This document shows, piece after piece, positions 1 to 64,000 of a DNA stretch of 64,000 bases (positions within the stretch are counted from its first letter, which is position 1; every line of letters starts with the position of its first letter). Where the stretch lies: NCBI GenBank assembly GCA_007125955.1, contig SLCF01000051.1, forward strand, positions 10,010-74,009, in the 5' to 3' direction. The notes under the pieces were generated by a model. The model saw nothing but the letters and a program-made list of their open reading frames with translations. It was not told the origin of the DNA and made no database searches. The translations under genes were made by a program, and so were the position numbers. This DNA comes from Bacteroidales bacterium (GTDB taxonomy: Bacteria > Bacteroidota > Bacteroidia > Bacteroidales > PUMT01).

Positions 1-843
1 ACCAACCTGGTCGTAGGAATACTCCACACGCGTGAAATTAGCCCATTCGTTATTAGCTGCATCCCATTTCTGTTCAATCTGCTCATTCATCTGCCCACGC
101 CTGTAACTAATATTGAACCGCACACCCTCTACCCATTGGTCGAGACTCGGACTCCAGGTAAGCCTTACTTCGCGGGTTTTATTACCTCTTAGGTTGTAAG
201 ACATAATATACCTGCCGGTCTGAAACCATTTTTCATCGTCAGTATCCCACTCTTCAACCATAACCTCCGACGGGGGACGGTAAATATTCCTGTAGAGAAA
301 ATTGAACCGCTGGTGATTATTCCATTCCTGATCGTATCCCGAATAAGTTTTTATAATAACTACATTTTTCTCATCCGTCATTGTATACGTTATAAGGTAA
401 AGTATAGTGTTAATCCACTCCTCGGCGGTTCTGCTCCACTCCTGGTACAATATTTCGGCCTCATTGCCCCTGCTGTCGTATGTAGTGGTCTTTAGCCGGA
501 CATTTATCCAGTCCTGTTCATATGGATCCCATATTTGTGTAGTTGACTGCATTTCGAGTCCGTCATCATCAAAATCCCTTAACTCCTGCTGATAATTTTC
601 CCAAACCCGTTTTTCATTGCTCCATCTTTGTGTAAGAACGCTTGAAAGATTCTTGTCCTCATCATAATAATTTATATCACGGGCATAGATCATCCACGAA
701 TCTGCTTCTTCATTCCATTGATAAGTATAGGTGGTATCTACTATATCCCTGTCATAAATTGTAATAATTTCCGGCATGAAAACCTGTGCTGAAGCCATTT
801 GGCTTATCAGTATGAAGAACGGGAGTAGTCGTATAATCTTCAT
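1..843 (-). CDS. secreted tandem-repeat protein, N-terminal part only (C-terminus runs off the left edge)
   Basis: Absent from the ORF track because it is truncated. Hand translation of the reverse strand from ATG (843-841) stays open to position 1, giving 281 codons. MKIIRLLPFFILISQMASAQ looks like a Sec signal peptide. The rest is about 7 tandem ~32-aa units of the form D-x-x-G/K-N ... W-x6-W-x-N ... Y-x-Y. Confidence 0.7.
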   Translation of the reverse strand, partial: MKIIRLLPFFILISQMASAQVFMPEIITIYDRDIVDTTYTYQWNEEADSWMIYARDINYYDEDKNLSSVLTQRWSNEKRVWENYQQELRDFDDDGLEMQSTTQIWDPYEQDWINVRLKTTTYDSRGNEAEILYQEWSRTAEEWINTILYLITYTMTDEKNVVIIKTYSGYDQEWNNHQRFNFLYRNIYRPPSEVMVEEWDTDDEKWFQTGRYIMSYNLRGNKTREVRLTWSPSLDQWVEGVRFNISYRRGQMNEQIEQKWDAANNEWANFTRVEYSYDQVG

Positions 844-1104
844 TTATGCAGAATTAAGCAGATTTATAATTATGACAATATAGCAAATTTATTTATACAT
901 ACTTTGAAAACGAAAAAAAATCTATTTCTGTACAAGTCTGATATGGTTATTGATGAATGTTAACATATCAATATAATTCTCTGTGACTGGCAATATGCTG
1001 AATATAAAATTTTTAAGTCGTCTCTTTAAAAGGATAGTAAAATATTTTCCCGGAAAAATCTATTGATTATTTTTTTATTTATATTTGGGAAAAAATTGAG
1101 AAAC

Positions 1105-1659
1105 ATGGTGAAATTAGTTGAGGCTACTTTAAGTGACAGAAAAAAAGCGTACGACTGGCTTTTTAATTCCGACTTTTCAGATTTTTTGATGAAGCTGGAG
1201 GGCTTTACAAGAGAAACCATGCCCGCTTATGAAGATTTTACAGGTGAATACTGGGACTTCTTTTTCGACGGGACACAACCCGAAAACGGCCGCTGCTTCA
1301 AGATAGTTGACGAATCAAATAACGAGGAAGTAGGTTTCATTTACTATATGGCATTCCATACCAAGGAAGGTGTGGCCGAACTGGATGTCTGGCTCAAGTC
1401 ACTCGAGTTTACAGGAAAGGGGATTGGCCCTTCAGCAATAACAAAGCTTGTTCAAAAACTCAACAAAGAGCTGGGATTCCAAACCTTTTTCATGCGCCCC
1501 GCCAAAGAGAATACCCGTGCCGTTAACTCCTACAAAAAAGCGGGTTTCAATGAAACCGAACTGGTTGCAGAGGATTATTACAAGCCGGAATTTATCGAAG
1601 AATACCGCAAAGGAGGATACGGTGAAGGTAAAGATGTATTCCTCCTAAAAAAAGTTTAA
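1105..1659 (+). CDS. GNAT family N-acetyltransferase
   Basis: The track ORF 1063..1659 starts on TTG, so I used the first ATG at 1105 (MVKLVE...). An acetyl-CoA-binding motif-A-like segment is present: FTGKGIGPSAITKLVQKLNKELGF ... NTRAVNSYKKAGF. Confidence 0.7.
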   Translation: MVKLVEATLSDRKKAYDWLFNSDFSDFLMKLEGFTRETMPAYEDFTGEYWDFFFDGTQPENGRCFKIVDESNNEEVGFIYYMAFHTKEGVAELDVWLKSLEFTGKGIGPSAITKLVQKLNKELGFQTFFMRPAKENTRAVNSYKKAGFNETELVAEDYYKPEFIEEYRKGGYGEGKDVFLLKKV

Positions 1660-1675
1660 AAGTCACTTTGGACTT

Positions 1676-3106
1676 TTAAAATCCCATCCTCACTCCTATC
1701 CTGAATCCCGATTTGGATATATCGGATCTTATATCAGTTTTCCAGCTTTCTTCCACTGCAAAAGCACCATACGGATCGGTATACTGATCTGAATAAGTCC
1801 ACTGCGGCGCCATTGGAATCCCCCTCCAGACATTGTGGTAATAACCGGCAGTAACGGAAAAAATATCGGTTATCTTATATCCTGCACTTATGTCGATACC
1901 GTAATTGAATGTCGATATTGTAGTAACGGTTTCAGGCAGATCAAACGCACCTGAAAGGTACTCGTATCCATAAGCGGTTCCCCGGCCTATAAGAATATTG
2001 TCTTCGTCGTAAACCCTTATTTCCGAACTTTCTACTATATCGTCAATATCTATTCCCCTGCCCGAAAAAGTAGTTTCCCCGCTTATTGCAGATCCGAATG
2101 CAGCAAATGACAAATATAAGGAAGGTGTCAGTCTCCATCCCGCTTCCAGTCCGGCAACAGCTCCAAGCGGACTAAAACTGGCCCTTGAATTGGTCTCAAG
2201 TGTTATGTCATTATTAAATGTCTGCGTCTGATACAATACTGCATCAATTGAATCCCCCTCCTCTATTTCAACTCTTTCGCTCCACTTTTCCGTTTGGCTT
2301 ATATGTGCGGTAATATCAAGCCTTTGTCCAAGATTGTCTCTCCAGCGCCCGTAATGTATTCCCCCAATAACTCTAACTTCAATTTCCTCGTTGCTGACAA
2401 CCGGATGTTTTATTGTAAACTTTAAAGAGTTCATTGAGTTCTCACTGTGGACTGTCCATCTTGTATTTCCTTTGTCAGGAAAAAATGTAAGGTCAAAATC
2501 CCCTTCCTCATTTTCATCAAGGTCCCTGAACCCCTCTACCCAGACTGCAGGGAAGCCCCTGCTTGCATGCAGGTCCCATCCCATATTCCAGAAATTCACA
2601 AGCCCGTATCCCAGGCCTTCTGAAGTGTCATCAGAATACTGGTAATATCCAGGCACACTGCCTGAATCCTTCCAGGAAGACGACACGCGGAACCATGAAA
2701 AACCGAAACGGGTATCCCTGTGCGTATAACCCAGATCAATAATAAAAGGGATCTGTGCGCCGGGATTTGTAATTATTGGCGTTATCTCGTCACCGTAATC
2801 TGAACGGATATTCCAGAAAACATCGTCAGGGAGATTGTTCTCATCAACCCACTGATCATCACTATATAGAAACACTTCAGATCCGAGGTTTTTTGAAGCA
2901 CCCCTCACGGTGAAAGTGCCAGGAAAATAGTGAATTCCGAAATCAAAACCGGTAAGGGTTGTTTCACTATCATTAGTAAAAACAGCAGTTTTGTAATTTT
3001 CGCCGGTTTTTTGGTTCAATAATCCTCTAAAGTTACCATGGTCAGCCTGCCCGTAAGCAACGGAAGACATAAATAAGAGTGCCGGTACTACATACTTTCT
3101 TAGCAT
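1676..3106 (-). CDS. outer-membrane beta-barrel protein, family not recognised
   Basis: Signal peptide MLRKYVVPALLFMSSVAYGQ. The ATG at 3106 is preferred over the TTG at 3115. The sequence has alternating aromatic/Gly-rich strands and a C-terminal ...GVRMGF with terminal Phe, typical of BAM substrates. Confidence 0.6.
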   Translation of the reverse strand: MLRKYVVPALLFMSSVAYGQADHGNFRGLLNQKTGENYKTAVFTNDSETTLTGFDFGIHYFPGTFTVRGASKNLGSEVFLYSDDQWVDENNLPDDVFWNIRSDYGDEITPIITNPGAQIPFIIDLGYTHRDTRFGFSWFRVSSSWKDSGSVPGYYQYSDDTSEGLGYGLVNFWNMGWDLHASRGFPAVWVEGFRDLDENEEGDFDLTFFPDKGNTRWTVHSENSMNSLKFTIKHPVVSNEEIEVRVIGGIHYGRWRDNLGQRLDITAHISQTEKWSERVEIEEGDSIDAVLYQTQTFNNDITLETNSRASFSPLGAVAGLEAGWRLTPSLYLSFAAFGSAISGETTFSGRGIDIDDIVESSEIRVYDEDNILIGRGTAYGYEYLSGAFDLPETVTTISTFNYGIDISAGYKITDIFSVTAGYYHNVWRGIPMAPQWTYSDQYTDPYGAFAVEESWKTDIRSDISKSGFRIGVRMGF

Positions 3107-3122
3107 ATTAACCAATTTTTTA

Positions 3123-3163
3123 ATACTGCTATTTGCAGACTGAAAATCTGCATTAAGCAGTAT
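3123..3163 (-). terminator. long interrupted hairpin between the tex stop and the downstream OMP start (possible terminator or attenuator)
   Basis: ATACTGCT-att-TGCAGA-ctgaaaa-TCTGCA-tta-AGCAGTAT gives 8+6 bp of stem. It lies 6 nt downstream of the tex stop. There is no clean U-run on the minus strand. Confidence 0.35.
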
Positions 3164-3168
3164 ATGAA

Positions 3169-5295
3169 TTATACATCCTTTATGCTCAACTGTATCCTTT
3201 TGCGTGCAACATCAACTTCAATTACCTTAACAGTTACTGTTTGATTTAGTTTAACCACTTCATTCGGATCACGCACAAACCTGTCTGCCAGCCTTGATAT
3301 ATGAACCAGTCCGTCCTGCTTAACCCCGACATCGACAAAAGCGCCGAAATTGGTAATATTTGTCACTATCCCCGGCAAAACCATACCCTGCTTCAGGTCT
3401 TCTATCGAAAACACATCTTTTGAAAATTCGAACACCTCTATCTTTGTTCTCGGATCCCTGCCAGGCTTTTCAAGTTCCATCATAATATCATTAAGCGTGG
3501 GGAGCCCAATATCACCGGTTACATATTTCTCCATATCAATTTTTTTACGCAACTCAGCGCTTTTGAGCAAATCTCCTACAGTTGCCCCTATATCCGATGC
3601 CATTCGCCCGACTATATGGTAGCTTTCGGGATGAACAGCGGAATTATCAAGTGGCTCGGGTCCGTCTTCTATCCTTAGAAACCCCGCACACTGCTCAAAT
3701 GCCTTTTCTCCAAGTCGAGGCACCTTTTTCAGCTCTCCTCTGGTGGTAAACCGGCCCTTCTCCCTGCGGAAGTCAACTATATTTTGGGCAATATGCGGTC
3801 CAAGTCCTGATACATAAGTAAGTAGATGCTTGCTGGCGGTATTAAGATTCACACCAACAAGGTTGACACAGCTTTCCACTTCCCTGTCGAGGCTTTCCTT
3901 CAGCTTTCCCTGATCAACATCGTGCTGGTACTGGCCTACACCAATAGATTTGGGATCAATCTTAACCAATTCCGCGAGGGGGTCCATAAGCCTGCGGCCG
4001 ATAGAAACTGCACCACGCACAGTAACATCATAGTCCGGGAACTCCTCCCGGGCAGTTTTGGATGCCGAATAAACGGAAGCTCCGCTTTCATTAACCACAA
4101 AAACCTGCACCTTGCGGTCAAATTTAACCTTACGGATGAAATTCTCGGTTTCCCTCCCTGCTGTAGCATTACCAACAGCTATTGCCTCGATCTTGTACAT
4201 TGAGGTAAGGGTTGCAATCTTTTTGACAGCAGCTTTTGTTTCCTCCTGAGGCTTGTGCGGATAAATTGTTTCATTATGCAAAAGATTGCCCTGTGCATCC
4301 AGGCAGACCACCTTGCATCCGGTACGGTAACCAGGGTCTATTGCCATAACATGCTTCCTGCCTAGGGGCGGGGCAAGTAACAATTGCCTCAGATTTGATA
4401 CAAAAACCTTTATCGCTTCTTCATCGGCCTTCTCTTTGGAAAGAGACCTGTATTCGTTTTCAATGGAGGGCTTGAGCAGCCGCCTGTAGGAGTCGCGTAC
4501 AGCAACGGCAACATGATCAGAAGATGAGCCTGTCCCCTTAACAAATAGTTTTTCAAGCTTTTCCAATGCTACTTCTTCAGGCGGCTCAACAGACAACCTG
4601 AGAAAACCTTCCTCTTCACCTCTTCTCATTGCAAGAAGACGGTGCGAGGGAGAACGGTTAAGCTTTTCGGCGAAGTCAAAATAATCAGTGTATTTTGTTC
4701 CTTCCTCCTCTTTTCCCTTTGCGACTCTTGAGAAAATGACTGCCTCCCTTTCAAAGTACCGGCGAATTACACGCCGGGCTTTAACATCTTCACTTATCCA
4801 TTCCGCAATAATATCGCGCGCTCCCTGCAATGCATCTTCAGCAGATTTGACTTCATCGTTCAGAAACTCCCCTGCCCTTTCTTCCGCATTCTCCTTCTGT
4901 TTTAACAGAATCTCAGCCAGCGGTTCAAGTCCTTTACTTTTTGCAATAGAAGCCCTCGTCTTGCGCTTTGGCTTGTAAGGCAGATAAAGATCTTCCAGCT
5001 CCGTAAGTTTTTCTGCTGAATCTATGGCTTTTTTGAGCTCTTCCGTCAATGCCCCCTGCTCTTCTATCGATTTAAGTATCGCCTCTCTTCTTTTGTTAAG
5101 TTCGATAAGCCTGTCCAGTTCCTGTCTGACAGCATCCACTTCAGTTTCGTCAAGATTTCCTGTAAGCTCTTTACGGTAGCGGCTGATAAATGGGATTGTT
5201 GCCCCGTCTTCAAGCAACCTTATGGTGTTTTCAACTCCCTTAAGAGGATATGAGAATTTTTCGGAGATTATCTTTGTGTAAAGTGCTTTTTGCAT
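3169..5295 (-). CDS. tex: Tex-like transcription accessory protein (YqgF/RuvC-like, HhH and C-terminal S1 domains)
   Basis: N-terminal IPFISRYRKELTGNLDE is present. The YqgF-like segment is VMAIDPGYRTGCKVVCLD. The C-terminal S1 domain reads GIVTNITNFGAFVDVGVKQDGLVHIS. Confidence 0.9.
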   Translation of the reverse strand: MQKALYTKIISEKFSYPLKGVENTIRLLEDGATIPFISRYRKELTGNLDETEVDAVRQELDRLIELNKRREAILKSIEEQGALTEELKKAIDSAEKLTELEDLYLPYKPKRKTRASIAKSKGLEPLAEILLKQKENAEERAGEFLNDEVKSAEDALQGARDIIAEWISEDVKARRVIRRYFEREAVIFSRVAKGKEEEGTKYTDYFDFAEKLNRSPSHRLLAMRRGEEEGFLRLSVEPPEEVALEKLEKLFVKGTGSSSDHVAVAVRDSYRRLLKPSIENEYRSLSKEKADEEAIKVFVSNLRQLLLAPPLGRKHVMAIDPGYRTGCKVVCLDAQGNLLHNETIYPHKPQEETKAAVKKIATLTSMYKIEAIAVGNATAGRETENFIRKVKFDRKVQVFVVNESGASVYSASKTAREEFPDYDVTVRGAVSIGRRLMDPLAELVKIDPKSIGVGQYQHDVDQGKLKESLDREVESCVNLVGVNLNTASKHLLTYVSGLGPHIAQNIVDFRREKGRFTTRGELKKVPRLGEKAFEQCAGFLRIEDGPEPLDNSAVHPESYHIVGRMASDIGATVGDLLKSAELRKKIDMEKYVTGDIGLPTLNDIMMELEKPGRDPRTKIEVFEFSKDVFSIEDLKQGMVLPGIVTNITNFGAFVDVGVKQDGLVHISRLADRFVRDPNEVVKLNQTVTVKVIEVDVARKRIQLSIKDV

Positions 5296-5376
5296 AAAAA
5301 GTCGATTATTTATACAAAAATAACACTTTTTGGAAAGGGAAGCTGCGGAAAATACTTAATTCAAATATTTCATATG

Positions 5377-8274
5377 CTAACAGTAGGTTTTACTGAGAAT
5401 CTCCTTAACCGTTTCCCACTCTGAAACAATATCGTTCAACAGATGGTTGCAGGAATCCAGGTCGCTGCAGCCGGTATCCTCTGCAACAGAAGCCAGTCTG
5501 GCAAGCTTTTCCAAACACATATTGAGGGCGGCTCCCTTTAATTTATGTGCAGAATCTGTTATAGCTTCAGTATTGTTATCTTCTGCAGCCTTTTCAAGCG
5601 ATTTGATATAACCGGGAAAAACAGAAAGGACTTTTCTCATCATTTTTCTTTCAATCTCTTCGTTTTCATTCACCCTTTCCAGAAACTCTTCCCTGTTAAA
5701 ATGGATTTCACCGCCGCTATCTCCTGCATTTCTGCCCTTAATTTCTTTACCACATGATTTCCCAAGGTATTTTTCAAGTATCCTCTTTATTTCGCCGAGC
5801 TTAACAGGTTTTGTTAAAAAATCATCCATTCCTGCCTCCAGGCATTCTTCTCTCTTTTCTTCAACGCTGCTGGCAGAGAGTGCAATCACAGGCACTCTCC
5901 CATCAGAGCGGGCCTCTTTTTCCCTGATAACCCTTGTTGCCTCTAAACCATCCATTCCGGGCATCTGTATATCGGTTATCACAAGGTCGGGGCTCCTGTG
6001 CTCGAAAACTTCTACAACTTCGTTCCCTTCAGATGCTTCTATTATCTCTGCTGAAGGAATAAAATCTTTTATAATACAGCTCAAAAGGAACATGTTGGTG
6101 GAAACATCTTCGGCTAAAAGTATTACCGGGTTCTCCCGGAAGGTTGAATTATTGACGACTGACTCCACTTTCACCTGCCCAGGAGTATCATCATCGCCGG
6201 TTTTGCCATTGATATATTCCGCTCCTCTTTTTGATCTGTTATTCACATCAAGCAATACCGAAAAAAAATCACCCGGTTTAACCGGCTTGGAAAGCCTGAT
6301 ACATATATTCCCGCCGTCGTAATAAACCGGTTGATCAGGATCTTCATCTGATTTACAAAGCAGCACAACAGGCAAACCTGCAGATGCTCCCTTCAGCTTG
6401 TACCTTAAACGTTTCACATTTTCGGTTCCTTCCTCACACGAATTATGATAGTCCGCTATAATCAAATCAAAATTTTCGGAAGAGTTGAGCTGTTCAGCCG
6501 CCTCATCTTCAGAAGAGCATTCTCTGTAATAAATATCCCAGTTTTTCAGCATATCAAGAGTAACTCCCCTTGTATTCTCATTATTGTCGATCACCATAAC
6601 CCGCCTTAAATGATCAAGCTTACCGGAGTCAAACTTTCTAATCTCTTCAAAACCGGTCTCAATTGAGAAAAAGAATGTGCTTCCCCTGCCCGGTTCACTA
6701 TCCAGTTCAATACTGCTTCCCATTTTTTTAGCCAGCAAAGCGGAGATAACCAGTCCCAAACCGGTACCTCCATATTTCCTTGACGTTGAAGAATCTGCCT
6801 GTGAAAAGGCCTTGAAAAGCTTTTCCTTCTGCTCCCTGCTTATTCCGATACCGGTATCACGTACGACAAACGTGAATCTGCCCTGATTTTCTTCAACCCT
6901 ATTAAAACTCACTTTTAGCTCAATCTCCCCTTTTTCAGTGAACTTAACCGCATTCCCCAGCAGATTGATAAGTATTTGTTTCAGCCTGAGCGGATCAACA
7001 ACAGCAATTCTCGGAACATCGGTATTGATGTTAAGCAACAGTTCAAGTCCCTTTTTTGAAGCCTGGTAGCTGATTATATCGTACGCCTCACCCAGTAATT
7101 CCAAAAGGTCGGTTTTTACAAGGTCAAGTTCAACCCTGCCTGCCTCAATTTTCGAAAAATCCAGGATATCATCTATTATTCTCATTAGCGACCGCGCAGA
7201 AACAGCAGCACTTTCTAAATATTTCCCCTGGGTTTTGTTCAAAGGAGTGTTCCCGAGCAGTTCGGTGAAACCAATAACTGCGTTTAGAGGTGTGCGTATT
7301 TCGTGACTCATGCTTGCAAGAAACCTCGACTTGGTTTTGTTTGCCTTTTCCGCCTGGTATTTTTCGGCAACAAGCTCTTCTTCGGCTCGTATCCGACTAA
7401 TGAGCATCCCGGTAAGATCTGAATATGCTTCCACCAGAGCCGGATTTTTCAGATACCTGTTTTTGCCGAATATGAGAGTGAAGTCTCCCAGCATTACATT
7501 GTCCTTGGTACTCTTTACTAAAGCAACACGACCGGTATTGAAAGTTTTTTCAATAACAGCAACCACTGCAGCAGGAACCACATCCCGGGTCAGATCCCTC
7601 AGCCGGTTGAAATAAATTATTTTCCTATCGCGTATCAATTCTTCCCTGCCAAGGTCGTATTCCCACTTCTTTCCTTTAAAGTTAAATCCGATCATTTTGG
7701 CAGCCTTTTCGATATTGCTGCTTATTCCTTTTATCCCTGCTGTGGTAAAATCTCTGCCGTTTTTGTCAAAAATATTCAGCACTGCATATGATGCACCCGA
7801 TATTTCAGCCATCCTTGCGGCTATTTCATTATAATTTACGTTTTCGGCTGTGGTTTGGTTAAATTTACCCGAAGCATCGGCTATTGTATGCTGGTAGGTT
7901 ATATCGGTGAAAATTTTTGAAAAATAGAATTTTTTCGGTGAATGAACCTGTACCTTATACCATCTTTTTAGTGATGAAGAATAATGGTCATATTCCAAAT
8001 GAACACCTTTTACCGCCACTTCAAAGTATAGTGAAATGTGGGCTGCAAAATCGTCTTCAGCAAATTCACGTATATTAACTGCTTTTTTGCCTGCTATACT
8101 TTCCTTTTTTAATCCTGCAAGCTTTTCGAACATCCGGTTCACCGATACAAATTCATAATCAACAGGATCCCCTTTCTTATCCAGCACTATTCTGCAAAGG
8201 GCATAACCAAAAGGCGCCCTGTTTATCAGATGCTTATCCATAACCGCACCTTCGGCATCAGCGGTTTTCTTCAT
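5377..8274 (-). CDS. soluble hybrid sensor histidine kinase (PAS/GAF-like N-terminus, HisKA, HATPase, two receiver domains, HPt)
   Basis: H-box SHEIRTPLNAVIGFTELL, N-box LLGNAVKFT, G-boxes VRDTGIGIS and GGTGLGLVIS. Receivers are marked by DLIIADYH and DLVITDIQMPGMDG ... LTKPV. HPt motif is HKLKGAALNM. No transmembrane segment is evident. Confidence 0.85.
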   Translation of the reverse strand: MKKTADAEGAVMDKHLINRAPFGYALCRIVLDKKGDPVDYEFVSVNRMFEKLAGLKKESIAGKKAVNIREFAEDDFAAHISLYFEVAVKGVHLEYDHYSSSLKRWYKVQVHSPKKFYFSKIFTDITYQHTIADASGKFNQTTAENVNYNEIAARMAEISGASYAVLNIFDKNGRDFTTAGIKGISSNIEKAAKMIGFNFKGKKWEYDLGREELIRDRKIIYFNRLRDLTRDVVPAAVVAVIEKTFNTGRVALVKSTKDNVMLGDFTLIFGKNRYLKNPALVEAYSDLTGMLISRIRAEEELVAEKYQAEKANKTKSRFLASMSHEIRTPLNAVIGFTELLGNTPLNKTQGKYLESAAVSARSLMRIIDDILDFSKIEAGRVELDLVKTDLLELLGEAYDIISYQASKKGLELLLNINTDVPRIAVVDPLRLKQILINLLGNAVKFTEKGEIELKVSFNRVEENQGRFTFVVRDTGIGISREQKEKLFKAFSQADSSTSRKYGGTGLGLVISALLAKKMGSSIELDSEPGRGSTFFFSIETGFEEIRKFDSGKLDHLRRVMVIDNNENTRGVTLDMLKNWDIYYRECSSEDEAAEQLNSSENFDLIIADYHNSCEEGTENVKRLRYKLKGASAGLPVVLLCKSDEDPDQPVYYDGGNICIRLSKPVKPGDFFSVLLDVNNRSKRGAEYINGKTGDDDTPGQVKVESVVNNSTFRENPVILLAEDVSTNMFLLSCIIKDFIPSAEIIEASEGNEVVEVFEHRSPDLVITDIQMPGMDGLEATRVIREKEARSDGRVPVIALSASSVEEKREECLEAGMDDFLTKPVKLGEIKRILEKYLGKSCGKEIKGRNAGDSGGEIHFNREEFLERVNENEEIERKMMRKVLSVFPGYIKSLEKAAEDNNTEAITDSAHKLKGAALNMCLEKLARLASVAEDTGCSDLDSCNHLLNDIVSEWETVKEILSKTYC

Positions 8275-8653
8275 TTGAAACCTCCATCAGTCTTTGGCAG
8301 ACAAAATGATATGAACAAAACATGGGGGTTCCATACTTTGAAACACCTTATAAGATTTGCTTGCAATAAATAACTCATTGATATTTAAATTGATTAATCT
8401 GGTTTGCGCATGAAAATATCCCTTCAGGTTGATTTGACTTCAAATCATTAAATGAACTGCCATTAATATAATTACCGCCAGATTAAAATTTTGTCTTCCG
8501 TACATCAGATTTTACGTCTTTTCTCCCCTGCGGGTTGCAGTTTTTTTCAAAAATTTCCGGTTATTTTGTTTGTACCCTTATTTAGAAAGGAGAATTTGCC
8601 TTTGTTTTATATTTTTTTTATATGTTTACTTTTATGTTTTACAACATATTTTT

Positions 8654-10159
8654 ATGGTAAAAAAGGTTCTTATTGCCAATCGCGGTGAAATTGCGGTGAG
8701 AATAATCAGGTCGTGCAGGGAGATGGGCATATCCACGGTAGCAGTTTTTTCGGATGCCGACAGAAGATCTCTTCATGTTAGATATGCCGACGAGGCAGTC
8801 CACATTGGCCCTTCACCTTCAGCAGAAAGTTACCTGGTTAAGGAAAAGATCATTGAGGCAGCAAAGATTACCGGTGCAGATGCAATTCACCCCGGTTACG
8901 GCTTTTTGTCGGAAAACGCAGACTTTGCCGAACTTGTCCGCAGTGAAGGGATTATTTTCATAGGTCCTTCTGCCGAAAGTATCAGGCTTATGGGCGATAA
9001 GATCTCGGCAAGGAGCATTATGCTGGATGCCGGTGTGCCGGTAGTTCCGGGATCAAGTGAAAAACTTGCCAATAACCGTTCCGCTGAAGAAATAATTAAA
9101 GAGACCGGTTTGCCCGTAATGATAAAAGCTTCAGCCGGTGGTGGCGGGAAAGGGATGAGACTGGTATATAAAGAGCAGGATATAAAAAGTTCCCTGGAAG
9201 CTGCAAAATCTGAGGCAAAGGATGCTTTCGGCGATGATTCGGTATATATTGAAAAATATATTACCAGTCCGCACCACATAGAATTCCAGGTGCTGGCGGA
9301 CAAGTACGGGAATATTATACACCTCTGCGAAAGGGAATGTTCGGTTCAGCGCCGGCACCAGAAAATTGTGGAAGAGACGCCGTCTCCCCTTATGACAGAC
9401 GGGCTGAGAAAAGAGATGGGCAACAAGGCCATTGAAGCAGCAAGGTCGGTTAACTACGAAGGAGCCGGAACAATAGAGTTCCTGGTTGACGACAAGCTCA
9501 ATTACTACTTTCTTGAAATGAACACACGCCTGCAGGTTGAGCATCCTATAACCGAAAGGGTTACAGGTGTTGATTTGGTAAAGGAGCAGATCAGAATCGC
9601 ATCGGGTGAACCCCTCTCATATAAGCAGGGAGATATTTTCCAGGACGGGCATGCAATTGAATGCAGGGTATATGCGGAAGACCCGGGGAATGATTTCATG
9701 CCCTGCCCCGGGAAGGTGGTAAAAATTACCGAACCTATGGGACTTGGGGTGAGGACAGACGGGTATGTTTACGAAGGTTACGAGGTACCTGTACACTACG
9801 ACCCCATGATATCCAAGGTCATTACATGGGGAAAAACAAGGGAAGAGGCAATAGACCGGATGCTGAGGTCATTGAAGGAGTATAACATTATGGGGATAAA
9901 AACCACAATAGACCTTCTTGAAAGGATTATGGAAATACCCCGGTTCAGGGAAGGAAGATACGACACCCATTTTATTGAAGAACACTATGATGAACTGCTT
10001 GGCCCGCGTGACCATACGGAAAAAACAGGGGACCTGGCAATGATTGTTGCTTATCTGGAATATGCCGGCAAAAGAGACCTGATGAAAAACGGGGAATCAT
10101 TTAACAGCCACTCTAAATGGAAAATTGAAAACAGGAGAAAAAACCTTTCGGGTCAATAA
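8654..10159 (+). CDS. accC: biotin carboxylase subunit of a biotin-dependent acyl-CoA carboxylase
   Basis: Start moved to the ATG at 8654 (MVKKVLIANRGEIAVRIIR). ATP-grasp glycine loop GGGGKGMR is present, with EMNTRLQVEHP downstream. Confidence 0.9.
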   Translation: MVKKVLIANRGEIAVRIIRSCREMGISTVAVFSDADRRSLHVRYADEAVHIGPSPSAESYLVKEKIIEAAKITGADAIHPGYGFLSENADFAELVRSEGIIFIGPSAESIRLMGDKISARSIMLDAGVPVVPGSSEKLANNRSAEEIIKETGLPVMIKASAGGGGKGMRLVYKEQDIKSSLEAAKSEAKDAFGDDSVYIEKYITSPHHIEFQVLADKYGNIIHLCERECSVQRRHQKIVEETPSPLMTDGLRKEMGNKAIEAARSVNYEGAGTIEFLVDDKLNYYFLEMNTRLQVEHPITERVTGVDLVKEQIRIASGEPLSYKQGDIFQDGHAIECRVYAEDPGNDFMPCPGKVVKITEPMGLGVRTDGYVYEGYEVPVHYDPMISKVITWGKTREEAIDRMLRSLKEYNIMGIKTTIDLLERIMEIPRFREGRYDTHFIEEHYDELLGPRDHTEKTGDLAMIVAYLEYAGKRDLMKNGESFNSHSKWKIENRRKNLSGQ

Positions 10160-10194
10160 ACAACCACTTAACACAACAGTAAAAATTAAACATC

Positions 10195-10707
10195 ATGCCG
10201 CTAATTGAGTTAAAATCGGGTGAAAAAAGGAAGCAGTTAAGCATTCTTGAAAAAAGGGGAAGCAAAATGCGCATTCTGCTGGGTGAAAGGGAATATGATA
10301 TTGACGTGGTAAAAGTGGAAAACAACATCTATTCCCTTCTTTGCGAAAACAGGTCGTATAACATGAAAGTGGTTCCTGCCGGTAAAAAGAACTGCTATTC
10401 GGTAAGGTATGTCTGCTACTCTTACGATGTGGAAGTGGTGGATCCGGAAACCCGTTATATTGAAAGCAGGAAGAAGAGTTCCGGCGAAGATGATGAAAAT
10501 GTAATATCATCTCCAATGTCCGGTAAGATTGTAAGGGTAATGGTAAAGAAAGGCGACGAGGTTAAGCCTGGCCAGGTGGTGATTGTTGTGTCTGCCATGA
10601 AAATGGAAAGCGAATACAAATCTGGTAAAGCCGGAAAGGTTAAAGAAGTTCTCGTCAATGAGGGTGATGTGGTTGGGTCAGATACCCCGCTCATTGTTCT
10701 TGAGTAA
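10195..10707 (+). CDS. biotin carboxyl carrier protein (biotinyl/lipoyl domain)
   Basis: C-terminal biotinylation motif VSAMKMESEY sits inside a biotinyl-domain-like segment. The ~95-aa N-terminal part is non-canonical. Confidence 0.8.
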   Translation: MPLIELKSGEKRKQLSILEKRGSKMRILLGEREYDIDVVKVENNIYSLLCENRSYNMKVVPAGKKNCYSVRYVCYSYDVEVVDPETRYIESRKKSSGEDDENVISSPMSGKIVRVMVKKGDEVKPGQVVIVVSAMKMESEYKSGKAGKVKEVLVNEGDVVGSDTPLIVLE

Positions 10708-10733
10708 TAGTTTAGTAAAAACTTTTTACAGTT

Positions 10734-12269
10734 ATGTCTGCACTTGAAGATAAATTCCGTGAACTTGACAAAAAAAACCGCGAGGCTTTGAAAGGGGGAG
10801 GTGATGAAAGAATAGAAAAGCAGCATGCGGCAGGTAAGCTAACTGCAAGGGAGCGCCTGGAGATTTTGCTTGACAAGGGCTCTTTTACTGAAATTGACAA
10901 GATGGTGAAGCACCGCTGTTCCGATTTTGGTATGGGAGAGAAAAAAATTCCCGGAGACGGGATTGTTTCCGGCCATGGTAAGATTGACGGGAGACTTGTT
11001 TTCGCTATTGCACAGGATTTCACAGTTTTCGGCGGAACAATGAGCAGGGCTAATGCAGAGAAAGTTGTGAAAGTGATGAACCTGGCGATGAGAATGGGAG
11101 CCCCGGTTATCAGCCTGAACGATTCAGGCGGTGCCCGTATACAGGAGGGGGTTCAAAGTCTTGCCGGATATGCCGATATTTTTCACTCCAATGTGAAAGC
11201 TTCCGGTGTTATCCCTCAAATATCCGCCATACTGGGACCGTGTGCCGGAGGAGCGGTTTATTCCCCCGCATTAACCGATTTTATTGTAATGACAAAAGAG
11301 AACAGTTACATGTTCGTTACGGGGCCGGATGTGATTAGTGCTGTAACCCACGAAACAGTTACCAAGCAGGAACTGGGGGGAGCCATGACCCACAATTCGA
11401 AAAGCGGTGTTGCACATCTTGTAGCGGAAAATGATGAAGATTCAATGATGATGATAAGGGAACTGACAGGTTTCCTGCCGTCAAACAATATGGAGGATCC
11501 CCCTGTCAGACCTTTTGCCGGTGATGTCAGCGAAGTTGACGAAAGCCTTTTAAACCTGGTGCCGGCTGATCCCAACAAGCCGTATGATATGATGACATTG
11601 ATCGAATCTGTGGTCGATGATCACAACTTCTTTGAGATAATGCCCCATTATGCAAAGAACATTATTACAGGGTTCGGCAGGTTTGCAGGAAAACCCGCCG
11701 GGATAGTCGCCAATCAGCCTGCATTCCTGGCAGGCTCACTTGATATTAACTCCTCGGTAAAAGGTGCAAGGTTTGTTCGTTTCTGCGATTCATTTAACAT
11801 CCCCCTGATAATACTGGAGGATGTTCCCGGCTTTTTGCCCGGGATAAACCAGGAGTTCGGGGGGATAATAAAGCACGGTGCAAAGCTGCTGTATGCATTC
11901 TCTGAAGCAACGGTGCCCAAAATAACGGTTATTACAAGGAAATCGTACGGCGGAGCCTATTGTGTAATGGCCAGCAAGCATATTGGGGCAGATGTCAATC
12001 TTGCATTTCCCACTGCGGAGATTGCAGTAATGGGGCCGGAGGGCGCAGTAAATATAATTTTCAGGAACAAAACAGATTCTGAAAAGAGAAAAGCTGTGGA
12101 AGATTACCGGAAAGCATTTGCCAATCCCTATAAAGCTGCGGAACTGGGTTATATTGATGAAATTATTAATCCTTCCGAAACCAGGGCAAAGCTTATTACG
12201 GCACTAGAGATGACACAAAACAAGAGTGTTTCATCAATATCTAAAAAGCACGGTAACATGCCCCTTTAA
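10734..12269 (+). CDS. acyl-CoA carboxylase carboxyltransferase, single-chain PccB/MmdA type
   Basis: At 511 aa it has the typical length and sequence of the propionyl-CoA carboxylase beta / methylmalonyl-CoA carboxyltransferase family ([36 protein letters not shown]). Confidence 0.85.
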
Positions 12270-12325
12270 AGATTTACCCCGTAGTTTTAAAAAAATCCTG
12301 GCAGATTTCCGGTAAGATGTCTTTT

Positions 12326-12553
12326 TTAAAAAACATCTATCTTCCCGCTGACCCTTACCTCAATGGGGATACCGTCTATTTCCCCCGGGATCATTCTCCT
12401 GATGCTGTTGTTATCCCTTGCAAGCAATACTAAAATGCATATATCACCTTTATCTGTGCGTCCTATACCGGCAGATACGACATTTTCCAAAGCCAGCCAT
12501 TTTTTTCTGTTCCTGGCGAGGATATTTTCAGCTTTTTTAAAGGTTTTATCCAT
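12326..12553 (-). CDS. 75-aa protein paralogous to the N-terminal domain of the adjacent protease
   Basis: Its ATG (12553) directly follows the TAG (12554-12556) of the protease gene. The sequence ENVVSAGIGRTDKGDICILV...IDGIPIEVRVSGKIDV aligns with protease residues ~20-85 (PNVVATGIGYKRTGG...DDLCIIC...LGGIPTDVHPTGPIHV). Confidence 0.6.
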   Translation of the reverse strand: MDKTFKKAENILARNRKKWLALENVVSAGIGRTDKGDICILVLLARDNNSIRRMIPGEIDGIPIEVRVSGKIDVF

Positions 12554-13555
12554 CTATACCAGGGTAATTTCCATTTTATCAAAAACATTCTGAATCCTGT
12601 TGAAAACGGTGGTGTTGACACTGCCTGCAAAAAGGAGTCCCACAACCTCATTCTCACTGTTCAGCACAACAGAACCGCTGTCACCCCCTTCACTCATTGC
12701 ACCTGCAATAAGCTGGTCGGTAAAAAGGGCTGTCCTGCCTGCACCAAAACCCACCCTAACGGTAGCATGTACCTGCTCAATCACCCCATTGGTTAGTCCA
12801 GTAGTACGCCCGCTCTTTTTCACCTCCATTCCGAGCTTCCCTTCAGCAACACCCGCAGGGGTGCCAATCTGCAGTATCTCATTTACAACATCATTCTCAT
12901 CAACCGGTTCGGCTATGGCACAATCAACAAGGTTTTCCGTCTGCCGGGTTTCAACTGCAAAAAGACGCATACCGCTGCCCGTAATTCTTGCCATAAAGTT
13001 GAACAGACTGCTGATACCCCTTGCAAAGAAGCACCTCCCGCTCCCGTTTTCAAAACAGATTGGCACAAATTCATACAGTTTCCCAATAGTGTCACCGGAA
13101 ACGGCACCACCATCGTGAGGTCCGGGCTGAAGAATGACATCCCCTGCTTCAGCTTTGTTTGAATTGGCAAGAACATGGTTGTTGGAAAGGATAAAGATTT
13201 TGTCATCCCTCTTTACAAGGCATCCGAGTGTGCCGGCTGTAATGTTGAAATGGCCTGTACTTACACCTCCCGGGGCGGGGCGGAACCTGCCGGTGGGTGG
13301 CTGGCGGACGTGAATCGGTCCGGTTGGATGAACATCTGTAGGGATCCCCCCGAGAAATGGAGGTACAAGCTCCCTTTTGCTGAGACCGGCGGCTGCCACC
13401 TTCGTTTCAACCGAGCATATTATGCAAAGATCATCCGTTGCCTTACCGCCGGTTCTCTTGTAGCCAATGCCTGTTGCCACAACATTGGGCTTTGACATGA
13501 GCATTTGGTTCACTCCGGCCAGTGTTTCCCTTATCTTGCTGAGTGAATTTTCCAT
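12554..13555 (-). CDS. chymotrypsin-fold (S1-like) serine protease without signal peptide
   Basis: The triad occurs in H-D-S order: SNNHVLAN (His127), LVDCAIAE (Asp211), GGDSGSVV (Ser293). No hydrophobic N-terminal signal is present (MENSLSKIRETLAGVNQ...). An ~85-aa N-terminal extra domain precedes the protease fold. Confidence 0.75.
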   Translation of the reverse strand: MENSLSKIRETLAGVNQMLMSKPNVVATGIGYKRTGGKATDDLCIICSVETKVAAAGLSKRELVPPFLGGIPTDVHPTGPIHVRQPPTGRFRPAPGGVSTGHFNITAGTLGCLVKRDDKIFILSNNHVLANSNKAEAGDVILQPGPHDGGAVSGDTIGKLYEFVPICFENGSGRCFFARGISSLFNFMARITGSGMRLFAVETRQTENLVDCAIAEPVDENDVVNEILQIGTPAGVAEGKLGMEVKKSGRTTGLTNGVIEQVHATVRVGFGAGRTALFTDQLIAGAMSEGGDSGSVVLNSENEVVGLLFAGSVNTTVFNRIQNVFDKMEITLV

Positions 13556-13612
13556 TGATTAACGGATTAGTTTTTCAGTAAATAAGCGCTTTATCCCTGA
13601 TGCACTGTTTAA

Positions 13613-16600
13613 TCAACTTCTCTTTCCGGCTATCCATTCCCTTGCATTCACAAAAGCGGTCAGCCACGGGGTTACTTCATCCCTGGGGCGCTCTGAGGGA
13701 TATATTGCCCAGTTCCAGGGATAGAGCGAACGTTCCAGATGGGGCATCATGGCCAGGTGCCTTCCGTCAGGACTGCAAATTGCGGCTGCGGCAAAACGCG
13801 AGCCGTTCGGATTGCCGGGATACTCTTCGTAAGTGTATTTCATCGGGATATTGTAATCGCTTTCTTCACCGGGAAGATTGAACTTCCCTTCCCCGTGTGC
13901 TATCCAGATACCCAGTCTGCTGTAAGCCAGGGAACCAAGCATCACTGAATTGTTTTCAGGTATGTCAACATTGATGAAGGCCGATTCGAACTTGTGCGAA
14001 TCATTGAACTCCATTCGGGGATGGTTATCGCCATATTCACCTACAAGTCCGAGTTCCACCATTAGCTGACAGCCGTTGCAGACACCCAGACTGAGCGTAT
14101 CGTTTCTGGCATAGAACCTGTCAATTGCCTCCTTTGCCTTTTCGTTATAAAGGAAAGCCCCTGCCCATCCTTTTGCCGAACCAAGCACATCACTGTTGGA
14201 GAATCCTCCAACGAAAACTATCATATTGACATCTTCAAGTGTTTCCCTGCCGCTTATAAGGTCAGTCATATGCACATCCTTCACATCCATTCCCGCAAGG
14301 TGCATTATCCATGCCATCTCCCTGTCGCCGTTCACCCCCTTCTCCCTTATTATAGCAGCTTTTATGCCGGTCCTTCCGGTACGGACGGGATCAATACCGT
14401 ACTGATCCACTCTTCCTGAAAAATCGAACGTAAACCTGAAGGATAGAACCTGGCTGCCGTAATTGCGAAACCTTTCAAGTGCAAGCTGTTCACCCGACTG
14501 CCTCGTGTCAAGAAGGTATGAAGAACGGAACCATACATCCCTCAGCTTGTCAATATCAAACAGCTGTTTATTCTCCATGCTGGAATGCGCTAGTGTAAAC
14601 TGCCTTTTGCTGTTGTACCCGGATATTACGCGGGCATCCACCCCCTTTTCTTTTAGTTTTGATACAATACGATCACCTTCCTCCACCTGCAGCAGCACTG
14701 CAGGTTTTTCACTGAAAAGCAGGTGAACCAGGTCGTTGTCAAAAACCGTTAGATCAACGTTCAGTCCGTCATGCCTGCCTGCAAAGCACATCTCCAGCAG
14801 CGCCGTTACCAGTCCCCCGGCCGACACATCGTGTCCTGCAAGCACATCGCCGTTGCCGACAAGATCCTGTACCGCACCGAAAGCTTTTGCAAAATAGCCG
14901 GCATCCTTAACTGTAGGGCACTCTTTGCCGATAAAGTTAAGCGACTGGGCAAAGCTGCTTCCGCCAAGGTGGAATTCATCACCTGAAAAGTCGATATAGA
15001 TAACCGAACTCCCCGGAATGTTCTTCAGGTTGGTGGTAACCCTTTTCCTTATATCTTTCACCTCTGCAGCGGCTGATATAATTACCGTGCCGGGTGCGAA
15101 AACCAGAGTGCCGTCCTTGTATTTCTGGGTCATTGAAAGGGAATCCTTCCCTGTGGGAATATTTATCCCGAGTGCTTTTGCAAAACCTGATGCCGCCTCA
15201 ACTGCGCGGTAAAGCCTGCTGTCTTCACCTTTGTGACGGGTTGCCCACATCCAGTTGGCGCTCAGGGAAACTCCCCTGAGGCCGTCCTGCAGCGGTGCCC
15301 ATAAAATATTGGTAAGAGCCTCTGCAATAGCAAGCACCGATCCGGCAGCAGGGTCTATCAATGCCGGTATTGGAGCATGTCCTATCGCCGTTGCCACCCC
15401 CCTGAAACCTCCATAGTCCAGGGCCATTACCGCCATATTGTTCAGCGGAAGCTGCACCTCTCCTGCCGTCTGCTGCATAGCCACCCTGCCGGTAACACTT
15501 CGGTCAACCTTGTTGGTAAGCCAGTCCTTGCAAGCTACGGCTTCCATCTGCAGAAGTGAAACAAGGTACTCCCTGTATCTTTTAGGATCATACTGCAGCT
15601 CTTCAAAATCATTCCCCACGGTTACATCATTCATAACTGTCTGCGGAGGCTTGCCAAAAAGCCACTCAAGCTTCATGTCAAGAGGTTTGATTTTCTTAAC
15701 CGAATCTTCAAAGGTGAAGTTCATATCGCCGGTCACCTCACCGATATCGTACATCGGAGCCCGCTCCCTTTCAGCCACTTTTTTAAGGAAGATTGCATCA
15801 GCAGGTTTGATCACCAGTCCCATTCTCTCCTGCGACTCGTTACCGGCAATCTCCCTGGCAGATAAAGTGGGATCGCCAACCGGCAGCTTATCCATCTCGA
15901 TTCTTCCTCCCGTTTCCTCAACAAGCTCTGAAAGGCAGTTGAGATGTCCGCCGGCTCCATGGTCGTGTATGGAAACTATAGGGTTTTGATCCGATTCCAT
16001 CATGGCACGGATGGCGTTGCTCACCCTTTTCTGCATTTCGGGATTGGAACGTTGTACGGCATTCAGTTCTATAAGATTGTCGTATTCGCCTGTTGCAACG
16101 GATGAAACAGAACTTCCACCCATACCAATTCTGTAATTGTCACCTCCCATCATTATTATACGGTCGCCTTTTGCGGGCACATCCTTCATGCTGTCCCTCT
16201 TCTTCCCGTAACCTACACCCCCGGCAAGCATTATCACCTTGTCGTAACCGTATGTACGGCCTTTCCCGGCATGCTCGAATGTAAGAAGGCTTCCGCAGAC
16301 CAGAGGCTGTCCGAATTTGTTCCCGAAATCGCTTGCTCCGTTGGAAGCCTTCACAAGTATATCCTCAGGTGTACGGTAAAGCCATTTTCTTGGAAGTATA
16401 CCGTTCTCCCACTGCCTCCCCTCTTCAGTCCTGGCATAGGGGGTCATGTAAACGGCAGTACCTGCAAGCGGCACGGCACCTTTTCCTCCCGCAAGCCGGT
16501 CGCGTATCTCCCCTCCCGTTCCCGTAGCAGCACCGTTAAAAGGTTCAACAGTGGTCGGGAAATTGTGTGTCTCAGCCTTGAGGGAAAGAACCGTTTCAAC

Positions 16601-17308
16601 CTCTTTAACCATAAACCAGTCAGCTACATCCTGCCTTCCGGGTGCAAACTGCTTTGCAACAGGCCCTTTTAAAAAGGCGCAGTTATCCTTGTATGCTGAT
16701 ACCACCCTGTTGGGATTGGTTTTGGTGGTCTGTTTAATAAGCTGAAAAAGCGAGTGAGGCATCTCTCTGCCGTCGATTATAAAACGGCCGTTGAATATCT
16801 TGTGCCGGCAATGTTCCGAATTGACCTGGGAGAATCCGAATATCTCGGTATCTGTAAGCTGCCTTCCTATGTGACTGCTGACTTCTTCCAGGTATCTTAT
16901 CTCTTCTTCACTGAGTGCAAGTCCCTCCTGCCTGTTGAAAGTATCAATATCCTCTATGAGCAGAACCGGTTCCGGGTCCTTGTCTATCAGAAAAATATCC
17001 TGCGTCAGGTTATAATAAAGGCTTTGAAGCATGGGGTCGTATTGCGGGTCGTCTTCTGCCACAAAGAATTCCTCTATGCGACTGATACCTGAAATGCCCA
17101 TATTCTGTGTAATCTCAACTGCATTGGTGCTCCAGGGGGTAACCATTTCCCGGCGCGGCCCTATAAAAGTGTCTTCAATACGGGAAACATCGAGATAAGT
17201 CGCGCCGGCAAACAGCCATGTAAGTTTACCGATATCCGTTTGATGCGGTTTATGTTTTGTTTCGACTGCAATCACCTTGCCGGACCGGTTACGGAAGAAT
17301 AATATCAT
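13613..17308 (-). CDS. purL: phosphoribosylformylglycinamidine (FGAM) synthase, single-chain large form
   Basis: 1231 aa with a C-terminal glutamine amidotransferase domain (GVCNGCQLM, HGEG) and AIRS-type repeats. Confidence 0.95.
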   Translation of the reverse strand: MILFFRNRSGKVIAVETKHKPHQTDIGKLTWLFAGATYLDVSRIEDTFIGPRREMVTPWSTNAVEITQNMGISGISRIEEFFVAEDDPQYDPMLQSLYYNLTQDIFLIDKDPEPVLLIEDIDTFNRQEGLALSEEEIRYLEEVSSHIGRQLTDTEIFGFSQVNSEHCRHKIFNGRFIIDGREMPHSLFQLIKQTTKTNPNRVVSAYKDNCAFLKGPVAKQFAPGRQDVADWFMVKEVETVLSLKAETHNFPTTVEPFNGAATGTGGEIRDRLAGGKGAVPLAGTAVYMTPYARTEEGRQWENGILPRKWLYRTPEDILVKASNGASDFGNKFGQPLVCGSLLTFEHAGKGRTYGYDKVIMLAGGVGYGKKRDSMKDVPAKGDRIIMMGGDNYRIGMGGSSVSSVATGEYDNLIELNAVQRSNPEMQKRVSNAIRAMMESDQNPIVSIHDHGAGGHLNCLSELVEETGGRIEMDKLPVGDPTLSAREIAGNESQERMGLVIKPADAIFLKKVAERERAPMYDIGEVTGDMNFTFEDSVKKIKPLDMKLEWLFGKPPQTVMNDVTVGNDFEELQYDPKRYREYLVSLLQMEAVACKDWLTNKVDRSVTGRVAMQQTAGEVQLPLNNMAVMALDYGGFRGVATAIGHAPIPALIDPAAGSVLAIAEALTNILWAPLQDGLRGVSLSANWMWATRHKGEDSRLYRAVEAASGFAKALGINIPTGKDSLSMTQKYKDGTLVFAPGTVIISAAAEVKDIRKRVTTNLKNIPGSSVIYIDFSGDEFHLGGSSFAQSLNFIGKECPTVKDAGYFAKAFGAVQDLVGNGDVLAGHDVSAGGLVTALLEMCFAGRHDGLNVDLTVFDNDLVHLLFSEKPAVLLQVEEGDRIVSKLKEKGVDARVISGYNSKRQFTLAHSSMENKQLFDIDKLRDVWFRSSYLLDTRQSGEQLALERFRNYGSQVLSFRFTFDFSGRVDQYGIDPVRTGRTGIKAAIIREKGVNGDREMAWIMHLAGMDVKDVHMTDLISGRETLEDVNMIVFVGGFSNSDVLGSAKGWAGAFLYNEKAKEAIDRFYARNDTLSLGVCNGCQLMVELGLVGEYGDNHPRMEFNDSHKFESAFINVDIPENNSVMLGSLAYSRLGIWIAHGEGKFNLPGEESDYNIPMKYTYEEYPGNPNGSRFAAAAICSPDGRHLAMMPHLERSLYPWNWAIYPSERPRDEVTPWLTAFVNAREWIAGKRS

Positions 17309-17450
17309 TTTTATACTGTTTGGGAAAGAATAGAAACCTTTTCTGATGCGAAATTATAAAAAAAGGATAATACCCGGAAGACAAATTCTCCTTGAAATAC
17401 TTTTATTTACGCAGGGAAGAAACAAACAATGTTTGAAACCGGTATTGCCT

Positions 17451-19817
17451 TCATTCATACCTGAGCGATTCAACAGGGTTTCTGCGGGCTATATTCCATG
17501 TTTTCCCGATTGTGATAACTGTTTGCAGTAGAAGCACAATCGCTATCCCCAGGATAAAAAGCCACCATTTCACAGGAGCCTTTACAGCATAATTTTGCAG
17601 CCATCTGTCAAGAAGAAAGTAGCTGACCGGGATGGCAATTACCGAAGCTATGGCAACCCATTTCAGGGAATTGTAGTATAGTACGGCCACCATTTGTATT
17701 GTTGATCCGCCAAGAGCCTTACGGATGCCTATCTCCTTGGTGCGCCTGGAAATACTGTTGGAGACCAGCATGAATATACCCATCATCACTATTAAAACCG
17801 CTATTACTGCCCCCACCCTTATGATCTTCCCAAACCTCTCTTCGGAAGCATAGAAGCTCCTGTAAATATCTGCTGTGTTCCTTGAACTTAAAATATAACC
17901 CTCATCAAATGATTTGAGGGTCTGCTCAATTTTTTCCATTGCCACGGGATAGTCGGCGTTAGCATCCAGCCTTACAAGTATGTTGTTAATATTCTCAGAA
18001 TATGCAGTAAGCACGAGCGGCTGAATAACATTCGCAGCAGATGAGTAGTGAAAATCTTTGACCACACCAATAACCTCCATAGGGTTCTGGAACATCACCA
18101 CCTGACTGCCCACTGCCGAAGTGAGTCCAAGCATTCTTTCAGCCGCCTCGTTCAATATTACGTTTTGCCTGTCGGTTGCCATATCAGGATCAAAAAAACG
18201 CCCCTCCTTCAGTTCCAGTTCCAGCAAGCTGCACAAACCTGCCTGAATACGGTATTCATTGATAGTTTGAATGTTATCCGATTGGCTTTCAACCAGTCTG
18301 ATTCCCTGTCCGCTGCCTCCGCCGCCGATGGTATGGCCCGAGGCTGCAACGCCTGCCACTTCGGGAATATTGAGCAGCTGGTCACTTATCTCAGGATACT
18401 GCCTCTTCATGTTGTCATTCAAATTGAAAATATTGACAACTCCCCCGGTATTTAACCCCGGCGGAAGGTTTTGCAGGTAATTTACCTGGTTGGTAATGCC
18501 GAAAAGGTATGTGAGCAGCACAAGGGTAACTACAAGCTGCAGTCCCCCGGCCAGGTTCACAACTACTCTTTTACGGCCCACCTTACCGCTATAGGATTTC
18601 AGGATTGCAACAGGCTTGAGCCGGCTGAGGTAGAAGGCCGGATAACTCCCTGAAAGTAAAATTGTCAGAATAAATATCCCGGCCAGTGCAAAAATCAGCA
18701 GCGGCGACAACAAAAGGTTCCCGGGGAAACTGCGCCTCATCAGATCGCCGAACTGGGGCAAAAAGAGCTCAGCCAGTACCAGTCCGATTACAAACGATAT
18801 GGCCACTATGAAAGTTGTTTCAGCAAAGAACTGTCTGACTATATCAGCCTTTCCTGCACCGTTTACCTTTCTGATACCAATTTCTTTGGCCCGTTGTTCT
18901 CCTTCAATCACAAACAGGTTGACAAAATTTGTAAGCGCCAGGAACATTACAAGAACAGCAATGGCCCCCACGAGAATAACGGTACTTATACTTCCGCGCT
19001 GACCAAGATCATATGAAGCTGATGAAAAGAGATGCAACCTGGTAAGTGGTTCAATCTCAGATGCGAAATCAGAACCATGAAACATGCTGAACCTCTCCGT
19101 AAGCATTTCGTTGTTTGCCTGGCATATTGCATCACCTGTTGTTTTGGGATCTGCGTTTTGATCAAAGAGGTAGTAAGTAAAAAACTCAAGCCCCCCAAGC
19201 TGGTGCATAAAATGGAGGGCATTAATGGGTAAAAGCAGATCAAAGGAAAAATGTGTGTTCTCAGGTACATCATCCATAACAGCCGATACAGTGTAGCTTT
19301 TATTTTCTATCTCCACTATCTGGCCCGCTGCCGGTTTGTTGCCGAAAATTTTCCCGGCCAGCTCTTTGGTCAGCACAACCGAGCCGGGGTCACTGAGAGC
19401 ATGATCGGCAGAACCCTCGATAATGTCGAAATCAAAAACATCGAAGAAGGTCGAATCGACGTATAAAGGAGTGTTGTGAGCATACCTTACATTATCATAT
19501 ATAATCTCGATACTCCAGTACCTGTAGATCTGGACGGCTGTTTCGATGCCAGGAACATTTTGAGGGATTTCAGTGAAAGCCGTGCGTAAATTTATCGGGT
19601 GAACCACCTCACTGTCTCCATCCTTCCATATCGTATGGAGACGGTTAATCCTGCCGGCATTTGAAAAATGGCGGTCGTAGCTCCATTCGTGCAAAATGAA
19701 AGCCACCAGCAGGATGGTCGTTGCCAGTCCGATTGATAATCCGATAACGTTAATTGCCAGGGTAGCCTTGTTTTTCCCGGCATGTTGATAAAGACTCCTG
19801 ATCTTTCTTATCATCAT
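17451..19817 (-). CDS. FtsX/MacB-like ABC transporter permease (duplicated FtsX domains)
   Basis: 788 aa with an N-terminal TM helix, a MacB-like periplasmic domain and two 4-TM FtsX-type blocks (…KEIGIRKVNGAGK…, …KEIGIRKALGGST…). There is no adjacent ATPase gene. Confidence 0.85.
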   Translation of the reverse strand: MMIRKIRSLYQHAGKNKATLAINVIGLSIGLATTILLVAFILHEWSYDRHFSNAGRINRLHTIWKDGDSEVVHPINLRTAFTEIPQNVPGIETAVQIYRYWSIEIIYDNVRYAHNTPLYVDSTFFDVFDFDIIEGSADHALSDPGSVVLTKELAGKIFGNKPAAGQIVEIENKSYTVSAVMDDVPENTHFSFDLLLPINALHFMHQLGGLEFFTYYLFDQNADPKTTGDAICQANNEMLTERFSMFHGSDFASEIEPLTRLHLFSSASYDLGQRGSISTVILVGAIAVLVMFLALTNFVNLFVIEGEQRAKEIGIRKVNGAGKADIVRQFFAETTFIVAISFVIGLVLAELFLPQFGDLMRRSFPGNLLLSPLLIFALAGIFILTILLSGSYPAFYLSRLKPVAILKSYSGKVGRKRVVVNLAGGLQLVVTLVLLTYLFGITNQVNYLQNLPPGLNTGGVVNIFNLNDNMKRQYPEISDQLLNIPEVAGVAASGHTIGGGGSGQGIRLVESQSDNIQTINEYRIQAGLCSLLELELKEGRFFDPDMATDRQNVILNEAAERMLGLTSAVGSQVVMFQNPMEVIGVVKDFHYSSAANVIQPLVLTAYSENINNILVRLDANADYPVAMEKIEQTLKSFDEGYILSSRNTADIYRSFYASEERFGKIIRVGAVIAVLIVMMGIFMLVSNSISRRTKEIGIRKALGGSTIQMVAVLYYNSLKWVAIASVIAIPVSYFLLDRWLQNYAVKAPVKWWLFILGIAIVLLLQTVITIGKTWNIARRNPVESLRYE

Positions 19818-20068
19818 TTACTGAAATTTTGATTTATCAAAACTCCCGGCTGTACAGTCATCGCCAATATGCGATACCTAAGGCCTGGAAAATATGTCCC
19901 TTATATCAGGTGTGCCAATAAGCAATTTTTTTTGACAACTTTTTATTACAGGTTTAGCCGGGCATAATGTATCACGCCTTATATTAGCTTTTCATTTATT
20001 ATGCCAAACAACACATATACTTAAAAATGTAACAGTTGCGCATTTATCCGGGAAACTTTTCTCATATA

Positions 20069-20101
20069 ATTGTCCGGTTATGAAACAGTTATTGTCCGGT
20101 T
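20069..20101 (+). promoter_or_regulatory. 11-bp perfect direct repeat ATTGTCCGGTT x2, 22-bp period, upstream of sodB
   Basis: The copies lie at 20069-20079 and 20091-20101, about 130-160 bp upstream of the sodB ATG. Confidence 0.3.
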
Positions 20102-20229
20102 TCGTGCAGATTAATACAGAACATCCAAACTCTTCAGGAAAACTTTTTATTTTCCCTATATTATTCTTAAATTGTGCTTATTGTCATTTTTTCAAATGAC
20201 CCGTATTGTTGAATTAAAAAAATATAGCT

Positions 20230-20805
20230 ATGTCATTTAAACTTCCGGAACTACCTTACGGGCAGAAAGACCTTGAACCGGTCATATCCGCAAAAACAAT
20301 CGAGTTTCATTACGGAAAGCATCACCAGACCTACGTGAATAAACTCAACAACCTTGTTGAGGGAACTAAGTTCGATGGAGCAACTCTTGAAAAGATAATT
20401 AAAGAAGCTGACGGCGGGATATTCAATAACGGTGCACAGGTGTGGAACCACACTTTTTATTTCAGCTCTTTTTCTCCCTCCGGTGGAGGGGAACCTGAAG
20501 GCGATCTTGGCCATGCAATTGAACGCGAGTTCGGTTCTTTTGACAAATTCAAAGAAGAGTTCGAAAAGGCCGGCGCTACCCTGTTCGGTTCAGGCTGGGT
20601 ATGGCTGGTAAAAGATTCGAAAGGCGCGCTTGATATTGTGCAGGAGTCAAATGCGGGCAATCCGCTGAGGAAAGACCTTACCCCGATTCTGACCATGGAT
20701 GTCTGGGAGCACGCCTACTACCTCGATTATCAAAACAGAAGGCCCGACCATCTTCAATCACTCTGGAAGATAATTGACTGGAAAAAGGTTGGGGAAAGGC
20801 TCTGA
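20230..20805 (+). CDS. sodB: superoxide dismutase, Fe-type, cytosolic
   Basis: Metal ligand motifs FHYGKHH and DVWEHAYY are present. The Fe-type discriminators are AQVWNHTFY and NAGNP. No signal peptide is present. Confidence 0.85.
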   Translation: MSFKLPELPYGQKDLEPVISAKTIEFHYGKHHQTYVNKLNNLVEGTKFDGATLEKIIKEADGGIFNNGAQVWNHTFYFSSFSPSGGGEPEGDLGHAIEREFGSFDKFKEEFEKAGATLFGSGWVWLVKDSKGALDIVQESNAGNPLRKDLTPILTMDVWEHAYYLDYQNRRPDHLQSLWKIIDWKKVGERL

Positions 20806-20866
20806 ATGAACCCTGTAAACAGGTAACAAAGCAGAAAGATAATATAGCTGTTGCCAGGCAGGACGC

Positions 20867-20903
20867 AAAAAAAATGCCGCCTCGTTTCATACGGGGCGGC
20901 ATT
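20867..20903 (-). terminator. rho-independent terminator of the exported SOD gene
   Basis: A 9-bp stem AATGCCGCC (20873-20881) pairs with GGCGGCATT (20895-20903) around a 13-nt loop. An A8 run on the plus strand becomes a U-run after the hairpin on the minus strand. Confidence 0.6.
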
Positions 20904-20961
20904 GATACGTAAGAGTTCAAACATGAAATAACATGAGAAATTTTATAAGGTATCTTCCGGA

Positions 20962-21681
20962 TCAGGCCTTTTTAAGCCTTGCAGTCACTTCGTCCCAGTT
21001 AACCACATTCCAGAATGCGGAGATGTAATCACCTCTCCTGTTCTGGTATTTCAGATAATAGGCATGCTCCCACACATCTATTCCAAGTATTGGCTTACCT
21101 CTTTCGTCAGCAACATCCATCAGCGGATTATCCTGGTTGGGTGTAGATGTGACCTTCAGTTTGCCGTCCTGTAAAATAAGCCAGGCCCAACCTGAACCGA
21201 AGCGTGTTGCTGCTGCATTTGAAAAGAGCTCCCTGAACTTATCAAATGAACCGAAATTTGAATTTATGGCTGTAAGAAGTTCGCCGGTTGGCTGACCGCC
21301 ACCACGGGGTGACATAACCTGCCAGAAAAGTTCGTGGTTGTAGTGCCCGCCACCGTTATTGCGGATTGCAACCGGACGGGTTGATACATTTTTCATCAGA
21401 TCTTCAAGGGACTTGCCTCCACCTGGAGCTTCCTTCAATGCATTGTTAAGGTTGTTGACATACCCGGCATGGTGCCGGCTGTGGTGTATCTCCATTGTGC
21501 GTGCATCTATGTGCGGTTCAAGTGCATCATATGAATAAGGAAGATCAGATAGATTGAAATTTTGATTATTGCTGGTATCCATAACTGAATTGCTTTTTAG
21601 TGCCTCTTTAGTCAGTAAGGGTGCTGCAAACAATCCCCCCATTCCCAAAAGGCCGGTTTTTAAAAAAGTTCTTTTATCCAT
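20962..21681 (-). CDS. sodA: superoxide dismutase, Mn-type, with N-terminal Tat-like (KR) export signal
   Basis: [23 protein letters not shown] resembles a twin-arginine motif with KR in place of RR. The Mn-type discriminators are [11 protein letters not shown] and NQDNP. Ligand motif DVWEHAYY is present. Confidence 0.8.
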
Positions 21682-21879
21682 GATTATATATTTGCGTTTA
21701 TTTGGTCTAATTCTATATTAATAAACAAAAAATATAAATTATTGTTCAAAAGAGTTTTTTAAAAAAACAGTTCAGCAGGTAAATAGCTGAATAGATCCCT
21801 CCCGGAAAAGGAAACAATTATCAGGGGTACTATTCGAATCTTTGTTTAAACTCTGATTATACTATTGGTTAATAATCAA

Positions 21880-21924
21880 CAAAAAAACAGGTAAAAGAAA
21901 AATTCCTCCATTACCTGTTTTTTA
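21880..21924 (-). terminator. bidirectional-type rho-independent terminator after the CsgG-like gene
   Basis: A 9-bp stem AACAGGTAA (21886-21894) pairs with TTACCTGTT (21911-21919). It is flanked by an A-run on the left and a T-run on the right, and lies ~30 nt downstream of the stop at 21952. Confidence 0.55.
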
Positions 21925-21951
21925 TCCTGAAAATGTGCAGGTTAAACAATA

Positions 21952-22902
21952 TTATTCAAACAGAACCGCGTCACCTACCTGAACATCATCTCCCCCGTCA
22001 ATGAATATCGCAACAGATGCTGAACTCTGAACACTCACTATCTCGATAGTCCCGATAGGTATCCTTACTTCTTCATCAACTCCTTCGACTTTCATTAGCC
22101 GGGCAATCTGAAGCTGCTGTTTCTCCCTTACCCCGTCGTTTGCGCCTACGTTGATTATCACCCCGTTATCAAGCAGCTGAACAATCTGTCCCATACGAAC
22201 CTCCCGCACAGCAGGCCTGCTCACTTTATCAGCATTTTCACTGACAGCTTTTACAAGATTTGCTCCAAGGTCATCCACTGCCTCATAAGTTGCGCGGCCA
22301 ATAGCGCTTTCCATAAACTCAGCACCCCGAAAACTCACATTCTGCAAACTGGCATCAAATGATGCTCCTGTTGCCGAACCGGTTCCCTGTACAGAACCCA
22401 GTATAACTCCCGATTCTGCATTCACCATCCTGGCTGTAACGCCCACACGGCCCCTTGTGCCACCTACGCCTATTCCCCTTACTCTCACCCTGCCGGTGGA
22501 CTCAAGATTGAATTGCGTTACTGTGCCGAATATAAGCGCATCTGCTCCAAGGAGTCGCCCTATATCAACTGCGCGGGATGGATCAACCACACCAGACCGA
22601 ATAAGATTCTGCTCAGAAAGAATACTATTCAACCGGTCACGTTCCACAAGCTGAAAGTTAACCTGCTGATTAACCATGTAATCGGTCAGCAATGCACTTA
22701 TCTGTTCCCCGACATTTATGCGGGAAAACCTGTAATCACCCCTGTATTCAAGGGGGATAATTGCAATGGTAATAGGTTCTTCTTCTGCAGTAGCTTCTTC
22801 TCCTGCAAAAGCCTGAACCTCCGGAAGCAGAAACAATGAAATAAGAAAACAGCATAAGATTCTGCTCAATAAACGATAATGTGCCATTGTAAAATTCCTC
22901 AT
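21952..22902 (-). CDS. CsgG/HfaB-family periplasmic/OM protein with extra C-terminal beta-rich domain
   Basis: Signal peptide ending ...PEVQAFAG. The CsgG-like core reads IAIIPLEYRG...VERDRLNSILSEQNL...LGADALIFGTVTQF. About 85 extra C-terminal residues follow. Confidence 0.65.
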   Translation of the reverse strand: MRNFTMAHYRLLSRILCCFLISLFLLPEVQAFAGEEATAEEEPITIAIIPLEYRGDYRFSRINVGEQISALLTDYMVNQQVNFQLVERDRLNSILSEQNLIRSGVVDPSRAVDIGRLLGADALIFGTVTQFNLESTGRVRVRGIGVGGTRGRVGVTARMVNAESGVILGSVQGTGSATGASFDASLQNVSFRGAEFMESAIGRATYEAVDDLGANLVKAVSENADKVSRPAVREVRMGQIVQLLDNGVIINVGANDGVREKQQLQIARLMKVEGVDEEVRIPIGTIEIVSVQSSASVAIFIDGGDDVQVGDAVLFE

Positions 22903-22932
22903 ATTAAATTTGACATAGTTATTCTCTGAAAT

Positions 22933-23472
22933 CTATTTGAAAGCAATTCTCAAACCCAGCATAAAGCTTAAAAAATCATACGAAAAATCATCGTCTTCGC
23001 CGTCCAGAATGGAATTGTATTTTACGCCCAGATCAAAAAATAAATTGTCGGACACACGAAACAGCAATCCTCCTCCTACACCGTATCCGATTTCCTCCGA
23101 TTCACTTTCAAAGCCTAAAGCTTCAGATTTGAGGAAATGCAACCCCCCTTCAAGTGCTGCATAAGGAGCGTAACCCCCTTCGCCAAAATAGTACCGGACA
23201 CCCAGGAGCAAGGGTATTGATGTGAGAGTGATATCTACTTCCTCAATGTCAGCATCCCACATTAAATATCCTGAAGTACCTGTGATCTCTATACCTGGAG
23301 CAAGCTCAAAAAACAGGAATCCGGTTCCTCCGTAGCCAGGTTTGTAGAAGTCACCAAAATCCCCAATGGGCAAAGTCATACCGCCCTGGGCACTTATTCC
23401 GATATTGCCCTGGCTGTGAACAAGTGCCGGCACAGATACCAGAATGATAACCACTGTAAAAAATTTTTTCAT
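22933..23472 (-). CDS. small 8-strand-type outer-membrane beta-barrel protein
   Basis: Signal peptide MKKFFTVVIILVSVPALVHSQ, followed by alternating Gly/aromatic strands. It sits 30 nt upstream of the CsgG-like gene on the same strand. Confidence 0.65.
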   Translation of the reverse strand: MKKFFTVVIILVSVPALVHSQGNIGISAQGGMTLPIGDFGDFYKPGYGGTGFLFFELAPGIEITGTSGYLMWDADIEEVDITLTSIPLLLGVRYYFGEGGYAPYAALEGGLHFLKSEALGFESESEEIGYGVGGGLLFRVSDNLFFDLGVKYNSILDGEDDDFSYDFLSFMLGLRIAFK

Positions 23473-23612
23473 AAGCTTTGTTGTTTAGTTATAATTATAT
23501 AAATAACCTGCTATCTCTCAATGTAATACAATGAGAAACCATTTATTATGGCATTCAAACCAACTAAAGGTAATGAAAAAATTAATCCGCTTCAACAATT
23601 TTTTGATCAGTG

Positions 23613-25247
23613 CTATTCATCCGGTTCCAGATGAGGATATCTGTAATCGTCAGGGGGAAGGAAGCACTCTTTTACAGTTCGCGGTGAAACCCATCTTTGG
23701 AGATTCATGACAGAGCCCGCTTTGTCATTTGTTCCGGAAGCCCTTGCGCCGCCGAATGGCTGATGCCCGACAACCGAACCGGTAGGCTTGTCGTTTATAT
23801 AAAAATTACCCGCTGCATTGACAAGTCTTACAGATGCCTGATTTATGGCATGCCTTTCGCGGGCGAAAACAGCGCCTGTTAGACCATATACGGAGGTGCG
23901 GTCTATCAGGTCAAGTGTTTCTTCATACTTGCCGTCATCAAAAACATATATTGTGAGTATCGGACCGAATAACTCGTGAATCATCGGAAAATAACAGGGA
24001 TCGGATGTTTCAATTACAGTGGGCTCAATGAAATATCCTTTCGATTTGTCATAGTTACCGCCAGCTAGAATCTTTACTTCATTGTTTTTTTTCACTTTAT
24101 CAATTACATCCGACAGTTTGTCAAAAGCTTTCTCATCAATTACCGAGGTTATAAAATTGCTGAAATCTTCAGGTCCCCCCATCCTGAAACTGTTTATCTG
24201 TTCAAGCATATGCTTCTTCACCTCAGACCAGACTGATCGTGAGATATATGCCCTTGATGCGGCAGAGCATTTCTGTCCCTGGAATTCAAAAGCCCCTCTT
24301 GATAATGCAGTTGCAACATGCGACGGCACGGCCGAAGCATGGGCCAGCACAAAGTCCTTACCGCCGGTTTCACCTACAATCCTGGGATAAGCCCGGTACT
24401 TTGCAATATTATTGCCTATCCTGTTCCAAATATCCCTGAAGACTCCGGTAGAACCGGTGAAATGCACTCCGGCAAAATCGTAATGCGAGAAAACCACATC
24501 CGAAGCAACCTGACCCTCGGTATAAATCAAATTTATCACCCCGTCGGGCAGACCGGCCTTCCTTAACACTTCCATAATAACCCGGGCAGAATAGATCTGT
24601 GTTCTGGAGGGTTTCCAGACAACAACATTCCCCATCATTGCAGGTGCAGTAGGCAAGTTGCCTGCAATTGCGGTAAAATTAAAAGGTGTTATTGCAAAGA
24701 CGAATCCTTCAAGAGGCCTTTGTTCAAGCCTGTTCCATGCCTCGGAGGTTGATTTTGGCTGAATGAGAAATATCTCGGTCATATACTGAACATTGTACCT
24801 TAAAAAATCCACCAGCTCGCATACGGCATCTATCTCTGACTGGTATACGGTTTTGGACTGTCCGAGCATGGTTGCAGCATTGATCCGCGATCTGTAAGGG
24901 CCGGCGATCAGCGCGGCGGCTTTTAGGAAAACAGCAGCCTTTTCCCTCCAGGGCATGGCAGCCCAGCTTTTACGGGCCTTGAGAGCCGAGCTTATGGCTT
25001 TTTCAACATGTCCGGCATCTCCCTTATGGTAATGCCCGAGCACGTGTCCGTGATCATGCGGTGGATTTACGGGCACCAATTCTCCGCTTCTTATCTCTTC
25101 ACCGCCAATATACATGGGAATATCCGCTTTTTCTGACCTTAGGCGCCTGATCTCTTCAGCAAGCTCTTTTCTCTCCGGAGTACCTGGCGCGTAGGAAAGA
25201 GGCTGTTCGTTTTCAGCCTCCGGCACAGTATATACATGATGTTTCAT
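23613..25247 (-). CDS. pruA: L-glutamate gamma-semialdehyde (1-pyrroline-5-carboxylate) dehydrogenase
   Basis: Aldehyde dehydrogenase catalytic motifs ETGGKDF and GQKCSAASR are present. The 544-aa length and N-terminus are typical of the P5CDH subgroup. Confidence 0.85.
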   Translation of the reverse strand: MKHHVYTVPEAENEQPLSYAPGTPERKELAEEIRRLRSEKADIPMYIGGEEIRSGELVPVNPPHDHGHVLGHYHKGDAGHVEKAISSALKARKSWAAMPWREKAAVFLKAAALIAGPYRSRINAATMLGQSKTVYQSEIDAVCELVDFLRYNVQYMTEIFLIQPKSTSEAWNRLEQRPLEGFVFAITPFNFTAIAGNLPTAPAMMGNVVVWKPSRTQIYSARVIMEVLRKAGLPDGVINLIYTEGQVASDVVFSHYDFAGVHFTGSTGVFRDIWNRIGNNIAKYRAYPRIVGETGGKDFVLAHASAVPSHVATALSRGAFEFQGQKCSAASRAYISRSVWSEVKKHMLEQINSFRMGGPEDFSNFITSVIDEKAFDKLSDVIDKVKKNNEVKILAGGNYDKSKGYFIEPTVIETSDPCYFPMIHELFGPILTIYVFDDGKYEETLDLIDRTSVYGLTGAVFARERHAINQASVRLVNAAGNFYINDKPTGSVVGHQPFGGARASGTNDKAGSVMNLQRWVSPRTVKECFLPPDDYRYPHLEPDE

Positions 25248-25502
25248 AACTTTTAGGTTTTAGTTGACCGGAAATTAAAAACAATCCGGATTACACTTTA
25301 GACAAAATTTTATTGCTTTATTTCAGCACAGTATACAGCTTCAAAAAATGCAATCCTGGCAAAATGAAACAACAGGCCGCTAAAGGGCTATGTTCCATTG
25401 TTGTAAACAATCTGATAGCAGTAATGTTCAATAAAGGCCTTTGGCATTTGAATATGCCTCTGTAACTGCAGCAGGGAAAAAAATCCGGTTTCAGACACAC
25501 TT

Positions 25503-26762
25503 TCACCAGGGAGAACGGCCGGCCATTTCCTTCCTGATTTCCTTGTACTCTTCCCAGTCAAAACGGTCAAGGAAATCAAATGCCTTTTCAGCCCCGGCAA
25601 TGAAAAGCTCAACCTTCCCGGCTTCAGGCAGTTTAAAATCGAGCCAGTTGAAGTCCCTGTCGGCATCTATATAGCAAATAAGTTTATTGTAGTCAGGGTT
25701 CCTGACAAGGAAATCATAATCGTGAAGTTGACGCATTGTGCCAATCAGGGCTCCTGACATATTGCCCGGACTTTTAATTCTGCTGTAGTCATCTCTCCAC
25801 GTACTCAGTCTGACACCAAAAGTAGGTTTTTTGGGAACACCGTGTTTCAGATGAAATGAATTAATAGGAAAGTTGGAAAGTAAACCGCCGTCGGCAAACT
25901 TAACCTCAGAGGGTATCCTCCCGTAATAACCTGCAAATTTCCTCCACCTGCTCTTTTCCTTTGGAAGTCCCTTCTCTTCAAATTCCCCCGCATTGGGGAT
26001 ATTTTTCACAACCATCGGCTGAAAAAAGAAAGGAACAGACATGGATGCCCTCACAAACCTTGCAGGTTTTACGGTAAGCGGATCCTTCCAGTACAACTCT
26101 GCCATTTCAGGGAAGACCACCTTGGTTTTGGTTGTAATATCAGAGGTTATGATCTTCAGCTCAGCCTTTCTTAATATGGCTTTGTTGTTTTGCGAACGGT
26201 CGAACAGAAGGGGGAGCTGTGACCTCAGTCTTTGCAGGTCTTCCAGAGTATCCACCCCGAAGTCCGACAACTTTAAGCTCACCCACCTTTCAAATTCATC
26301 ACCGGGATTAACCCCCAGATCCCTTCTCAAAACTTTCCAGATCCTGAACGCATTAAGCAGAAGATAAAAATTGAAGCAACGCCTGCCCTCAATATACCGT
26401 ATTATGAGTCTGTTCAGGGCCGGATGGCCGTCAGCAAACACTGAAATATCTTTTTCCGAAATAATCTTAAGAATCCTTTCCGATACCGGGTCTCCCACAG
26501 AGCCGGTTGCAGCCATCAGCATTGCACTTATTGCACCTGCGGATGTGCCTGCCAGACTGAAAAAACGGATTCCGGCCTTCTCCAGAATATAAGCATAACC
26601 CGCAAGTGCTATACCCAAAACCCCTCCTCCTTCCTGCACCAGGTCGACATACTGACAACCGCTGCTGTCAGTTATGTCGGAGTAGACCTTGCTGTCAAGT
26701 CTCTTTTTCTTTATCTCCTTAAGCAGGGCCAGGATCTGATGGTTCTCGGTAAATTGCTTCAT
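25503..26762 (-). CDS. patatin-like phospholipase
   Basis: The first ATG at 26762 is used because the track start at 26780 is TTG. Oxyanion loop QEGGGVLG, nucleophile elbow GTSAG and catalytic Asp FADGGLLSNFP are all present. Confidence 0.85.
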   Translation of the reverse strand: MKQFTENHQILALLKEIKKKRLDSKVYSDITDSSGCQYVDLVQEGGGVLGIALAGYAYILEKAGIRFFSLAGTSAGAISAMLMAATGSVGDPVSERILKIISEKDISVFADGHPALNRLIIRYIEGRRCFNFYLLLNAFRIWKVLRRDLGVNPGDEFERWVSLKLSDFGVDTLEDLQRLRSQLPLLFDRSQNNKAILRKAELKIITSDITTKTKVVFPEMAELYWKDPLTVKPARFVRASMSVPFFFQPMVVKNIPNAGEFEEKGLPKEKSRWRKFAGYYGRIPSEVKFADGGLLSNFPINSFHLKHGVPKKPTFGVRLSTWRDDYSRIKSPGNMSGALIGTMRQLHDYDFLVRNPDYNKLICYIDADRDFNWLDFKLPEAGKVELFIAGAEKAFDFLDRFDWEEYKEIRKEMAGRSPW

Positions 26763-26818
26763 CCGGAAAAAGTATTTCAATCAATTTGCAATAAGCCGCC
26801 GCTAAAATGAGACTATTA

Positions 26819-27409
26819 TCACTCTCCGTTCAAACATTCCAGTCTTGTAAAAACCTCATAGCACACCCATGCATCGGTTGCTGCATAACGCAACTGGGAG
26901 CCGGTAAGCATTTTACTCTCCCAGTTTGATATCTGCTCCTTTTTGGATATATGTATACCAAGTACTATAGCAGCAAGCTTACGCAAACCGTTGCTTTCAA
27001 TTCCAAAATCATTTACATACTCCTGCAGCTCCACAAAACCGGCAGTTTCAAAAGGTCTTATCTGCTGAAGTCCCGCCAGATCGTCCTTGATAGCAACGCC
27101 GGCCTTTATTTTGCCAGGGTCGGAAAGAACATCTGCCAGTTCCGGGGGCAAACCAGTTTTGTTAAGGCGGAAAAGAAAAGCCTTCTCTTTTACCGCAAGT
27201 TGAAGCAGGGATATCTTATTTGTAACACCCTTCCTGAAGGCAGGTTTTGTTTCGGTATCAAATCCGAAAACACTGTACTTCCGGAGCATTCTGACAGCTT
27301 CAGGAACAGACCGGGGATCTTCCACAACTATTATTTCACCCCCGAAACCTGAACGGGGAAGCGATTTTATCTCTTCGGAAGTAATATTTGAAGGAAACCG
27401 GTTATTCAT
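26819..27409 (-). CDS. DEDDy 3'-5' exonuclease domain protein (RNase D / WRN-exonuclease family)
   Basis: ExoI motif FGFDTETKP and ExoIII motif YAATDAW are present. The protein is 196 aa with a single domain. Its ATG overlaps the upstream gene's stop by 8 nt. Confidence 0.8.
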   Translation of the reverse strand: MNNRFPSNITSEEIKSLPRSGFGGEIIVVEDPRSVPEAVRMLRKYSVFGFDTETKPAFRKGVTNKISLLQLAVKEKAFLFRLNKTGLPPELADVLSDPGKIKAGVAIKDDLAGLQQIRPFETAGFVELQEYVNDFGIESNGLRKLAAIVLGIHISKKEQISNWESKMLTGSQLRYAATDAWVCYEVFTRLECLNGE

Positions 27410-28034
27410 CTTTTCCGTACCACATTTTTTTTCGCTGAGAAATTAGCCAGTGATTTGTATCCCTGTTCTCCGGATCATCTTCTTTTGCCCCTTCATCGCT
27501 TTCCTCTTCAAGGCTTTCACCACTGTAGAGCAAAGAGTGTACTGCACGGAGGGAGTTTACAAGTTTTTGCCCCCAGTACTGCTCAAAATGAAGTATACAT
27601 TCCCACATAGAATCGTTCATAAGCTCAACTGTGCCCATCCGGTAAACCATAAGAAAATTCTTCATGTCCTGGTAGATATCAGCCAGGTCTTCTGCAATAC
27701 TGCCCCCCACCTGGTCTTCCGTATCACGGTAAACCGGATCGAAAACCTCGGGGTAGTCATTATGCTTGCCGAGCTTTTTCAGAACCGAATTGTGTACATG
27801 ATTCCAGTCATCTTCAGTTACAAACTTCTGATTTCCTTCCTCATAAAAAGGTTCTGTACGGGGCAGAAGTGTTGCCTTATAATATAAAAGTGGAAGTATC
27901 TTACGCAACTTGTCAATAAAATCGCGTTTTTCAAATCCGCCCGACTGCTCAACAAAAGAGCAGTATTCATTTGCAACTGCCACAAACTCAATTACCGGCC
28001 CGGAGTAGACCAGCTCATTCCTCTCTTTATCCAT
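27402..28034 (-). CDS. conserved hypothetical protein, resembles the Bacteroidota DUF5063 family
   Basis: The ATG at 28034 is used because the track GTG is at 28037. It is an acidic, helical-looking 210-aa protein (IEFVAVANEYCSFVE...). The family assignment is from memory, not a search. Confidence 0.5.
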   Translation of the reverse strand: MDKERNELVYSGPVIEFVAVANEYCSFVEQSGGFEKRDFIDKLRKILPLLYYKATLLPRTEPFYEEGNQKFVTEDDWNHVHNSVLKKLGKHNDYPEVFDPVYRDTEDQVGGSIAEDLADIYQDMKNFLMVYRMGTVELMNDSMWECILHFEQYWGQKLVNSLRAVHSLLYSGESLEEESDEGAKEDDPENRDTNHWLISQRKKMWYGKDE

Positions 28035-28099
28035 CACTTATAATAATTTTAAAACAATGCAAAAATACAAAAACAACACAACATAACATGAACCAGTTA

Positions 28100-30004
28100 T
28101 CACTCCGCCCATCTCACAAGGTTGTCATCACCGCAAAGAAGCTTTTCATTGTCAATAAGCCAGCGTATAACCTTCAGCGTTTTTTCGGGAGGATGGTCGA
28201 GAAGATCTACCAGCTCATCCAGCATAACATTGCCGTGCCTGAGAACCGCCCTGATATTCTCCTCTATCATGTCAAACTCATACCTGCTTAGGTCCTCACC
28301 ATTCCTGCTGTTGCAGTAATCGCAGTTTCCGCAGTTCCCTGCATCATCTTCACCAAAATACGCCAGGAGGAGACGGCTCCTGCACCGGTTTTTTGATGAA
28401 GCATAATCCAGCATATTGTAAAGCCTTTCCTCGTACCTTTTTTTTCTTTCCCTGTAGGAAGATGTCGACAGGTAAAGGGAGTTCTCATCCATTCTTTCTG
28501 TAATGAAAACAATAAGCGGTGTCTTTTTAGCAGGGACATACTGTATGATCTTTTGTGAGGAAAGGCTTGTCAGATACTGATATACTAAATCGCGCGAAAC
28601 TGAAGCCTTGCGTGCAAGAAATTCCTCGTCAATTGCTACAAACCCTGAAAAAACACCTGAACAGGAACGCAGGAGAAGCTTAATAAAAGAGTCGAACTGC
28701 GCATTGGCAACCTGGAAGCGGTAGAGCTCATCCCTCCCGGTAATGAAAAAGATTCTTGACGGATTGTTGACCTCATCTGTAAGCTCTATGTATCCGGCCT
28801 TTTCGAGTGTCTTCAGACATGAGTATGCTGTAAGGGAATGAAACTTGTAAGAAGAAGCAAAATCCACCAGGTTAAAATCGAAAACAGCATCACGTCCCCC
28901 GCCATAAGGAACCCTCAGATAACTGCCAAGGGCGTGGTAAACCCTCTTCACTTCATCCAGACCGGGATAATTTACCCGCATCCTCTGCTGAACACTTTTT
29001 TTATCCGATTCGTTGTAGAGCAATACCGCAAAAGCAGCATTCCCGTCCCTTCCGGCCCTTCCAGCCTCCTGAAAATATGATTCAAGCGAATCGGGCAAGT
29101 CCATATGTACCACAAACCTTACATCAGGTTTGTCTATACCCATGCCGAAAGCATTGGTAGCAACAATAACATCCGTTCTGCCATCACTCCAGTCATTTTG
29201 CTTCTCATTCCGCAAATCCATTTTTATCCCGGCATGGTAGGAATCTGCCGAAACGCCGTTCTTAACTAGAAAAGCGGCAATCTCTCCGGTCTTTTTTCGG
29301 CTCCTGACATAAACAATGCCCGATCCTTTCACCCCCTGTACTACCCTCAGAAGCTGCTTCATCTTGTCTTCGGTATTTCTTACTATGTAACGCAGATTTT
29401 CCCTTTCAAAACTCTTTTTCAAAAGGTTTTTCTTCCTGAAAAGCAGTTTTTCCTGTATATCATCCGCCACTCTGGGAGTTGCGGTGGCAGTAAGAGCCAG
29501 AACAGGCACTTCGGGCAGAAGATCCCTGAGGCGTGATATCTGAAGGTAGGAAGGCCTGAAATCATAACCCCACTGTGAAATGCAGTGCGCCTCATCAACT
29601 GCAATAAGGTTAACAGGCATCTTTACCACCCTGGCGCGGAAAATTTCAGTGCCCAGTCTCTCTGGTGAAACGTAAAGGAACTTGTAATTGCCGTATATGC
29701 AGTTGTCAAGTGATACATCTATCTCAAACCTGCTCATTCCCGAAAAAACAGCAACAGCTTTGATGCCCTTTTTAACAAGGTTTTCAACCTGGTCTTTCAT
29801 AAGGGATATAAGAGGGGTGACCACAACGCATATTCCGTCGGTTGCCAGGGCAGGCACCTGGAAGGTGATCGACTTCCCCCCGCCGGTCGGCATAAGTGCA
29901 AGAGTATCCTTCCCTTCAGCCACAGAACTGATAATCTCGTACTGCAACGGCCTGAAATAATCGAATCCCCAGTAACGCGATAGTATATGACTGAAATTTT
30001 CCAC
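28100..30004 (-). CDS. recQ: RecQ-family ATP-dependent DNA helicase
   Basis: FRPLQ motif, Walker A MPTGGGKS and DEAH box VDEAHCISQWGYDFRP are present. The RecQ Zn-binding cluster is CRSRLLLAYFGEDDAGNCGNCDYC. The start appears to be GTG. Confidence 0.9.
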   Translation of the reverse strand: MENFSHILSRYWGFDYFRPLQYEIISSVAEGKDTLALMPTGGGKSITFQVPALATDGICVVVTPLISLMKDQVENLVKKGIKAVAVFSGMSRFEIDVSLDNCIYGNYKFLYVSPERLGTEIFRARVVKMPVNLIAVDEAHCISQWGYDFRPSYLQISRLRDLLPEVPVLALTATATPRVADDIQEKLLFRKKNLLKKSFERENLRYIVRNTEDKMKQLLRVVQGVKGSGIVYVRSRKKTGEIAAFLVKNGVSADSYHAGIKMDLRNEKQNDWSDGRTDVIVATNAFGMGIDKPDVRFVVHMDLPDSLESYFQEAGRAGRDGNAAFAVLLYNESDKKSVQQRMRVNYPGLDEVKRVYHALGSYLRVPYGGGRDAVFDFNLVDFASSYKFHSLTAYSCLKTLEKAGYIELTDEVNNPSRIFFITGRDELYRFQVANAQFDSFIKLLLRSCSGVFSGFVAIDEEFLARKASVSRDLVYQYLTSLSSQKIIQYVPAKKTPLIVFITERMDENSLYLSTSSYRERKKRYEERLYNMLDYASSKNRCRSRLLLAYFGEDDAGNCGNCDYCNSRNGEDLSRYEFDMIEENIRAVLRHGNVMLDELVDLLDHPPEKTLKVIRWLIDNEKLLCGDDNLVRWAE

Positions 30005-30192
30005 TTTTTTCCCTTTATCAGGTTAGTGCAGCAATAATTACACCATAAAACAGTTTGTTACATTATAACGAATAGCTAAATTTAAACTGTAAAAAAGAGT
30101 CTGAATCTTTTGTAAAAAGGTAACAAAATTTCGACTCACAGAATGAACCACTTCGCTTTACAATAAATTTTCTCATCTTACTGCGTGTAACT

Positions 30193-30219
30193 TTTGAAGA
30201 GAAATTTTATTTACATTTG
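30193..30219 (+). promoter_or_regulatory. candidate Bacteroidota-type promoter of guaB
   Basis: TTTG at 30193-30196 and TACATTTG at 30212-30219 match the -33 TTTG / -7 TAnnTTTG consensus. They lie ~50 nt upstream of the ATG at 30271. Confidence 0.35.
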
Positions 30220-30270
30220 CATCCACGATATTTATATCCTGAAGTATTAAAATTAATTAAATTTTATCAA

Positions 30271-31740
30271 ATGACATTTGATTCTGAAAAAATAAAAGGC
30301 GAAGGCGTCACTTTTGACGACGTTCTGCTGGTTCCCTCATATTCCGAAGTCCTTCCGAGAAATGTCGATATATCCTCTTACTTTTCGCGGAATATTAAAA
30401 TTAACACCCCGATAGTTTCAGCCGCTATGGATACTGTAACAGAGGCACCTCTGGCAATTGCAATTGCCCGCGCCGGAGGAATCGGTGTTATACACAAAAA
30501 CATGACAAAGGTGGAGCAGGCAAAGCAGATCAAAGTTGTCAAAAGGGCAGAAAGCGGAATGATTTACAACCCGGTCACCATGCTGAAAGACAGCACTGTG
30601 GGTGACGCACTAAAAATAATGAAGGAGTACCAGATAGGGGGAATACCGATTGTTGATGACAACGGTTTCCTCATAGGTATAGTAACCAACCGCGACCTGC
30701 GATTTCAGAATGATATGAAGAGCCCGATCAGGGAGGTAATGACCAGTGAAAACATTGTTACAACATCACAACCCACAGACCTTGATAAAGCAGCTCAGAT
30801 ACTGCAGAAACACAAGATTGAGAAGCTGCCGGTAGTTGACGGGGAAAACAGGCTTGTGGGACTACTCACTCACAGGGATATCACCAAAGCTAAAGACAAC
30901 CCGCTTGCATGCAAGGATGAAAAAGGCCGGCTTAGGGTGGCTGCAGGAATAGGTGTCACTCCCGATGTGTATGACCGTGTTGAACTGCTCATTGAAGCCG
31001 GAACCGATGCCCTCGTTATTGATACCGCCCACGGTCATACAAAAGGAGTATTGGGTCTGCTGAAAGATATTAAGAAACGGTTCAGCAATATTGACATTGT
31101 TGTAGGCAACATAGGTACTGCAGAAGCCGCCAAAGAACTGGAAAGAAACGGAGCTGATGCTGTTAAGGTTGGAATAGGGCCGGGATCGATTTGCACAACA
31201 AGGGTAATTGCCGGTGTAGGTATTCCCCAGTTAACTGCCATTTACGATGTAGCCTCTGCAATAAAAGGAAGCGGGGTACCGGTGATAGCTGATGGCGGAA
31301 TACGCTACTCCGGAGATATAGTAAAAGCTATTGCCGCCGGAGCAGATAGCATAATGGCAGGCTCACTGCTTGCAGGAGTTGAAGAGTCGCCGGGTGAAAC
31401 AATAATATACAGCGGCAGAAAATTCAAAGCCTACCGGGGAATGGGATCGGTAGAAGCCATGCAGCACGGGTCAAAAGACCGCTATTTCCAGGATATGGAA
31501 GACGATATTCAAAAGCTTGTACCTGAAGGAATCTCAGGAAGGATCCCATATAAAGGAACACTTGCTGAGGTTGTCTACCAGCTTTTGGGCGGACTGCGTG
31601 CAGGAATGGGATATTGCGGAGCAGAAAACATTGAGGTTCTCAAAAAATCCAAATTCATCAGAATAACAAATTCGGGGTTAAACGAAAGCCATCCGCATGA
31701 TGTAACAATAACCAGGGAGGCGCCAAATTACAGCAGATAA
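30271..31740 (+). CDS. guaB: IMP dehydrogenase
   Basis: Start moved to [26 protein letters not shown] pair is present, with catalytic loop [11 protein letters not shown]. Confidence 0.95.
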
Positions 31741-31782
31741 CCGTTCCGGTTTGCTTATGCCATAAATCAAACAGGCTGAAAG

Positions 31783-33738
31783 ATGAAAAAGGGATATACA
31801 TTGATAAAACTGTTTTTGCTTTTTTTGCTGCCTCTTAGCTCAGCCGGCAGCAGCGCCGGTGAGCCCCTGATAACAATAAACGGCACAGAAATAACAAGGG
31901 AAGAATTCATTCACTCGTATAAAAGGAATTACAAGCTTCTTGAGGACAAATCTCTGGATGAATTCCTCGGGATGTTCGTGGATTTCAAACTTAAAATCGC
32001 TGACGCCAGGGAAGAAGGGCTGCATGAATCACCCGGTTTCATTAAAGAGGTCTCAGCCTACAGGGAGAAATTGGCAAGGCCATATCTGACTGACAGTGGG
32101 GCTCTCGAAAAACTTGCAAAGGAGGCATACGACCGCCTGAGGTATAACGTCAGTGCAAGCCACATTCTCATCAGTACAGGCCTTTTCCCGTCGCCTGAAG
32201 ATGCAGCGAATGCATATGAAAAAGCTATGGAGATAAGGGAAAGAATAGTTGCTGGTGAATCATTCAGGCTGGTTGCTATGGCCACATCAGATGACCCGTC
32301 GGTTAAGCAAAACGGCGGAAATCTTGGTTATTTCACAGCTCTGCAGATGAGCTACCCTTTCGAAAACTTCGTGTACAACAGTGATCCGGGAGAAATTTCG
32401 GAACCTGTCAGATCTTCTTTCGGATACCATATAATCAGGACTGATGAGAAGATTGAATCAGCTGGTGAAGTAAGAACAGCCCACATAATGATAGCCCTGA
32501 CCGGCGAAAATGATGACGAAGCCAGGGAAAAGATTGATGAGCTGCACAGGCGCCTCCGTGCAGGAGAATCTTTTGAAGAGCTGGCACGGGAATATTCCGA
32601 TGATATTAATTCAGCTCCGGAAGGAGGAATACTGCCCTGGTTCGGTGCGGGAACCATGGTGAGAGAATTTGAGGAAGCCGCTTTTTCCCTCACTTCACAG
32701 GGTGAGTTCAGCGATCCTGTGAAAACCCGTTACGGATGGCATATCATCAAACTGCTTGACCGCAAGCCCCTGCCTCCATATCACGAGATAAGTGAAGAGT
32801 TGAAAGACCGTATAATGTTATACGGAGGAGAAAGGGAAAGAATAGTGAGAACCGCCTTCGTCAACTCACTCAAGAAAGAGTACAATTTCAGGGAGTATCC
32901 CCAGTCACTCAGAATATTCAGGCGCCAGGAAGATGACATAATCACCCGTTCGGAGCTGGAAATGATCTCCCGGATACAGCAACCCGAGCCCATCTTCTCT
33001 TTTGCCGGGCGACAGTATTATCAGAATGAGTTTGCCGCCCATCTTTCAGAACTGGTGAGGAAACATGGTACCGCCCTGCACATCAATTATATAGATGAAA
33101 TGTACAGGGATTTTGCAGAGACAAAGCTGATCGGATTTGAGAACAGCAGGCTTGAGGAGAAGCACCCCTCTTTCCGCTACCAGGTAAAAGAATACAGTGA
33201 CGGACTTCTCCTTTACGAGATTACCAGGAAAAGGGTATGGTCAGAAATATCCGTCGAAAGCGAAGGATTCGCAAATTTTTACAAGAAATACAAGGACAAT
33301 TATATTTGGGATACAAGACTGGATGCAACAATTTTCAACGCTTCGGGTGAACGGGCTGCAAGACGTACAGCAAGGCTTGCAGAAAGGATACTTTCCGGCA
33401 GAAGGGATACCGGGTGGCTTTTGAACCGGGTTAACCGCTTATCGGGAGAGCCGGTTGTAACCGCAGAGAGGTCTTATTTTTCAAAAGGTGATTTGGATAT
33501 TACCGACATGGTGGATTGGGAGAGAGGGATTAGCGAAAAAATATTCAGGGCCGGAGAGAACTACTTTGTGGTGCTTGTTCACGATGTTATTGATCCTGAA
33601 CCCAAACCCCTTGAAATGGTCCAGGAAGAGGTATTGCAGGATTACCAGGAGTACCTTGAAGACAACTGGCGGAAGGAACTCAGGGAAAGATATCAGATTA
33701 GGATTAACAGGGAATTGCTTTCGGGCATAGGACTTTAA
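31783..33738 (+). CDS. periplasmic parvulin-type peptidylprolyl isomerase (two PpiC domains)
   Basis: A signal peptide is present. Parvulin motifs are GGNLGYF...GYHIIR and GGILPWF...GWHIIKL. Confidence 0.8.
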   Translation: MKKGYTLIKLFLLFLLPLSSAGSSAGEPLITINGTEITREEFIHSYKRNYKLLEDKSLDEFLGMFVDFKLKIADAREEGLHESPGFIKEVSAYREKLARPYLTDSGALEKLAKEAYDRLRYNVSASHILISTGLFPSPEDAANAYEKAMEIRERIVAGESFRLVAMATSDDPSVKQNGGNLGYFTALQMSYPFENFVYNSDPGEISEPVRSSFGYHIIRTDEKIESAGEVRTAHIMIALTGENDDEAREKIDELHRRLRAGESFEELAREYSDDINSAPEGGILPWFGAGTMVREFEEAAFSLTSQGEFSDPVKTRYGWHIIKLLDRKPLPPYHEISEELKDRIMLYGGERERIVRTAFVNSLKKEYNFREYPQSLRIFRRQEDDIITRSELEMISRIQQPEPIFSFAGRQYYQNEFAAHLSELVRKHGTALHINYIDEMYRDFAETKLIGFENSRLEEKHPSFRYQVKEYSDGLLLYEITRKRVWSEISVESEGFANFYKKYKDNYIWDTRLDATIFNASGERAARRTARLAERILSGRRDTGWLLNRVNRLSGEPVVTAERSYFSKGDLDITDMVDWERGISEKIFRAGENYFVVLVHDVIDPEPKPLEMVQEEVLQDYQEYLEDNWRKELRERYQIRINRELLSGIGL

Positions 33739-33865
33739 ATTGCCGGAGATCAAAAGGCTTTCATTTTTTTTTACTTTGCATATAATAAAGTGCATTCAAA
33801 TTCCGATTTCTAAACTGAAAGATGATATAAAAATTAACGACCAAATAAAAAAAACAAAACATCAA

Positions 33866-35245
33866 ATGGTAAGAAGCAAAAAAAAATTAGTGCATCATAT
33901 AATCACTGCCACACTGATCTCTGCTTTTACACTTTTTATACCCATGAAAGCTAACGGACAGGAACAGGTAGTTGACCAGGTTGTTGCGGTTGTAGGAGAC
34001 AATATTATTCTTCAATCGGAAATTGAAGAGTATATGCAACAGATGCGCGCTCAGGGCTTTACTATGACCGAAGAAATGAGATGCGAGCTGCTTGAAGACT
34101 TCCTTGTCCAGAAATTGCTGGTTACACAGGCTGAAATTGACAGCGTTGAAATATCTGAAGCGGATGTTGAAATGGAAATGAACAACCGGATGCAGTTTTT
34201 TGTACGCCAGATCGGCTCCGAACAAAAACTTGAAGACTATTTCAGCAAGTCGATATTCGAAATAAGGGAAGATTTGCGTGAGCCGATCAGGGAACAGATG
34301 CTGACCCAGAGAATGCAGATGAAAATTACCGAAAACGTGAGGGTCACTCCTTCAGAGGTGAAGGAATACTACAACAGCGTGCACCCCGACAGTATACCGA
34401 TGATACCGTCTAAGGTGGAGATACGGCAGATAGTGAAATATCCCACTTTTACGGAAACCGAGGAATTCAGGGTTGTTCAGCGCCTGAACGATATGAGGCA
34501 AAGGATCATAAGCGGCGAAAGCAGCTTTTCGGCAATGGCAGCAATTTATTCGCATGATGAAGGTACCGCCAGGCGTGGAGGTGAGCTGGGATTTGTTTCC
34601 AGAAGTGACCTCGACCCGGAATTTGCAGATGTGGTATTCTCGCTCAAGGAAGACAGGATATCCCAGGTATTCCAGTCAGGTTACGGCTACCACATAGCCC
34701 AGGTAATTGACCGCAGGGATGAAAGGGTTAATGTGAGACATATTCTTATTCAACCTGAAATAGATGAGAGGGAAAAAGAAGTTGCACGTAATTTTCTGGA
34801 TAGTATCTCAGCTGCAATAGCTTCCAACAGCATAAGCTTCAGGGAAGCTGCAATGAAGTATTCAGATGATGAAAAAACCAATATGAGCGGAGGTCTGATG
34901 GTAAATCCCCAAACCGGAGGGGCGATGTTTGAGATAGACCAGCTCAACCCGGATGTATATGAAGCGATAAAGGACCTGAGTGTGGGCGAGATGTCAGAAC
35001 CGGTAGAAATAAGGGAGCAAAGGGGAAGGATTGCTTACAAGGTGTTTTACCTCAGCAGGCAGACAGCTCCCCAGAAAGCCAACCTGAAAGACAATTATGA
35101 TGTAATAAAGGAAATGGCTCTGGAAGAAAAGGAGCAAAAGGTGTTAATGAACTGGATAGGGAAAAGACAGGAAAAGACCTTTATAAGGATAATGGATGAC
35201 TACAAAAACTGTAACTTCTCCACTGATGGGTGGTTTGATAATTAA
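33866..35245 (+). CDS. surA: SurA-like periplasmic chaperone / peptidylprolyl isomerase
   Basis: Start moved to the ATG at 33866 (MVRSKKKLVHHIITATLISAFTLFIPMKANGQ signal peptide). A SurA_N-like region is followed by the parvulin motif GGELGFV...GYHIAQV. Confidence 0.75.
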   Translation: MVRSKKKLVHHIITATLISAFTLFIPMKANGQEQVVDQVVAVVGDNIILQSEIEEYMQQMRAQGFTMTEEMRCELLEDFLVQKLLVTQAEIDSVEISEADVEMEMNNRMQFFVRQIGSEQKLEDYFSKSIFEIREDLREPIREQMLTQRMQMKITENVRVTPSEVKEYYNSVHPDSIPMIPSKVEIRQIVKYPTFTETEEFRVVQRLNDMRQRIISGESSFSAMAAIYSHDEGTARRGGELGFVSRSDLDPEFADVVFSLKEDRISQVFQSGYGYHIAQVIDRRDERVNVRHILIQPEIDEREKEVARNFLDSISAAIASNSISFREAAMKYSDDEKTNMSGGLMVNPQTGGAMFEIDQLNPDVYEAIKDLSVGEMSEPVEIREQRGRIAYKVFYLSRQTAPQKANLKDNYDVIKEMALEEKEQKVLMNWIGKRQEKTFIRIMDDYKNCNFSTDGWFDN

Positions 35246-35359
35246 CCCTGCCTGTTTGTTCGTCAAAAACATCCTGGTTATGAATTCCGGTGGAATTGAT
35301 TTTTGCCATTCCGGCATGGAATTTGCCCCTGATTGTCTTTCAAAGCAACCTGAGATCTG

Positions 35360-36877
35360 ATGGGCCGCTTAATTTTTTTTGTTTTCATTATTGTAGCGGC
35401 AGTGATGATTGCCGCCGCACACTCTCAAGAAGACAGTCAGCCAAGGAGAGTGGAAATTCTTCATGCCAACAGTCTTGAATTTGACAGGAACCTGGGACCT
35501 GATGTAAGAAGACTGATAGGAGATGTCCGTCTTAAACATGAAGATGCACTTATGTATTGCGACAGTGCATACCTCTTTTCCGGGAATAATATTGTTCACG
35601 CATACGGAAACGTTCATATAAACCAGGGCGACACGGTGCATCTGAGAGCCGATTTTATCAGGTATTTCGGCGAGAAAAGGTTTGCTGAAGCCCGCGGCAA
35701 TGTGGAGCTTTATGACGACGATGCGACCCTCACAACCGACAGCCTCGATTATGACATAGAAAGAAATGTTGCCTTCTACCCTTCAGGGGGAAGAATAGTA
35801 AGCGGGGAAAGCATTATTGAAAGCATCAGGGGGTACTATTACTCAAATGATAAAGTTATGTTTTTCAAGGATGAAGTAAATGTGGTTACACCCGACTACC
35901 GGATCAAATGCGACACACTTAAATACAATACCGAAACGGAAACAGCCTTTTTTCTGGGCCCTTCAACCATTATCACTGAAGATCTCCACATATACTGCGA
36001 AAACGGATGGCATAACACCCAGACAGATATCTCCCAGTTCAATAAAAACGCTGTAATAACGCATGAAAACCAGGTAGTGAAAGCAGATAGCTTTTATTAC
36101 GACCATTCAGGAAATTACGGAAAGGGGTTTTTTAATGTGGAGATGACCGATACAGTTGAAAGGATAGTGCTTTACGGCCACTATTCCCTATTTGAAAGGG
36201 AGCCGGAATACACCATGATAACTGACAGCGCCCTTTTCGTTCATTATGACGAGGAAAATGACTCACTTTTCCTGCATGCCGACACACTGGAGTCTTTTTT
36301 CGATTCAACAGGGGAATACAGGATACTCAATGCTTTCTACGGAGCGCGTTTTTTCAGTGAGGATTTGCAGGGTCAATGCGACTCGCTTTACTATACTTTT
36401 CAGGACTCCATTATACGGATGTATACTGAACCTGTACTATGGAACAATGAAACACAGCTTACTGCCGACTATATGGAGATCCATTCGAAGGATGAGGAAA
36501 TTGACCATGTAATTATGAACGGGAACGCCTTTATTGTATCGTTTGAGGAAGGCGATTATTACAACCAGATAAAAGGAAGGGACATGACCGGATACTTCAA
36601 TGAAGGTGAGCTTTCCAGGGTGCGGGTTGTAGGTAATGCTGAAACACTTTACTACCCCAAAGAAGAGGAGGAGATCATCGGTGTGAATGTAGTGGCAAGC
36701 ACCACCCTCATGATATTCATGAAAGACAACTCCCCTGAGCGCATCAGGTTTGAAACAAATCCCGAAGCAACACTTTATCCGCTGGAAGATATGTCAGGTT
36801 CAGAATTGTTCCTCAAGGATTTCAAGTGGCTGGAAGAAATCCGGCCACTATCAAAAGAAGATCTGTTTAAAAAATAG
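35360..36877 (+). CDS. OstA-like (LptA/LptD N-terminal fold) repeat protein
   Basis: An N-terminal TM/signal segment is present. Repeated GNV.l..gd..l.aD...Y-type strands (GDVRLKHEDALMYCDSAY, GNVHINQGDTVHLRADFIRY, GNVELYDDDATLTTDSLDY) follow. Confidence 0.65.
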   Translation: MGRLIFFVFIIVAAVMIAAAHSQEDSQPRRVEILHANSLEFDRNLGPDVRRLIGDVRLKHEDALMYCDSAYLFSGNNIVHAYGNVHINQGDTVHLRADFIRYFGEKRFAEARGNVELYDDDATLTTDSLDYDIERNVAFYPSGGRIVSGESIIESIRGYYYSNDKVMFFKDEVNVVTPDYRIKCDTLKYNTETETAFFLGPSTIITEDLHIYCENGWHNTQTDISQFNKNAVITHENQVVKADSFYYDHSGNYGKGFFNVEMTDTVERIVLYGHYSLFEREPEYTMITDSALFVHYDEENDSLFLHADTLESFFDSTGEYRILNAFYGARFFSEDLQGQCDSLYYTFQDSIIRMYTEPVLWNNETQLTADYMEIHSKDEEIDHVIMNGNAFIVSFEEGDYYNQIKGRDMTGYFNEGELSRVRVVGNAETLYYPKEEEEIIGVNVVASTTLMIFMKDNSPERIRFETNPEATLYPLEDMSGSELFLKDFKWLEEIRPLSKEDLFKK

Positions 36878-36878
36878 A

Positions 36879-37100
36879 TTAATACTCATCCTCATTAAAA
36901 AAGAAATCATCCTTACTGGGATAATCAGGCCAGATATCTTCAATACTTTCATACACCTCACCCTCGTCTTCTATCTCCTGAAGATTTTCAATCACTTCAA
37001 GTGGAGCTCCCGAGCGCATTGCATAATCGATAAGTTCATCTTTCGTTGCCGGCCAGGGGGCATCTTCAAGTTTGGAAGCCAGCTCTAAGGTCCAGTACAT
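36879..37100 (-). CDS. small DUF2795-like protein
   Basis: 73 aa, with WPATKDELIDYAMRSGAPLEVIENLQ typical of DUF2795. The assignment is from memory. Confidence 0.55.
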   Translation of the reverse strand: MYWTLELASKLEDAPWPATKDELIDYAMRSGAPLEVIENLQEIEDEGEVYESIEDIWPDYPSKDDFFFNEDEY

Positions 37101-37190
37101 AACAGAAAAAAATTAATCTATTTTTAACTTTCTTTAAAAGTTTCGCAAATTTAAAAAAAGCGTCAATAAAAACAAATAATAAGTTTTATA

Positions 37191-37223
37191 AGTAAAAAAG
37201 GGCGTAAAATACCACTGCCCTTT
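37191..37223 (-). terminator. rho-independent terminator downstream of the ABC ATPase gene
   Basis: Stem AAAGGGC (37197-37203) pairs with GCCCTTT (37217-37223). An A-run on the plus strand gives a U-run after the hairpin on the minus strand. Confidence 0.45.
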
Positions 37224-37336
37224 GGCTTTTCAACAGTTCGCGATTGTTTTCTTAAAATTGGTAACGGATAAGTTGCGGGAAAATATATACTACCCCGAAT
37301 GTTTTTTTAGTATTCCGGAACAATTTATTAACCGGT

Positions 37337-38065
37337 TCAATCCTCATCAACTGTAACAGCAATCCTTTTAGTGGGGTTAGGATTAATTTTGTCGGATTCA
37401 ATCTCTCCGTCGCGTAACCTGACTATACGGTGGGCCCTTAATGAGATATCGGGCTCATGGGTTACAAGTATTATTGTATTGCCAGCCTCATGTATGTCGG
37501 TGAAAAGATTCATTATATCAATTGAGGTTTTTGAATCAAGGTTACCTGTAGGCTCATCGGCAAGAATGATTGAAGGACTGTTTACCATTGCACGTGCAAC
37601 AGCCACCCTCTGTCGTTCTCCTCCTGACAACTCATTCGGGTTGTGCATTATCCTTTCGGTGAGCCCAACCTTGTCAAGCATATCTTTTGCCCTTTCAATG
37701 CGCTCAGTCTTGGATTTGCCGGCATATATCATTGGCAACATAACATTTTCAAGTGCATTGTACCTGGGAAGCAAATTAAATGTCTGAAACACGAACCCTA
37801 TCTCCTGGTTCCTTATTTCGGCAAGCTGACTGTCTTCCAGCTGGCTCACATCCGTGCCGTTCAGTATATACTCGCCGCTGTTGGGAGTATCGAGACAACC
37901 AATAACGTTCATAAGTGTAGACTTGCCTGAGCCTGAAGCGCCCATAATGGCAACATACTCGTTTTTCTGAATCTCCAGGCTTACGGCACGAAGCGCTCTT
38001 ACAATCACATCCGACCCCAGCTGGTAATTCTTTACGATGTCTGTTAATTTAATTACTTTACTCAT
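37337..38065 (-). CDS. ABC transporter ATP-binding protein (MacB/LolD-like)
   Basis: Walker [10 protein letters not shown], signature [14 protein letters not shown] and Walker [12 protein letters not shown] are all present. Confidence 0.9.
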
Positions 38066-38169
38066 TTTTTATACCGGATATATCAATTAATACTCTCTAT
38101 CTGATCTTTTTAAAAAACCACCGAATTTAGAAATTACAAAGCTCAAACGGAAATAGTTTAACATTATTT

Positions 38170-38994
38170 TCAATAATTTAACAGAATCTTCTGCCGCGGG
38201 AGACCTTTCCTGAAAAAAACCACTCCGGCCCTGAAAAGATCGATGGTTATTCTGACACTTTCATGCTCTGTTATCTCCCTCCATGCTTCTTCCATCTCAT
38301 CAGACCAGTGAATATCATCAAAAATGAAAACAGATTCCCCGGTCGATTTTTCCAAACACTGCTCAAACTGCCACAGGAGCGATTCTTTCCTGTGGTCGCC
38401 GTCAAAAAAAACAAAATCTACCCTGCCCATTCTTTCAAGAACTTCAGGCAGTTTCTCCCTGAACGGCCCTTTAATAACCTCCACGTTATTGAATCCGGCT
38501 CTGCTGATGTTTGACTCAGCTAGCGAAGAGAGATTCACGCATCCTTCTATTGTCCAAACAACACTTTCTTCAGTTGCCGCGGCAAGGTACATTGTGCTCA
38601 TACCAAGAGATGTGCCCAGTTCAAGTATATTCTCCGAACCGAAATAAGAGGCAAGCCTGTTGAGCAGCTCTCCCTTCTTTCTGTCTGCTGAAGAGTGCCG
38701 GGCAATCCGACTGACCATCCTTCTGCCTTTATTATAAAAGAGCGACCCTGCTCCCATGTCATTCACATCAATCATATCACTGCAGGCAAGAAGTTTCTTT
38801 CTCACATTCTCAATATTTTCAAATTCAGGCTTCCATCGCCGGTCGCGAAACACATTAACAATCAAATCGAACACAAACGGTGAATGAACACCATGCCCTC
38901 TTTTGCTTTTAGCATTAATCTTATGGACAATAAATCTGCAGAAAAGTTTAAATTTACATCTTGTTATGGCACAAAAACGCAAAATGGTGAGCAT
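38170..38994 (-). CDS. class I SAM-dependent methyltransferase (O-methyltransferase-like)
   Basis: Rossmann SAM motif ILELGTSLGMST is present, with acidic loops FFDGDH and IFDDIHW downstream. Confidence 0.65.
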   Translation of the reverse strand: MLTILRFCAITRCKFKLFCRFIVHKINAKSKRGHGVHSPFVFDLIVNVFRDRRWKPEFENIENVRKKLLACSDMIDVNDMGAGSLFYNKGRRMVSRIARHSSADRKKGELLNRLASYFGSENILELGTSLGMSTMYLAAATEESVVWTIEGCVNLSSLAESNISRAGFNNVEVIKGPFREKLPEVLERMGRVDFVFFDGDHRKESLLWQFEQCLEKSTGESVFIFDDIHWSDEMEEAWREITEHESVRITIDLFRAGVVFFRKGLPRQKILLNY

Positions 38995-39124
38995 ATCATT
39001 CCTGATGGGTTTTCCATTTATAATTCAGCCGGCACAACTGAATTCGCTAATATACCTTTTTAGAATGAAGGTTGAAACAATATATTGCCGGTATTTTTAA
39101 AATCTTTCTACATCTCGTTGTGAA

Positions 39125-41230
39125 ATGGCGGATATTTTGGAAAAGGATATAAAATTCCTGGACGGTGTGGGGCCTAAAAGGGCTGAACTGTTAAACAGGG
39201 AGCTTTCACTTTACACTTTTGAAGACCTGCTATATTATTTTCCATTCAAGCATGTTGACCGCACAAAATTCCATACCATAAGGGAAATAACACCCGATAT
39301 GCCATACATCCAGCTTTCGGGTGAGATAACAGCTGTAGAGATGGCAGGCGGGGGAAACAAAAAGAGGCTTATAGCATATATAACCGACGGGACAGGGGTA
39401 ATGGAAATGTTGTGGTTCAGGGGACTCAGGTGGATAGGTGAACGGGTGAAACCCGGGAAAAAGTTTGTTGTTTACGGCAAACCCACTTCATTCGGTGGTA
39501 AAACAAACCTTGTCCATCCTGAACTGGAGGAGCCCGATAAACAGGAACCGGTCATCCGAAGCACCATGCAATCTTTTTACAGCACTACCGAAAAGCTTAA
39601 GAACAGTTTTGTTACAACAAGGGTGATACACAAGCTTATCAACACTCTTTTTCAAAATGTTTACGGCAAATTACCCGAAACCCTTCCCGGATACCTGGTA
39701 AAGGAGTTCAACCTGATGCCGCTCAATGATGCCCTACTGAACATACACTTCCCGCAAAGTCAGGAGAAATTGAAAAGAGCCACCTTCAGGCTTAAATTTG
39801 AAGAGCTTTTTTATGTACAGCTGAACATACTCAAGCAAAAGGCCAACCGTAACGCAATAGTTGAGGGTTTAATTTTTTCAGAGGTTGGTGATCTTATGAA
39901 CGACTTTTACAGGGAGCACCTTCCGTTTGAACTGACCGGTGCACAAAAGCGTGTTCTGCGGGAAATAAGGCAGGATATGGGGTCCGGCAGACAAATGAAC
40001 CGGCTGTTACAGGGAGATGTGGGAAGCGGTAAAACACTTGTGGCGATAATGTCTATGCTTATTGCTCTGGATAACGGCTTCCAGGCATGCCTGATGGCAC
40101 CGACCGAGATACTTGCCGGACAGCATTACAGCACACTGAAAAAATTTCTCGGTGAAATGCCGGTGAAGATTGACCTGTTAACAGGCTCTACCAGGAACAT
40201 ACACAGGAAAAAAATACACGAGAAGCTTCTTTCAGGTGAGCTACAGATACTGATCGGAACACATGCACTTATAGAGGATACCGTTAAATACAGGGAGCTT
40301 GGACTGGTTGTTATAGACGAACAGCACCGGTTCGGTGTAGCTCAGCGCGCAAAGATGTGGCTGAAGAATGTAAAACCGCCCCATGTACTGGTAATGACTG
40401 CAACGCCCATACCACGCACCCTTGCCATGACCGTTTACGGCGACCTGGAAGTGTCTGTCATTGACGAGCTTCCACCCGGAAGAAAGCCGGTCAAAACTGC
40501 CCACTATTTCGACACAAAACGAGAAAGGATGTTCGGTTTCCTGAGGGAACAGATCAAAAAAGGGCAGCAGGTATACATTGTCTACCCCCTGATCAAGGAA
40601 TCTGAAAAAATGGATTACAAAGATCTGGAAGACGGCTATGAAAGCATCGTTAGAGCTTTCCCTCCACCTGAATATGTGGTGACGATAGTGCACGGACAAA
40701 TGAAAACAGAGGAAAAGGAAGAGGGAATGAGGCAGTTCGTAACCGGCAGGGCACATATAATGGTGGCAACAACCGTAATAGAAGTGGGGGTAGATGTACC
40801 CAACGCTTCGGTAATGGTTATTGAAAGTGCCGAAAGGTTTGGCCTTTCGCAGCTCCACCAGTTGAGGGGCAGGGTCGGAAGGGGAGCAGACCAGTCCTTT
40901 TGCATACTTATGAGCTCTTACAAGTTGTCTAAGGAAGCTATTCAGCGGCTGAAAACACTGGTAAGCACCAACGACGGTTTTGAAATTGCTGAAGCCGACC
41001 TGAAGCTGAGGGGGCCGGGTGATATTGAAGGAACCATGCAAAGCGGATTCCCGTTTGACCTGAAAATATCACATATAGGCAAAGACGCAAAAATACTTGA
41101 ATATGCACGTTCTATTGTTATGCGGATACTGGATGACGATCCGCTGCTGGAAAAGCAGGAGAACAATATCCTGGTAAGAAGACTCAGACACCTGAAAAGA
41201 AAAGAACCTGACTGGAGCAAGATAAGTTGA
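39125..41230 (+). CDS. recG: ATP-dependent DNA helicase RecG
   Basis: A wedge/OB N-terminus is followed by Walker A GDVGSGKT and DEQHRFG. The C-terminal TRG-like region reads QLRGRVGRG. Confidence 0.95.
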   Translation: MADILEKDIKFLDGVGPKRAELLNRELSLYTFEDLLYYFPFKHVDRTKFHTIREITPDMPYIQLSGEITAVEMAGGGNKKRLIAYITDGTGVMEMLWFRGLRWIGERVKPGKKFVVYGKPTSFGGKTNLVHPELEEPDKQEPVIRSTMQSFYSTTEKLKNSFVTTRVIHKLINTLFQNVYGKLPETLPGYLVKEFNLMPLNDALLNIHFPQSQEKLKRATFRLKFEELFYVQLNILKQKANRNAIVEGLIFSEVGDLMNDFYREHLPFELTGAQKRVLREIRQDMGSGRQMNRLLQGDVGSGKTLVAIMSMLIALDNGFQACLMAPTEILAGQHYSTLKKFLGEMPVKIDLLTGSTRNIHRKKIHEKLLSGELQILIGTHALIEDTVKYRELGLVVIDEQHRFGVAQRAKMWLKNVKPPHVLVMTATPIPRTLAMTVYGDLEVSVIDELPPGRKPVKTAHYFDTKRERMFGFLREQIKKGQQVYIVYPLIKESEKMDYKDLEDGYESIVRAFPPPEYVVTIVHGQMKTEEKEEGMRQFVTGRAHIMVATTVIEVGVDVPNASVMVIESAERFGLSQLHQLRGRVGRGADQSFCILMSSYKLSKEAIQRLKTLVSTNDGFEIAEADLKLRGPGDIEGTMQSGFPFDLKISHIGKDAKILEYARSIVMRILDDDPLLEKQENNILVRRLRHLKRKEPDWSKIS

Positions 41231-41413
41231 GACAAATTAGCTGAAACACATTACGGGGTATCCAATTCATGGGATTATGCCGGTTTCGCACCCCATTATT
41301 GCCTGCATAACTGTAAGTATATACAATTCCGTTATTTAGATTCAATATAAATTTAAATTGCGGGGAGTAAACCAAAACATGACAAAAAGCAATTTTTAAT
41401 TGTCAAACATAGC

Positions 41414-41421
41414 TATTTTTG
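41414..41421 (+). promoter_or_regulatory. candidate -7 box (TATTTTTG) for the rseC-rnf operon
   Basis: It matches TAnnTTTG and lies 40 nt upstream of the ATG at 41461. No convincing -33 TTTG was found. Confidence 0.3.
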
Positions 41422-41460
41422 TAGCTTTTCTGATTAGACCCGAAAATTAATAACATAAAA

Positions 41461-41889
41461 ATGGCCTCGCCGGAAAAGGTAAAACATTTGGGTGTAGTAG
41501 CTGAAGTAACCGAAGAGCTGGTGCGTGTGAGAATTGATTCACAGGCTTCATGCGGTTCATGCAGGGCACGATCTGCCTGTTCACTTGGTGAAGGGGGGGA
41601 AAAGATCATTGATGTTCACAATCCGGAGAAAGGCTTTTCCATAGGGGAAGAAGTTGAGGTAATGCTTAATGAGAAACTCGGGTTCAGAGCCCTGTTTTTT
41701 GGCTACATTCTGCCTTTCCTGATAGTTGTTACTGCACTGGTTATACTTACAACCGTAACCGGTGATGAGGCTGTTGGTGGACTTGGTTCACTGCTGTTTC
41801 TTATTCCTTATTACGCAACACTCTATTTTTTTCGGGAGAGTTTGAAAAAAACATTTTTCTTTACAATAAATAAACCGGTAAATAATTAA
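41461..41889 (+). CDS. RseC/MucC-family small membrane protein (SoxR-reducing system component)
   Basis: An N-terminal Cys-rich segment (SCGSCRARSAC) is followed by two TM helices. It sits immediately upstream of rnfB. Confidence 0.7.
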   Translation: MASPEKVKHLGVVAEVTEELVRVRIDSQASCGSCRARSACSLGEGGEKIIDVHNPEKGFSIGEEVEVMLNEKLGFRALFFGYILPFLIVVTALVILTTVTGDEAVGGLGSLLFLIPYYATLYFFRESLKKTFFFTINKPVNN

Positions 41890-41892
41890 GCA

Positions 41893-42759
41893 ATGAGCGA
41901 TGTTATTATCTATTCTGTTGTTTCGCTGAGTTTGATAGGGGTTTTGGCTGCTCTGATCCTTTTTATTATTGCACAGAAGTTCAAGGTTATTGAAGACCCC
42001 CGGATTGACCTCGTGGAACAGGCACTTCCCGGGGCCAACTGCGGTGGTTGCAGCATGCCGGGATGCAGGGCTTTTGCCGAAGAACTGGTTAAGGCAGATG
42101 ATATATCCCACCTGAACTGTCCGGTCGCCTCAAATGAGAACATGGCCGAGATTGCCAAAATACTGGGAAAGGAAATAGCAGAAAAAGAGCCTTTGGTAGC
42201 AGTAGTTAAATGTAACGGGAGTCCGGAACACAGACCAAAAACCAATCATTACGACGGAGCCTCAGAGTGCCGCATAGCATCGGCCCTTTACACTGGTGAC
42301 ACCGGGTGCCCCTACGGGTGTCTGGGACTGGGGGAATGCGAAAGAGCCTGTAATTTCGATGCCATACATATCGACAAGGAAACCGGACTGCCGGTTGTGA
42401 TAGATGATAAATGCACAGCATGCAACGCCTGCGTAATTGCTTGTCCGAGAAATATCATAGAGCTGCGGAAGAAAAACAAGAAAGACAGAAAGATTTTCGT
42501 CTCCTGCATAAACGAAGAAAAGGGAGGAGTAGCAAGGAAAAACTGCAAGGTGGCATGTATCGGCTGCGGGAGGTGTGTCAAGGTATGTCCGTTCGAAGCG
42601 ATCACCCTTGAAAACAACCTTGCTTATATCGATCCTTTCAAATGCAGGTTGTGCCGCAAGTGTGCTCCCGAATGTCCCACAAATGCTATACTGGAGATCA
42701 ACTTCCCCCCCAGGAAGGAGAAAAAGGAAGCAGCTGAGACACCTGCAGGTGAAAAATAA
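41893..42759 (+). CDS. rnfB: Rnf complex subunit B (polyferredoxin)
   Basis: An N-terminal TM helix is followed by the CGGCSMPGC motif and several CxxCxxCxxxCP 4Fe-4S motifs. Confidence 0.9.
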   Translation: MSDVIIYSVVSLSLIGVLAALILFIIAQKFKVIEDPRIDLVEQALPGANCGGCSMPGCRAFAEELVKADDISHLNCPVASNENMAEIAKILGKEIAEKEPLVAVVKCNGSPEHRPKTNHYDGASECRIASALYTGDTGCPYGCLGLGECERACNFDAIHIDKETGLPVVIDDKCTACNACVIACPRNIIELRKKNKKDRKIFVSCINEEKGGVARKNCKVACIGCGRCVKVCPFEAITLENNLAYIDPFKCRLCRKCAPECPTNAILEINFPPRKEKKEAAETPAGEK

Positions 42760-42816
42760 AATGACTGATAAAAAAGATCAAACTTTCTGAAAATATATTA
42801 AAGTAGGAGGTTAAAA

Positions 42817-44148
42817 GTGTTGAAAACATTTCCAAAAGGAGGGATTCACCCGGCAGAACACAAAATTACAGCCGGAAAGCCCACAGAAACTCTTCCGGTG
42901 CCAAAAACGGCTGTTATTCCACTATCCCAGCACCTGGGTGCACCTTCAACCCCGGTGGTAAAAAAGGGCGACATGGTAAAAGCAGGTCAGCTCATAGCTA
43001 AAAGCAGTGCCTTTGTTTCAGCCAACATCCATTCATCAGTTTCGGGAAAGGTGACAAAAATTGACAATGTCATTGACACATCCGGCTACAGGCAGCCGGC
43101 TGTGATCATTGAAGTGGAAGGTGATGAATGGGATGAAAAGATTGATCCCGGCAAAACCTTGAAAAAAGAGATTACAATTTCAGGTGAAGAGATAAGAAAA
43201 AGAACAGAAGAAGCGGGTATTGTAGGGCTTGGCGGGGCAACCTTCCCTTCCCACATCAAGCTTTCCGTTCCGAAGGGGAAAAAGGCGGAAGTCCTGATTA
43301 TAAACGGTGCTGAGTGCGAACCTTATCTGACGGCAGACCACAGGCTGATGCTCGAAAAGGGAGATGAGCTGATGGTTGGAATAACCCTGCTTATGAAGGC
43401 ACTTGGTGTGGAGAAGGCAATGATAGGAATTGAGAACAACAAGCCCGATGCAGTTGATCATCTTACCTCCCTCGCTGTTAACTATAAAGGTATATCGGTA
43501 CATGCCCTGAAGGTTATGTATCCGCAGGGAGCTGAAAAACAGCTTATCAAATCACTCATAAACAGGGAGGTGCCCTCCGGTGCGCTGCCCATAGAAGTGG
43601 GGACTGTTGTGCACAACGTGGGTACCGCTGTTGCAGTGTACGAAGCTGTTCAGAAAAACAAGCCACTTTTCGAAAGGGTGGTAACGGTAAGCGGCAAATC
43701 ACTTAAAAATCCCGGAAACTTCCTGGTGCGCATAGGAACACCTGTTTCAGAGCTAATAGAAGCGGCAGGAGGCATGCCGGAAGATACAGGCAAGATAATA
43801 AACGGCGGTCCGATGATGGGTAAAGCACTAAACACCACTGAGGCGCCTGTAGCAAAAGGAACTTCCGGTATACTTGTTTTCCCGGCGAGTGATTCAAAAA
43901 GGGAAGAGGTGCAAAAATGCATACGCTGTGCCAAGTGTGTCAGCATTTGTCCGATGGGACTCGAACCTTATCTTCTGAATGCCGCAAGCGAAAGGGAAAT
44001 GTGGGAAATAGTTGAAACAGACAGGGTGCTGGATTGCATGGAGTGCGGCTCCTGCAGCTACATATGCCCCTCCCGCTTACCACTGCTTGATTATATCCGG
44101 CTTGGAAAATCAACCGTAAGTAAAATCATCAGATCAAGAAAACAATAA
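42817..44148 (+). CDS. rnfC: Rnf complex subunit C
   Basis: The GTG start is preceded by AGGAGG at 42805-42810. Two ferredoxin motifs are present (CIRCAKCVSICP, CMECGSCSYICP). Confidence 0.9.
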   Translation: MLKTFPKGGIHPAEHKITAGKPTETLPVPKTAVIPLSQHLGAPSTPVVKKGDMVKAGQLIAKSSAFVSANIHSSVSGKVTKIDNVIDTSGYRQPAVIIEVEGDEWDEKIDPGKTLKKEITISGEEIRKRTEEAGIVGLGGATFPSHIKLSVPKGKKAEVLIINGAECEPYLTADHRLMLEKGDELMVGITLLMKALGVEKAMIGIENNKPDAVDHLTSLAVNYKGISVHALKVMYPQGAEKQLIKSLINREVPSGALPIEVGTVVHNVGTAVAVYEAVQKNKPLFERVVTVSGKSLKNPGNFLVRIGTPVSELIEAAGGMPEDTGKIINGGPMMGKALNTTEAPVAKGTSGILVFPASDSKREEVQKCIRCAKCVSICPMGLEPYLLNAASEREMWEIVETDRVLDCMECGSCSYICPSRLPLLDYIRLGKSTVSKIIRSRKQ

Positions 44149-44151
44149 ATA

Positions 44152-45153
44152 ATGAGCAAATTAATTACAGTATCTCCATCTCCCCATATGTACGGAGGAG
44201 ACAATGTTAAAAAGCTAATGTACGGGGTTGTTCTGGCGCTTCTCCCCGCCTTTCTGGTGTCGGTTTACTTTTTCGGTATCGGGGCTTTGATAGTCACGGC
44301 AGTTTCTGTTGTTTCCTGTGTGGGCTTCGAGTACCTGATACAAAAACACCTGATGAAGACCACTCCAACTATAACCGACGGCTCAGCTGCCGTTACGGGA
44401 CTGCTGCTGGCGTTTAACTTGCCGACAAACCTTCCGGTATGGATAATACTTATCGGGGCACTGGTGGCAATAGGTGTAGGCAAGATGTCGTTCGGGGGAC
44501 TTGGAAACAACCCGTTCAACCCTGCACTTGTGGGAAGGATCTTTCTGCTGATATCCTTCCCGGTACAAATGACAAGCTTTCCCAAGCCAATTGTTTCGCG
44601 TACACAATACACCGATGCAGTTACAGGCGCTACACCTCTTGAAATAATCAAAGAAGGTATTAGTGAAGGGATACCTTTATCCGAACTAATGGGCCAGATA
44701 CCCGGTTATTTTGACCTCTTCATAGGTCGCATGCACGGAAGCATGGGAGAAATAGGGGCGCTCGCGCTAATAATAGGCGGAATTTACCTTCTTGCCCGCA
44801 AAATAATAACATGGCACATACCGGTATCGATACTGTCAACCATAATAGTGTTCACCGGAATTCTCTGGGCAGCGAACCCCGAAGCAAATGCCGATCCAAT
44901 GTTCCACATCCTTTCAGGCGGAATTATGCTGGGAGCAATATATATGGCAACAGACTATGCAACATCTCCCATGACACCAAAAGGGATGTGGATTTACGGT
45001 ATAGGGATTGGTGTTATTACCGTTACAATAAGGGTCTGGGGGGCATACCCTGAAGGGGTCGCCTTCTCAATACTCATAATGAACGCATTTGTGCCAATAA
45101 TCAACAAGTATATCAAACCTAAGAGATTCGGAGAGGAGGTTAAAAATGGCTAA
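44152..45153 (+). CDS. rnfD: Rnf complex subunit D
   Basis: Polytopic NqrB/RnfD-family sequence; its position in the operon agrees. Confidence 0.9.
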   Translation: MSKLITVSPSPHMYGGDNVKKLMYGVVLALLPAFLVSVYFFGIGALIVTAVSVVSCVGFEYLIQKHLMKTTPTITDGSAAVTGLLLAFNLPTNLPVWIILIGALVAIGVGKMSFGGLGNNPFNPALVGRIFLLISFPVQMTSFPKPIVSRTQYTDAVTGATPLEIIKEGISEGIPLSELMGQIPGYFDLFIGRMHGSMGEIGALALIIGGIYLLARKIITWHIPVSILSTIIVFTGILWAANPEANADPMFHILSGGIMLGAIYMATDYATSPMTPKGMWIYGIGIGVITVTIRVWGAYPEGVAFSILIMNAFVPIINKYIKPKRFGEEVKNG

Positions 45154-45727
45154 GAGAGAATCAAACTTCAAAAACATGGTGCTCACACTTTTTGTTGTGA
45201 CACTTGTTGCATCAACCTCACTTGCCCTTGTTTATGAGGTTACAAAAGAACCGATAAGGCTGGCTGCACTTGAAAGGAAGAATAACGCCATCATGCAGGT
45301 TGTGCCGGAATTCAACAATATGCCTAACGAAGAGGAGTACACTGTTGAGGTTAACGGTGACGAGCTGGTTTTCTATCCTGCAAGGATGGACGGCGAACTG
45401 GTGGGGGTTGCTATTGAAACTTTCACTCGCAGAGGCTACAGCGGAACAATAGAGCTTATGGTGGGCCTGCTGCCGGACGGCACCATTCATGGCATTGAAG
45501 TGCTGAGACATTCGGAAACACCCGGACTGGGTGACAAGATTGAAACAGATAAATCGGATTTCTATAAACAGTTTGTGGGGCGTAACCCGGGTGATTTCAC
45601 CATGAAGGTAAGACAGGATAACGGAGAGATAGACGGGATAACCGCTTCCACTATTACTGCCAGGGCTTACTGTGAAGCAGTACAGCTTGCATATGATGTA
45701 TTCATAGAAAAAGGAGATATAAAATGA
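45146..45727 (+). CDS. rnfG: Rnf complex subunit G (FMN-binding)
   Basis: Single TM helix and FMN attachment motif GITASTITARA. It overlaps rnfD by 8 nt. AGGAGG lies at 45134-45139. Confidence 0.9.
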   Translation: MAKRESNFKNMVLTLFVVTLVASTSLALVYEVTKEPIRLAALERKNNAIMQVVPEFNNMPNEEEYTVEVNGDELVFYPARMDGELVGVAIETFTRRGYSGTIELMVGLLPDGTIHGIEVLRHSETPGLGDKIETDKSDFYKQFVGRNPGDFTMKVRQDNGEIDGITASTITARAYCEAVQLAYDVFIEKGDIK

Positions 45728-46305
45728 ATCAGGCAAAAAACTTTACCAAAGGATTTGTACGCGAAAACCCGGTTTTCATACTTATGCTGGGACTGTGTCC
45801 GGCACTCGGTACAACAACTTCAGCCTTCAACGGGTTTGGCATGGGTATGGCAACCCTTTTCGTGGTACTAATGTCCAACATTGTCGTATCCATTTTCAAG
45901 GATTTCATCCCCAACAAGGTGCGAATTCCTTCCTATATTGTGATAATTGCATCATTTGTGACCATTACAGATCTGGTGATGGAAGCCTTTATGGGGGGGT
46001 TGCACGCAGAGCTTGGGCTTTTCATCCCCCTCATTGTGGTTAACTGCTTTGTTCTGGGACGTGCAGAAGCCTTTGCCTCCAAAAACACTCTGTTTTCTTC
46101 GACAATAGATGGAATTGGGATGGGCCTCGCCTTTACAATGGCCCTCACAATGCTGGGAGCAACAAGGGAACTGCTGGGAGCAAATGCCTTATTTGGAGTA
46201 GAACTGATAGAAGGCGACGGAATGCTTGTTTTCGTGCTTGCACCCGGAGCGTTTATTGCACTTGGATATCTGATCGCATTGATGAACAAATTGAAAAAAG
46301 ATTAA
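45724..46305 (+). CDS. rnfE: Rnf complex subunit E
   Basis: NqrD/RnfE-family sequence with an ATGA overlap with rnfG. Confidence 0.9.
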   Translation: MNQAKNFTKGFVRENPVFILMLGLCPALGTTTSAFNGFGMGMATLFVVLMSNIVVSIFKDFIPNKVRIPSYIVIIASFVTITDLVMEAFMGGLHAELGLFIPLIVVNCFVLGRAEAFASKNTLFSSTIDGIGMGLAFTMALTMLGATRELLGANALFGVELIEGDGMLVFVLAPGAFIALGYLIALMNKLKKD

Positions 46306-46317
46306 TATTATCTGACT

Positions 46318-46890
46318 ATGGAATATATTGTTATAGTAATAGGAGCCGTACTTGTCAACAATATTGTACTTGCCCAGTTTCTCGGACTTTGTCCGCTGTT
46401 CGGTGTTTCAAGCAAGATATCCACGGCAGCCGGTATGGGCGGAGCGGTATTGTTCGTTATGACTGTTGCATCGATTGTAACTTACCTGCTTTCCACATTC
46501 CTGCTTGAGCCTCTGAATATAATGTACCTGCAGACTATCACCTACATACTTGTTATATCTTCGCTTGTTCAGATGGTTGAGATTATACTGAAGAAGGTGA
46601 GTCCCCCGCTCTACCAGGCACTGGGTATATTCCTGCCGCTTATGACAACCAACTGTGCCATACTGGGAGTTGCAATACTGGTTTTTCAACAGGATTTTAC
46701 ACTGCTGCAAGGTGTTATTTTTGCAATATCACACTCTATAGGTTTTACACTGGCGATTATTCTTCTGGCAGGCATCCGAGAGCACATGGACTTGCTCGAC
46801 ATACCAAAAGGAATGAAGGGCAACCCGATAATTATGGTGACTGCCGGACTGCTGGCACTGGCATTTATGGGTTTTGCAGGGATAGTATAA
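46318..46890 (+). CDS. rnfA: Rnf complex subunit A
   Basis: NqrE/RnfA-family sequence and the last gene of the operon. Confidence 0.9.
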   Translation: MEYIVIVIGAVLVNNIVLAQFLGLCPLFGVSSKISTAAGMGGAVLFVMTVASIVTYLLSTFLLEPLNIMYLQTITYILVISSLVQMVEIILKKVSPPLYQALGIFLPLMTTNCAILGVAILVFQQDFTLLQGVIFAISHSIGFTLAIILLAGIREHMDLLDIPKGMKGNPIIMVTAGLLALAFMGFAGIV

Positions 46891-47130
46891 GGACTCTCCG
46901 GAGTTATGAGGAAGGCACAGATAAGAGGGGATATCCCCGTTACAAGGAAGATTTCCCATTGCGAAGAGGTTATTTAATAATCCCAGACAGATTATCTGAA
47001 ACATAAGAAATATATTTTCAGGTATTCCCAATTAAGTTATCTGTTGCCGGAAAACCGGTTGACGGGTTGACATGGTTTGAAAATTATTACGTAAATTGAT
47101 CTGCATCATTTAATTTAATAATCCTTTGCC

Positions 47131-47853
47131 ATGATCAAAATTATTAACCTTATCCTTTTCGCAGTAATGGTGGTAATGAACTACCTGGCCAACGCCCTTC
47201 CTATTAACGGAAAGACAACAGGCGAGTTGTCGGCACAATACGAAAACCTTTTTGTTCCCGCAGGAATAACCTTTTCGATCTGGGGAGTAATTTATCTTCT
47301 GCTTTTAATTTTCTGCATTATACAGTTCAGGGAAGAGAACAGGGAGATAGTGGGCTCCATAGGAATTGCCTTCGGGATAACCTGTCTTCTGAATGCATTA
47401 TGGATAGTGGCATGGCACTATGAACAGGTTCCCCTTTCACTGTTAATTATGCTGGGGCTTCTGGCAGCACTCATTTTCATTAATTATGCAATACGCGACC
47501 TTGCCCCCGGCTTCACAAAGGCGGCCTTCGGGATATACCTGGGATGGATCTGCATAGCGACCATTGCAAATGTGACTGCATTACTGGTAAGGTACAACTG
47601 GGGAGGATGGGGCATACCTGAAGAAGCCTGGTCGATTGTTATGATAGCTGCAGGCACGGCGATAATTGCCCTGACAGTTTTCAGGATGAACAACCCGTTT
47701 ACCGGACTGGCAGCCATATGGGCATTTACAGGTATAATAATCAAGAGACAGCACGATTACACTTCAATAGTCATTGCTGCTGCCATAGCCATATTGGTGA
47801 CCGCAATTGTCACTGCAGCTGTGTTTTTCAGGAAACAGTCACCTGTGGCATAG
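47131..47853 (+). CDS. polytopic membrane protein, TspO/MBR-like (tryptophan-rich sensory protein-like)
   Basis: There are 5-6 predicted TM helices that are Trp-rich. The N-terminal NYLANALPINGKTTGELS motif resembles TspO-related annotations. The assignment is from memory and tentative. Confidence 0.4.
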   Translation: MIKIINLILFAVMVVMNYLANALPINGKTTGELSAQYENLFVPAGITFSIWGVIYLLLLIFCIIQFREENREIVGSIGIAFGITCLLNALWIVAWHYEQVPLSLLIMLGLLAALIFINYAIRDLAPGFTKAAFGIYLGWICIATIANVTALLVRYNWGGWGIPEEAWSIVMIAAGTAIIALTVFRMNNPFTGLAAIWAFTGIIIKRQHDYTSIVIAAAIAILVTAIVTAAVFFRKQSPVA

Positions 47854-47876
47854 GCTTATTTTAACCATTTTTAAAA

Positions 47877-48572
47877 ATGAAGCAAAAAGATATAGTTTTT
47901 ACTCTTGCAACCATTGCATTCTTTCTCGCTTTTATTCTTTACCGTCCTCTGCTTGAAGCATACCGGGATTTTAACCTGCAACACGGTATGGTTAGCAGTT
48001 TCCTGAAGTTTGCAATACTTGCCACACTGGGTGAGGTTATCGGACTGCGAATTAAAACGGGAAAATATAACAGGCCCGGCTTCGGGATATTGCCCCGTGC
48101 TGTTGTCTGGGGAGTAATAGGACTGACAATACAGATGGCATTTATAATATTTTCATATGGAACCCCGGCGTTTCTGGAGTATCTTGGACTGGAAGGAAGC
48201 TATGAAATGTTGAATGATAAGGGACTGACAGCCGGCAAAATTCTTGTTGCATTCTGCATCAGTGTGGCAATGAACATAATCTATGCCCCCGTAATGATGA
48301 CCACGCACAAAATAACCGATACACATATTGAAACCAAAGGGGGAACGCTGAAAGGACTTTTCAGTCCGTTAAAAATGGGAGATATAATGGCCGGGATCAA
48401 CTGGCGTGTGCAATGGAGTTTTGTATTCAGGAAAACAATACCCCTTTTCTGGATCCCGGCCCATACAATAACTTTCCTGCTGCCCGCCGAATACAGAGTG
48501 CTCTTTGCAGCCCTTCTGAGCGTTATGCTTGGGATTTTCCTTGCCGTTGCAGCAGTGCTGGGCAGGAAATAA
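47877..48572 (+). CDS. hypothetical integral membrane protein
   Basis: 231 aa with several TM helices and no recognised family. Its last 11 codons and stop lie inside the left 48-bp direct repeat. Confidence 0.6.
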   Translation: MKQKDIVFTLATIAFFLAFILYRPLLEAYRDFNLQHGMVSSFLKFAILATLGEVIGLRIKTGKYNRPGFGILPRAVVWGVIGLTIQMAFIIFSYGTPAFLEYLGLEGSYEMLNDKGLTAGKILVAFCISVAMNIIYAPVMMTTHKITDTHIETKGGTLKGLFSPLKMGDIMAGINWRVQWSFVFRKTIPLFWIPAHTITFLLPAEYRVLFAALLSVMLGIFLAVAAVLGRK

Positions 48573-48585
48573 TATTTTATCAAAA
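48538..48585 (+). repeat. left copy of a perfect 48-bp direct repeat
   Basis: tccttgccgttgcagcagtgctgggcaggaaataatattttatcaaaa is identical to 53961-54008. It contains the palindrome CAGCAgTGCTG, the stop of the 47877..48572 gene, and the terminal Phe codon plus stop of the opposing OMP gene. Confidence 0.95.
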
Positions 48586-49824
48586 GCTGTATTTCAGCTT
48601 AATATACACCATGTCATTATCACTGTACTGGCCGAACCTTCCTTCTTCTCCGATAAATATATTTGCTCCTCCAAGCACTTCAAATGCATCTGCAAAATCC
48701 CACGTTATTTTCGGGCGTATAAGTGCATCCTCATTATTAAAGCCGGTATATGCAAATAACTCGAGCCGGAGCTTTTCACGGAAAAAATCCTTATTTGCCA
48801 TAAATGTCATTGTAGTTTCAAACTCATCATTTTGAATATGAGCATCATAATCCAGAATATATTCCTGTATGAACTGTGAGCTCAGGTTTACCCCTCCAAT
48901 TGTAAAATCTATACCGGCCATATAATGCAGGTAATTTTTTTTAACAACTGCATCAGGCACTGCAGGGTCGGTTGTCTGGAAATACCTGCCGGAATAATAA
49001 CCTCCTTCCCCCCTGAGAACAAACCTTCCTACCGGCTTACTGAAGCTGCCACCTGCCATTGAAACCCTGTGATATTGTGGAGATACGGTCAACCCAGTTA
49101 TATTACCCGTTGCGGGATCCAGTTCCCTTTCCATATGCAGGGCAGGATCATCGTACCAGAAATATCCTCCCACAAATTCCAGATCGGCCGATGGTGACAT
49201 CAAAGAGTAACGCAGGAATATCTCGCTGTTTTCAACTGACGGTTTTACATCCGAGAGTGAATGGTCAAACTGCGGAGGCACCGGAAAGTCCATCTCCGGG
49301 CGCCATATGGAACCTTCCCCCGGCATTTTGGTCGCTGTAAAAACCGGTGCCCATACTGCTTCAACAGTATTCATTCCAAAATAATAATTTGCTTTTACCG
49401 AGGTCACTCCCATCCTTATTTCCTCAAAATCGGGTAGCAGAAACTCCCTCATGTCTTTCGGGGAAACCACATCGGTTATGAACACCCCGTCAGCCTTGCC
49501 CCAAATTATCTGTTGCCTGCCGACACGCAGATCAATATTGTCAAAATAGATGTCAAGGTATGCTTCCCTTAGTCCTATTTCCGGCTCATTATCAAAGTAC
49601 TGGTAGAAGTATGGATTTACCCTGAAGGCGATATTGTCGCCTCTTTTAGATAAATTGATATTCAATGTATTCTGAAGTATTGAAAGCTCTCCTCCTTCCG
49701 ATGTAAGGACACCGGTATAGTTTCTGGCATATCCTCCTATACGGAGCTCATCACCGAACTGCGTATAGGAAGGAACTGTAAAGATTGCCGTTATAAATGA
49801 TATGAAAATAAATTTTTTCAGCAT
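48580..49824 (-). CDS. outer-membrane beta-barrel protein (DUF1302-like)
   Basis: Start moved to the ATG at 49824 (MLKKFIFISFITAIFTVPSYTQ signal peptide). The RVGRQQIIWGKADG motif is present and the C-terminus reads ...KLKYSF. Confidence 0.7.
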   Translation of the reverse strand: MLKKFIFISFITAIFTVPSYTQFGDELRIGGYARNYTGVLTSEGGELSILQNTLNINLSKRGDNIAFRVNPYFYQYFDNEPEIGLREAYLDIYFDNIDLRVGRQQIIWGKADGVFITDVVSPKDMREFLLPDFEEIRMGVTSVKANYYFGMNTVEAVWAPVFTATKMPGEGSIWRPEMDFPVPPQFDHSLSDVKPSVENSEIFLRYSLMSPSADLEFVGGYFWYDDPALHMERELDPATGNITGLTVSPQYHRVSMAGGSFSKPVGRFVLRGEGGYYSGRYFQTTDPAVPDAVVKKNYLHYMAGIDFTIGGVNLSSQFIQEYILDYDAHIQNDEFETTMTFMANKDFFREKLRLELFAYTGFNNEDALIRPKITWDFADAFEVLGGANIFIGEEGRFGQYSDNDMVYIKLKYSF

Positions 49825-49861
49825 AATATTTGTATTTACCGTTATTCCATTTTCCAAAAAA

Positions 49862-50716
49862 TCAGATACCCTGCATCATACTTCTTTCCGTGAACATTCT
49901 GTCTGCCAGCCCCTGATTTATGCTTATATTCGTGAACTTCATATTTGTAGTATGCTCTCTCTGTACATTCTTCATCTCAGTTTCAAGAATGGTCCAGAAA
50001 CCGTCAATCTGATCATAATCCTTTATTTGAAGTGTTTTCAGGTGACGCCCCCTCTCATCATAGAATTCCCGTTTCAGTCCGAGTAGATTATCTTTCATAA
50101 CCCATGTTACGGTTTTCGAGTACATATAATCGCTCTCTTTGGGAGTGCTCTCTACAACCCAGCATTCCCTGCCGTCAATTGTCTCTTCACCTGTCAGCTC
50201 ATGATTATCTTCATCAGGGTGGCGCTCTCCAAGATCGTCGTAAGTAAAATCGGATCCCATAAAATAGTCGCTTTTCCCGTCGCTTGAGATCCTTCTGATC
50301 CTTTTAAGGGCGGGAAGATAGATCCACTGGTCATCGTCACTGCCGTCAGTGTAGCTCCAGTTCATAAAAGAGGTACCCTTCACGTCAGCGGGAGAAAGAA
50401 AGAACATTATCCTCTTTTCAACTTCACCGTCATCTTTGATATACTGGCGCAACTCCCTTACACGTCTTTCACCCTGCCTGTTGATAAGGGTCATCGTCAG
50501 ATCTCCCTGCATATCATCACCTGAAGGGTTGTGGTAAACCTTCTCCATTATCTCCTGTCCGATTCGCTGTGCCAAAGCATTCTGTGAGGATAATAATCCC
50601 AAAGAAAACATCAGAGTTGCCAGAAGAAAAATCTTATTTATCACTCCTGGTTCAGCATAGGCGAGCCCTGCATCTTTGCAGTTTGTGTTTCCTGCATTTA
50701 AATTGTTGGTTTTCAT
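49862..50716 (-). CDS. outer-membrane lipoprotein-sorting (LolA-like) family protein
   Basis: Start moved to the ATG at 50716, which is preceded by AAGGAGG. The motif QWIYLPALKRIRRISSDGKSDYFMGSDFTYDDL is typical of the LolA_like family. Confidence 0.75.
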   Translation of the reverse strand: MKTNNLNAGNTNCKDAGLAYAEPGVINKIFLLATLMFSLGLLSSQNALAQRIGQEIMEKVYHNPSGDDMQGDLTMTLINRQGERRVRELRQYIKDDGEVEKRIMFFLSPADVKGTSFMNWSYTDGSDDDQWIYLPALKRIRRISSDGKSDYFMGSDFTYDDLGERHPDEDNHELTGEETIDGRECWVVESTPKESDYMYSKTVTWVMKDNLLGLKREFYDERGRHLKTLQIKDYDQIDGFWTILETEMKNVQREHTTNMKFTNISINQGLADRMFTERSMMQGI

Positions 50717-50804
50717 CTTAAATTCCTCCTTAATTTTAGTTTGTATTATAATTATTGATTTTGTGATTATCTGAATACGAAAGCCTGCAGTCCGTTTTAA
50801 CAAT

Positions 50805-53111
50805 CTATTTTTTGACAGTTTCACCCTGTCTGTTAGCAAACACCCTGAATGTATAGATCAGGATCATCATTATTGTAAGTGTTCCAAGCAGACTGGTGAA
50901 CATGTTCATTGATACCAGCGCACCAAGCGTACGGTTGGGTGGAAATACAGAGAACAGGAGCACCAGGAAACCTGCAATAACCACAACGGCATTGAACAGA
51001 ATTGCCTTACCGGTCTGACCCATTGTCACATGCAGTGCATCCTGACGTGATCCGCTTTTTGAGATGTTCATCCTGTAATTTTGGATAAAGTGGATCGCAT
51101 AGTCAATTCCGATCCCGATGGCGATACTCGAAAGCAGCGCTGTTGTTGTGCTGAGCGGAATATTAAGCAACCCCATCACCCCGAAGCTTATCAGTGCTGT
51201 TATTGAAATTGGTACCGCACCGATCAGACCTGCTTTTATACTGCGGAACATCAAACTCAGCAGTATAAGCACCAGGATAAGCGTAATCCCGATGCTTAGT
51301 ATCTGGCCCTCCAGTATCAGGCTTGTAAAAACAAGTGCTTTGTATCCCGATCCCGCGTAATTGATCTCAATCCCGTGTTCTGCGAACTGATCCTCAAAGC
51401 CTTTGATCACAGAGAGTGCCTCATTGATTGTTTTTGAATCATCACCCTTCAGCTGGAAAGTCACATTGGTGCGGTTATAATCGTAATTTACCACCTTTAG
51501 AAGGTTTTCCGGGTCACCCGACATCTCATACAGCAGCAGGTATTGAGCAACCATATCGCTGCCTGAGGGTATGGTATAATACTCATCCCTGTCCTCGTTC
51601 ATAACCTTGTTCATCCGTTTCAGATAGTCGGCAAGAGAAAATGAATTGCCGACTTCGGCAAGTTTTTCGGTCTCCTTCTGCATGGTGTCCATCAGGTGCA
51701 GATATTCAGGCTGCTTGAATGCATCGGCGCTTTCGCTCTCCAGTATTACGTTGAGCGCAGAGGTGCCACCGAACTTGCTGTTCACAAATGCATCGGTCTG
51801 AACGATATCACTGTCCTTCTCGAAATTATCGAGGAAACTTGAGTTTATCCACAACCGTTGCAGTCCGAAAAGTGAAACCAAAACAACCACTGCCACCACA
51901 GAGTAAACCCACACCCTATTTTTCAGCAGATTGTCAGCCACAACATTCAAAATGCTATCATTCAAAAAATCGCCGGTTCCCGACCTCTTCTCACGGGGTT
52001 TATACCCAAACAGCATAACTGCTGCAGGCAGAAAAACCAGAGCCAGTACAAACGCCGAGAATATTCCAAATGCTGTAAAGACACCAAAATATTTTATGGG
52101 GTACACCTGTGATGTGAGAAGCGATATAAAACCTATCATCGTGGTGAAAGCCGCCATTGCCAGGGGTTTCCATAGTATCCCAAGGGTGTAACGTATTGCT
52201 TCATACCTTGATGTGTCAGGGTTTTTCAGGTAATACCGGTTCAGATGGTTGTAGAAATATATTCCATAGGCTACCCCTATCGCAATGAGCATTACCGGTA
52301 TCATTGTCGAGACCGAGTAGACAGGGACATTGAACACAGACATCAGTCCGAATGCCCATATCGAGCTTATAAAAACGCTCAGCAATGTTGCCCCGGCAGC
52401 CCTGTAGCTGCGCAGCAAAAGGAACAGAACAACAGCTATTACCACAAGCACCAGGGGAACCATCTTTTTCATGTCTGCCGGACCGAGAAGCGCCATTGTG
52501 CCCTCGACAATTGGCCGGCCTGCAACGTATATTACTTCATCTTCACTTTCAAAGGAGTGAGCGAAATCCATTATTTCCCGGTAAAACTCCTGCGTAAAAT
52601 ATTTGCTGTCCATTCCCGCAACTATCAGTGCCACCGTTTCATCTTCCGAAACCAGTCGCCGGTACACCATATCATTATCCCTTACATCCAGCCTGAGCTC
52701 CTCAAGTCTTCCCGGAGCGGTGGGAATACGCGTGTAAAATGACCTGACATCCAGGCCCCATTCATCTCCGGTGATATTATCGGCCGACCAGAGGGACATC
52801 ACATCATTGGCATCAAACTCCTCCATATCTTCAAGGGCATCTGTGATATCCCTGATCTTTTCGAGGGTCCGGGGATTATAGATACCTGACCTGTTCTCAA
52901 TGGCAATCAGGATCCCATCCCTGATATTGAACCACTTCTCTGCCTGGTTACTGTAAATAAAAGCAGGGTGTTCTGAAGGCATATACTCATCGAGGTTTGT
53001 TTCCATCCTCGCATTTTTAATCATGGTACTCAGGAACCATATGCTTAATATCAGCACCGATAACATTGTCAGCCATGCCAGGCCTTTCAGCTTTTTTTTG
53101 TCGTTTTGCAT
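50805..53111 (-). CDS. MMPL/RND-superfamily exporter (HpnN-like, 12 TM)
   Basis: 768 aa built from two 6-TM bundles, each preceded by a large periplasmic loop. Confidence 0.8.
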   Translation of the reverse strand: MQNDKKKLKGLAWLTMLSVLILSIWFLSTMIKNARMETNLDEYMPSEHPAFIYSNQAEKWFNIRDGILIAIENRSGIYNPRTLEKIRDITDALEDMEEFDANDVMSLWSADNITGDEWGLDVRSFYTRIPTAPGRLEELRLDVRDNDMVYRRLVSEDETVALIVAGMDSKYFTQEFYREIMDFAHSFESEDEVIYVAGRPIVEGTMALLGPADMKKMVPLVLVVIAVVLFLLLRSYRAAGATLLSVFISSIWAFGLMSVFNVPVYSVSTMIPVMLIAIGVAYGIYFYNHLNRYYLKNPDTSRYEAIRYTLGILWKPLAMAAFTTMIGFISLLTSQVYPIKYFGVFTAFGIFSAFVLALVFLPAAVMLFGYKPREKRSGTGDFLNDSILNVVADNLLKNRVWVYSVVAVVVLVSLFGLQRLWINSSFLDNFEKDSDIVQTDAFVNSKFGGTSALNVILESESADAFKQPEYLHLMDTMQKETEKLAEVGNSFSLADYLKRMNKVMNEDRDEYYTIPSGSDMVAQYLLLYEMSGDPENLLKVVNYDYNRTNVTFQLKGDDSKTINEALSVIKGFEDQFAEHGIEINYAGSGYKALVFTSLILEGQILSIGITLILVLILLSLMFRSIKAGLIGAVPISITALISFGVMGLLNIPLSTTTALLSSIAIGIGIDYAIHFIQNYRMNISKSGSRQDALHVTMGQTGKAILFNAVVVIAGFLVLLFSVFPPNRTLGALVSMNMFTSLLGTLTIMMILIYTFRVFANRQGETVKK

Positions 53112-53115
53112 AATT

Positions 53116-53139
53116 ATGTTTGTTAATATTAACTAACTT
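53116..53139 (-). promoter_or_regulatory. second TetR-operator-like site just upstream of the MMPL gene
   Basis: The minus strand reads AAGTTAGTTAA-TA-TTAACAAACAT. The left arm is identical (11/11) to the operator at 53793-53816 and the right arm matches 8/11. Confidence 0.4.
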
Positions 53140-53173
53140 TAGTTGTTAAAAAAATACCATCATTGAGAGGGAA

Positions 53174-53770
53174 TTAAGTAAGGTTTTGATTTTTAATTAA
53201 AAGTTTAACCGAATTTATCAGTTTCTGTCCTTCTTTTTCAAGTTTAAAGTTGTATCCTGAGAACTGCCATTGTTTAACGAAAAGACGAAGTGACCCCATA
53301 ATGATTATTGCAATATGACCAGCCTCCAGATCATTCCTTATTTCTCCTTCTTCCTGTCCAGTCACAATGATTTTTCTAAGTATCTGACTGTTCCGGTTTA
53401 TAACTTCGGCAATCTTTTCAATCAGAGCCGGCTCGCTGCGGAATATCTCCTCCGAAAAGATAACTGACACCAGTGTGGGATTTTCGGCAAACTTTGAAAA
53501 ATGTTGTGAGAACAAGTACTCTATTTTGTGAATAGCTCCAGAATCACTCTGCAACGTATCTTCGAAAATACTACCTGAACTTTCTTTGAACAGATCAAGT
53601 ATTTTTAGAAGAATCTCTATTTTATTTTCATAATGCCGATATATTGCCGGTTCGCTTATACCAATCTTTTTTGACAGGTTCTTAATAGTAAGACCCTGTA
53701 TACCTTTTTGACTGATGAGGTCAAGGGCAGTATCAAGAATTTCTTTCTGGCGTTCGGTTTGCATGGTCAT
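53174..53770 (-). CDS. TetR/AcrR family transcriptional regulator
   Basis: N-terminal HTH reads LTIKNLSKKIGISEPAIYRHYENK. Confidence 0.9.
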   Translation of the reverse strand: MTMQTERQKEILDTALDLISQKGIQGLTIKNLSKKIGISEPAIYRHYENKIEILLKILDLFKESSGSIFEDTLQSDSGAIHKIEYLFSQHFSKFAENPTLVSVIFSEEIFRSEPALIEKIAEVINRNSQILRKIIVTGQEEGEIRNDLEAGHIAIIIMGSLRLFVKQWQFSGYNFKLEKEGQKLINSVKLLIKNQNLT

Positions 53771-53790
53771 TGATTTTTAATATTTCATCA

Positions 53791-53816
53791 CAAAGTTAGT
53801 TAATGTTTACTAACTT
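53791..53816 (-). promoter_or_regulatory. candidate tetR promoter -7 box overlapped by a 24-bp palindromic operator
   Basis: The palindrome AAGTTAGTTAA-TG-TTTACTAACTT (53793-53816) has arms matching 10/11. The minus-strand TAACTTTG (53798-53791) matches TAnnTTTG. Both lie ~20 nt upstream of the tetR ATG. Confidence 0.5.
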
Positions 53817-53918
53817 GCCAAATATTTTACTGATTTTTTTCAAAATATTTACATCTTTTTAATTCTTTTCTGCCAACATATTGTTTAACAAGCTTTATAG
53901 TTTATTTCCAACGTGTCA

Positions 53919-53995
53919 GGAATATTCACGGCAACATTGCTTAGTGCCTTGCTGAAGGTCTCCTTGCCGTTGCAGCAGTGCTGGGCAGGAAATAA
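53919..53995 (+). pseudogene. remnant of the 3' end of a diverged homolog of the 47877..48572 membrane-protein gene
   Basis: The translation GIFTATLLSALL compares with RVLFAALLSVML in the intact gene, with synonymous-type codon differences. A 1-nt frame slip follows. The sequence then runs into the identical LAVAAVLGRK* coded by the right repeat. Confidence 0.45.
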
Positions 53996-54008
53996 TATTT
54001 TATCAAAA
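53961..54008 (+). repeat. right copy of the perfect 48-bp direct repeat
   Basis: It is identical to 48538-48585. The flanking bases differ on both sides (t/c before, g/a after). Confidence 0.95.
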
Positions 54009-54020
54009 AAAGGTTTCCGT

Positions 54021-55790
54021 TTAGAAAGGCCAGATCATCATTATCATGGGCACACCCACCACAACTATTATCACTTCCAGGGGAAGTCCCATACGCCAGT
54101 AATCGGTGAATTTGTAGCCGCCCGGACCCATAACAAGGGTGTTGGACTGGTGGCCTATTGGTGTAAGAAAGGCACAGGAGCCTCCCACAGCCACGGCCAT
54201 AAGGAAAGGGTCTGCCGAAAAGCCCATTCCGTTTGCCACACCTATGGTAATAGGTGCCATCAAAACAACTGTGGCGGCATTGTTTATTATATCTGAAAGG
54301 AACATGGTAACTACAAGAATAACGGTAAGTATAAACCAGGGAGGGAAGGTGTCACCAATGTTCAGTATATTTTTAGCTATAAGCCCTGCCCCTCCGGATG
54401 TTTCCAGGGCATTGCCCACGGGTATCATAGCCCCGAGGAGAATAATTACAGGCCAGTCAATGCTGTTATAAAACTCCTTTAAAGGGAGAATACCGGACAG
54501 AACCATTATAACAGCTGCTATTCCAAAGGCGATTTGCACGGGAAGCAGTCCGGTCAGAACCGTTACAATTGCAGCAGCAAATATGCCCAGGGCCAGGGGG
54601 ATCCTGGTACGGTATCCTATGCGCAGGTCTCTTCGGGCCAGGGGAAGGCACCCCATGGAGGTTATTGTGTCAGAAAGCATATGTTCCCTTCCCTGCAGCA
54701 GCAAAACATCCCCTGCACGAAATGTGACATGGTCAATCCGTTTATGCATTTTTCTTTCCCGCCTGGCAACAGCCAGCAGGTTTATCCCGTAACGGCTTCG
54801 CATCCTCATGCTGGATGCTGTCTTCCCTGCAAGTGGAGAATCCGACATCACAACCGCTTCCGTAATAGCGATTTTTTCAGAACCTTTGGCATCTTTTCTG
54901 AATTTCTTCCCTCCCACAAGAGTGGTTTTGGTATCCTTGACGAATGTTTTCAGCTCTTCTGCATCTGCTTCCACAATAATAACATCCCCCGGCAGCAGAG
55001 GCTCATCGGGATCAGGTGCATGAATCCTTTTCCCTTCACGTACAATACCGAGTACGGCAACATCAGTTTTGGAAATCTCAGCTATTTCGGCCACACTTTT
55101 TGAAGCAACACGGGAATCCTTTTTAACCTCCACTTCAGTTATATAATCATCTACATCAAAAAGCTCCGAATCTGACTTTTGAGCAGCCCTCCTTGGCAAA
55201 AGCCTCCAGCCCAATAAAGTTATAAAAGCGATACCTGCAATTGCAATAACTCCGCCTACAGGTGAAAAATCGAACATGCCAAACGGCTCTCCAAACTCCT
55301 CGCCACGAAAAGAAGCAATTATAATGTTGGGGGGAGTCCCTATTAAAGTTGTCATTCCACCGAGAAGGGAGGCAAATGCAATAGGCATAAGTATATATGA
55401 GGGAGGGTTTCCACTTTTCCTTGCCATATGGATGGCAACGGGCATCATTATTGCAAGTGCCCCAACGTTGTTCATGAAAGCGGATGCAACAGCAACAATA
55501 ACAGACAAAGCCATGATCTGAAGCAAAAGGTTTTTCCCGACATTCATAACCCATTTGCCCAGAAGGTCAATCAGGCCGGAATGTTCAAGGGCTTTGCCTA
55601 TAATCAGCACAGCGGCAACGGTAATTACCGCAGGATGTGCAAAACCGTCGAATGCATCTGAGGGTTCAATTATTCCGGCAATAACAAGAATGAAAAGTGA
55701 GATAAGTGCCGTAAGATCGTGCCGTATCCCCCCCCATGCAAACAAGGCCAGTGCAAGAAGCAGTACTCCGAATACCAGGCTGTGATCCAT
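54021..55790 (-). CDS. SLC13/DASS-type anion permease with two central TrkA-C domains
   Basis: 589 aa. Two cytoplasmic TrkA_C-like repeats (ITEVEVKKDSRVASKSVAEI...GDVIIVEA and ITEAVVMSDSPLAGKTASS...GDVLLLQG) sit between the TM bundles. Confidence 0.8.
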   Translation of the reverse strand: MDHSLVFGVLLLALALFAWGGIRHDLTALISLFILVIAGIIEPSDAFDGFAHPAVITVAAVLIIGKALEHSGLIDLLGKWVMNVGKNLLLQIMALSVIVAVASAFMNNVGALAIMMPVAIHMARKSGNPPSYILMPIAFASLLGGMTTLIGTPPNIIIASFRGEEFGEPFGMFDFSPVGGVIAIAGIAFITLLGWRLLPRRAAQKSDSELFDVDDYITEVEVKKDSRVASKSVAEIAEISKTDVAVLGIVREGKRIHAPDPDEPLLPGDVIIVEADAEELKTFVKDTKTTLVGGKKFRKDAKGSEKIAITEAVVMSDSPLAGKTASSMRMRSRYGINLLAVARRERKMHKRIDHVTFRAGDVLLLQGREHMLSDTITSMGCLPLARRDLRIGYRTRIPLALGIFAAAIVTVLTGLLPVQIAFGIAAVIMVLSGILPLKEFYNSIDWPVIILLGAMIPVGNALETSGGAGLIAKNILNIGDTFPPWFILTVILVVTMFLSDIINNAATVVLMAPITIGVANGMGFSADPFLMAVAVGGSCAFLTPIGHQSNTLVMGPGGYKFTDYWRMGLPLEVIIVVVGVPMIMMIWPF

Positions 55791-55853
55791 TTGAGAGTCT
55801 CATTGATTGTTTAATCAAAACTACAAAAAACCGGTCAAAATATCTTAAAAGAG

Positions 55854-57392
55854 CTATATTACCATGGAATAAACAACCCCTATCACTCCAATTGATGCAA
55901 GTACGTATACCACTTTTGCCGGCATGACCCCCTCACTCTCCGCAGTTTTACCGAAAATCCAGAAAACAAGGGGGTGAACAAGGAAGGGCATTGCAAACAC
56001 AAAAGCGATAATTGCAGAGGCATGTTCACCGAACATACCGCCCTGTATGGCGGCAAAGAGACCGAAATGTGAAATTGCAGATGCATTGGCCATAACCGAG
56101 TCATTCAAACCCATTCCTGTAATGTTCAATATGAACAATCCACCGAAAACAGCTACAAGCTGCCACCCCAGGGAAAATATCATCAGACCCCTTATCTCCT
56201 TCGATTCGACATTATCAGCCTTTCTTAATATCCTTAATGCCAGTGCTGTAAGCGCAACCCCGGCAGCTACAACTATTATTGTGTGCGGAATAAGTAATTT
56301 TCCGGCAGTAGCACTTGCAGCCAGAATGGAAAAAACAAATATGTGGCCAATGAAGGGGACATTGATCATTATGGGAGCCCTGTACTGTGCATCGGGACCA
56401 AGGTCACCGGCAGTACAGGCACCGGTCAGTCCGGAGTGCGACAAAGAACCGGCCATCCCGGGAGCCAGGTTCCGCATATGATTTGCTTTTCCGATAAGTA
56501 TTAATATTGCCAGTCCGCCAAACATCCACATAAGCTGCCCGAAAAATCCGAAAGATAATACAGATGTCATTCCCTGAAGTATGAAGGCATCGGCGATCCT
56601 TGAACCCCCTACCATAAAGTTTGCTGCAAGAACCACAGGGATACCTGCGAACAGGAGGGAGCGGATGGTCGGGCCGAATTTCCAGCGGGAGAAGATCATC
56701 CCCATTATCACTGCCAGTATCATCACGAAAAATATCTCCGGCAGTGCAATTACCGGTCTTATCCAGTCGGATATGTGCCATGAAAGGACAAGAATCCCGA
56801 GGATAAATGCGGTTTCAGCAATTCCCTTACGGATATACACGGGTTTGTTGGTGATCTTGGCCCTGTAATCGATCAGAATAATTGAAGCTACTATTCCGAT
56901 ATATCCCAGAAGAGGATAAAAGACATCCAGCGGTTCGTTGCCGCTGTGTCCTACTATGACCCGTTTCAATGATTCAATCCCTATCAGAACAAAGAAGGAA
57001 CGTATAAGGAACATGAACTGGGTAAACTTGGTACCAAGGAACATCTCCTCGTCCGAGGGCACCACAATGTCTTCCTTGTCTATCTCCTGATTACTTATTA
57101 GCTTCTTTATCTCCTGGCCGCCGACGAAAAATGAAGCGCTCAGCGCGGTTATGGTTACTTTGCTTGTGAAATCAATTATGGGAAACTCACTCAGTCCCGG
57201 TGTCCCGAGTCCGGTCGACTGCAGGACATATCCCATTATCAATCCGAACACTACAATAATCAGTATGGGTGAATAGCGTGTTCCCGCAACAAAAGTACGG
57301 GAAACAAGCACCATCGTTATTACCATAAGAAATGTAAGCCATAGCTGGTTAAGTATGTGGGCATTTGCCATCTGGTCAGATAAGTAATCCAT
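55854..57392 (-). CDS. uncharacterised polytopic membrane protein (possible transporter)
   Basis: 512 aa with at least 12 hydrophobic segments and no family recognised. It lies 63 nt upstream of, and co-directional with, the SLC13 gene. Confidence 0.55.
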   Translation of the reverse strand: MDYLSDQMANAHILNQLWLTFLMVITMVLVSRTFVAGTRYSPILIIVVFGLIMGYVLQSTGLGTPGLSEFPIIDFTSKVTITALSASFFVGGQEIKKLISNQEIDKEDIVVPSDEEMFLGTKFTQFMFLIRSFFVLIGIESLKRVIVGHSGNEPLDVFYPLLGYIGIVASIILIDYRAKITNKPVYIRKGIAETAFILGILVLSWHISDWIRPVIALPEIFFVMILAVIMGMIFSRWKFGPTIRSLLFAGIPVVLAANFMVGGSRIADAFILQGMTSVLSFGFFGQLMWMFGGLAILILIGKANHMRNLAPGMAGSLSHSGLTGACTAGDLGPDAQYRAPIMINVPFIGHIFVFSILAASATAGKLLIPHTIIVVAAGVALTALALRILRKADNVESKEIRGLMIFSLGWQLVAVFGGLFILNITGMGLNDSVMANASAISHFGLFAAIQGGMFGEHASAIIAFVFAMPFLVHPLVFWIFGKTAESEGVMPAKVVYVLASIGVIGVVYSMVI

Positions 57393-57454
57393 TTTCCGGA
57401 ATATTTTGGGTTATATTTAGTATGAATCTATATCAACCTAAAAAAATCATCGCA

Positions 57455-57462
57455 CAAAAATA
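57455..57462 (-). promoter_or_regulatory. candidate -7 box (TATTTTTG) for the membrane-protein/SLC13 pair
   Basis: The minus strand reads TATTTTTG, matching TAnnTTTG, ~60 nt upstream of the ATG at 57392. Confidence 0.3.
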
Positions 57463-57669
57463 ATTTTTTTTGATTAATTAACCCCTTAATGTCCGGTTTT
57501 TTACCCAAACCGGAATGACGGCCGCAGATACCCTAAGGATGGAATACAGAGCCCCTTAAGTGAAAAGATGCCCCGGAAATAATAGTTTGAATTTTCAGAT
57601 GCTTATCTTATTGCTGACGGAAATTTGATTCACCTGAACCATGCAATGCCTCTCCCAGGACTAACACTT

Positions 57670-58314
57670 TTATCCTGAGAAGGTGACAAGCCTCCCTTCA
57701 ACAGCAAGTTCCGGAAAACCAAACTCCTTCCTTATCATCTCCAGCGTTTCCCTTTGGTATATGAATACATGGGTGGGGTCGTTCTTGTAATACCAGCGGG
57801 CGAAATCGATAGTATGGTCATAAATATCAGTCATGCAAAAAAGCCTGCCGCCGGGAAGCAGCATTCGCCTCAGCAGTCTGAACTCCTTCTCCGGATCGTG
57901 AAAGTGCTCGATAACCTCGCAGCAGGCAATGTAGTCATATTTCCTTTCGAGCAGTGCGGTATCATTGAAAAAAAAGGGGTCGTACTGCTCAATGCTGTAT
58001 CCTTCTTCCTGTAAAATTTCTGAGATAACGGGTCCTGTTCCCGCCCCGAAATCGAGTCCCTTATGTCCGGGTGTAAAACGTGACATTATTGCCGATGTAA
58101 TTGGTGAAACAAACTTCCTGTAGCCCGGATCATTTACATCGTTGTTATGCTCCATGTAGCGCAGCTTTTCGGCTTCCCTGTCCGGCAGGATGGCTCCTGA
58201 CATGAAAATGGCGGAGCAGCGGGTGCATTTTAAATAGAGCTGCTTTTTGTCTTTATAAAAAACCTCGCCCACCCTATTGCATAACAGGCAGTATTCTGTT
58301 GACGCGTATCTCAT
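57670..58314 (-). CDS. class I SAM-dependent methyltransferase with N-terminal CxxC...CxxC zinc-ribbon
   Basis: The zinc-ribbon reads CLLCNRV...CTRCSAIF. SAM motif LDFGAGTGPVIS is present, followed by ACCEVIEH. Confidence 0.75.
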   Translation of the reverse strand: MRYASTEYCLLCNRVGEVFYKDKKQLYLKCTRCSAIFMSGAILPDREAEKLRYMEHNNDVNDPGYRKFVSPITSAIMSRFTPGHKGLDFGAGTGPVISEILQEEGYSIEQYDPFFFNDTALLERKYDYIACCEVIEHFHDPEKEFRLLRRMLLPGGRLFCMTDIYDHTIDFARWYYKNDPTHVFIYQRETLEMIRKEFGFPELAVEGRLVTFSG

Positions 58315-58375
58315 TTTTCGCAGTTATCAAATTATCAAGGAGTTTTATTGGCGGAGCTGAACAGCACCTGGTGTC

Positions 58376-58699
58376 TCATTTTGCGCAGTTGACACAGTAT
58401 ATACTCTCGGGCTTTATTAACAGCCTTCCAAGAGGGATTGGCTTCCTGCATTTTACACATATACCTGCATCTTCACTACCCAGCTTTGAAAGCACATATT
58501 TCAGCCTCCTTAGTTTCTCCTCCGCCTGCCTCAGTGCCGATTCAGTGACACTTTGATTGTTTATTGCGTCCATCCTGGAAAGTCTTCCTATGGAAACATC
58601 AGGCACCACCGGCTGTGTCATCTGCCGGTATTCACCTATCAGTTCTTCCGTTTTTTTTATCTCCTCGTTTATTTTCTGGCGCATCTCCTTTTTGTCCAT
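58376..58699 (-). CDS. TraR/DksA-family C4 zinc-finger protein
   Basis: The internal ATG at 58699 (MDKKEMRQKINEE) is preferred. A coiled-coil region is followed by CVKCRKPIPLGRLLIKPESIYCVNC. Confidence 0.75.
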   Translation of the reverse strand: MDKKEMRQKINEEIKKTEELIGEYRQMTQPVVPDVSIGRLSRMDAINNQSVTESALRQAEEKLRRLKYVLSKLGSEDAGICVKCRKPIPLGRLLIKPESIYCVNCAK

Positions 58700-58775
58700 A
58701 AATAATAAGAATTTTTTTGTTTGACCAGTTATGATACGGGCCGGGGGGTTCAGGATCACCAGCCGCATTACCCTC

Positions 58776-60035
58776 TCAGGTATGAACTGTTATAATCTCA
58801 TTTATATTGGTTGTGTAGCGGGGTGAAAGCTTTTCCTGTTTCATTTTCCAGACCCTTTTCAGGTCCTGTGCCGCCAGCTTCACTTTCTGCTGGCCGAGCA
58901 GTCCGTTTATCCTGTCAACAGCCTTCATTAAGGGAATGTGGCGGGGGTTGCCGTTGGCGAATATATTGAGCTGAATATTGTCTTCAGGTGTAAAATCCAT
59001 TGTTATCACTCCCGCCTTTTTATAATAATACCCCTCCCTGAATATTTTTTCCAGCGCCCGGTTTGCAAATTTCACCAGTTCTATGCCTGAGTTTGTGGGA
59101 AAAGGAAGTTTCACAACTATGTTCCTCCCGTATTGCGGCAGGTCGGGGCGGTGCCTGTTGCCGTAAACAAAAACAATAAGGGTGTTGCAGCAGGAGCCCT
59201 GACTCCTGAGCTTTTCGGCACATGACACCGCAAATGTGGCAATGCGCTCCTTCAGCTCGGAGAGCAGGGTGTAGTTCCTTTCAAAGGTGCGGGTGGTGGC
59301 AATGCTTTTGCGGGGTTGCACCTCTTCCAGGCCGAGCGTGGGTATTCCCTGCAGGTCATGCTTCAGCCGCAATCCCACCACCGACATCATTCTTCTTACC
59401 CGCTTATCATCTATCCGTGTAAAATCAAAAGCGGTGTTTATGTTCATGGATCTCAGCCTTGCCGAATGCTGCCTGCCTATACCCCACACATCCTCAACGG
59501 GAAGCCACCTGAGAGCTTTAACACGTTTTTCCTCGCTGTCGATAAGATAAACGTTCCCTGTCCGTCCGGGGAATTTCTTGGCTATACGGTTGGCCACCTT
59601 GGCAAGTGCTTTGGTAGGGGCTATACCCACACTTATGGGTATCCCCGTCCACTTCCCCACCCTTTCGTGCATACGGGTTCCAACCGCCTGCAGGTCGAAG
59701 TTCTCAAATCCCGTGAATTTCAGGAACGCCTCATCTATGCTGTATATCTCCATTTCAGGTGAAAATTCTCCGGCTATACTCATCACCCGGCTGCTCATAT
59801 CCCCGTAGAGGGCAAAGTTGGCCGAAAAAACATGCACATTGTGTTTTCTGAAAAGCTTTTCATATTTGAATGCAGGGGCCCCCATCGGTATCCCCAGTGC
59901 TTTGGCCTCGTTGCTTCGGGCAATTACACAACCGTCGTTGTTGGATAGCACAACAACAGGCTTGCCTGTGAGACCCGGGCGAAATACCCTCTCACATGAA
60001 GCGTAGAAGTTATTGCAGTCAACCAGCGCGAACAT
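58776..60035 (-). CDS. umuC: Y-family translesion DNA polymerase (UmuC-like, Pol V catalytic subunit)
   Basis: [20 protein letters not shown] is present, with SIDEAFL as the catalytic carboxylate motif. The start directly abuts the umuD stop. Confidence 0.9.
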
Positions 60036-60485
60036 TCAAAAAGATTTAATAACATGTGTTACGATCCCCCATATCAGGAGCTCATTTTCGGGAGTCACTT
60101 TAACGGGTTTATAGCTTTCATTGGCAGGCATAAGCCAGCAGGTATCCTTTTCCAGTTTGATCCTTTTAACGGTAAACTCCCCGTCAATATAGCAGACCGC
60201 TATTTTGCCGTCTTCGGGCTCGAGGCTCTTGTCTATCACCAGCAGGTCGCCGTCGCTGATCCCTTCATCCTTCATGGAGTACCCTTTCACACGTCCGTAA
60301 AAGGTGGCGGAAGGGTGCTTAACAACGTGCTTGTTAAGATCTATCGTCAGGTCTATAAAGTCAAGCGCGGGAGAAGGGAAGCCGGCACTTATACCGCCCG
60401 GGACAAGTGGCAGCTCCAGCTCCGTTTCAGCAGCTGCGGAGTAAATGTCAAGAACCGTGGAACTATGAAGTTTCAGTGCACTCAT
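60036..60485 (-). CDS. umuD: UmuD-like S24 peptidase (no DNA-binding domain)
   Basis: Ala-Gly cleavage site in ISAGFPSPA. Nucleophile Ser in GYSM and general-base Lys in FTVKRI. The protein is 149 aa. Confidence 0.85.
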   Translation of the reverse strand: MSALKLHSSTVLDIYSAAAETELELPLVPGGISAGFPSPALDFIDLTIDLNKHVVKHPSATFYGRVKGYSMKDEGISDGDLLVIDKSLEPEDGKIAVCYIDGEFTVKRIKLEKDTCWLMPANESYKPVKVTPENELLIWGIVTHVIKSF

Positions 60486-60538
60486 ACGGTTTCATTTAAT
60501 AACAGGTCCGGGACAGCCGGACATGTAAAGGTATAATA

Positions 60539-60546
60539 CAAAGTTA
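60539..60546 (-). promoter_or_regulatory. candidate -7 box (TAACTTTG) for umuDC
   Basis: The minus strand reads TAACTTTG ~55 nt upstream of the umuD ATG. The palindrome GTCCGG-N5-CCGGAC (60506-60522) lies between the box and the ATG. Confidence 0.3.
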
Positions 60547-60738
60547 ATGAAAATATTGCCATGTAGATTTCTATTTTGTATTTTGGCATTTGTATGGAAA
60601 TTTTTCCAAAGATGAAACAACCCCAACGGGTTGAAAACCGGGTTTCAAACTCTTTCATTTATAAACAACTAATGATCAATGAGAAATAAAAAATATGAAT
60701 AGACCGTAAGGCCAATTGGTTAACTTAAATATTCCATC

Positions 60739-61317
60739 ATGAAAACCACATTCGGACCCAAAAAGATCATGTTCCCCTGTCCCGCTGCGCTTATCGTAAC
60801 GGGCAACATGGAGAAGGCAAATATTGCAACAATAGCATGGGTAAGCCTGCTTACAAGCTCCCCGCCCACCCTGGGCATATCCGTAGGTGAAAGAGGTTAT
60901 ACAGGAGGCGAGATCAAAAAGAACGGTGAGTTCACCGTAAACATAGCCACGGTTGATATAATGAGGGAGGCGGATTTTTGTGGAATAACCTCCGGCAGGG
61001 AAGTTGACAAGTTCAAAGAGAGCGGGCTCACAAAAATGGAGTCAAAAATCGTAAGCGCCCCGATAATAAAGGAGTGTCCCCTGAATCTTGAGTGCGTACT
61101 TGTGGATTCGGGTGTTTTCGGATCGACCAACCATTTCGTGGGGAAGATCGTTGAGACCCATATTGACACCGACAAGCTGAAGGATGAAAGCGACTACACC
61201 TCTTTTGACACGCTGGCAATGAATCCCCTTATATACATAGGAGGTGCAAGGGAATACCGCAGGATAGGGGAAAAAACAGGAGATGCCTACAGCATAGGGG
61301 AAAGCCTGAAGAAATAA
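60739..61317 (+). CDS. flavin reductase-like (FMN-binding split-barrel) protein
   Basis: The 192-aa length and sequence pattern (PAALIVTG...NIATIAWVS...SPPTLGISV) are typical of the flavin reductase domain family. Confidence 0.7.
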   Translation: MKTTFGPKKIMFPCPAALIVTGNMEKANIATIAWVSLLTSSPPTLGISVGERGYTGGEIKKNGEFTVNIATVDIMREADFCGITSGREVDKFKESGLTKMESKIVSAPIIKECPLNLECVLVDSGVFGSTNHFVGKIVETHIDTDKLKDESDYTSFDTLAMNPLIYIGGAREYRRIGEKTGDAYSIGESLKK

Positions 61318-61444
61318 GGAGTTGATAACGTACCGGTTTCATTTAACCGGGAAAGAAGCGTACTGTATTTAAAAGCTAACCAAACACCTGGGAAAGGTTC
61401 TTTGCGGGGTGAAAACAGCCGGGGTTTCTGACTGCCCCGGTGAT

Positions 61445-62602
61445 TCATTCTCCCCCCTTAACAATCTCTCCTTCTGAAAAATAGACCGATCCGGGTTTTT
61501 CACGAAGGTTGAAGTTCATGTTCATTGACTCGGCATAGGCTCCGCAGGAGAGAATATGCAGCATATCCCCCCTGAGTGTCCTGGGAAGCAGGATATCTTT
61601 GGCAAACACGTCACTTGACTCGCATACCGGCCCCACCACATCATATCTTTCAGGCCGGCCAGGCGAACTCACATTTATTATCCTGTGGACGGCCTGGTAA
61701 AGTGCAGGCCTTATAAGCTCGGTCATACCGGCATCCACTATTACAAACTGCTTGCCTGCTCCCTTTTTTGTGTACAAAACCCTTGTGAGTATCCTTCCGC
61801 ACTGTCCGACAAGGCTTCTGCCAAGCTCAAAGTGAACTGCTGTTCCACCCGGCAACTCAAGGTTATCGGCAAAAAGAGAGAAAAATGAGCTGAAACCGGG
61901 TATTGAGTTTGTGTCCGGATGCCTGTAATCTATACCGTACCCACCGCCCAGGTTGATCATTTTCCCGCCGTATCCTGATATGTCAAACTCCCTCCATATC
62001 CGGTTAACCATATCGCAAAGCTTTTTATAAGGCTCCAGGGAGGTGATCTGGGAACCTATATGAAAATGGAGTCCGGTAAATTCAATTTCTGGTGACTCTT
62101 TGCAGTAATCAAGAGCCTGCCGGAGGTGCGGCAGAACAATCCCAAACTTGTTTTCTTCCCTGCCTGTTGTAATGTAACGGTGCGTATCGGCTTTCAGTGC
62201 AGGATTCACCCTGAGGGCCACCCTGGCAACCTTTTTAAGACGTTTTGCGGTTTCTCCGACAACTTTCAACTCCTCCAGAGATTCGCAATTGAAACAAAAA
62301 ATATCCCTGCTCAGTGCCAGCTCAATCTCTTCATCCGATTTACCTACCCCGGCAAAAACTATCCCGCCGGCAGGAAAGCCGGTATCTATCGCTCTCAGTA
62401 TCTCGTTGCCGCTTACACAATCAACACCGTAGCCATGATCACTCACTGTCCGGGCAATCACAGGATTATTGTTTGCTTTTATGGCGTAATGGATTTTGTA
62501 CCCGTACCTGTCAGCTTCTTTAGATGCAACAGCCAGTGTTTTCCTTAGCAGATCCAGGTCATAAAAGTACGCGGGGGTTTTGATACCCGAAAAATCTGTC
62601 AT
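61445..62602 (-). CDS. lysA: diaminopimelate decarboxylase
   Basis: The PLP lysine is in HYAIKANNN. HFHIGSQ, ELGRSLVG and CESSD motifs are present. Confidence 0.9.
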   Translation of the reverse strand: MTDFSGIKTPAYFYDLDLLRKTLAVASKEADRYGYKIHYAIKANNNPVIARTVSDHGYGVDCVSGNEILRAIDTGFPAGGIVFAGVGKSDEEIELALSRDIFCFNCESLEELKVVGETAKRLKKVARVALRVNPALKADTHRYITTGREENKFGIVLPHLRQALDYCKESPEIEFTGLHFHIGSQITSLEPYKKLCDMVNRIWREFDISGYGGKMINLGGGYGIDYRHPDTNSIPGFSSFFSLFADNLELPGGTAVHFELGRSLVGQCGRILTRVLYTKKGAGKQFVIVDAGMTELIRPALYQAVHRIINVSSPGRPERYDVVGPVCESSDVFAKDILLPRTLRGDMLHILSCGAYAESMNMNFNLREKPGSVYFSEGEIVKGGE

Positions 62603-63933
62603 CTCACATTATATTTAGGGTTTGCCACAAATAAAAAACTGTTCAGCGAATTTAATACTTCTTCTTTTTCTTCCTCCGGTACAACGATGGTAATGTTATT
62701 CCTGCTGCCACCAAAGGATATCATCTTAACAGTGAATGGCTTCAGGGAATCCAGTATCCTTACGGCATGGCCCTTGTGCTTCTCCAGCACATCGCCAACC
62801 ACACAAACTATGGCAAGGTTTCTTTCCACATGAACCTCTCCCAGCTCATTAAGTAAAGAGATTATCGGGCTCAGGGAATCACATTTATCAATTGTAACGG
62901 AAACCGAAACCTCCGATGTGGTAACCACATCGACCGGTGTGCGGAATTTTTCAAATATCGCAAAAATTTTGCTTAAAAACCCGTAAGCGCTGAGCATTCT
63001 TCCCGATTCGATCTTTATTGCGGTTATTCCGTCTTTAGCTCCGACAGCCCTGGCACCTTTCTCACCCGGCTCAGAACAAACTATTGTTCCAGGAGCTTCA
63101 GGAGTAGCGGTTTTTTTGATATGGACAGGAATATTATATCTGCGGGCAGGCCAGACACATTCAGGATGAAGAATCTTTGCCCCGAAATATGCAAGTTCTG
63201 AAGCCTCTTTAAAAGAGAGCTTTCTGACCGGATATGTTTCGCTTACTATCCGGGGATCATTGTTCCTGATACCGTCTATATCAGTCCATATCTCTATCCT
63301 GTCACACATTAGTGCGGCCCCTGCAAGAGTTGCAGTGTAATCGCTCCCACCCCTTCCCAGGTTGGAAAGATCACCTTTATGATCAAGGCAGATATAGCCC
63401 TGTGTCAAATACCTGCCTGCGGGTTGTTTGCCTGTAAGTCCCAAAAGACTTTTCCTGAGGTTGTTTACAGAAGGGTCGCCTCCCTTGCCCGTGCTCAAAA
63501 AATCAAAAGCGTTCAGTAACTTCACCCGTATTCCATTTGCATTGAGATAGAGGCATATGATCCTTGATGTGATTATCTCACCCTGCGCCATGACCATTTT
63601 TCCCCGGGAAAGAGTGAATCCTTTGTTGAGTTCCCCCCTGATCAGGGAAAAATGGTTATTTACAATATCCCCTGCGCAATCCTGTTCTTCAGGGGAAACA
63701 AAAAGCTCGCGGCATATCGTTTTAAAATGAGACATTAACCTGACAAATATTATTTCTCTCTCCTTCAGATTATCGTTTTCCCATTTCCTGACAAGTCCGG
63801 CAAGCATATCGGTAACTCCGGACACAGCAGAGCAAACCACTAAACAATCCCTTTCACATTCTACAAGTGCTGCAGCTTTCTTTATCATTCCGGCGTTTCC
63901 CAGGGAGGTCCCCCCGAATTTCATCACCTTCAT
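62599..63933 (-). CDS. lysC: aspartate kinase
   Basis: The ATG at 63933 (MKVMKFGGTSLG) is preferred over the TTG at 63957. A C-terminal ACT-domain region is present. The stop overlaps the lysA start (ATGA). Confidence 0.9.
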   Translation of the reverse strand: MKVMKFGGTSLGNAGMIKKAAALVECERDCLVVCSAVSGVTDMLAGLVRKWENDNLKEREIIFVRLMSHFKTICRELFVSPEEQDCAGDIVNNHFSLIRGELNKGFTLSRGKMVMAQGEIITSRIICLYLNANGIRVKLLNAFDFLSTGKGGDPSVNNLRKSLLGLTGKQPAGRYLTQGYICLDHKGDLSNLGRGGSDYTATLAGAALMCDRIEIWTDIDGIRNNDPRIVSETYPVRKLSFKEASELAYFGAKILHPECVWPARRYNIPVHIKKTATPEAPGTIVCSEPGEKGARAVGAKDGITAIKIESGRMLSAYGFLSKIFAIFEKFRTPVDVVTTSEVSVSVTIDKCDSLSPIISLLNELGEVHVERNLAIVCVVGDVLEKHKGHAVRILDSLKPFTVKMISFGGSRNNITIVVPEEEKEEVLNSLNSFLFVANPKYNVR

Positions 63934-64000
63934 CTTTTTTCCTGCAAATGAAAACAATCCAGGGTTAAGGGAAGAACTTTTTTATTATTTTTACATATTT

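Follow-up and report, generated by a model that had tools for sequence, protein, structure and literature searches.

A gene for a RecQ-family helicase is followed, in the Bacteroidales DNA analysed here, by three genes of the same orientation encoding an acidic protein, a stand-alone 3'-5' exonuclease and a patatin-like phospholipase. In human WRN a RecQ helicase is fused to a DEDDy exonuclease, and the question raised by the locus is whether the two activities form a split Werner-like machine, with the acidic protein as an adaptor, as the original prediction proposed, or whether these genes belong together in another way.

Organization of the locus and properties of the encoded proteins

The features of the locus are listed in Table 1, with positions given for the window, i.e., the whole 64-kb stretch of DNA that was analysed. 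The ORF list and the Pfam searches confirmed the predicted identities of the four co-directional genes, all on the minus strand, as well as the predicted intergenic gaps of 65, -8 and 56 nt, counted with the ATG starts of DUF5063 and patatin genes (28034 and 26762, respectively). With upstream GTG and TTG starts, the first and third gaps would be 62 and 38 nt.

Table 1. Positions of the genes and sequence elements discussed in the text.
Feature	Position	Strand	Remarks
RecQ-family helicase gene	28100..30004	-	634 aa; ORF call and Pfam
DUF5063 gene	27402..28037	-	211 aa, pI 4.7; probable start ATG 28034
DEDDy 3'-5' exonuclease gene, stand-alone, WRN/RNase D/NrnC superfamily	26819..27409	-	196 aa
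Patatin-like phospholipase gene	25503..26780	-	425 aa; probable start ATG 26762
TAnnTTTG-type -7 promoter box (Bacteroidota), TATTTTTG	28060..28067	-	within the RecQ-DUF5063 spacer
DUF5063 stop/exonuclease start overlap, 8 nt, ATGAATAA	27402..27409	-	
guaB (IMP dehydrogenase), divergent partner of RecQ	30217..31740	+	
Tex (S1 RNA-binding transcription accessory protein)	3172..5271	-	

The predicted helicase core and Zn-binding module of RecQ were verified by Pfam, as the DEAD, Helicase_C and RecQ_Zn_bind models all matched, and the score for the RecQ family model TIGR00614 (407.8 bits) exceeded the cut-off of 219.8. The scores for the canonical bacterial RecQ remained below the cut-offs, with 482 bits against 640 for TIGR01389 and 386 against 1015 for PRK11057. 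The C-terminal 302 aa gave no RQC or HRDC match even at E ≤ 5, and in front of the C-terminal portion of the Zn-binding module there is a stretch of about 160 aa whose winged-helix-like matches were weak. As judged from these profile searches, RecQ is non-canonical here. A PADLOC scan of the four genes matched RecQ alone to the RecQ-like DpdF models, with no other Dpd-like match, and returned one weak match for the exonuclease and none for patatin; components of a known anti-phage defence system were not found at the locus.

The middle protein was identified as a member of PF16702 (DUF5063; E = 6.6e-51, 173.4 bits against a cut-off of 27), a family whose sequences fall into about 2,400 clusters at 50% identity. 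It is composed of a helical-bundle core, an acidic linker and a C-terminal DTNHWLISQRKK motif. The predicted model (pLDDT 80) comprised seven core helices and a low-confidence tail helix. BF1032 (PDB 3NRH), known from a structural-genomics structure, belongs to the same family and has the same fold: it matched the window protein in sequence (E = 5.8e-41), and the model superposed on it with a TM-score of 0.92 (target-normalised; chain residues 2-173, with the tail outside the comparison). In the fold search 3NRH was the sole structural neighbour, and neither metalloprotein folds, ferritin-like ones included, nor HRDC-like folds were matched; PADLOC and PHROG gave no match for DUF5063 either. 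The invariant core residues include E17, E24, E30, E75, D120, D124, H167, Y52 and Y122. The tails differ between clades: 104 of the 118 Bacteroides DUF5063 clusters end in three to six CHCH(D/E) repeats behind the acidic linker, whereas the tail of the window protein is of the DTxxW...RQK type and, as in most clades, is not a Cys/His tail.

Some DUF5063 subfamilies were found without the exonuclease, being followed by feoAB (three loci) or by an ABC ATPase gene (one locus), and the family is therefore not confined to partners of the exonuclease. More distant members were detected in an Rhs-associated array on a Hymenobacter plasmid (next to barstar, with an SMI1/KNR4 (SUKH) protein nearby), in a phage of Anaerosphaera, directly 3' of a GmrSD-type nuclease, and in a viral contig, two genes past an HNH nuclease.

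The claim that the 196-aa protein is a stand-alone DEDDy exonuclease held, with a PF01612 match over residues 28-191 (89.8 bits against a cut-off of 23.6) and all five DEDDy residues present (D51/E53 in DTE, IKDD at 107-110, and Y175/D179 in YAATD); these motifs align with DME, GD and YAATD of WRN. Among PDB entries, the exonuclease domain of human WRN matched best (2FBT, E = 1.4e-15), the match to Inquilinus NrnC being weaker (E = 8e-11). The closest solved homologue is hence a DNA enzyme, an observation that runs counter to the RNA-related role considered below. RNase D (TIGR01388) was rejected as an identity of this protein, which lacks HRDC domains and scored 30.1 bits against a cut-off of 299.

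Conservation of gene order

Approximately 150 related loci, anchored on DUF5063, were sampled. The exonuclease gene was located directly 3' of DUF5063 on the same strand in 83/83 loci, and HMM searches placed it there in 79/79 genome, 65/66 metagenome and 3/3 Bacteroides loci. Among the junctions of 127 distinct loci, 89 (70%) had overlapping codons (1-26 nt), 33 had a gap of 0-30 nt and five a gap of more than 30 nt, i.e., an overlap or a gap of at most 30 nt was present in 122. The 8-nt overlap in the window, indicating a putative translational coupling of DUF5063 and the exonuclease, had been the basis for predicting a coupled pair, and this part of the prediction was borne out by the tight and very wide conservation of the pair. 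DUF5063 and the exonuclease were never split, while in many loci the RecQ-guaB block was inverted or opposite-strand genes were inserted between RecQ and DUF5063.

Directly 3' of the exonuclease gene, a gene for an RlmI-like rRNA methyltransferase was usually present (67/77 and 47/52 loci), often with Tex or a DEAD-box helicase after it; in most relatives Tex follows the methyltransferase directly. The trio of DUF5063, exonuclease and methyltransferase was detected in Bacteroides, Parabacteroides and Porphyromonas gingivalis (PG0364-66), with overlapping or abutting genes in P. distasonis and without RecQ in B. caccae, B. fragilis and B. finegoldii. PG0364-66 are listed as one unit, also without RecQ, and their iron-dependent change in a P. 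gingivalis study was 1.4-1.5-fold only. The literature searched contained no functional study of the DUF5063-exonuclease pair, the mention of DUF5063 being confined to a table in one paper. The window departs from this pattern, as the methyltransferase is absent from all of its 64 kb and its Tex gene is separated from the cluster by about 21 kb; among the loci of its own clade, about half have retained the methyltransferase linkage, which is thus eroded. The patatin (PF01734, 75.8 bits against a cut-off of 27.7, with the Gly-rich, GxSxG and DG motifs visible in the translation as GGGVLG, GTSAG and DGG) is a lineage-specific occupant of the slot usually held by the methyltransferase. It recurred among the related loci in one close relative only, where it has the same position, in agreement with the earlier view of it as a passenger.

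RecQ was encoded directly upstream of DUF5063 in about a quarter of the loci (22/69 genome and 8/55 metagenome loci), corresponding to 6 of 20 lineages at 70% identity, and it was found within 7 kb in 27/50 genome loci. Otherwise it was separated, inverted or absent, with opposite-strand genes between RecQ and DUF5063 in many loci, and the loci of Bacteroides, Parabacteroides and most Rikenellaceae-like MAGs contained no RecQ. In nearly all loci with RecQ its gene was paired divergently with that of IMP dehydrogenase; guaB, not DUF5063, is the real anchor of RecQ. The order RecQ-DUF5063-exonuclease was kept in 11/13 loci of the window's own clade, and so a functional link may remain there. The C-terminal tail motif of DUF5063 was present in 25/30 RecQ-adjacent and 54/100 other loci, a comparison confounded by phylogeny.

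A promoter box upstream of DUF5063

The last two junctions contain no TAnnTTTG box, as had been predicted. The box in the first junction (28067-28060, minus strand), which was absent from the original prediction, begins 33 nt ahead of the ATG of DUF5063; about 0.02 matches would be expected by chance on one strand of the 62-nt spacer. In 117/135 distinct loci (87%) such a box was identified in the 70 nt that precede the start of DUF5063, most often at -30, in comparison with 2/135 and 1/128 control windows, and it was also present in 24/28 loci with RecQ adjacent. The spacers between exonuclease and methyltransferase genes (median 26 nt) carried one in 2/108 cases. As far as motif matches can show it, the DUF5063-exonuclease unit has its own Bacteroidota sigma-A-type promoter box, separate from RecQ. 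A search for a terminator after recQ found none, so read-through from recQ is possible.

The three-gene unit of RecQ, adaptor and exonuclease was not supported by these data, RecQ being adjacent in a minority of loci and a promoter box lying between the genes. The proposed linkage was found for DUF5063 and the exonuclease but not, in general, for RecQ. The lack of a conserved linkage of the three genes and independent promoters had been named in advance as findings that would speak against the unit, and since RecQ linkage is not general and a promoter box, recognised as a motif match, precedes DUF5063, both were largely encountered. The pair thus represents an uncharacterised operon that is widespread in Bacteroidales, rather than parts of a split Werner enzyme.

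Possible functions of the DUF5063-exonuclease pair

Judged from gene order and sequence, the chances appear about even that a self-promoted, translationally coupled DUF5063-exonuclease bicistron is the functional unit, with a probably RNA-related role. The pair occurs throughout Bacteroidales, where the normal order is DUF5063, exonuclease and RlmI-like rRNA m5C methyltransferase, often followed by Tex. An older local order, with guaB divergent from recQ and then DUF5063, exonuclease, methyltransferase and tex, seems from synteny to have been kept in the window lineage, which would account for the RecQ adjacency there, and to have been broken in other lineages by insertion, inversion or relocation; patatin is found at the usual place of the methyltransferase in this small lineage. 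DUF5063 and the exonuclease may be produced at a constant ratio and work jointly. In this view DUF5063 would be an acidic helical protein without catalytic function that attaches to the exonuclease and regulates either its activity or its access to substrate. The methyltransferase, Tex and sometimes a DEAD-box helicase are the more strongly linked neighbours and point towards RNA. Through this guilt by association the pair probably has an RNA role, and it would more probably trim or survey RNA 3' ends (rRNA/tRNA maturation, quality control) than serve RecQ on DNA. At odds with an RNA role is the window's own clade, in which the methyltransferase linkage is weakened and RecQ adjacency maintained.

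The Werner-like reading of the locus, in which RecQ, DUF5063 and the exonuclease constitute one DNA-repair complex bridged by DUF5063, is weakly supported and seems quite unlikely. It agrees with the WRN exonuclease domain as the best PDB match, with the position of RecQ in the window, most loci of its clade and 6 of 20 lineages (and nearby in about half of the genome loci), and with the lack of a detected terminator after recQ; plants and flies possess stand-alone WRN-like exonucleases that cooperate with a separate RecQ helicase. However, RecQ has no detectable HRDC and RQC domains, it is absent from the loci of Bacteroides, Parabacteroides and most Rikenellaceae-like MAGs and from the P. 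gingivalis unit as listed, and many loci show opposite-strand insertions or a recQ-guaB inversion, whereas the DUF5063-exonuclease pair is never split. The promoter box between recQ and DUF5063 is conserved, and the tail motif does not track RecQ adjacency, with the phylogenetic confounding mentioned above. At the other extreme, the genes might be neighbours by descent without shared function, as all the evidence is positional. This is highly improbable given the adjacency of DUF5063 and exonuclease across several Bacteroidales families with completely different flanks, the codon overlap in 70% of loci, and one upstream promoter box with almost none inside the unit.

Two readings concern DUF5063 itself. 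It could be an acidic immunity-like protein holding a potentially harmful exonuclease inactive until its release, comparable to barstar/barnase and antitoxin-toxin operons. The architecture, a small acidic upstream protein overlapping a nuclease, fits, as do the Hymenobacter plasmid, Anaerosphaera phage and viral-contig neighbourhoods described above, but each of these mobile-element contexts is represented by one locus only. In Bacteroidales the pair is chromosomal, vertically inherited and located off islands in a housekeeping-type operon with an rRNA methyltransferase, DUF5063 has no PADLOC or PHROG match, and the feoAB-linked subfamily lacks a nuclease, which makes such a pair unlikely. 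Alternatively, DUF5063 might bind a divalent metal and supply or sense it for the two-metal-ion exonuclease, its sister subfamily serving alongside the FeoAB transporter. The CHCH(D/E) repeats of Bacteroides, the position of that subfamily directly upstream of feoAB in three genomes and the many invariant core residues of types that often bind metal speak for this role. Yet it is very unlikely, as the window protein and most clades have no Cys/His tails, no known metal-site motif or match to metalloprotein folds was found, one of the three feoAB spacers has its own promoter box, and the iron-dependent change of PG0364-66 was small.

A broader view of DUF5063 can be put forward tentatively: it may be a previously unrecognised family of dedicated nuclease partners whose acidic helical core docks on a nuclease and acts as its on/off switch. 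The interchangeable C-terminal tails, in the form of a basic DTxxW...RQK helix or of CHCH metal-binding repeats where there is a tail at all, could conceivably, though this is doubtful, be regulatory or targeting modules. It is likewise possible, with considerable reservation, that the family became fixed in Bacteroidales as an obligate partner of the WRN/RNase D-type exonuclease, and there is a modest chance that in some lineages, including that of the window, cooperation between the exonuclease and the non-canonical RecQ encoded next to it has persisted.

These results shift attention from the appealing but weakly supported split Werner analogy to a testable, translationally coupled pair found across Bacteroidales, dominant gut Bacteroides and Parabacteroides and the oral pathogen P. 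gingivalis among them. Because the crystal structure of a DUF5063 protein has been solved (3NRH) and genetic systems are available for B. thetaiotaomicron and P. gingivalis, a decision between an RNA-maturation enzyme, a regulated nuclease and a RecQ cofactor is feasible, and it would assign a function to the whole DUF5063 family.

Comparison with known systems

The single-domain dinucleases NrnC and diDNase resemble the window exonuclease in being DEDDy enzymes of about 200 aa, but the NrnC match, based on sequence only, is weaker than that to the WRN exonuclease; the parts of the NrnC/diDNase literature consulted make no mention of Bacteroidota. Escherichia coli RNase D shares the DEDDy catalytic domain and possibly the trimming of stable RNA 3' ends, and differs in its two HRDC domains and in the TIGR01388 score, for which the window exonuclease falls far below the cut-off.

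With WRN, the locus has in common the exonuclease domain family, including all five DEDDy residues, and a RecQ-family helicase encoded next door. It differs in that the genes are separate, a promoter box lies between them, the RecQ linkage is not conserved and HRDC and RQC domains were not detected in RecQ; a WRN-type bifunctional unit, as one polypeptide or through obligatory linkage, was rejected on the separate genes and the RecQ adjacency counts given above. Stand-alone WRN-like exonucleases are represented by Arabidopsis WEX and its Drosophila counterpart. WRN is not known to have a DUF5063 partner.

The closest counterparts are the loci of P. distasonis, Bacteroides and P. gingivalis, which contain the same pair in the same order and with close spacing or overlap. 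They include the rRNA methyltransferase gene but lack RecQ, whereas in the window RecQ is encoded upstream of the pair and patatin takes the position of the methyltransferase.

Gene organization of the region

All four co-directional genes of the original prediction were found on the minus strand with the identities given there, every assignment being backed by Pfam, and the gaps of 65, -8 and 56 nt proved exact with ATG starts at 28034 for the DUF5063 gene and 26762 for the patatin gene. The overlap of the DUF5063 stop with the exonuclease start reads ATGAATAA. The Rfam scan of window positions 22000-34000 matched no family. No Bacteroidetes LexA box (CTAA-N5-TTAG) was detected near recQ or the DUF5063 gene, and four matches with one mismatch were located elsewhere in the window.

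The helicase passed the RecQ family model TIGR00614 and fell below the NCBIfam cutoffs of the canonical RecQ equivalogs, and no match to RQC or HRDC was obtained for it. Within its residues about 346-634, the C-terminal portion of the RecQ Zn-binding module (residues 509-565) is preceded by a stretch of ~160 aa that weakly matches winged-helix-like families (TrmB, PadR and IclR HTH). A non-canonical RecQ was also kept beside guaB, the IMP dehydrogenase gene, in many Bacteroidales MAGs. The matches of a PADLOC search were confined to generic RecQ-DpdF similarity.

Coordinates of genes and sequence features in the window and in related DUF5063 loci (L handles)
Feature	Position	Strand	Remarks
RecQ-family helicase	30004..28100	minus	634 aa; Pfam and NCBIfam
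DUF5063 protein	28037..27402	minus	211 aa; ATG at 28034; Pfam
DEDDy exonuclease	27409..26819	minus	196 aa; Pfam
Patatin-like phospholipase	26780..25503	minus	425 aa; ATG at 26762; Pfam
Tex	3172-5271	minus	21 kb from the DUF5063-exonuclease region
TAnnTTTG box, recQ-DUF5063 junction	28067-28060		TATTTTTG
TAnnTTTG box at guaB	30212-30219	plus	on the listed TTG start
DUF5063 with CHCH tail	L081 8001-8666		Bacteroides
DUF5063-feoAB	L084 8001-11095		
DUF5063-feoAB	L085 8001-11184		
DUF5063-feoAB	L086 4946-8211		
DEAD-box helicase	L094 8752-10038		428 aa; Pfam DEAD 4e-49
YaaA	L006 9558-10322	minus	PF03883
DUF5063-ABC-transporter ATPase	L122 3929-5297		
Rhs-associated array	L167 2553-7748		Hymenobacter yonginensis plasmid NZ_CP115397
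GmrSD-type nuclease-DUF5063 homologue	L170 353-3110		Anaerosphaera phage PV036460
HNH endonuclease and DUF5063 homologue	L172 3894-5438		IMG/VR contig

Conservation of the DUF5063-exonuclease pair and its neighbors

Related loci comprised the 80 best-matching genome loci, whose DUF5063 proteins share 47-82% identity with that of the window (set 1), 80 metagenome loci retrieved with a divergent DUF5063 cluster as seed (set 2), and Bacteroides loci together with annotated Parabacteroides and Bacteroides records (sets 3 and 4). Since taking the best 80 skews each sample, and many human-gut metagenome loci were near-duplicates, counts were also made on distinct loci and lineages. All loci were sampled through DUF5063, and the exonuclease adjacency counts hold for DUF5063-anchored loci: the exonuclease gene immediately followed DUF5063 in the same orientation in 83/83 loci, did so by HMM in 79/79 genome and 65/66 metagenome loci, and was adjacent to it in 16 of 20 lineages obtained by clustering at 70% identity. 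The DUF5063 stop overlapped the exonuclease start in 89 of 127 distinct loci, with a gap of 0-30 nt in 33 and of more than 30 nt in only 5. Since an overlap or a gap of at most 30 nt occurred nearly everywhere in these loci, the translational coupling that had been predicted from the stop/start overlap in the window is a property of the whole family.

The proposed three-gene linkage was not borne out. RecQ was encoded directly 5' of DUF5063 in just 22 of 69 genome and 8 of 55 metagenome loci, and this arrangement did not occur in any Bacteroides or Parabacteroides locus examined. Counted by lineage, with DUF5063 proteins joined by single linkage at 70% identity, it was present in 6 of 20. Such adjacency was well conserved only in the window's clade of soda-lake sediment MAGs (L001-L013, 11/13 loci). 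Where RecQ was near, it was nearly always divergent from guaB, and opposite-strand genes often intervened between it and DUF5063; in nine loci the recQ-guaB block was inverted and placed downstream of the methyltransferase gene described below. A literature search on RecQ operons in Bacteroides found nothing relevant.

An RlmI-like rRNA methyltransferase gene came next after the exonuclease in 67/77 genome and 47/52 metagenome loci and was adjacent in 12 of 16 lineages (DUF5063 clustered at 70% identity). The exonuclease-methyltransferase spacer had a median of 26 nt, and of 108 spacers only 2 contained the TAnnTTTG box, the Bacteroidota -7 promoter motif. In P. distasonis the genes of this trio overlap or abut, and a transcriptome table (PMC10434189) groups the P. 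gingivalis trio (PG0364-66) as a single unit. In most loci the methyltransferase gene was followed by that of Tex, an S1 RNA-binding transcription accessory protein, and in four (L089, L092, L094 and L096) by a DEAD-box helicase gene, which had first appeared as a weak 'RecQ' match. Judging from a weak helicase match, L034 probably has the same arrangement. No methyltransferase copy was found in the whole 64-kb window and its Tex gene lies far away; therefore, the region 3' of the exonuclease is rearranged in this lineage. Patatin recurred in L002 alone, the close relative whose locus reaches beyond the exonuclease.

A gene for the peroxide stress protein YaaA was a recurrent neighbor, seen in L006 and, upstream of DUF5063, in L014, L016, L023, L035, L036, L044 and L064; it was on the same strand directly 5' of DUF5063 in one clade, and convergent and 3' of the methyltransferase gene in another.

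Promoter signals

The absence of a TAnnTTTG box from the last two junctions, as originally noted, was correct. In the first junction, between recQ and DUF5063, a box begins 33 nt 5' of the ATG, the chance expectation for this spacer on one strand being about 0.02. Of 135 distinct loci, 117 had a box in the 70 nt preceding the DUF5063 start, most often at -30, and its frequency was alike with RecQ adjacent (24/28) and without it (93/107); control windows contained it in 2/135 and 1/128 cases. Because the box is conserved regardless of RecQ and rare in controls, the motif suggests that the DUF5063-exonuclease(-methyltransferase) unit carries its own conserved promoter signal. A sigma-70 and terminator scan of the junctions revealed nothing beyond shuffled expectation and no terminator after recQ, so read-through from recQ into DUF5063 may still take place. 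Over the whole window the box was not enriched (40 matches versus 54 expected), and lone matches thus mean little without positional conservation. One such box sits on the listed TTG start of guaB, and the true start of this gene is therefore probably a downstream ATG.

Features of the DUF5063 protein

The window DUF5063 protein, with a pI of 4.7, matched the structural-genomics protein BF1032 (PDB 3NRH) with an E-value of 5.8e-41. In its AlphaFold model (pLDDT 80), a core bundle of seven helices is followed by an acidic linker, which is disordered, and by a short helix at the C-terminus. A Foldseek comparison of the model with the PDB yielded 3NRH alone, other matches having E > 0.1 and TM-scores below 0.3, and nothing beyond it emerged when PDB sequences were searched with a profile. 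DUF5063 as a stand-in for the HRDC domains of RNase D/WRN was rejected on these grounds, the modeled fold not being HRDC-like.

Clustered at 50% identity, the family had 2,439 representatives, of which 290 reached E ≤ 1e-30. No DUF5063-exonuclease fusion of the Rosetta-stone type occurred among the best 150 of the 2,439 representatives, the longest of which (308 aa) was too short. The invariant residues (E17, E24, E30, Y52, K54, E75, D120, Y122, Q123, D124, W155, G156, Q157, N161 and H167) are mainly acidic or polar and placed on the core helices. One member, PG0366, was named a Bacteroidales signature protein in an earlier comparative study (PMC1887533).

The C-terminal tails vary by clade and lie outside the part compared with 3NRH, the match stopping at chain residue 173. 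The tail DTxxW[FI]I[ST]xRQK was present in 101 of 120 clusters of the window's group. Bacteroides proteins (P0121-P0240) carry three to six tandem CHCH(D/E)x repeats after the acidic linker (104/118 clusters), and this Cys/His-rich tail looks metal-binding. In the remaining groups the tail is short and acidic or missing. Tail motif and RecQ adjacency showed no clean correlation across loci.

DUF5063 apart from the exonuclease

DUF5063 is tied to more than the exonuclease, and the pairing is not exclusive. In three genomes, a tail-less subfamily of ~180 aa was encoded directly 5' of an iron transporter gene (fused feoAB), without the exonuclease and with a TAnnTTTG box 5' of DUF5063 in all three loci. 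Among metagenome loci with 500 nt or more of downstream sequence, L122 alone lacked the exonuclease after DUF5063; an ABC-transporter ATPase gene replaces it, overlapping the DUF5063 stop by 11 nt, and the DUF5063 tail is DTSNWLINQ. On the Hymenobacter yonginensis plasmid (L167), an RHS-repeat fragment is followed by DUF6896, barstar, a distant DUF5063 and two hypothetical genes. An SMI1/KNR4 (SUKH-1) gene lies close by, and this Rhs-associated array resembles a polymorphic-toxin immunity-gene cluster. Homologues of ~148 aa were encoded immediately 3' of a GmrSD-type restriction nuclease gene in an Anaerosphaera phage (L170) and, in an IMG/VR contig (L172), two genes 3' of an HNH endonuclease and just 5' of DUF6994 and the small terminase. 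On a Planococcus plasmid, a distant DUF5063 precedes two phosphoesterase genes.

Functional interpretation

The functional unit best supported by these comparisons is a self-promoted, translationally coupled DUF5063-exonuclease pair. DUF5063 would be a non-catalytic partner made with the exonuclease in a fixed ratio. RecQ would adjoin the pair because the local gene order has been retained, and patatin would fill the methyltransferase slot in a lineage-specific manner. As the tightest further links are to the rRNA methyltransferase, Tex and an occasional DEAD-box helicase, guilt by association favors, with only moderate confidence, a role of the pair at the 3' ends of RNA rather than in DNA processing coupled to RecQ. 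The Werner-like model, in which RecQ, DUF5063 and the exonuclease work together on DNA, finds its adjacency in the window's clade and lacks it in most lineages, and it is given a low but non-zero probability. Observations that are thin but real point to DUF5063 as an immunity-like inhibitor, as the Rhs-associated array might suggest, or as a metal-handling accessory, as the putative metal-binding tail might.

For the DUF5063-exonuclease pair itself, a PHROG search gave no match to either protein, and nothing relevant was found in the literature on bacterial WRN homologues or on Bacteroidota among the NrnC/diDNase enzymes. The exonuclease sequence has the complete set of DEDDy residues; among proteins of known structure, its best match is the exonuclease domain of human WRN (E 1.4e-15), ahead of NrnC, Pol I exo, Mut-7, EXD2 and diDNase.

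Follow-up and report, generated by a model that had tools for sequence, protein, structure and literature searches.

The operon between gene X and the SLC13 permease

The window, a 64-kb metagenome-assembled stretch of 64,000 nucleotides, comes from a soda-lake Bacteroidales genome. A run of Rnf genes and a TspO-like gene ends on the plus strand with an open reading frame (gene X, 47877–48572) that encodes a 231-residue Mpv17/PMP22-like membrane protein with a weak match to PF04117. Gene X has more than 6700 homologues, some of which carry the NCBI name 'Mpv17/PMP22 family', and the C-terminus of the family, YRVLFAA.LG..LG.FLAVAA, is nearly invariant. On the other side of the locus, a di-/tricarboxylate-type permease of the SLC13/CitMHS family (54021–55790, minus strand; PF03600, 6.6e-88) converges on X. 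This gene is the conserved right flank, and synteny with a relative that carries other DNA after X (L005) resumes at 54025.

The 5.4-kb block between them encloses the four genes named in the original prediction, all on the minus strand. The first gene of the operon (53174–53770) encodes a TetR/AcrR-family repressor (PF00440 and PF08359) with many homologues at 82–94% identity. It is followed by a 768-residue inner-membrane transporter of the RND superfamily, of MMPL type (50805–53111; PF03176, 3.4e-50; PF00873, 1.5e-9), whose DNA is ∼90% identical to one relative (L090) and 88% identical to two others (L092 and L093), all in unrelated contexts. Next comes a LolA-like/DUF1329 periplasmic protein, TP_0789-like and AmeB-like (49862–50839; PF17131, 3e-69; PF07044, 5e-16), for which gene callers place the start at 50716 (284 residues) and which is a called gene in the near-identical contig L001. 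The last gene (48580–49857) encodes an AmeA-like DUF1302 outer-membrane β-barrel protein (PF06980, 1.8e-13) that ends in ...KYSF*. Its homology to the cassette relative L092, which ends ...TACAGTTTTTAA, extends to the stop codon and no further. Upstream of tetR lies a conserved palindrome, GTTAGTTAATGTTTACTAAC (53795–53814), unique in the window; its GTTAGT and ACTAAC halves are invariant in 5 of 5 aligned cassette promoters and it is a putative TetR operator.

The cassette is an Ame-like export operon controlled by TetR. It shares a DUF1302 outer-membrane protein, a DUF1329/LolA-like periplasmic protein, an RND-superfamily pump and a TetR regulator with the AmeABCD-type efflux system of Castellaniella defragrans (PMC6394551), and the same component set occurs in Pseudomonas gene sets that combine DUF1302 and DUF1329 proteins with an RND pump (bioRxiv 10.1101/2020.07.04.188060). 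It differs from the Ame systems in that the best Pfam match of its pump is MMPL, it lacks the AmeC/BNR-type fourth component and its host belongs to the Bacteroidota. Additional Cupin_2 genes and genes for proteins of 247–305 residues, present in close relatives of the cassette, are missing here. The relatives at 88–90% DNA identity lie in other genomic contexts without the repeat or remnant described below, and homology to the cassette relatives L090–L093 stops at 53830–53860. The composition of the block is ordinary and carries no foreign signature: its GC content is 0.426 compared with 0.446, and by tetranucleotide distance it ranks 18th among 59 chunks.

The direct repeat and the X-like remnant

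The block is bracketed by a perfect 48-bp direct repeat. The window has exactly two copies of the 48-mer, at 48538–48585 and 53961–54008, both on the plus strand with 0 mismatches and spaced 5423 bp from start to start; the adjoining bases differ between the copies on both sides, and 100 shuffles gave 0 occurrences. The positions, the identity, the spacing and the differing flanks had all been predicted. The left copy comprises the end of X, its TAA stop, a 7-nt spacer and TCAAAA. It had been read as the last 11 codons and stop of X; it does hold the gene end, which consists of 2 nt of a Phe codon followed by 10 codons (LAVAAVLGRK) and the stop. In its final 6 nt, TCAAAA, the DUF1302 gene ends with its C-terminal Phe codon and stop, as also foreseen. 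The right copy is non-coding at its position and contains the same cassette-derived TCAAAA, which indicates that at least this copy was copied from an already-formed left junction and is younger than that junction.

An 11-bp palindrome in the repeat, CAGCAGTGCTG, had been put forward as a possible recombinase core. It is present, but the corresponding sequences of four relatives (L004, L177, L005 and L088) lack it, and it simply reflects the choice of Ala codons; the proposed role is not supported. No RNA fold was significant, nor is the hairpin conserved.

Between the end of cassette homology (∼53860) and the right copy lies a non-coding stretch (53861–53960) with no other DNA match among 188 loci. 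Its distal part on the plus strand (∼53901–53960, ..SGIFTATLLSALLK..) is a decayed X-like gene end with a 1-nt deletion relative to a sister lineage. The 36 nt preceding the right copy translate in one frame to GIFTATLLSALL, reproducing the gene-end-like peptide described before. From the window by itself the descent of this stretch from an X homologue could not be upheld: its similarity to X is not above chance (local alignment p = 0.4–0.7, anchored p = 0.2–0.3), and its PSSM score is negative, yet within the top 0.45% of random 14-mers. The homology emerged through the sister contig L177, where the remnant is in frame and reads GIFTATLLGALLKVFLAVAAVLDRE. Against the sister X end in L004, this remnant matches at 35 of 40 nt in the core and 28 of 60 nt upstream; the upstream match, anchored and ungapped, has a null mean of 14.8 and p = 2e-4, and is significant because the sister lineage fixes the register. 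The remnant does share ancestry with the 3' end of X. Its identity is stepped, 88% in the core and 47% upstream, a pattern with two readings and no fixed polarity. The remnant is a non-coding fossil, frame-shifted in the window and without a stop codon in the sister lineage.

Comparison with the sister lineage and other assemblies

The sister lineage is represented by two short Logan contigs from one sequencing run (L004 and L177), which probably belong to the same genome, and differs from the window by 4–13% in the flanking genes. L004 shares the left junction (X stop, 7 nt, OMP stop) and L177 the right-hand layout of tetR, operator, remnant and SLC13. Since the sister carries the cassette and a diverged X end at the same site, both are older than the lineage split, and the islet, with an X-like fragment of ∼100 nt on its TetR side, was already present in the common ancestor. 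The last 48 nt of this fragment are identical to the live X end only in the window lineage. The left copy of L004 differs from that of the window at 3 synonymous positions, all within the first 17 nt. The sister right copy differs from that of the window at 5 of 34 positions, lacks 14 nt (ATAATATTTTATCA) and has lost the stop codon. Being diverged and shorter, it marks the perfect identity of the 48-mer as the derived state of one lineage, and the view of the repeat as a conserved att core is not supported.

The window right copy matches the window left copy at 48 of 48 positions and the sister left copy with only 3 differences; this grouping with left copies is a signature of conversion. At repeat position 14, both sister copies carry C and both window copies A. 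Divergence between the lineages is concentrated here, with 12 of 50 positions and the 14-nt indel in 53961–54024 against 16 of 332 in the adjoining flanks (Fisher p = 4e-5). The spacer and SLC13 stop codon at 54009–54024 are hyper-diverged (7 of 16 positions), and over 56 nt the non-coding remnant adjacent to the repeat has 3 substitutions and a single indel.

A mis-assembly, in which the assembler would have used a short shared k-mer to insert circular or strain-variant DNA into the chromosome, is extremely improbable. The window is metagenome-assembled, and in one sample the contigs L002 and L094 break off within the cassette, as such an error might produce. However, at least four additional assemblies, made from different samples, contain both junctions at 99.9% identity, the block with both copies being found in PWIS01000173 (L001/L178), PXFE01000518 (L003/L180) and SKRN01000087 (L179); the MEGAHIT k=141 contig L002 spans the left junction; and both junctions are also present in the diverged sister lineage. 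L185 (ENA ERZ27301262), compared at the level of gene order, is arranged as the window, and in L094 and L095 the right copy alone was found. Logan contigs, which we take to have been built with k=31, end exactly 30 nt into the repeat from the SLC13 side (L182/L183) and from the OMP side (L187/L188), as expected of a true repeat of at least 31 nt in a de Bruijn graph.

Origin of the repeat

X and the SLC13 gene converge at their 3' ends, and the block resides as a chromosomal islet in the variable slot that separates them. We lean towards the view that the 48-mer is the scar of an old insertion, lately re-copied by gene conversion, and not a functioning att site. In the proposed sequence of events, one old recombination event would have set the cassette against the X stop codon and left an X-like end beyond it, either by a single crossover via an X-like arm beside the cassette or by an insertion or displacement that duplicated the X end. 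The 5' part of the fossil would then have decayed freely, while its 3' 40–50 nt may have stayed X-like enough for RecA-type gene conversion from the live X end. The latest conversion, in the window lineage, would have covered at least 34 nt (53974–54007) and at most ∼50 nt, bringing along the TAA of X and the 7-nt spacer together with the first 6 nt of the OMP gene, and would have created the perfect 48-mer. Gene conversion from the X-end/OMP junction is the most likely cause of the concentrated divergence, and the right copy would be a recent conversion tract on top of the older remnant. Conversion from the left junction leaves the 7/16 differences at 54009–54024 unaccounted for, and conversion should be rare where only ∼25–35 nt of imperfect homology are available.

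Short dispersed repeats are known to evolve in concert by RecA-dependent ectopic gene conversion. The present repeat resembles such cases in that the copies within the genome are closer (48/48) than the orthologous copies (29/34 plus an indel) and the identity boundary is sharp. It differs in its unusually short tract, anchored by ∼25–35 nt of imperfect homology 5.4 kb away, and in that the direction and timing of conversion are read from, and the polarity of the repeat change rests on, a single sister lineage.

The layout of intact X, core, X-like end and core is real, and it is the arrangement that integration into the 3' end of a gene would leave; the original prediction accordingly considered an integrase-less islet mobilised in trans. 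In such a model the 48-mers would be attL and attR and the remnant an attP arm, and a recombinase encoded elsewhere would recognise the core, perhaps the palindrome, to integrate or excise the cassette. As in genomic islands and integrative elements at gene 3' ends, foreign DNA lies between direct repeats derived from the target gene, which itself remains intact. The slot is also variable, the window, L005 and L088 each having a different cargo that begins directly downstream of the X stop, and the cassette relatives lie in several unrelated contexts. But this account is very unlikely. The absence of a recombinase from the block was correctly noted and extends to all ORFs of at least 150 residues in the 64 kb, among which no integrase, excisionase or mobility gene appears, and to the surroundings of the cassette relatives. 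The core is not kept with the element, the sister right copy with the same insert matching at 35/40, without the 14 nt or the palindrome; the 48-mer includes 6 nt of a cargo gene; and the cargoes in L005 and L088 have no bounding X-end remnant or repeat. Mobility of the block as a unit was not borne out either: contigs with an identical X (8), SLC13 (9) or OMP (8) protein contain neither an empty site nor a second location, the relatives lack the repeat, and plasmid, phage and IMG/VR collections gave no matches. That the perfect repeat is instead the primary insertion product, retained in the window and decayed in the sister by 5 substitutions and the 14-nt deletion, is unlikely. It could have formed by a Campbell-type single crossover of a circle with ∼50–100 nt of X-like DNA or by an illegitimate insertion that duplicated a long target. 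The right copy is non-coding and could plausibly have decayed in one lineage, 3 of the 5 sister-specific differences are transitions unique to L177, and the left edge of high identity is nearly equal in both lineages. Such an origin, however, needs 2 × 48 nt to have remained without any change both before the split and along the window lineage, against the rate in the nearby remnant, and a 5-fold local excess of change in the sister in exactly this patch. It also requires parallel changes at position 14 and a duplicated segment extending 6 nt into the incoming OMP gene.

At variable loci such as those for Rhs, CDI and T6SS effector-immunity arrays, stranded or displaced 3' ends of genes (orphan ends) have been explained by homology-facilitated illegitimate recombination (PMC5361080, which cites de Vries & Wackernagel 2002 for the process). 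Applied here, a donor X with the cassette, anchored in X or the Rnf genes, would have been joined illegitimately in the 3' region of the recipient X, pushing the old X end downstream as an orphan, and the 48-mer would have been homogenised later. The intact gene, new DNA and stranded 3' fragment of the same gene match the model for Vibrio T6SS arrays and Rhs loci, and the X-end remnant is real; no dedicated recombinase is needed, and the short retained homology permits later homologous recombination. The likelihood of this route is nevertheless low. Upstream of the core, the remnant resembles X of the nearest cassette-free relatives (25/60 for L005, 21/60 for L088) no more than it resembles the resident X (27–28/60), the donor must already have had X abutting the cassette, and a later conversion is still required for the stepped identity. 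The locus also differs from those systems in that a housekeeping-type membrane-protein gene and not a polymorphic toxin is involved, the orphan end is single, and the cargo is an oppositely oriented export operon.

The bracketed cassette is confirmed as an observation and its original interpretation as a whole is partly supported; the locus is judged to be the unremarkable scar of an islet in a slot whose content varies. The earlier claim that recombination between the copies would cleanly delete the block holds in principle. The junction of an excised circle would read ..GAAGGTC + 48-mer + GCTGTATTTC.. and that of a precise deletion ..GGGATTT + 48-mer + AAAGGTTTCC... The only likely effect of the repeat is rare RecA-mediated deletion of the operon.

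The 48-bp repeat and its junctions

The window carries exactly two copies of the 48-mer TCCTTGCCGTTGCAGCAGTGCTGGGCAGGAAATAATATTTTATCAAAA, 48538-48585 and 53961-54008, each on the plus strand, and the sequence turns up in none of 100 shuffles, which bears out the original prediction of a perfect direct repeat with differing flanks; it is the only long perfect repeat within the 64 kb. The left junction reads GGGATTT, the 48-mer and GCTGTATTTC, and the right junction GAAGGTC, the 48-mer and AAAGGTTTCC. The left copy opens with two bases of a Phe codon and runs through ten further codons (LAVAAVLGRK) to the TAA of X (47877..48572, plus strand), a gene for an Mpv17/PMP22-like membrane protein. It continues with a 7-nt spacer and TCAAAA, which supplies the stop and the last codon, for Phe, of the OMP gene that converges on X (48580-49857, minus strand). 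The core of the repeat is TTCCTTGCNGTNGCNGCNGTNCTGG. The direct repeats at the two ends of the block derive from the target site, their 48/48 identity taking in the final 10 codons and the stop codon of X. An exact search of JGI metagenomes with a 31-mer of the repeat and a search of IMG/VR with a 30-mer each gave 0 matches.

Both repeat copies and the same block were recovered at 99.9% identity in three other assemblies (PWIS01000173, PXFE01000518 and SKRN01000087). For ENA ERZ27301262 (L185), gene order was compared and is the same as in the window, and the left junction is crossed by a k141 contig of ERZ27301263 (L002). In further runs, short Logan contigs end exactly 30 nt inside the 48-mer, coming from the SLC13 side (L182/L183) or from the OMP side (L187/L188). 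We take Logan contigs to represent a k=31 graph, in which such breaks are expected at a true repeat with divergent flanks. The independent assemblies and the contig breaks together exclude for practical purposes the mis-assembly that the original prediction had raised as a concern, and the probability that the structure is an artefact is negligible. In the ERZ27301263 sample, both contigs of the locus break near the MMPL 5′ end: L002 ends at window position 53166, and the last 438 nt of k141_234253 (L094/L181) correspond to 52673-53110, with a protein only 88% identical to the window MMPL. A paralogous cassette (L091, tetR 82% identical in nucleotides) occurs in the same sample, and these breaks could stem from a local assembly chimera or from recombination of one cassette paralogue with another.

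A terminator or structured-RNA role for the 48-mer was considered and rejected: no significant fold emerged (z-scores between -1.1 and +0.5), the sister contigs L004 and L177 do not share the hairpin, and a consensus terminator scan gave no match at the repeat. The palindrome CAGCAGTGCTG, originally put forward as a possible recombinase core, is replaced by CCGCTGTGCTG in L004 and CCGCCGTGCTG in L177, and is also missing from the relatives L005 and L088. It arises as a by-product of Ala codons, and the recombinase-core proposal finds no support.

The gene-end remnant and the perfection of the repeat

Two contigs from SRR31660265, L004 at the left junction and L177 on the right side, represent a sister lineage in which X is 93% and SLC13 96% identical to the window. 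The left junction of L004 is the same as that of the window, with the X stop, TATTTTA and then the OMP stop and codons, and its version of the 48-mer differs by three synonymous changes, all within the first 17 nt. On the right side, L177 has the order tetR, an extra small ORF, operator, ...CCAACGTGTCAGGAATATTCACGGCAACATTGCTTGGTGCCTTGCTGAAGGTTTTCCTTGCCGTTGCCGCCGTGCTGGACAGGGAACAAACGTCTTACGGTCA and SLC13. Here the X-like remnant can be read in frame as GIFTATLLGALLKVFLAVAAVLDREQ, against RVLFAALLSVMLGVFLAVAAVLGRK* in X. Its core agrees with the X end of L004 at 35/40 nt and, in the ungapped register fixed by the core, the 60 nt upstream match X at 28/60 positions, compared with a mean of 14.8 for random window segments (p = 2e-4). 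The L177 right copy has lost the stop codon (CAA), lacks the 14 nt ATAATATTTTATCA and differs from the window right copy at 5/34 aligned positions. In the window alone a 1-nt deletion keeps the similarity between remnant and X below significance; the sister contig shows that the decayed gene end of the original prediction is real. The remnant is frame-shifted in the window and has no stop in L177, and the locus thus combines an intact gene, foreign DNA and a non-functional 3′-end fragment of the same gene. The shared left junction and right-side layout indicate that both the cassette and, next to its tetR end, the X-like fragment were in place before the window and sister lineages separated.

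The segment 53861-53900 has no homologue in any fetched locus, and no donor arrangement was identified. Comparison of 53861-54025 with the spacer between peroxiredoxin and SLC13 in L005 yielded only the common 11-mer TTGTTTAACAA (p = 0.1). The JGI contig L096 (SL_9KL_010_SED) corresponds to window 52749-53860 and ends exactly at 53860, where homology to the cassette relatives L092 and L093 likewise ends, a hint that the cassette's true right edge lies at 53860/53861.

Within the window the two copies agree throughout (48/48). Set against the sister lineage, the window right copy shows 3 differences to the left copy, and 5 with a 14-nt indel to the right copy. It therefore groups with the left copies rather than with its own orthologue, paralogues being closer than orthologues (48/48 vs 29/34 plus the indel). 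Divergence between window and sister is concentrated in this tract, at 12/50 positions plus the 14-nt indel in 53961-54024, compared with 16/332 in the adjoining remnant and SLC13 end (Fisher p = 4e-5). The cassette relative L092 ends in ...TACAGTTTTTAA, and its homology to the window ceases at that stop. Since the right copy holds the OMP-derived TCAAAA, it must have been copied from an already-formed left junction. Repeat position 14, C in both sister copies and A in both window copies, is as expected if a single mutation was then spread by conversion. The simplest account of the perfect 48-mer is that, in the window lineage, a gene-conversion tract with the X-end/OMP junction as template was recently written over the older remnant. 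The identity of the remnant to X is stepped, 47% upstream and 88-100% in the core, as would be left by successive rounds of homogenisation acting on an ever smaller 3′ zone; a foreign arm that had its core exchanged during the original crossover would explain the step equally well.

Alternatively, the perfect repeat may be primary, a duplication retained in the window lineage while the sister copy decayed. This would need a local burst of change in one lineage together with parallel substitutions, and we consider it rather unlikely. Conversion from the left junction does not account for the differences at 54009-54024, between the right repeat and the SLC13 stop, where 7/16 positions differ between window and sister and the flanks differ by roughly 5%; nor does retention. 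At the end of SLC13 (54021..55790, minus strand), the stop is TAA in the window and TGA in the sister, and the last residue F and L, respectively. The cassette edges are slightly closer between the lineages than the flanks: the tetR 5′ end differs from L177 at 4/181 positions (53586-53766) and, in the comparison of 48555-48633 with L004, the 3′ 48 nt of the OMP gene are identical, with X at 93-96%, SLC13 at about 93% and P512, the gene beyond SLC13, at about 89%. In this small sample, the locus may have been exchanged between lineages after the split. A 79-nt identical run at the L004 left junction was weighed as a sign of recent cassette exchange and set aside as not decisive, being only the third-longest in 10.6 kb at a local identity of about 95%.

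The cargo operon and the slot after X

The repeats enclose DUF1302, LolA_like/DUF1329, MMPL and TetR genes, all on the minus strand. Three consecutive genes (PF06980, PF17131/PF07044 and PF03176/PF00873) encode a DUF1302 OMP, a DUF1329/LolA-like protein and an RND-superfamily pump, the components that make up AmeABCD, the system for monoterpene efflux in Castellaniella defragrans (PMC6394551); gene sets of Pseudomonas that are cofit on Tween and fatty esters contain them as well (bioRxiv 10.1101/2020.07.04.188060). In the window the operon is preceded by a TetR gene. From family membership, the cargo is predicted to export hydrophobic or lipid compounds across the envelope. The palindrome GTTAGTTAATGTTTACTAAC (53795-53814) is kept in all five aligned cassette promoters and is probably the TetR operator.

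Relatives of the cassette in L090, L092 and L093 (88-90% DNA identity) lie in unrelated neighbourhoods, carry extra genes for Cupin_2 and a 247-305-aa protein, and are homologous to the window only over about 48579-53860. A small membrane-protein ORF lies between operator and tetR in L177 (4101-4358; 85 aa, with a weak DUF4405 match, E = 6e-4), L090 (~110-183) and L091 (~9810-10000); it is missing from the window (at 53767), L092 and L093 as a clean indel of about 200 nt. In its closest relatives the cassette is followed by toxin-antitoxin-type genes, as in L090 (PIN, HTH and HipA_C, 6549-8800) and L092 (AAA_14/DUF4143 and DUF433/DUF5615, 17087-19541), and so tends to accessory regions elsewhere too.

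Homologues of X number more than 6700 in Bacteroidales and allied MAGs, and some of them bear the name Mpv17/PMP22 family. The window comes from an uncultured soda-lake sediment Bacteroidales bacterium. Synteny is limited to close relatives; 160 more distant fetched X loci share no neighbouring gene. Among the matches listed, X homologues reach at most 74% identity in genome_contigs and 69% in metagenome_contigs, and X is not beside Rnf, SLC13 or cassette genes. In the window the slot (48573-54020) holds the Ame-like operon, with Rnf genes, a TspO-like gene and X on the left and SLC13/CitMHS on the right. L005 (X 88% identical in amino acids) keeps Rnf-TspO-X and SLC13-P512 and carries genes for a 503-aa protein and a 1-Cys peroxiredoxin in the slot (7528-10247), with neither a repeat nor an X-end remnant. 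L087/L088 (X 78%) has DUF1573, DUF5128 and small ORFs between X and P512 (L088:10700-14040) and no SLC13. In all of these relatives, window homology breaks off with the X stop codon and starts again at the end of SLC13 or P512, which marks the slot after X as a variable locus. The three slot cargoes are unrelated to one another; no mobility gene was found in any of them, and no X-end remnant in the L005 or L088 cargo or beside the cassette relatives.

Two candidate relationships were discarded: the context of a 78% SLC13 homologue (L184) is not syntenic, and the 503-aa protein of L005 is unrelated to P512. In L088, the 78% relative, the variable region has as its conserved anchor on the right a UmuC/UmuD-like (IMS and S24) translesion-polymerase pair (window 58776-60035, minus strand, with an adjacent Peptidase_S24 gene at about 60.0-60.5 kb, as annotated in L094/L178). 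Elsewhere, the window contains two converging Fe/Mn superoxide dismutase genes, 20230-20805 (plus strand) and 20962-21681 (minus strand), the latter extended at its N terminus by some 40 aa that may be an export signal.

Mobile-element readings and the nature of the locus

Pfam scans and the Pfam tables of matching contigs revealed no recombinase, transposase or excisionase among ORFs of at least 150 aa in the 64 kb, four of which (1676-3115, 12554-13555, 55854-57392 and 60054-60536) have no Pfam match; the original observation that the block lacks a recombinase thus stands. None was found next to the cassette relatives. A transposon or IS unit is not indicated either, the block having no transposase and no inverted repeats at its ends, and a duplication of 48 bp against the 2-14 bp expected. 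The cumulative GC skew peaks at 48.5 kb; the idea of a dif site or replication terminus was dropped, as the window-wide skew merely tracks gene strand and gives no terminus signal. Xer/dif modules (IMEX, pdif) are defined by flanking 28-bp dif-like sites (11-6-11), IMEX also lying at the replication terminus, and inspection of the 48-mer by eye, with no Bacteroidota dif model scored, found no 11-6-11 motif.

The layout is like that of islands in gene 3′ ends, and the original prediction had seen in it a possible att-bounded islet mobilised in trans. The 48-mer did not hold up as an att core: in the sister lineage, which carries the cassette at the same site, the right copy agrees with the left one at 35/40 positions and lacks 14 nt and the palindrome. 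All contigs with an identical X (8), SLC13 (9) or OMP (8) protein carry the block, and none presents an empty site or another context; the L005 and L088 sites hold other cargo and are not empty. Neither the 48-mer nor an X-like remnant accompanies the related cassettes of L090-L093 (up to 90% DNA identity), and blastn of 48400-54100 against plasmids and phages gave no match, so that the same element was found at no second location in these loci or in the plasmid, phage and IMG/VR collections. No compositional contrast appeared; the block is ordinary in composition (GC 0.426 vs 0.446; tetranucleotide distance 18th of 59 equal-sized chunks). With recombinase, conserved core, empty site and second location all lacking, a mobile islet is improbable. 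The X 3′ end might also be a reused docking site, at which an unlinked recombinase, or a recombinase-independent pathway for which ~40 nt of homology to the gene end suffices, shuttles integrase-less operon cassettes in and out, the 48-mer being the freshly regenerated core of the latest exchange. This would account for three cargoes abutting the X stop in three lineages; we give it a very low probability. The islet and remnant resemble in architecture the orphan 3′ gene ends at Rhs, CDI and T6SS loci, which arise by displacement or HFIR (PMC5361080), and the 48-mer copies resemble short repeats in concerted evolution. HFIR displacement as the origin here is improbable. The best explanation, which we hold with slightly more confidence than doubt, is an insertion scar and gene conversion in a variable slot, and the block is accordingly filed under known processes, of which it is a fresh case, and not as a new kind of element.

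These comparisons carry a caution, as a perfect gene-end repeat around accessory genes mimics attL/attR and conversion on an old scar can yield the same picture; one sister lineage sufficed to reveal that the perfection is recent and local. The sole practical effect of the repeat is that clean loss of the operon is possible via homologous recombination. The analysis documents, between the Rnf-TspO-X run and SLC13/P512 of uncultured soda-lake Bacteroidales, a small slot of variable content that swaps whole operons with no visible mobility gene, and places an Ame-like DUF1302/DUF1329/RND export operon in Bacteroidota.
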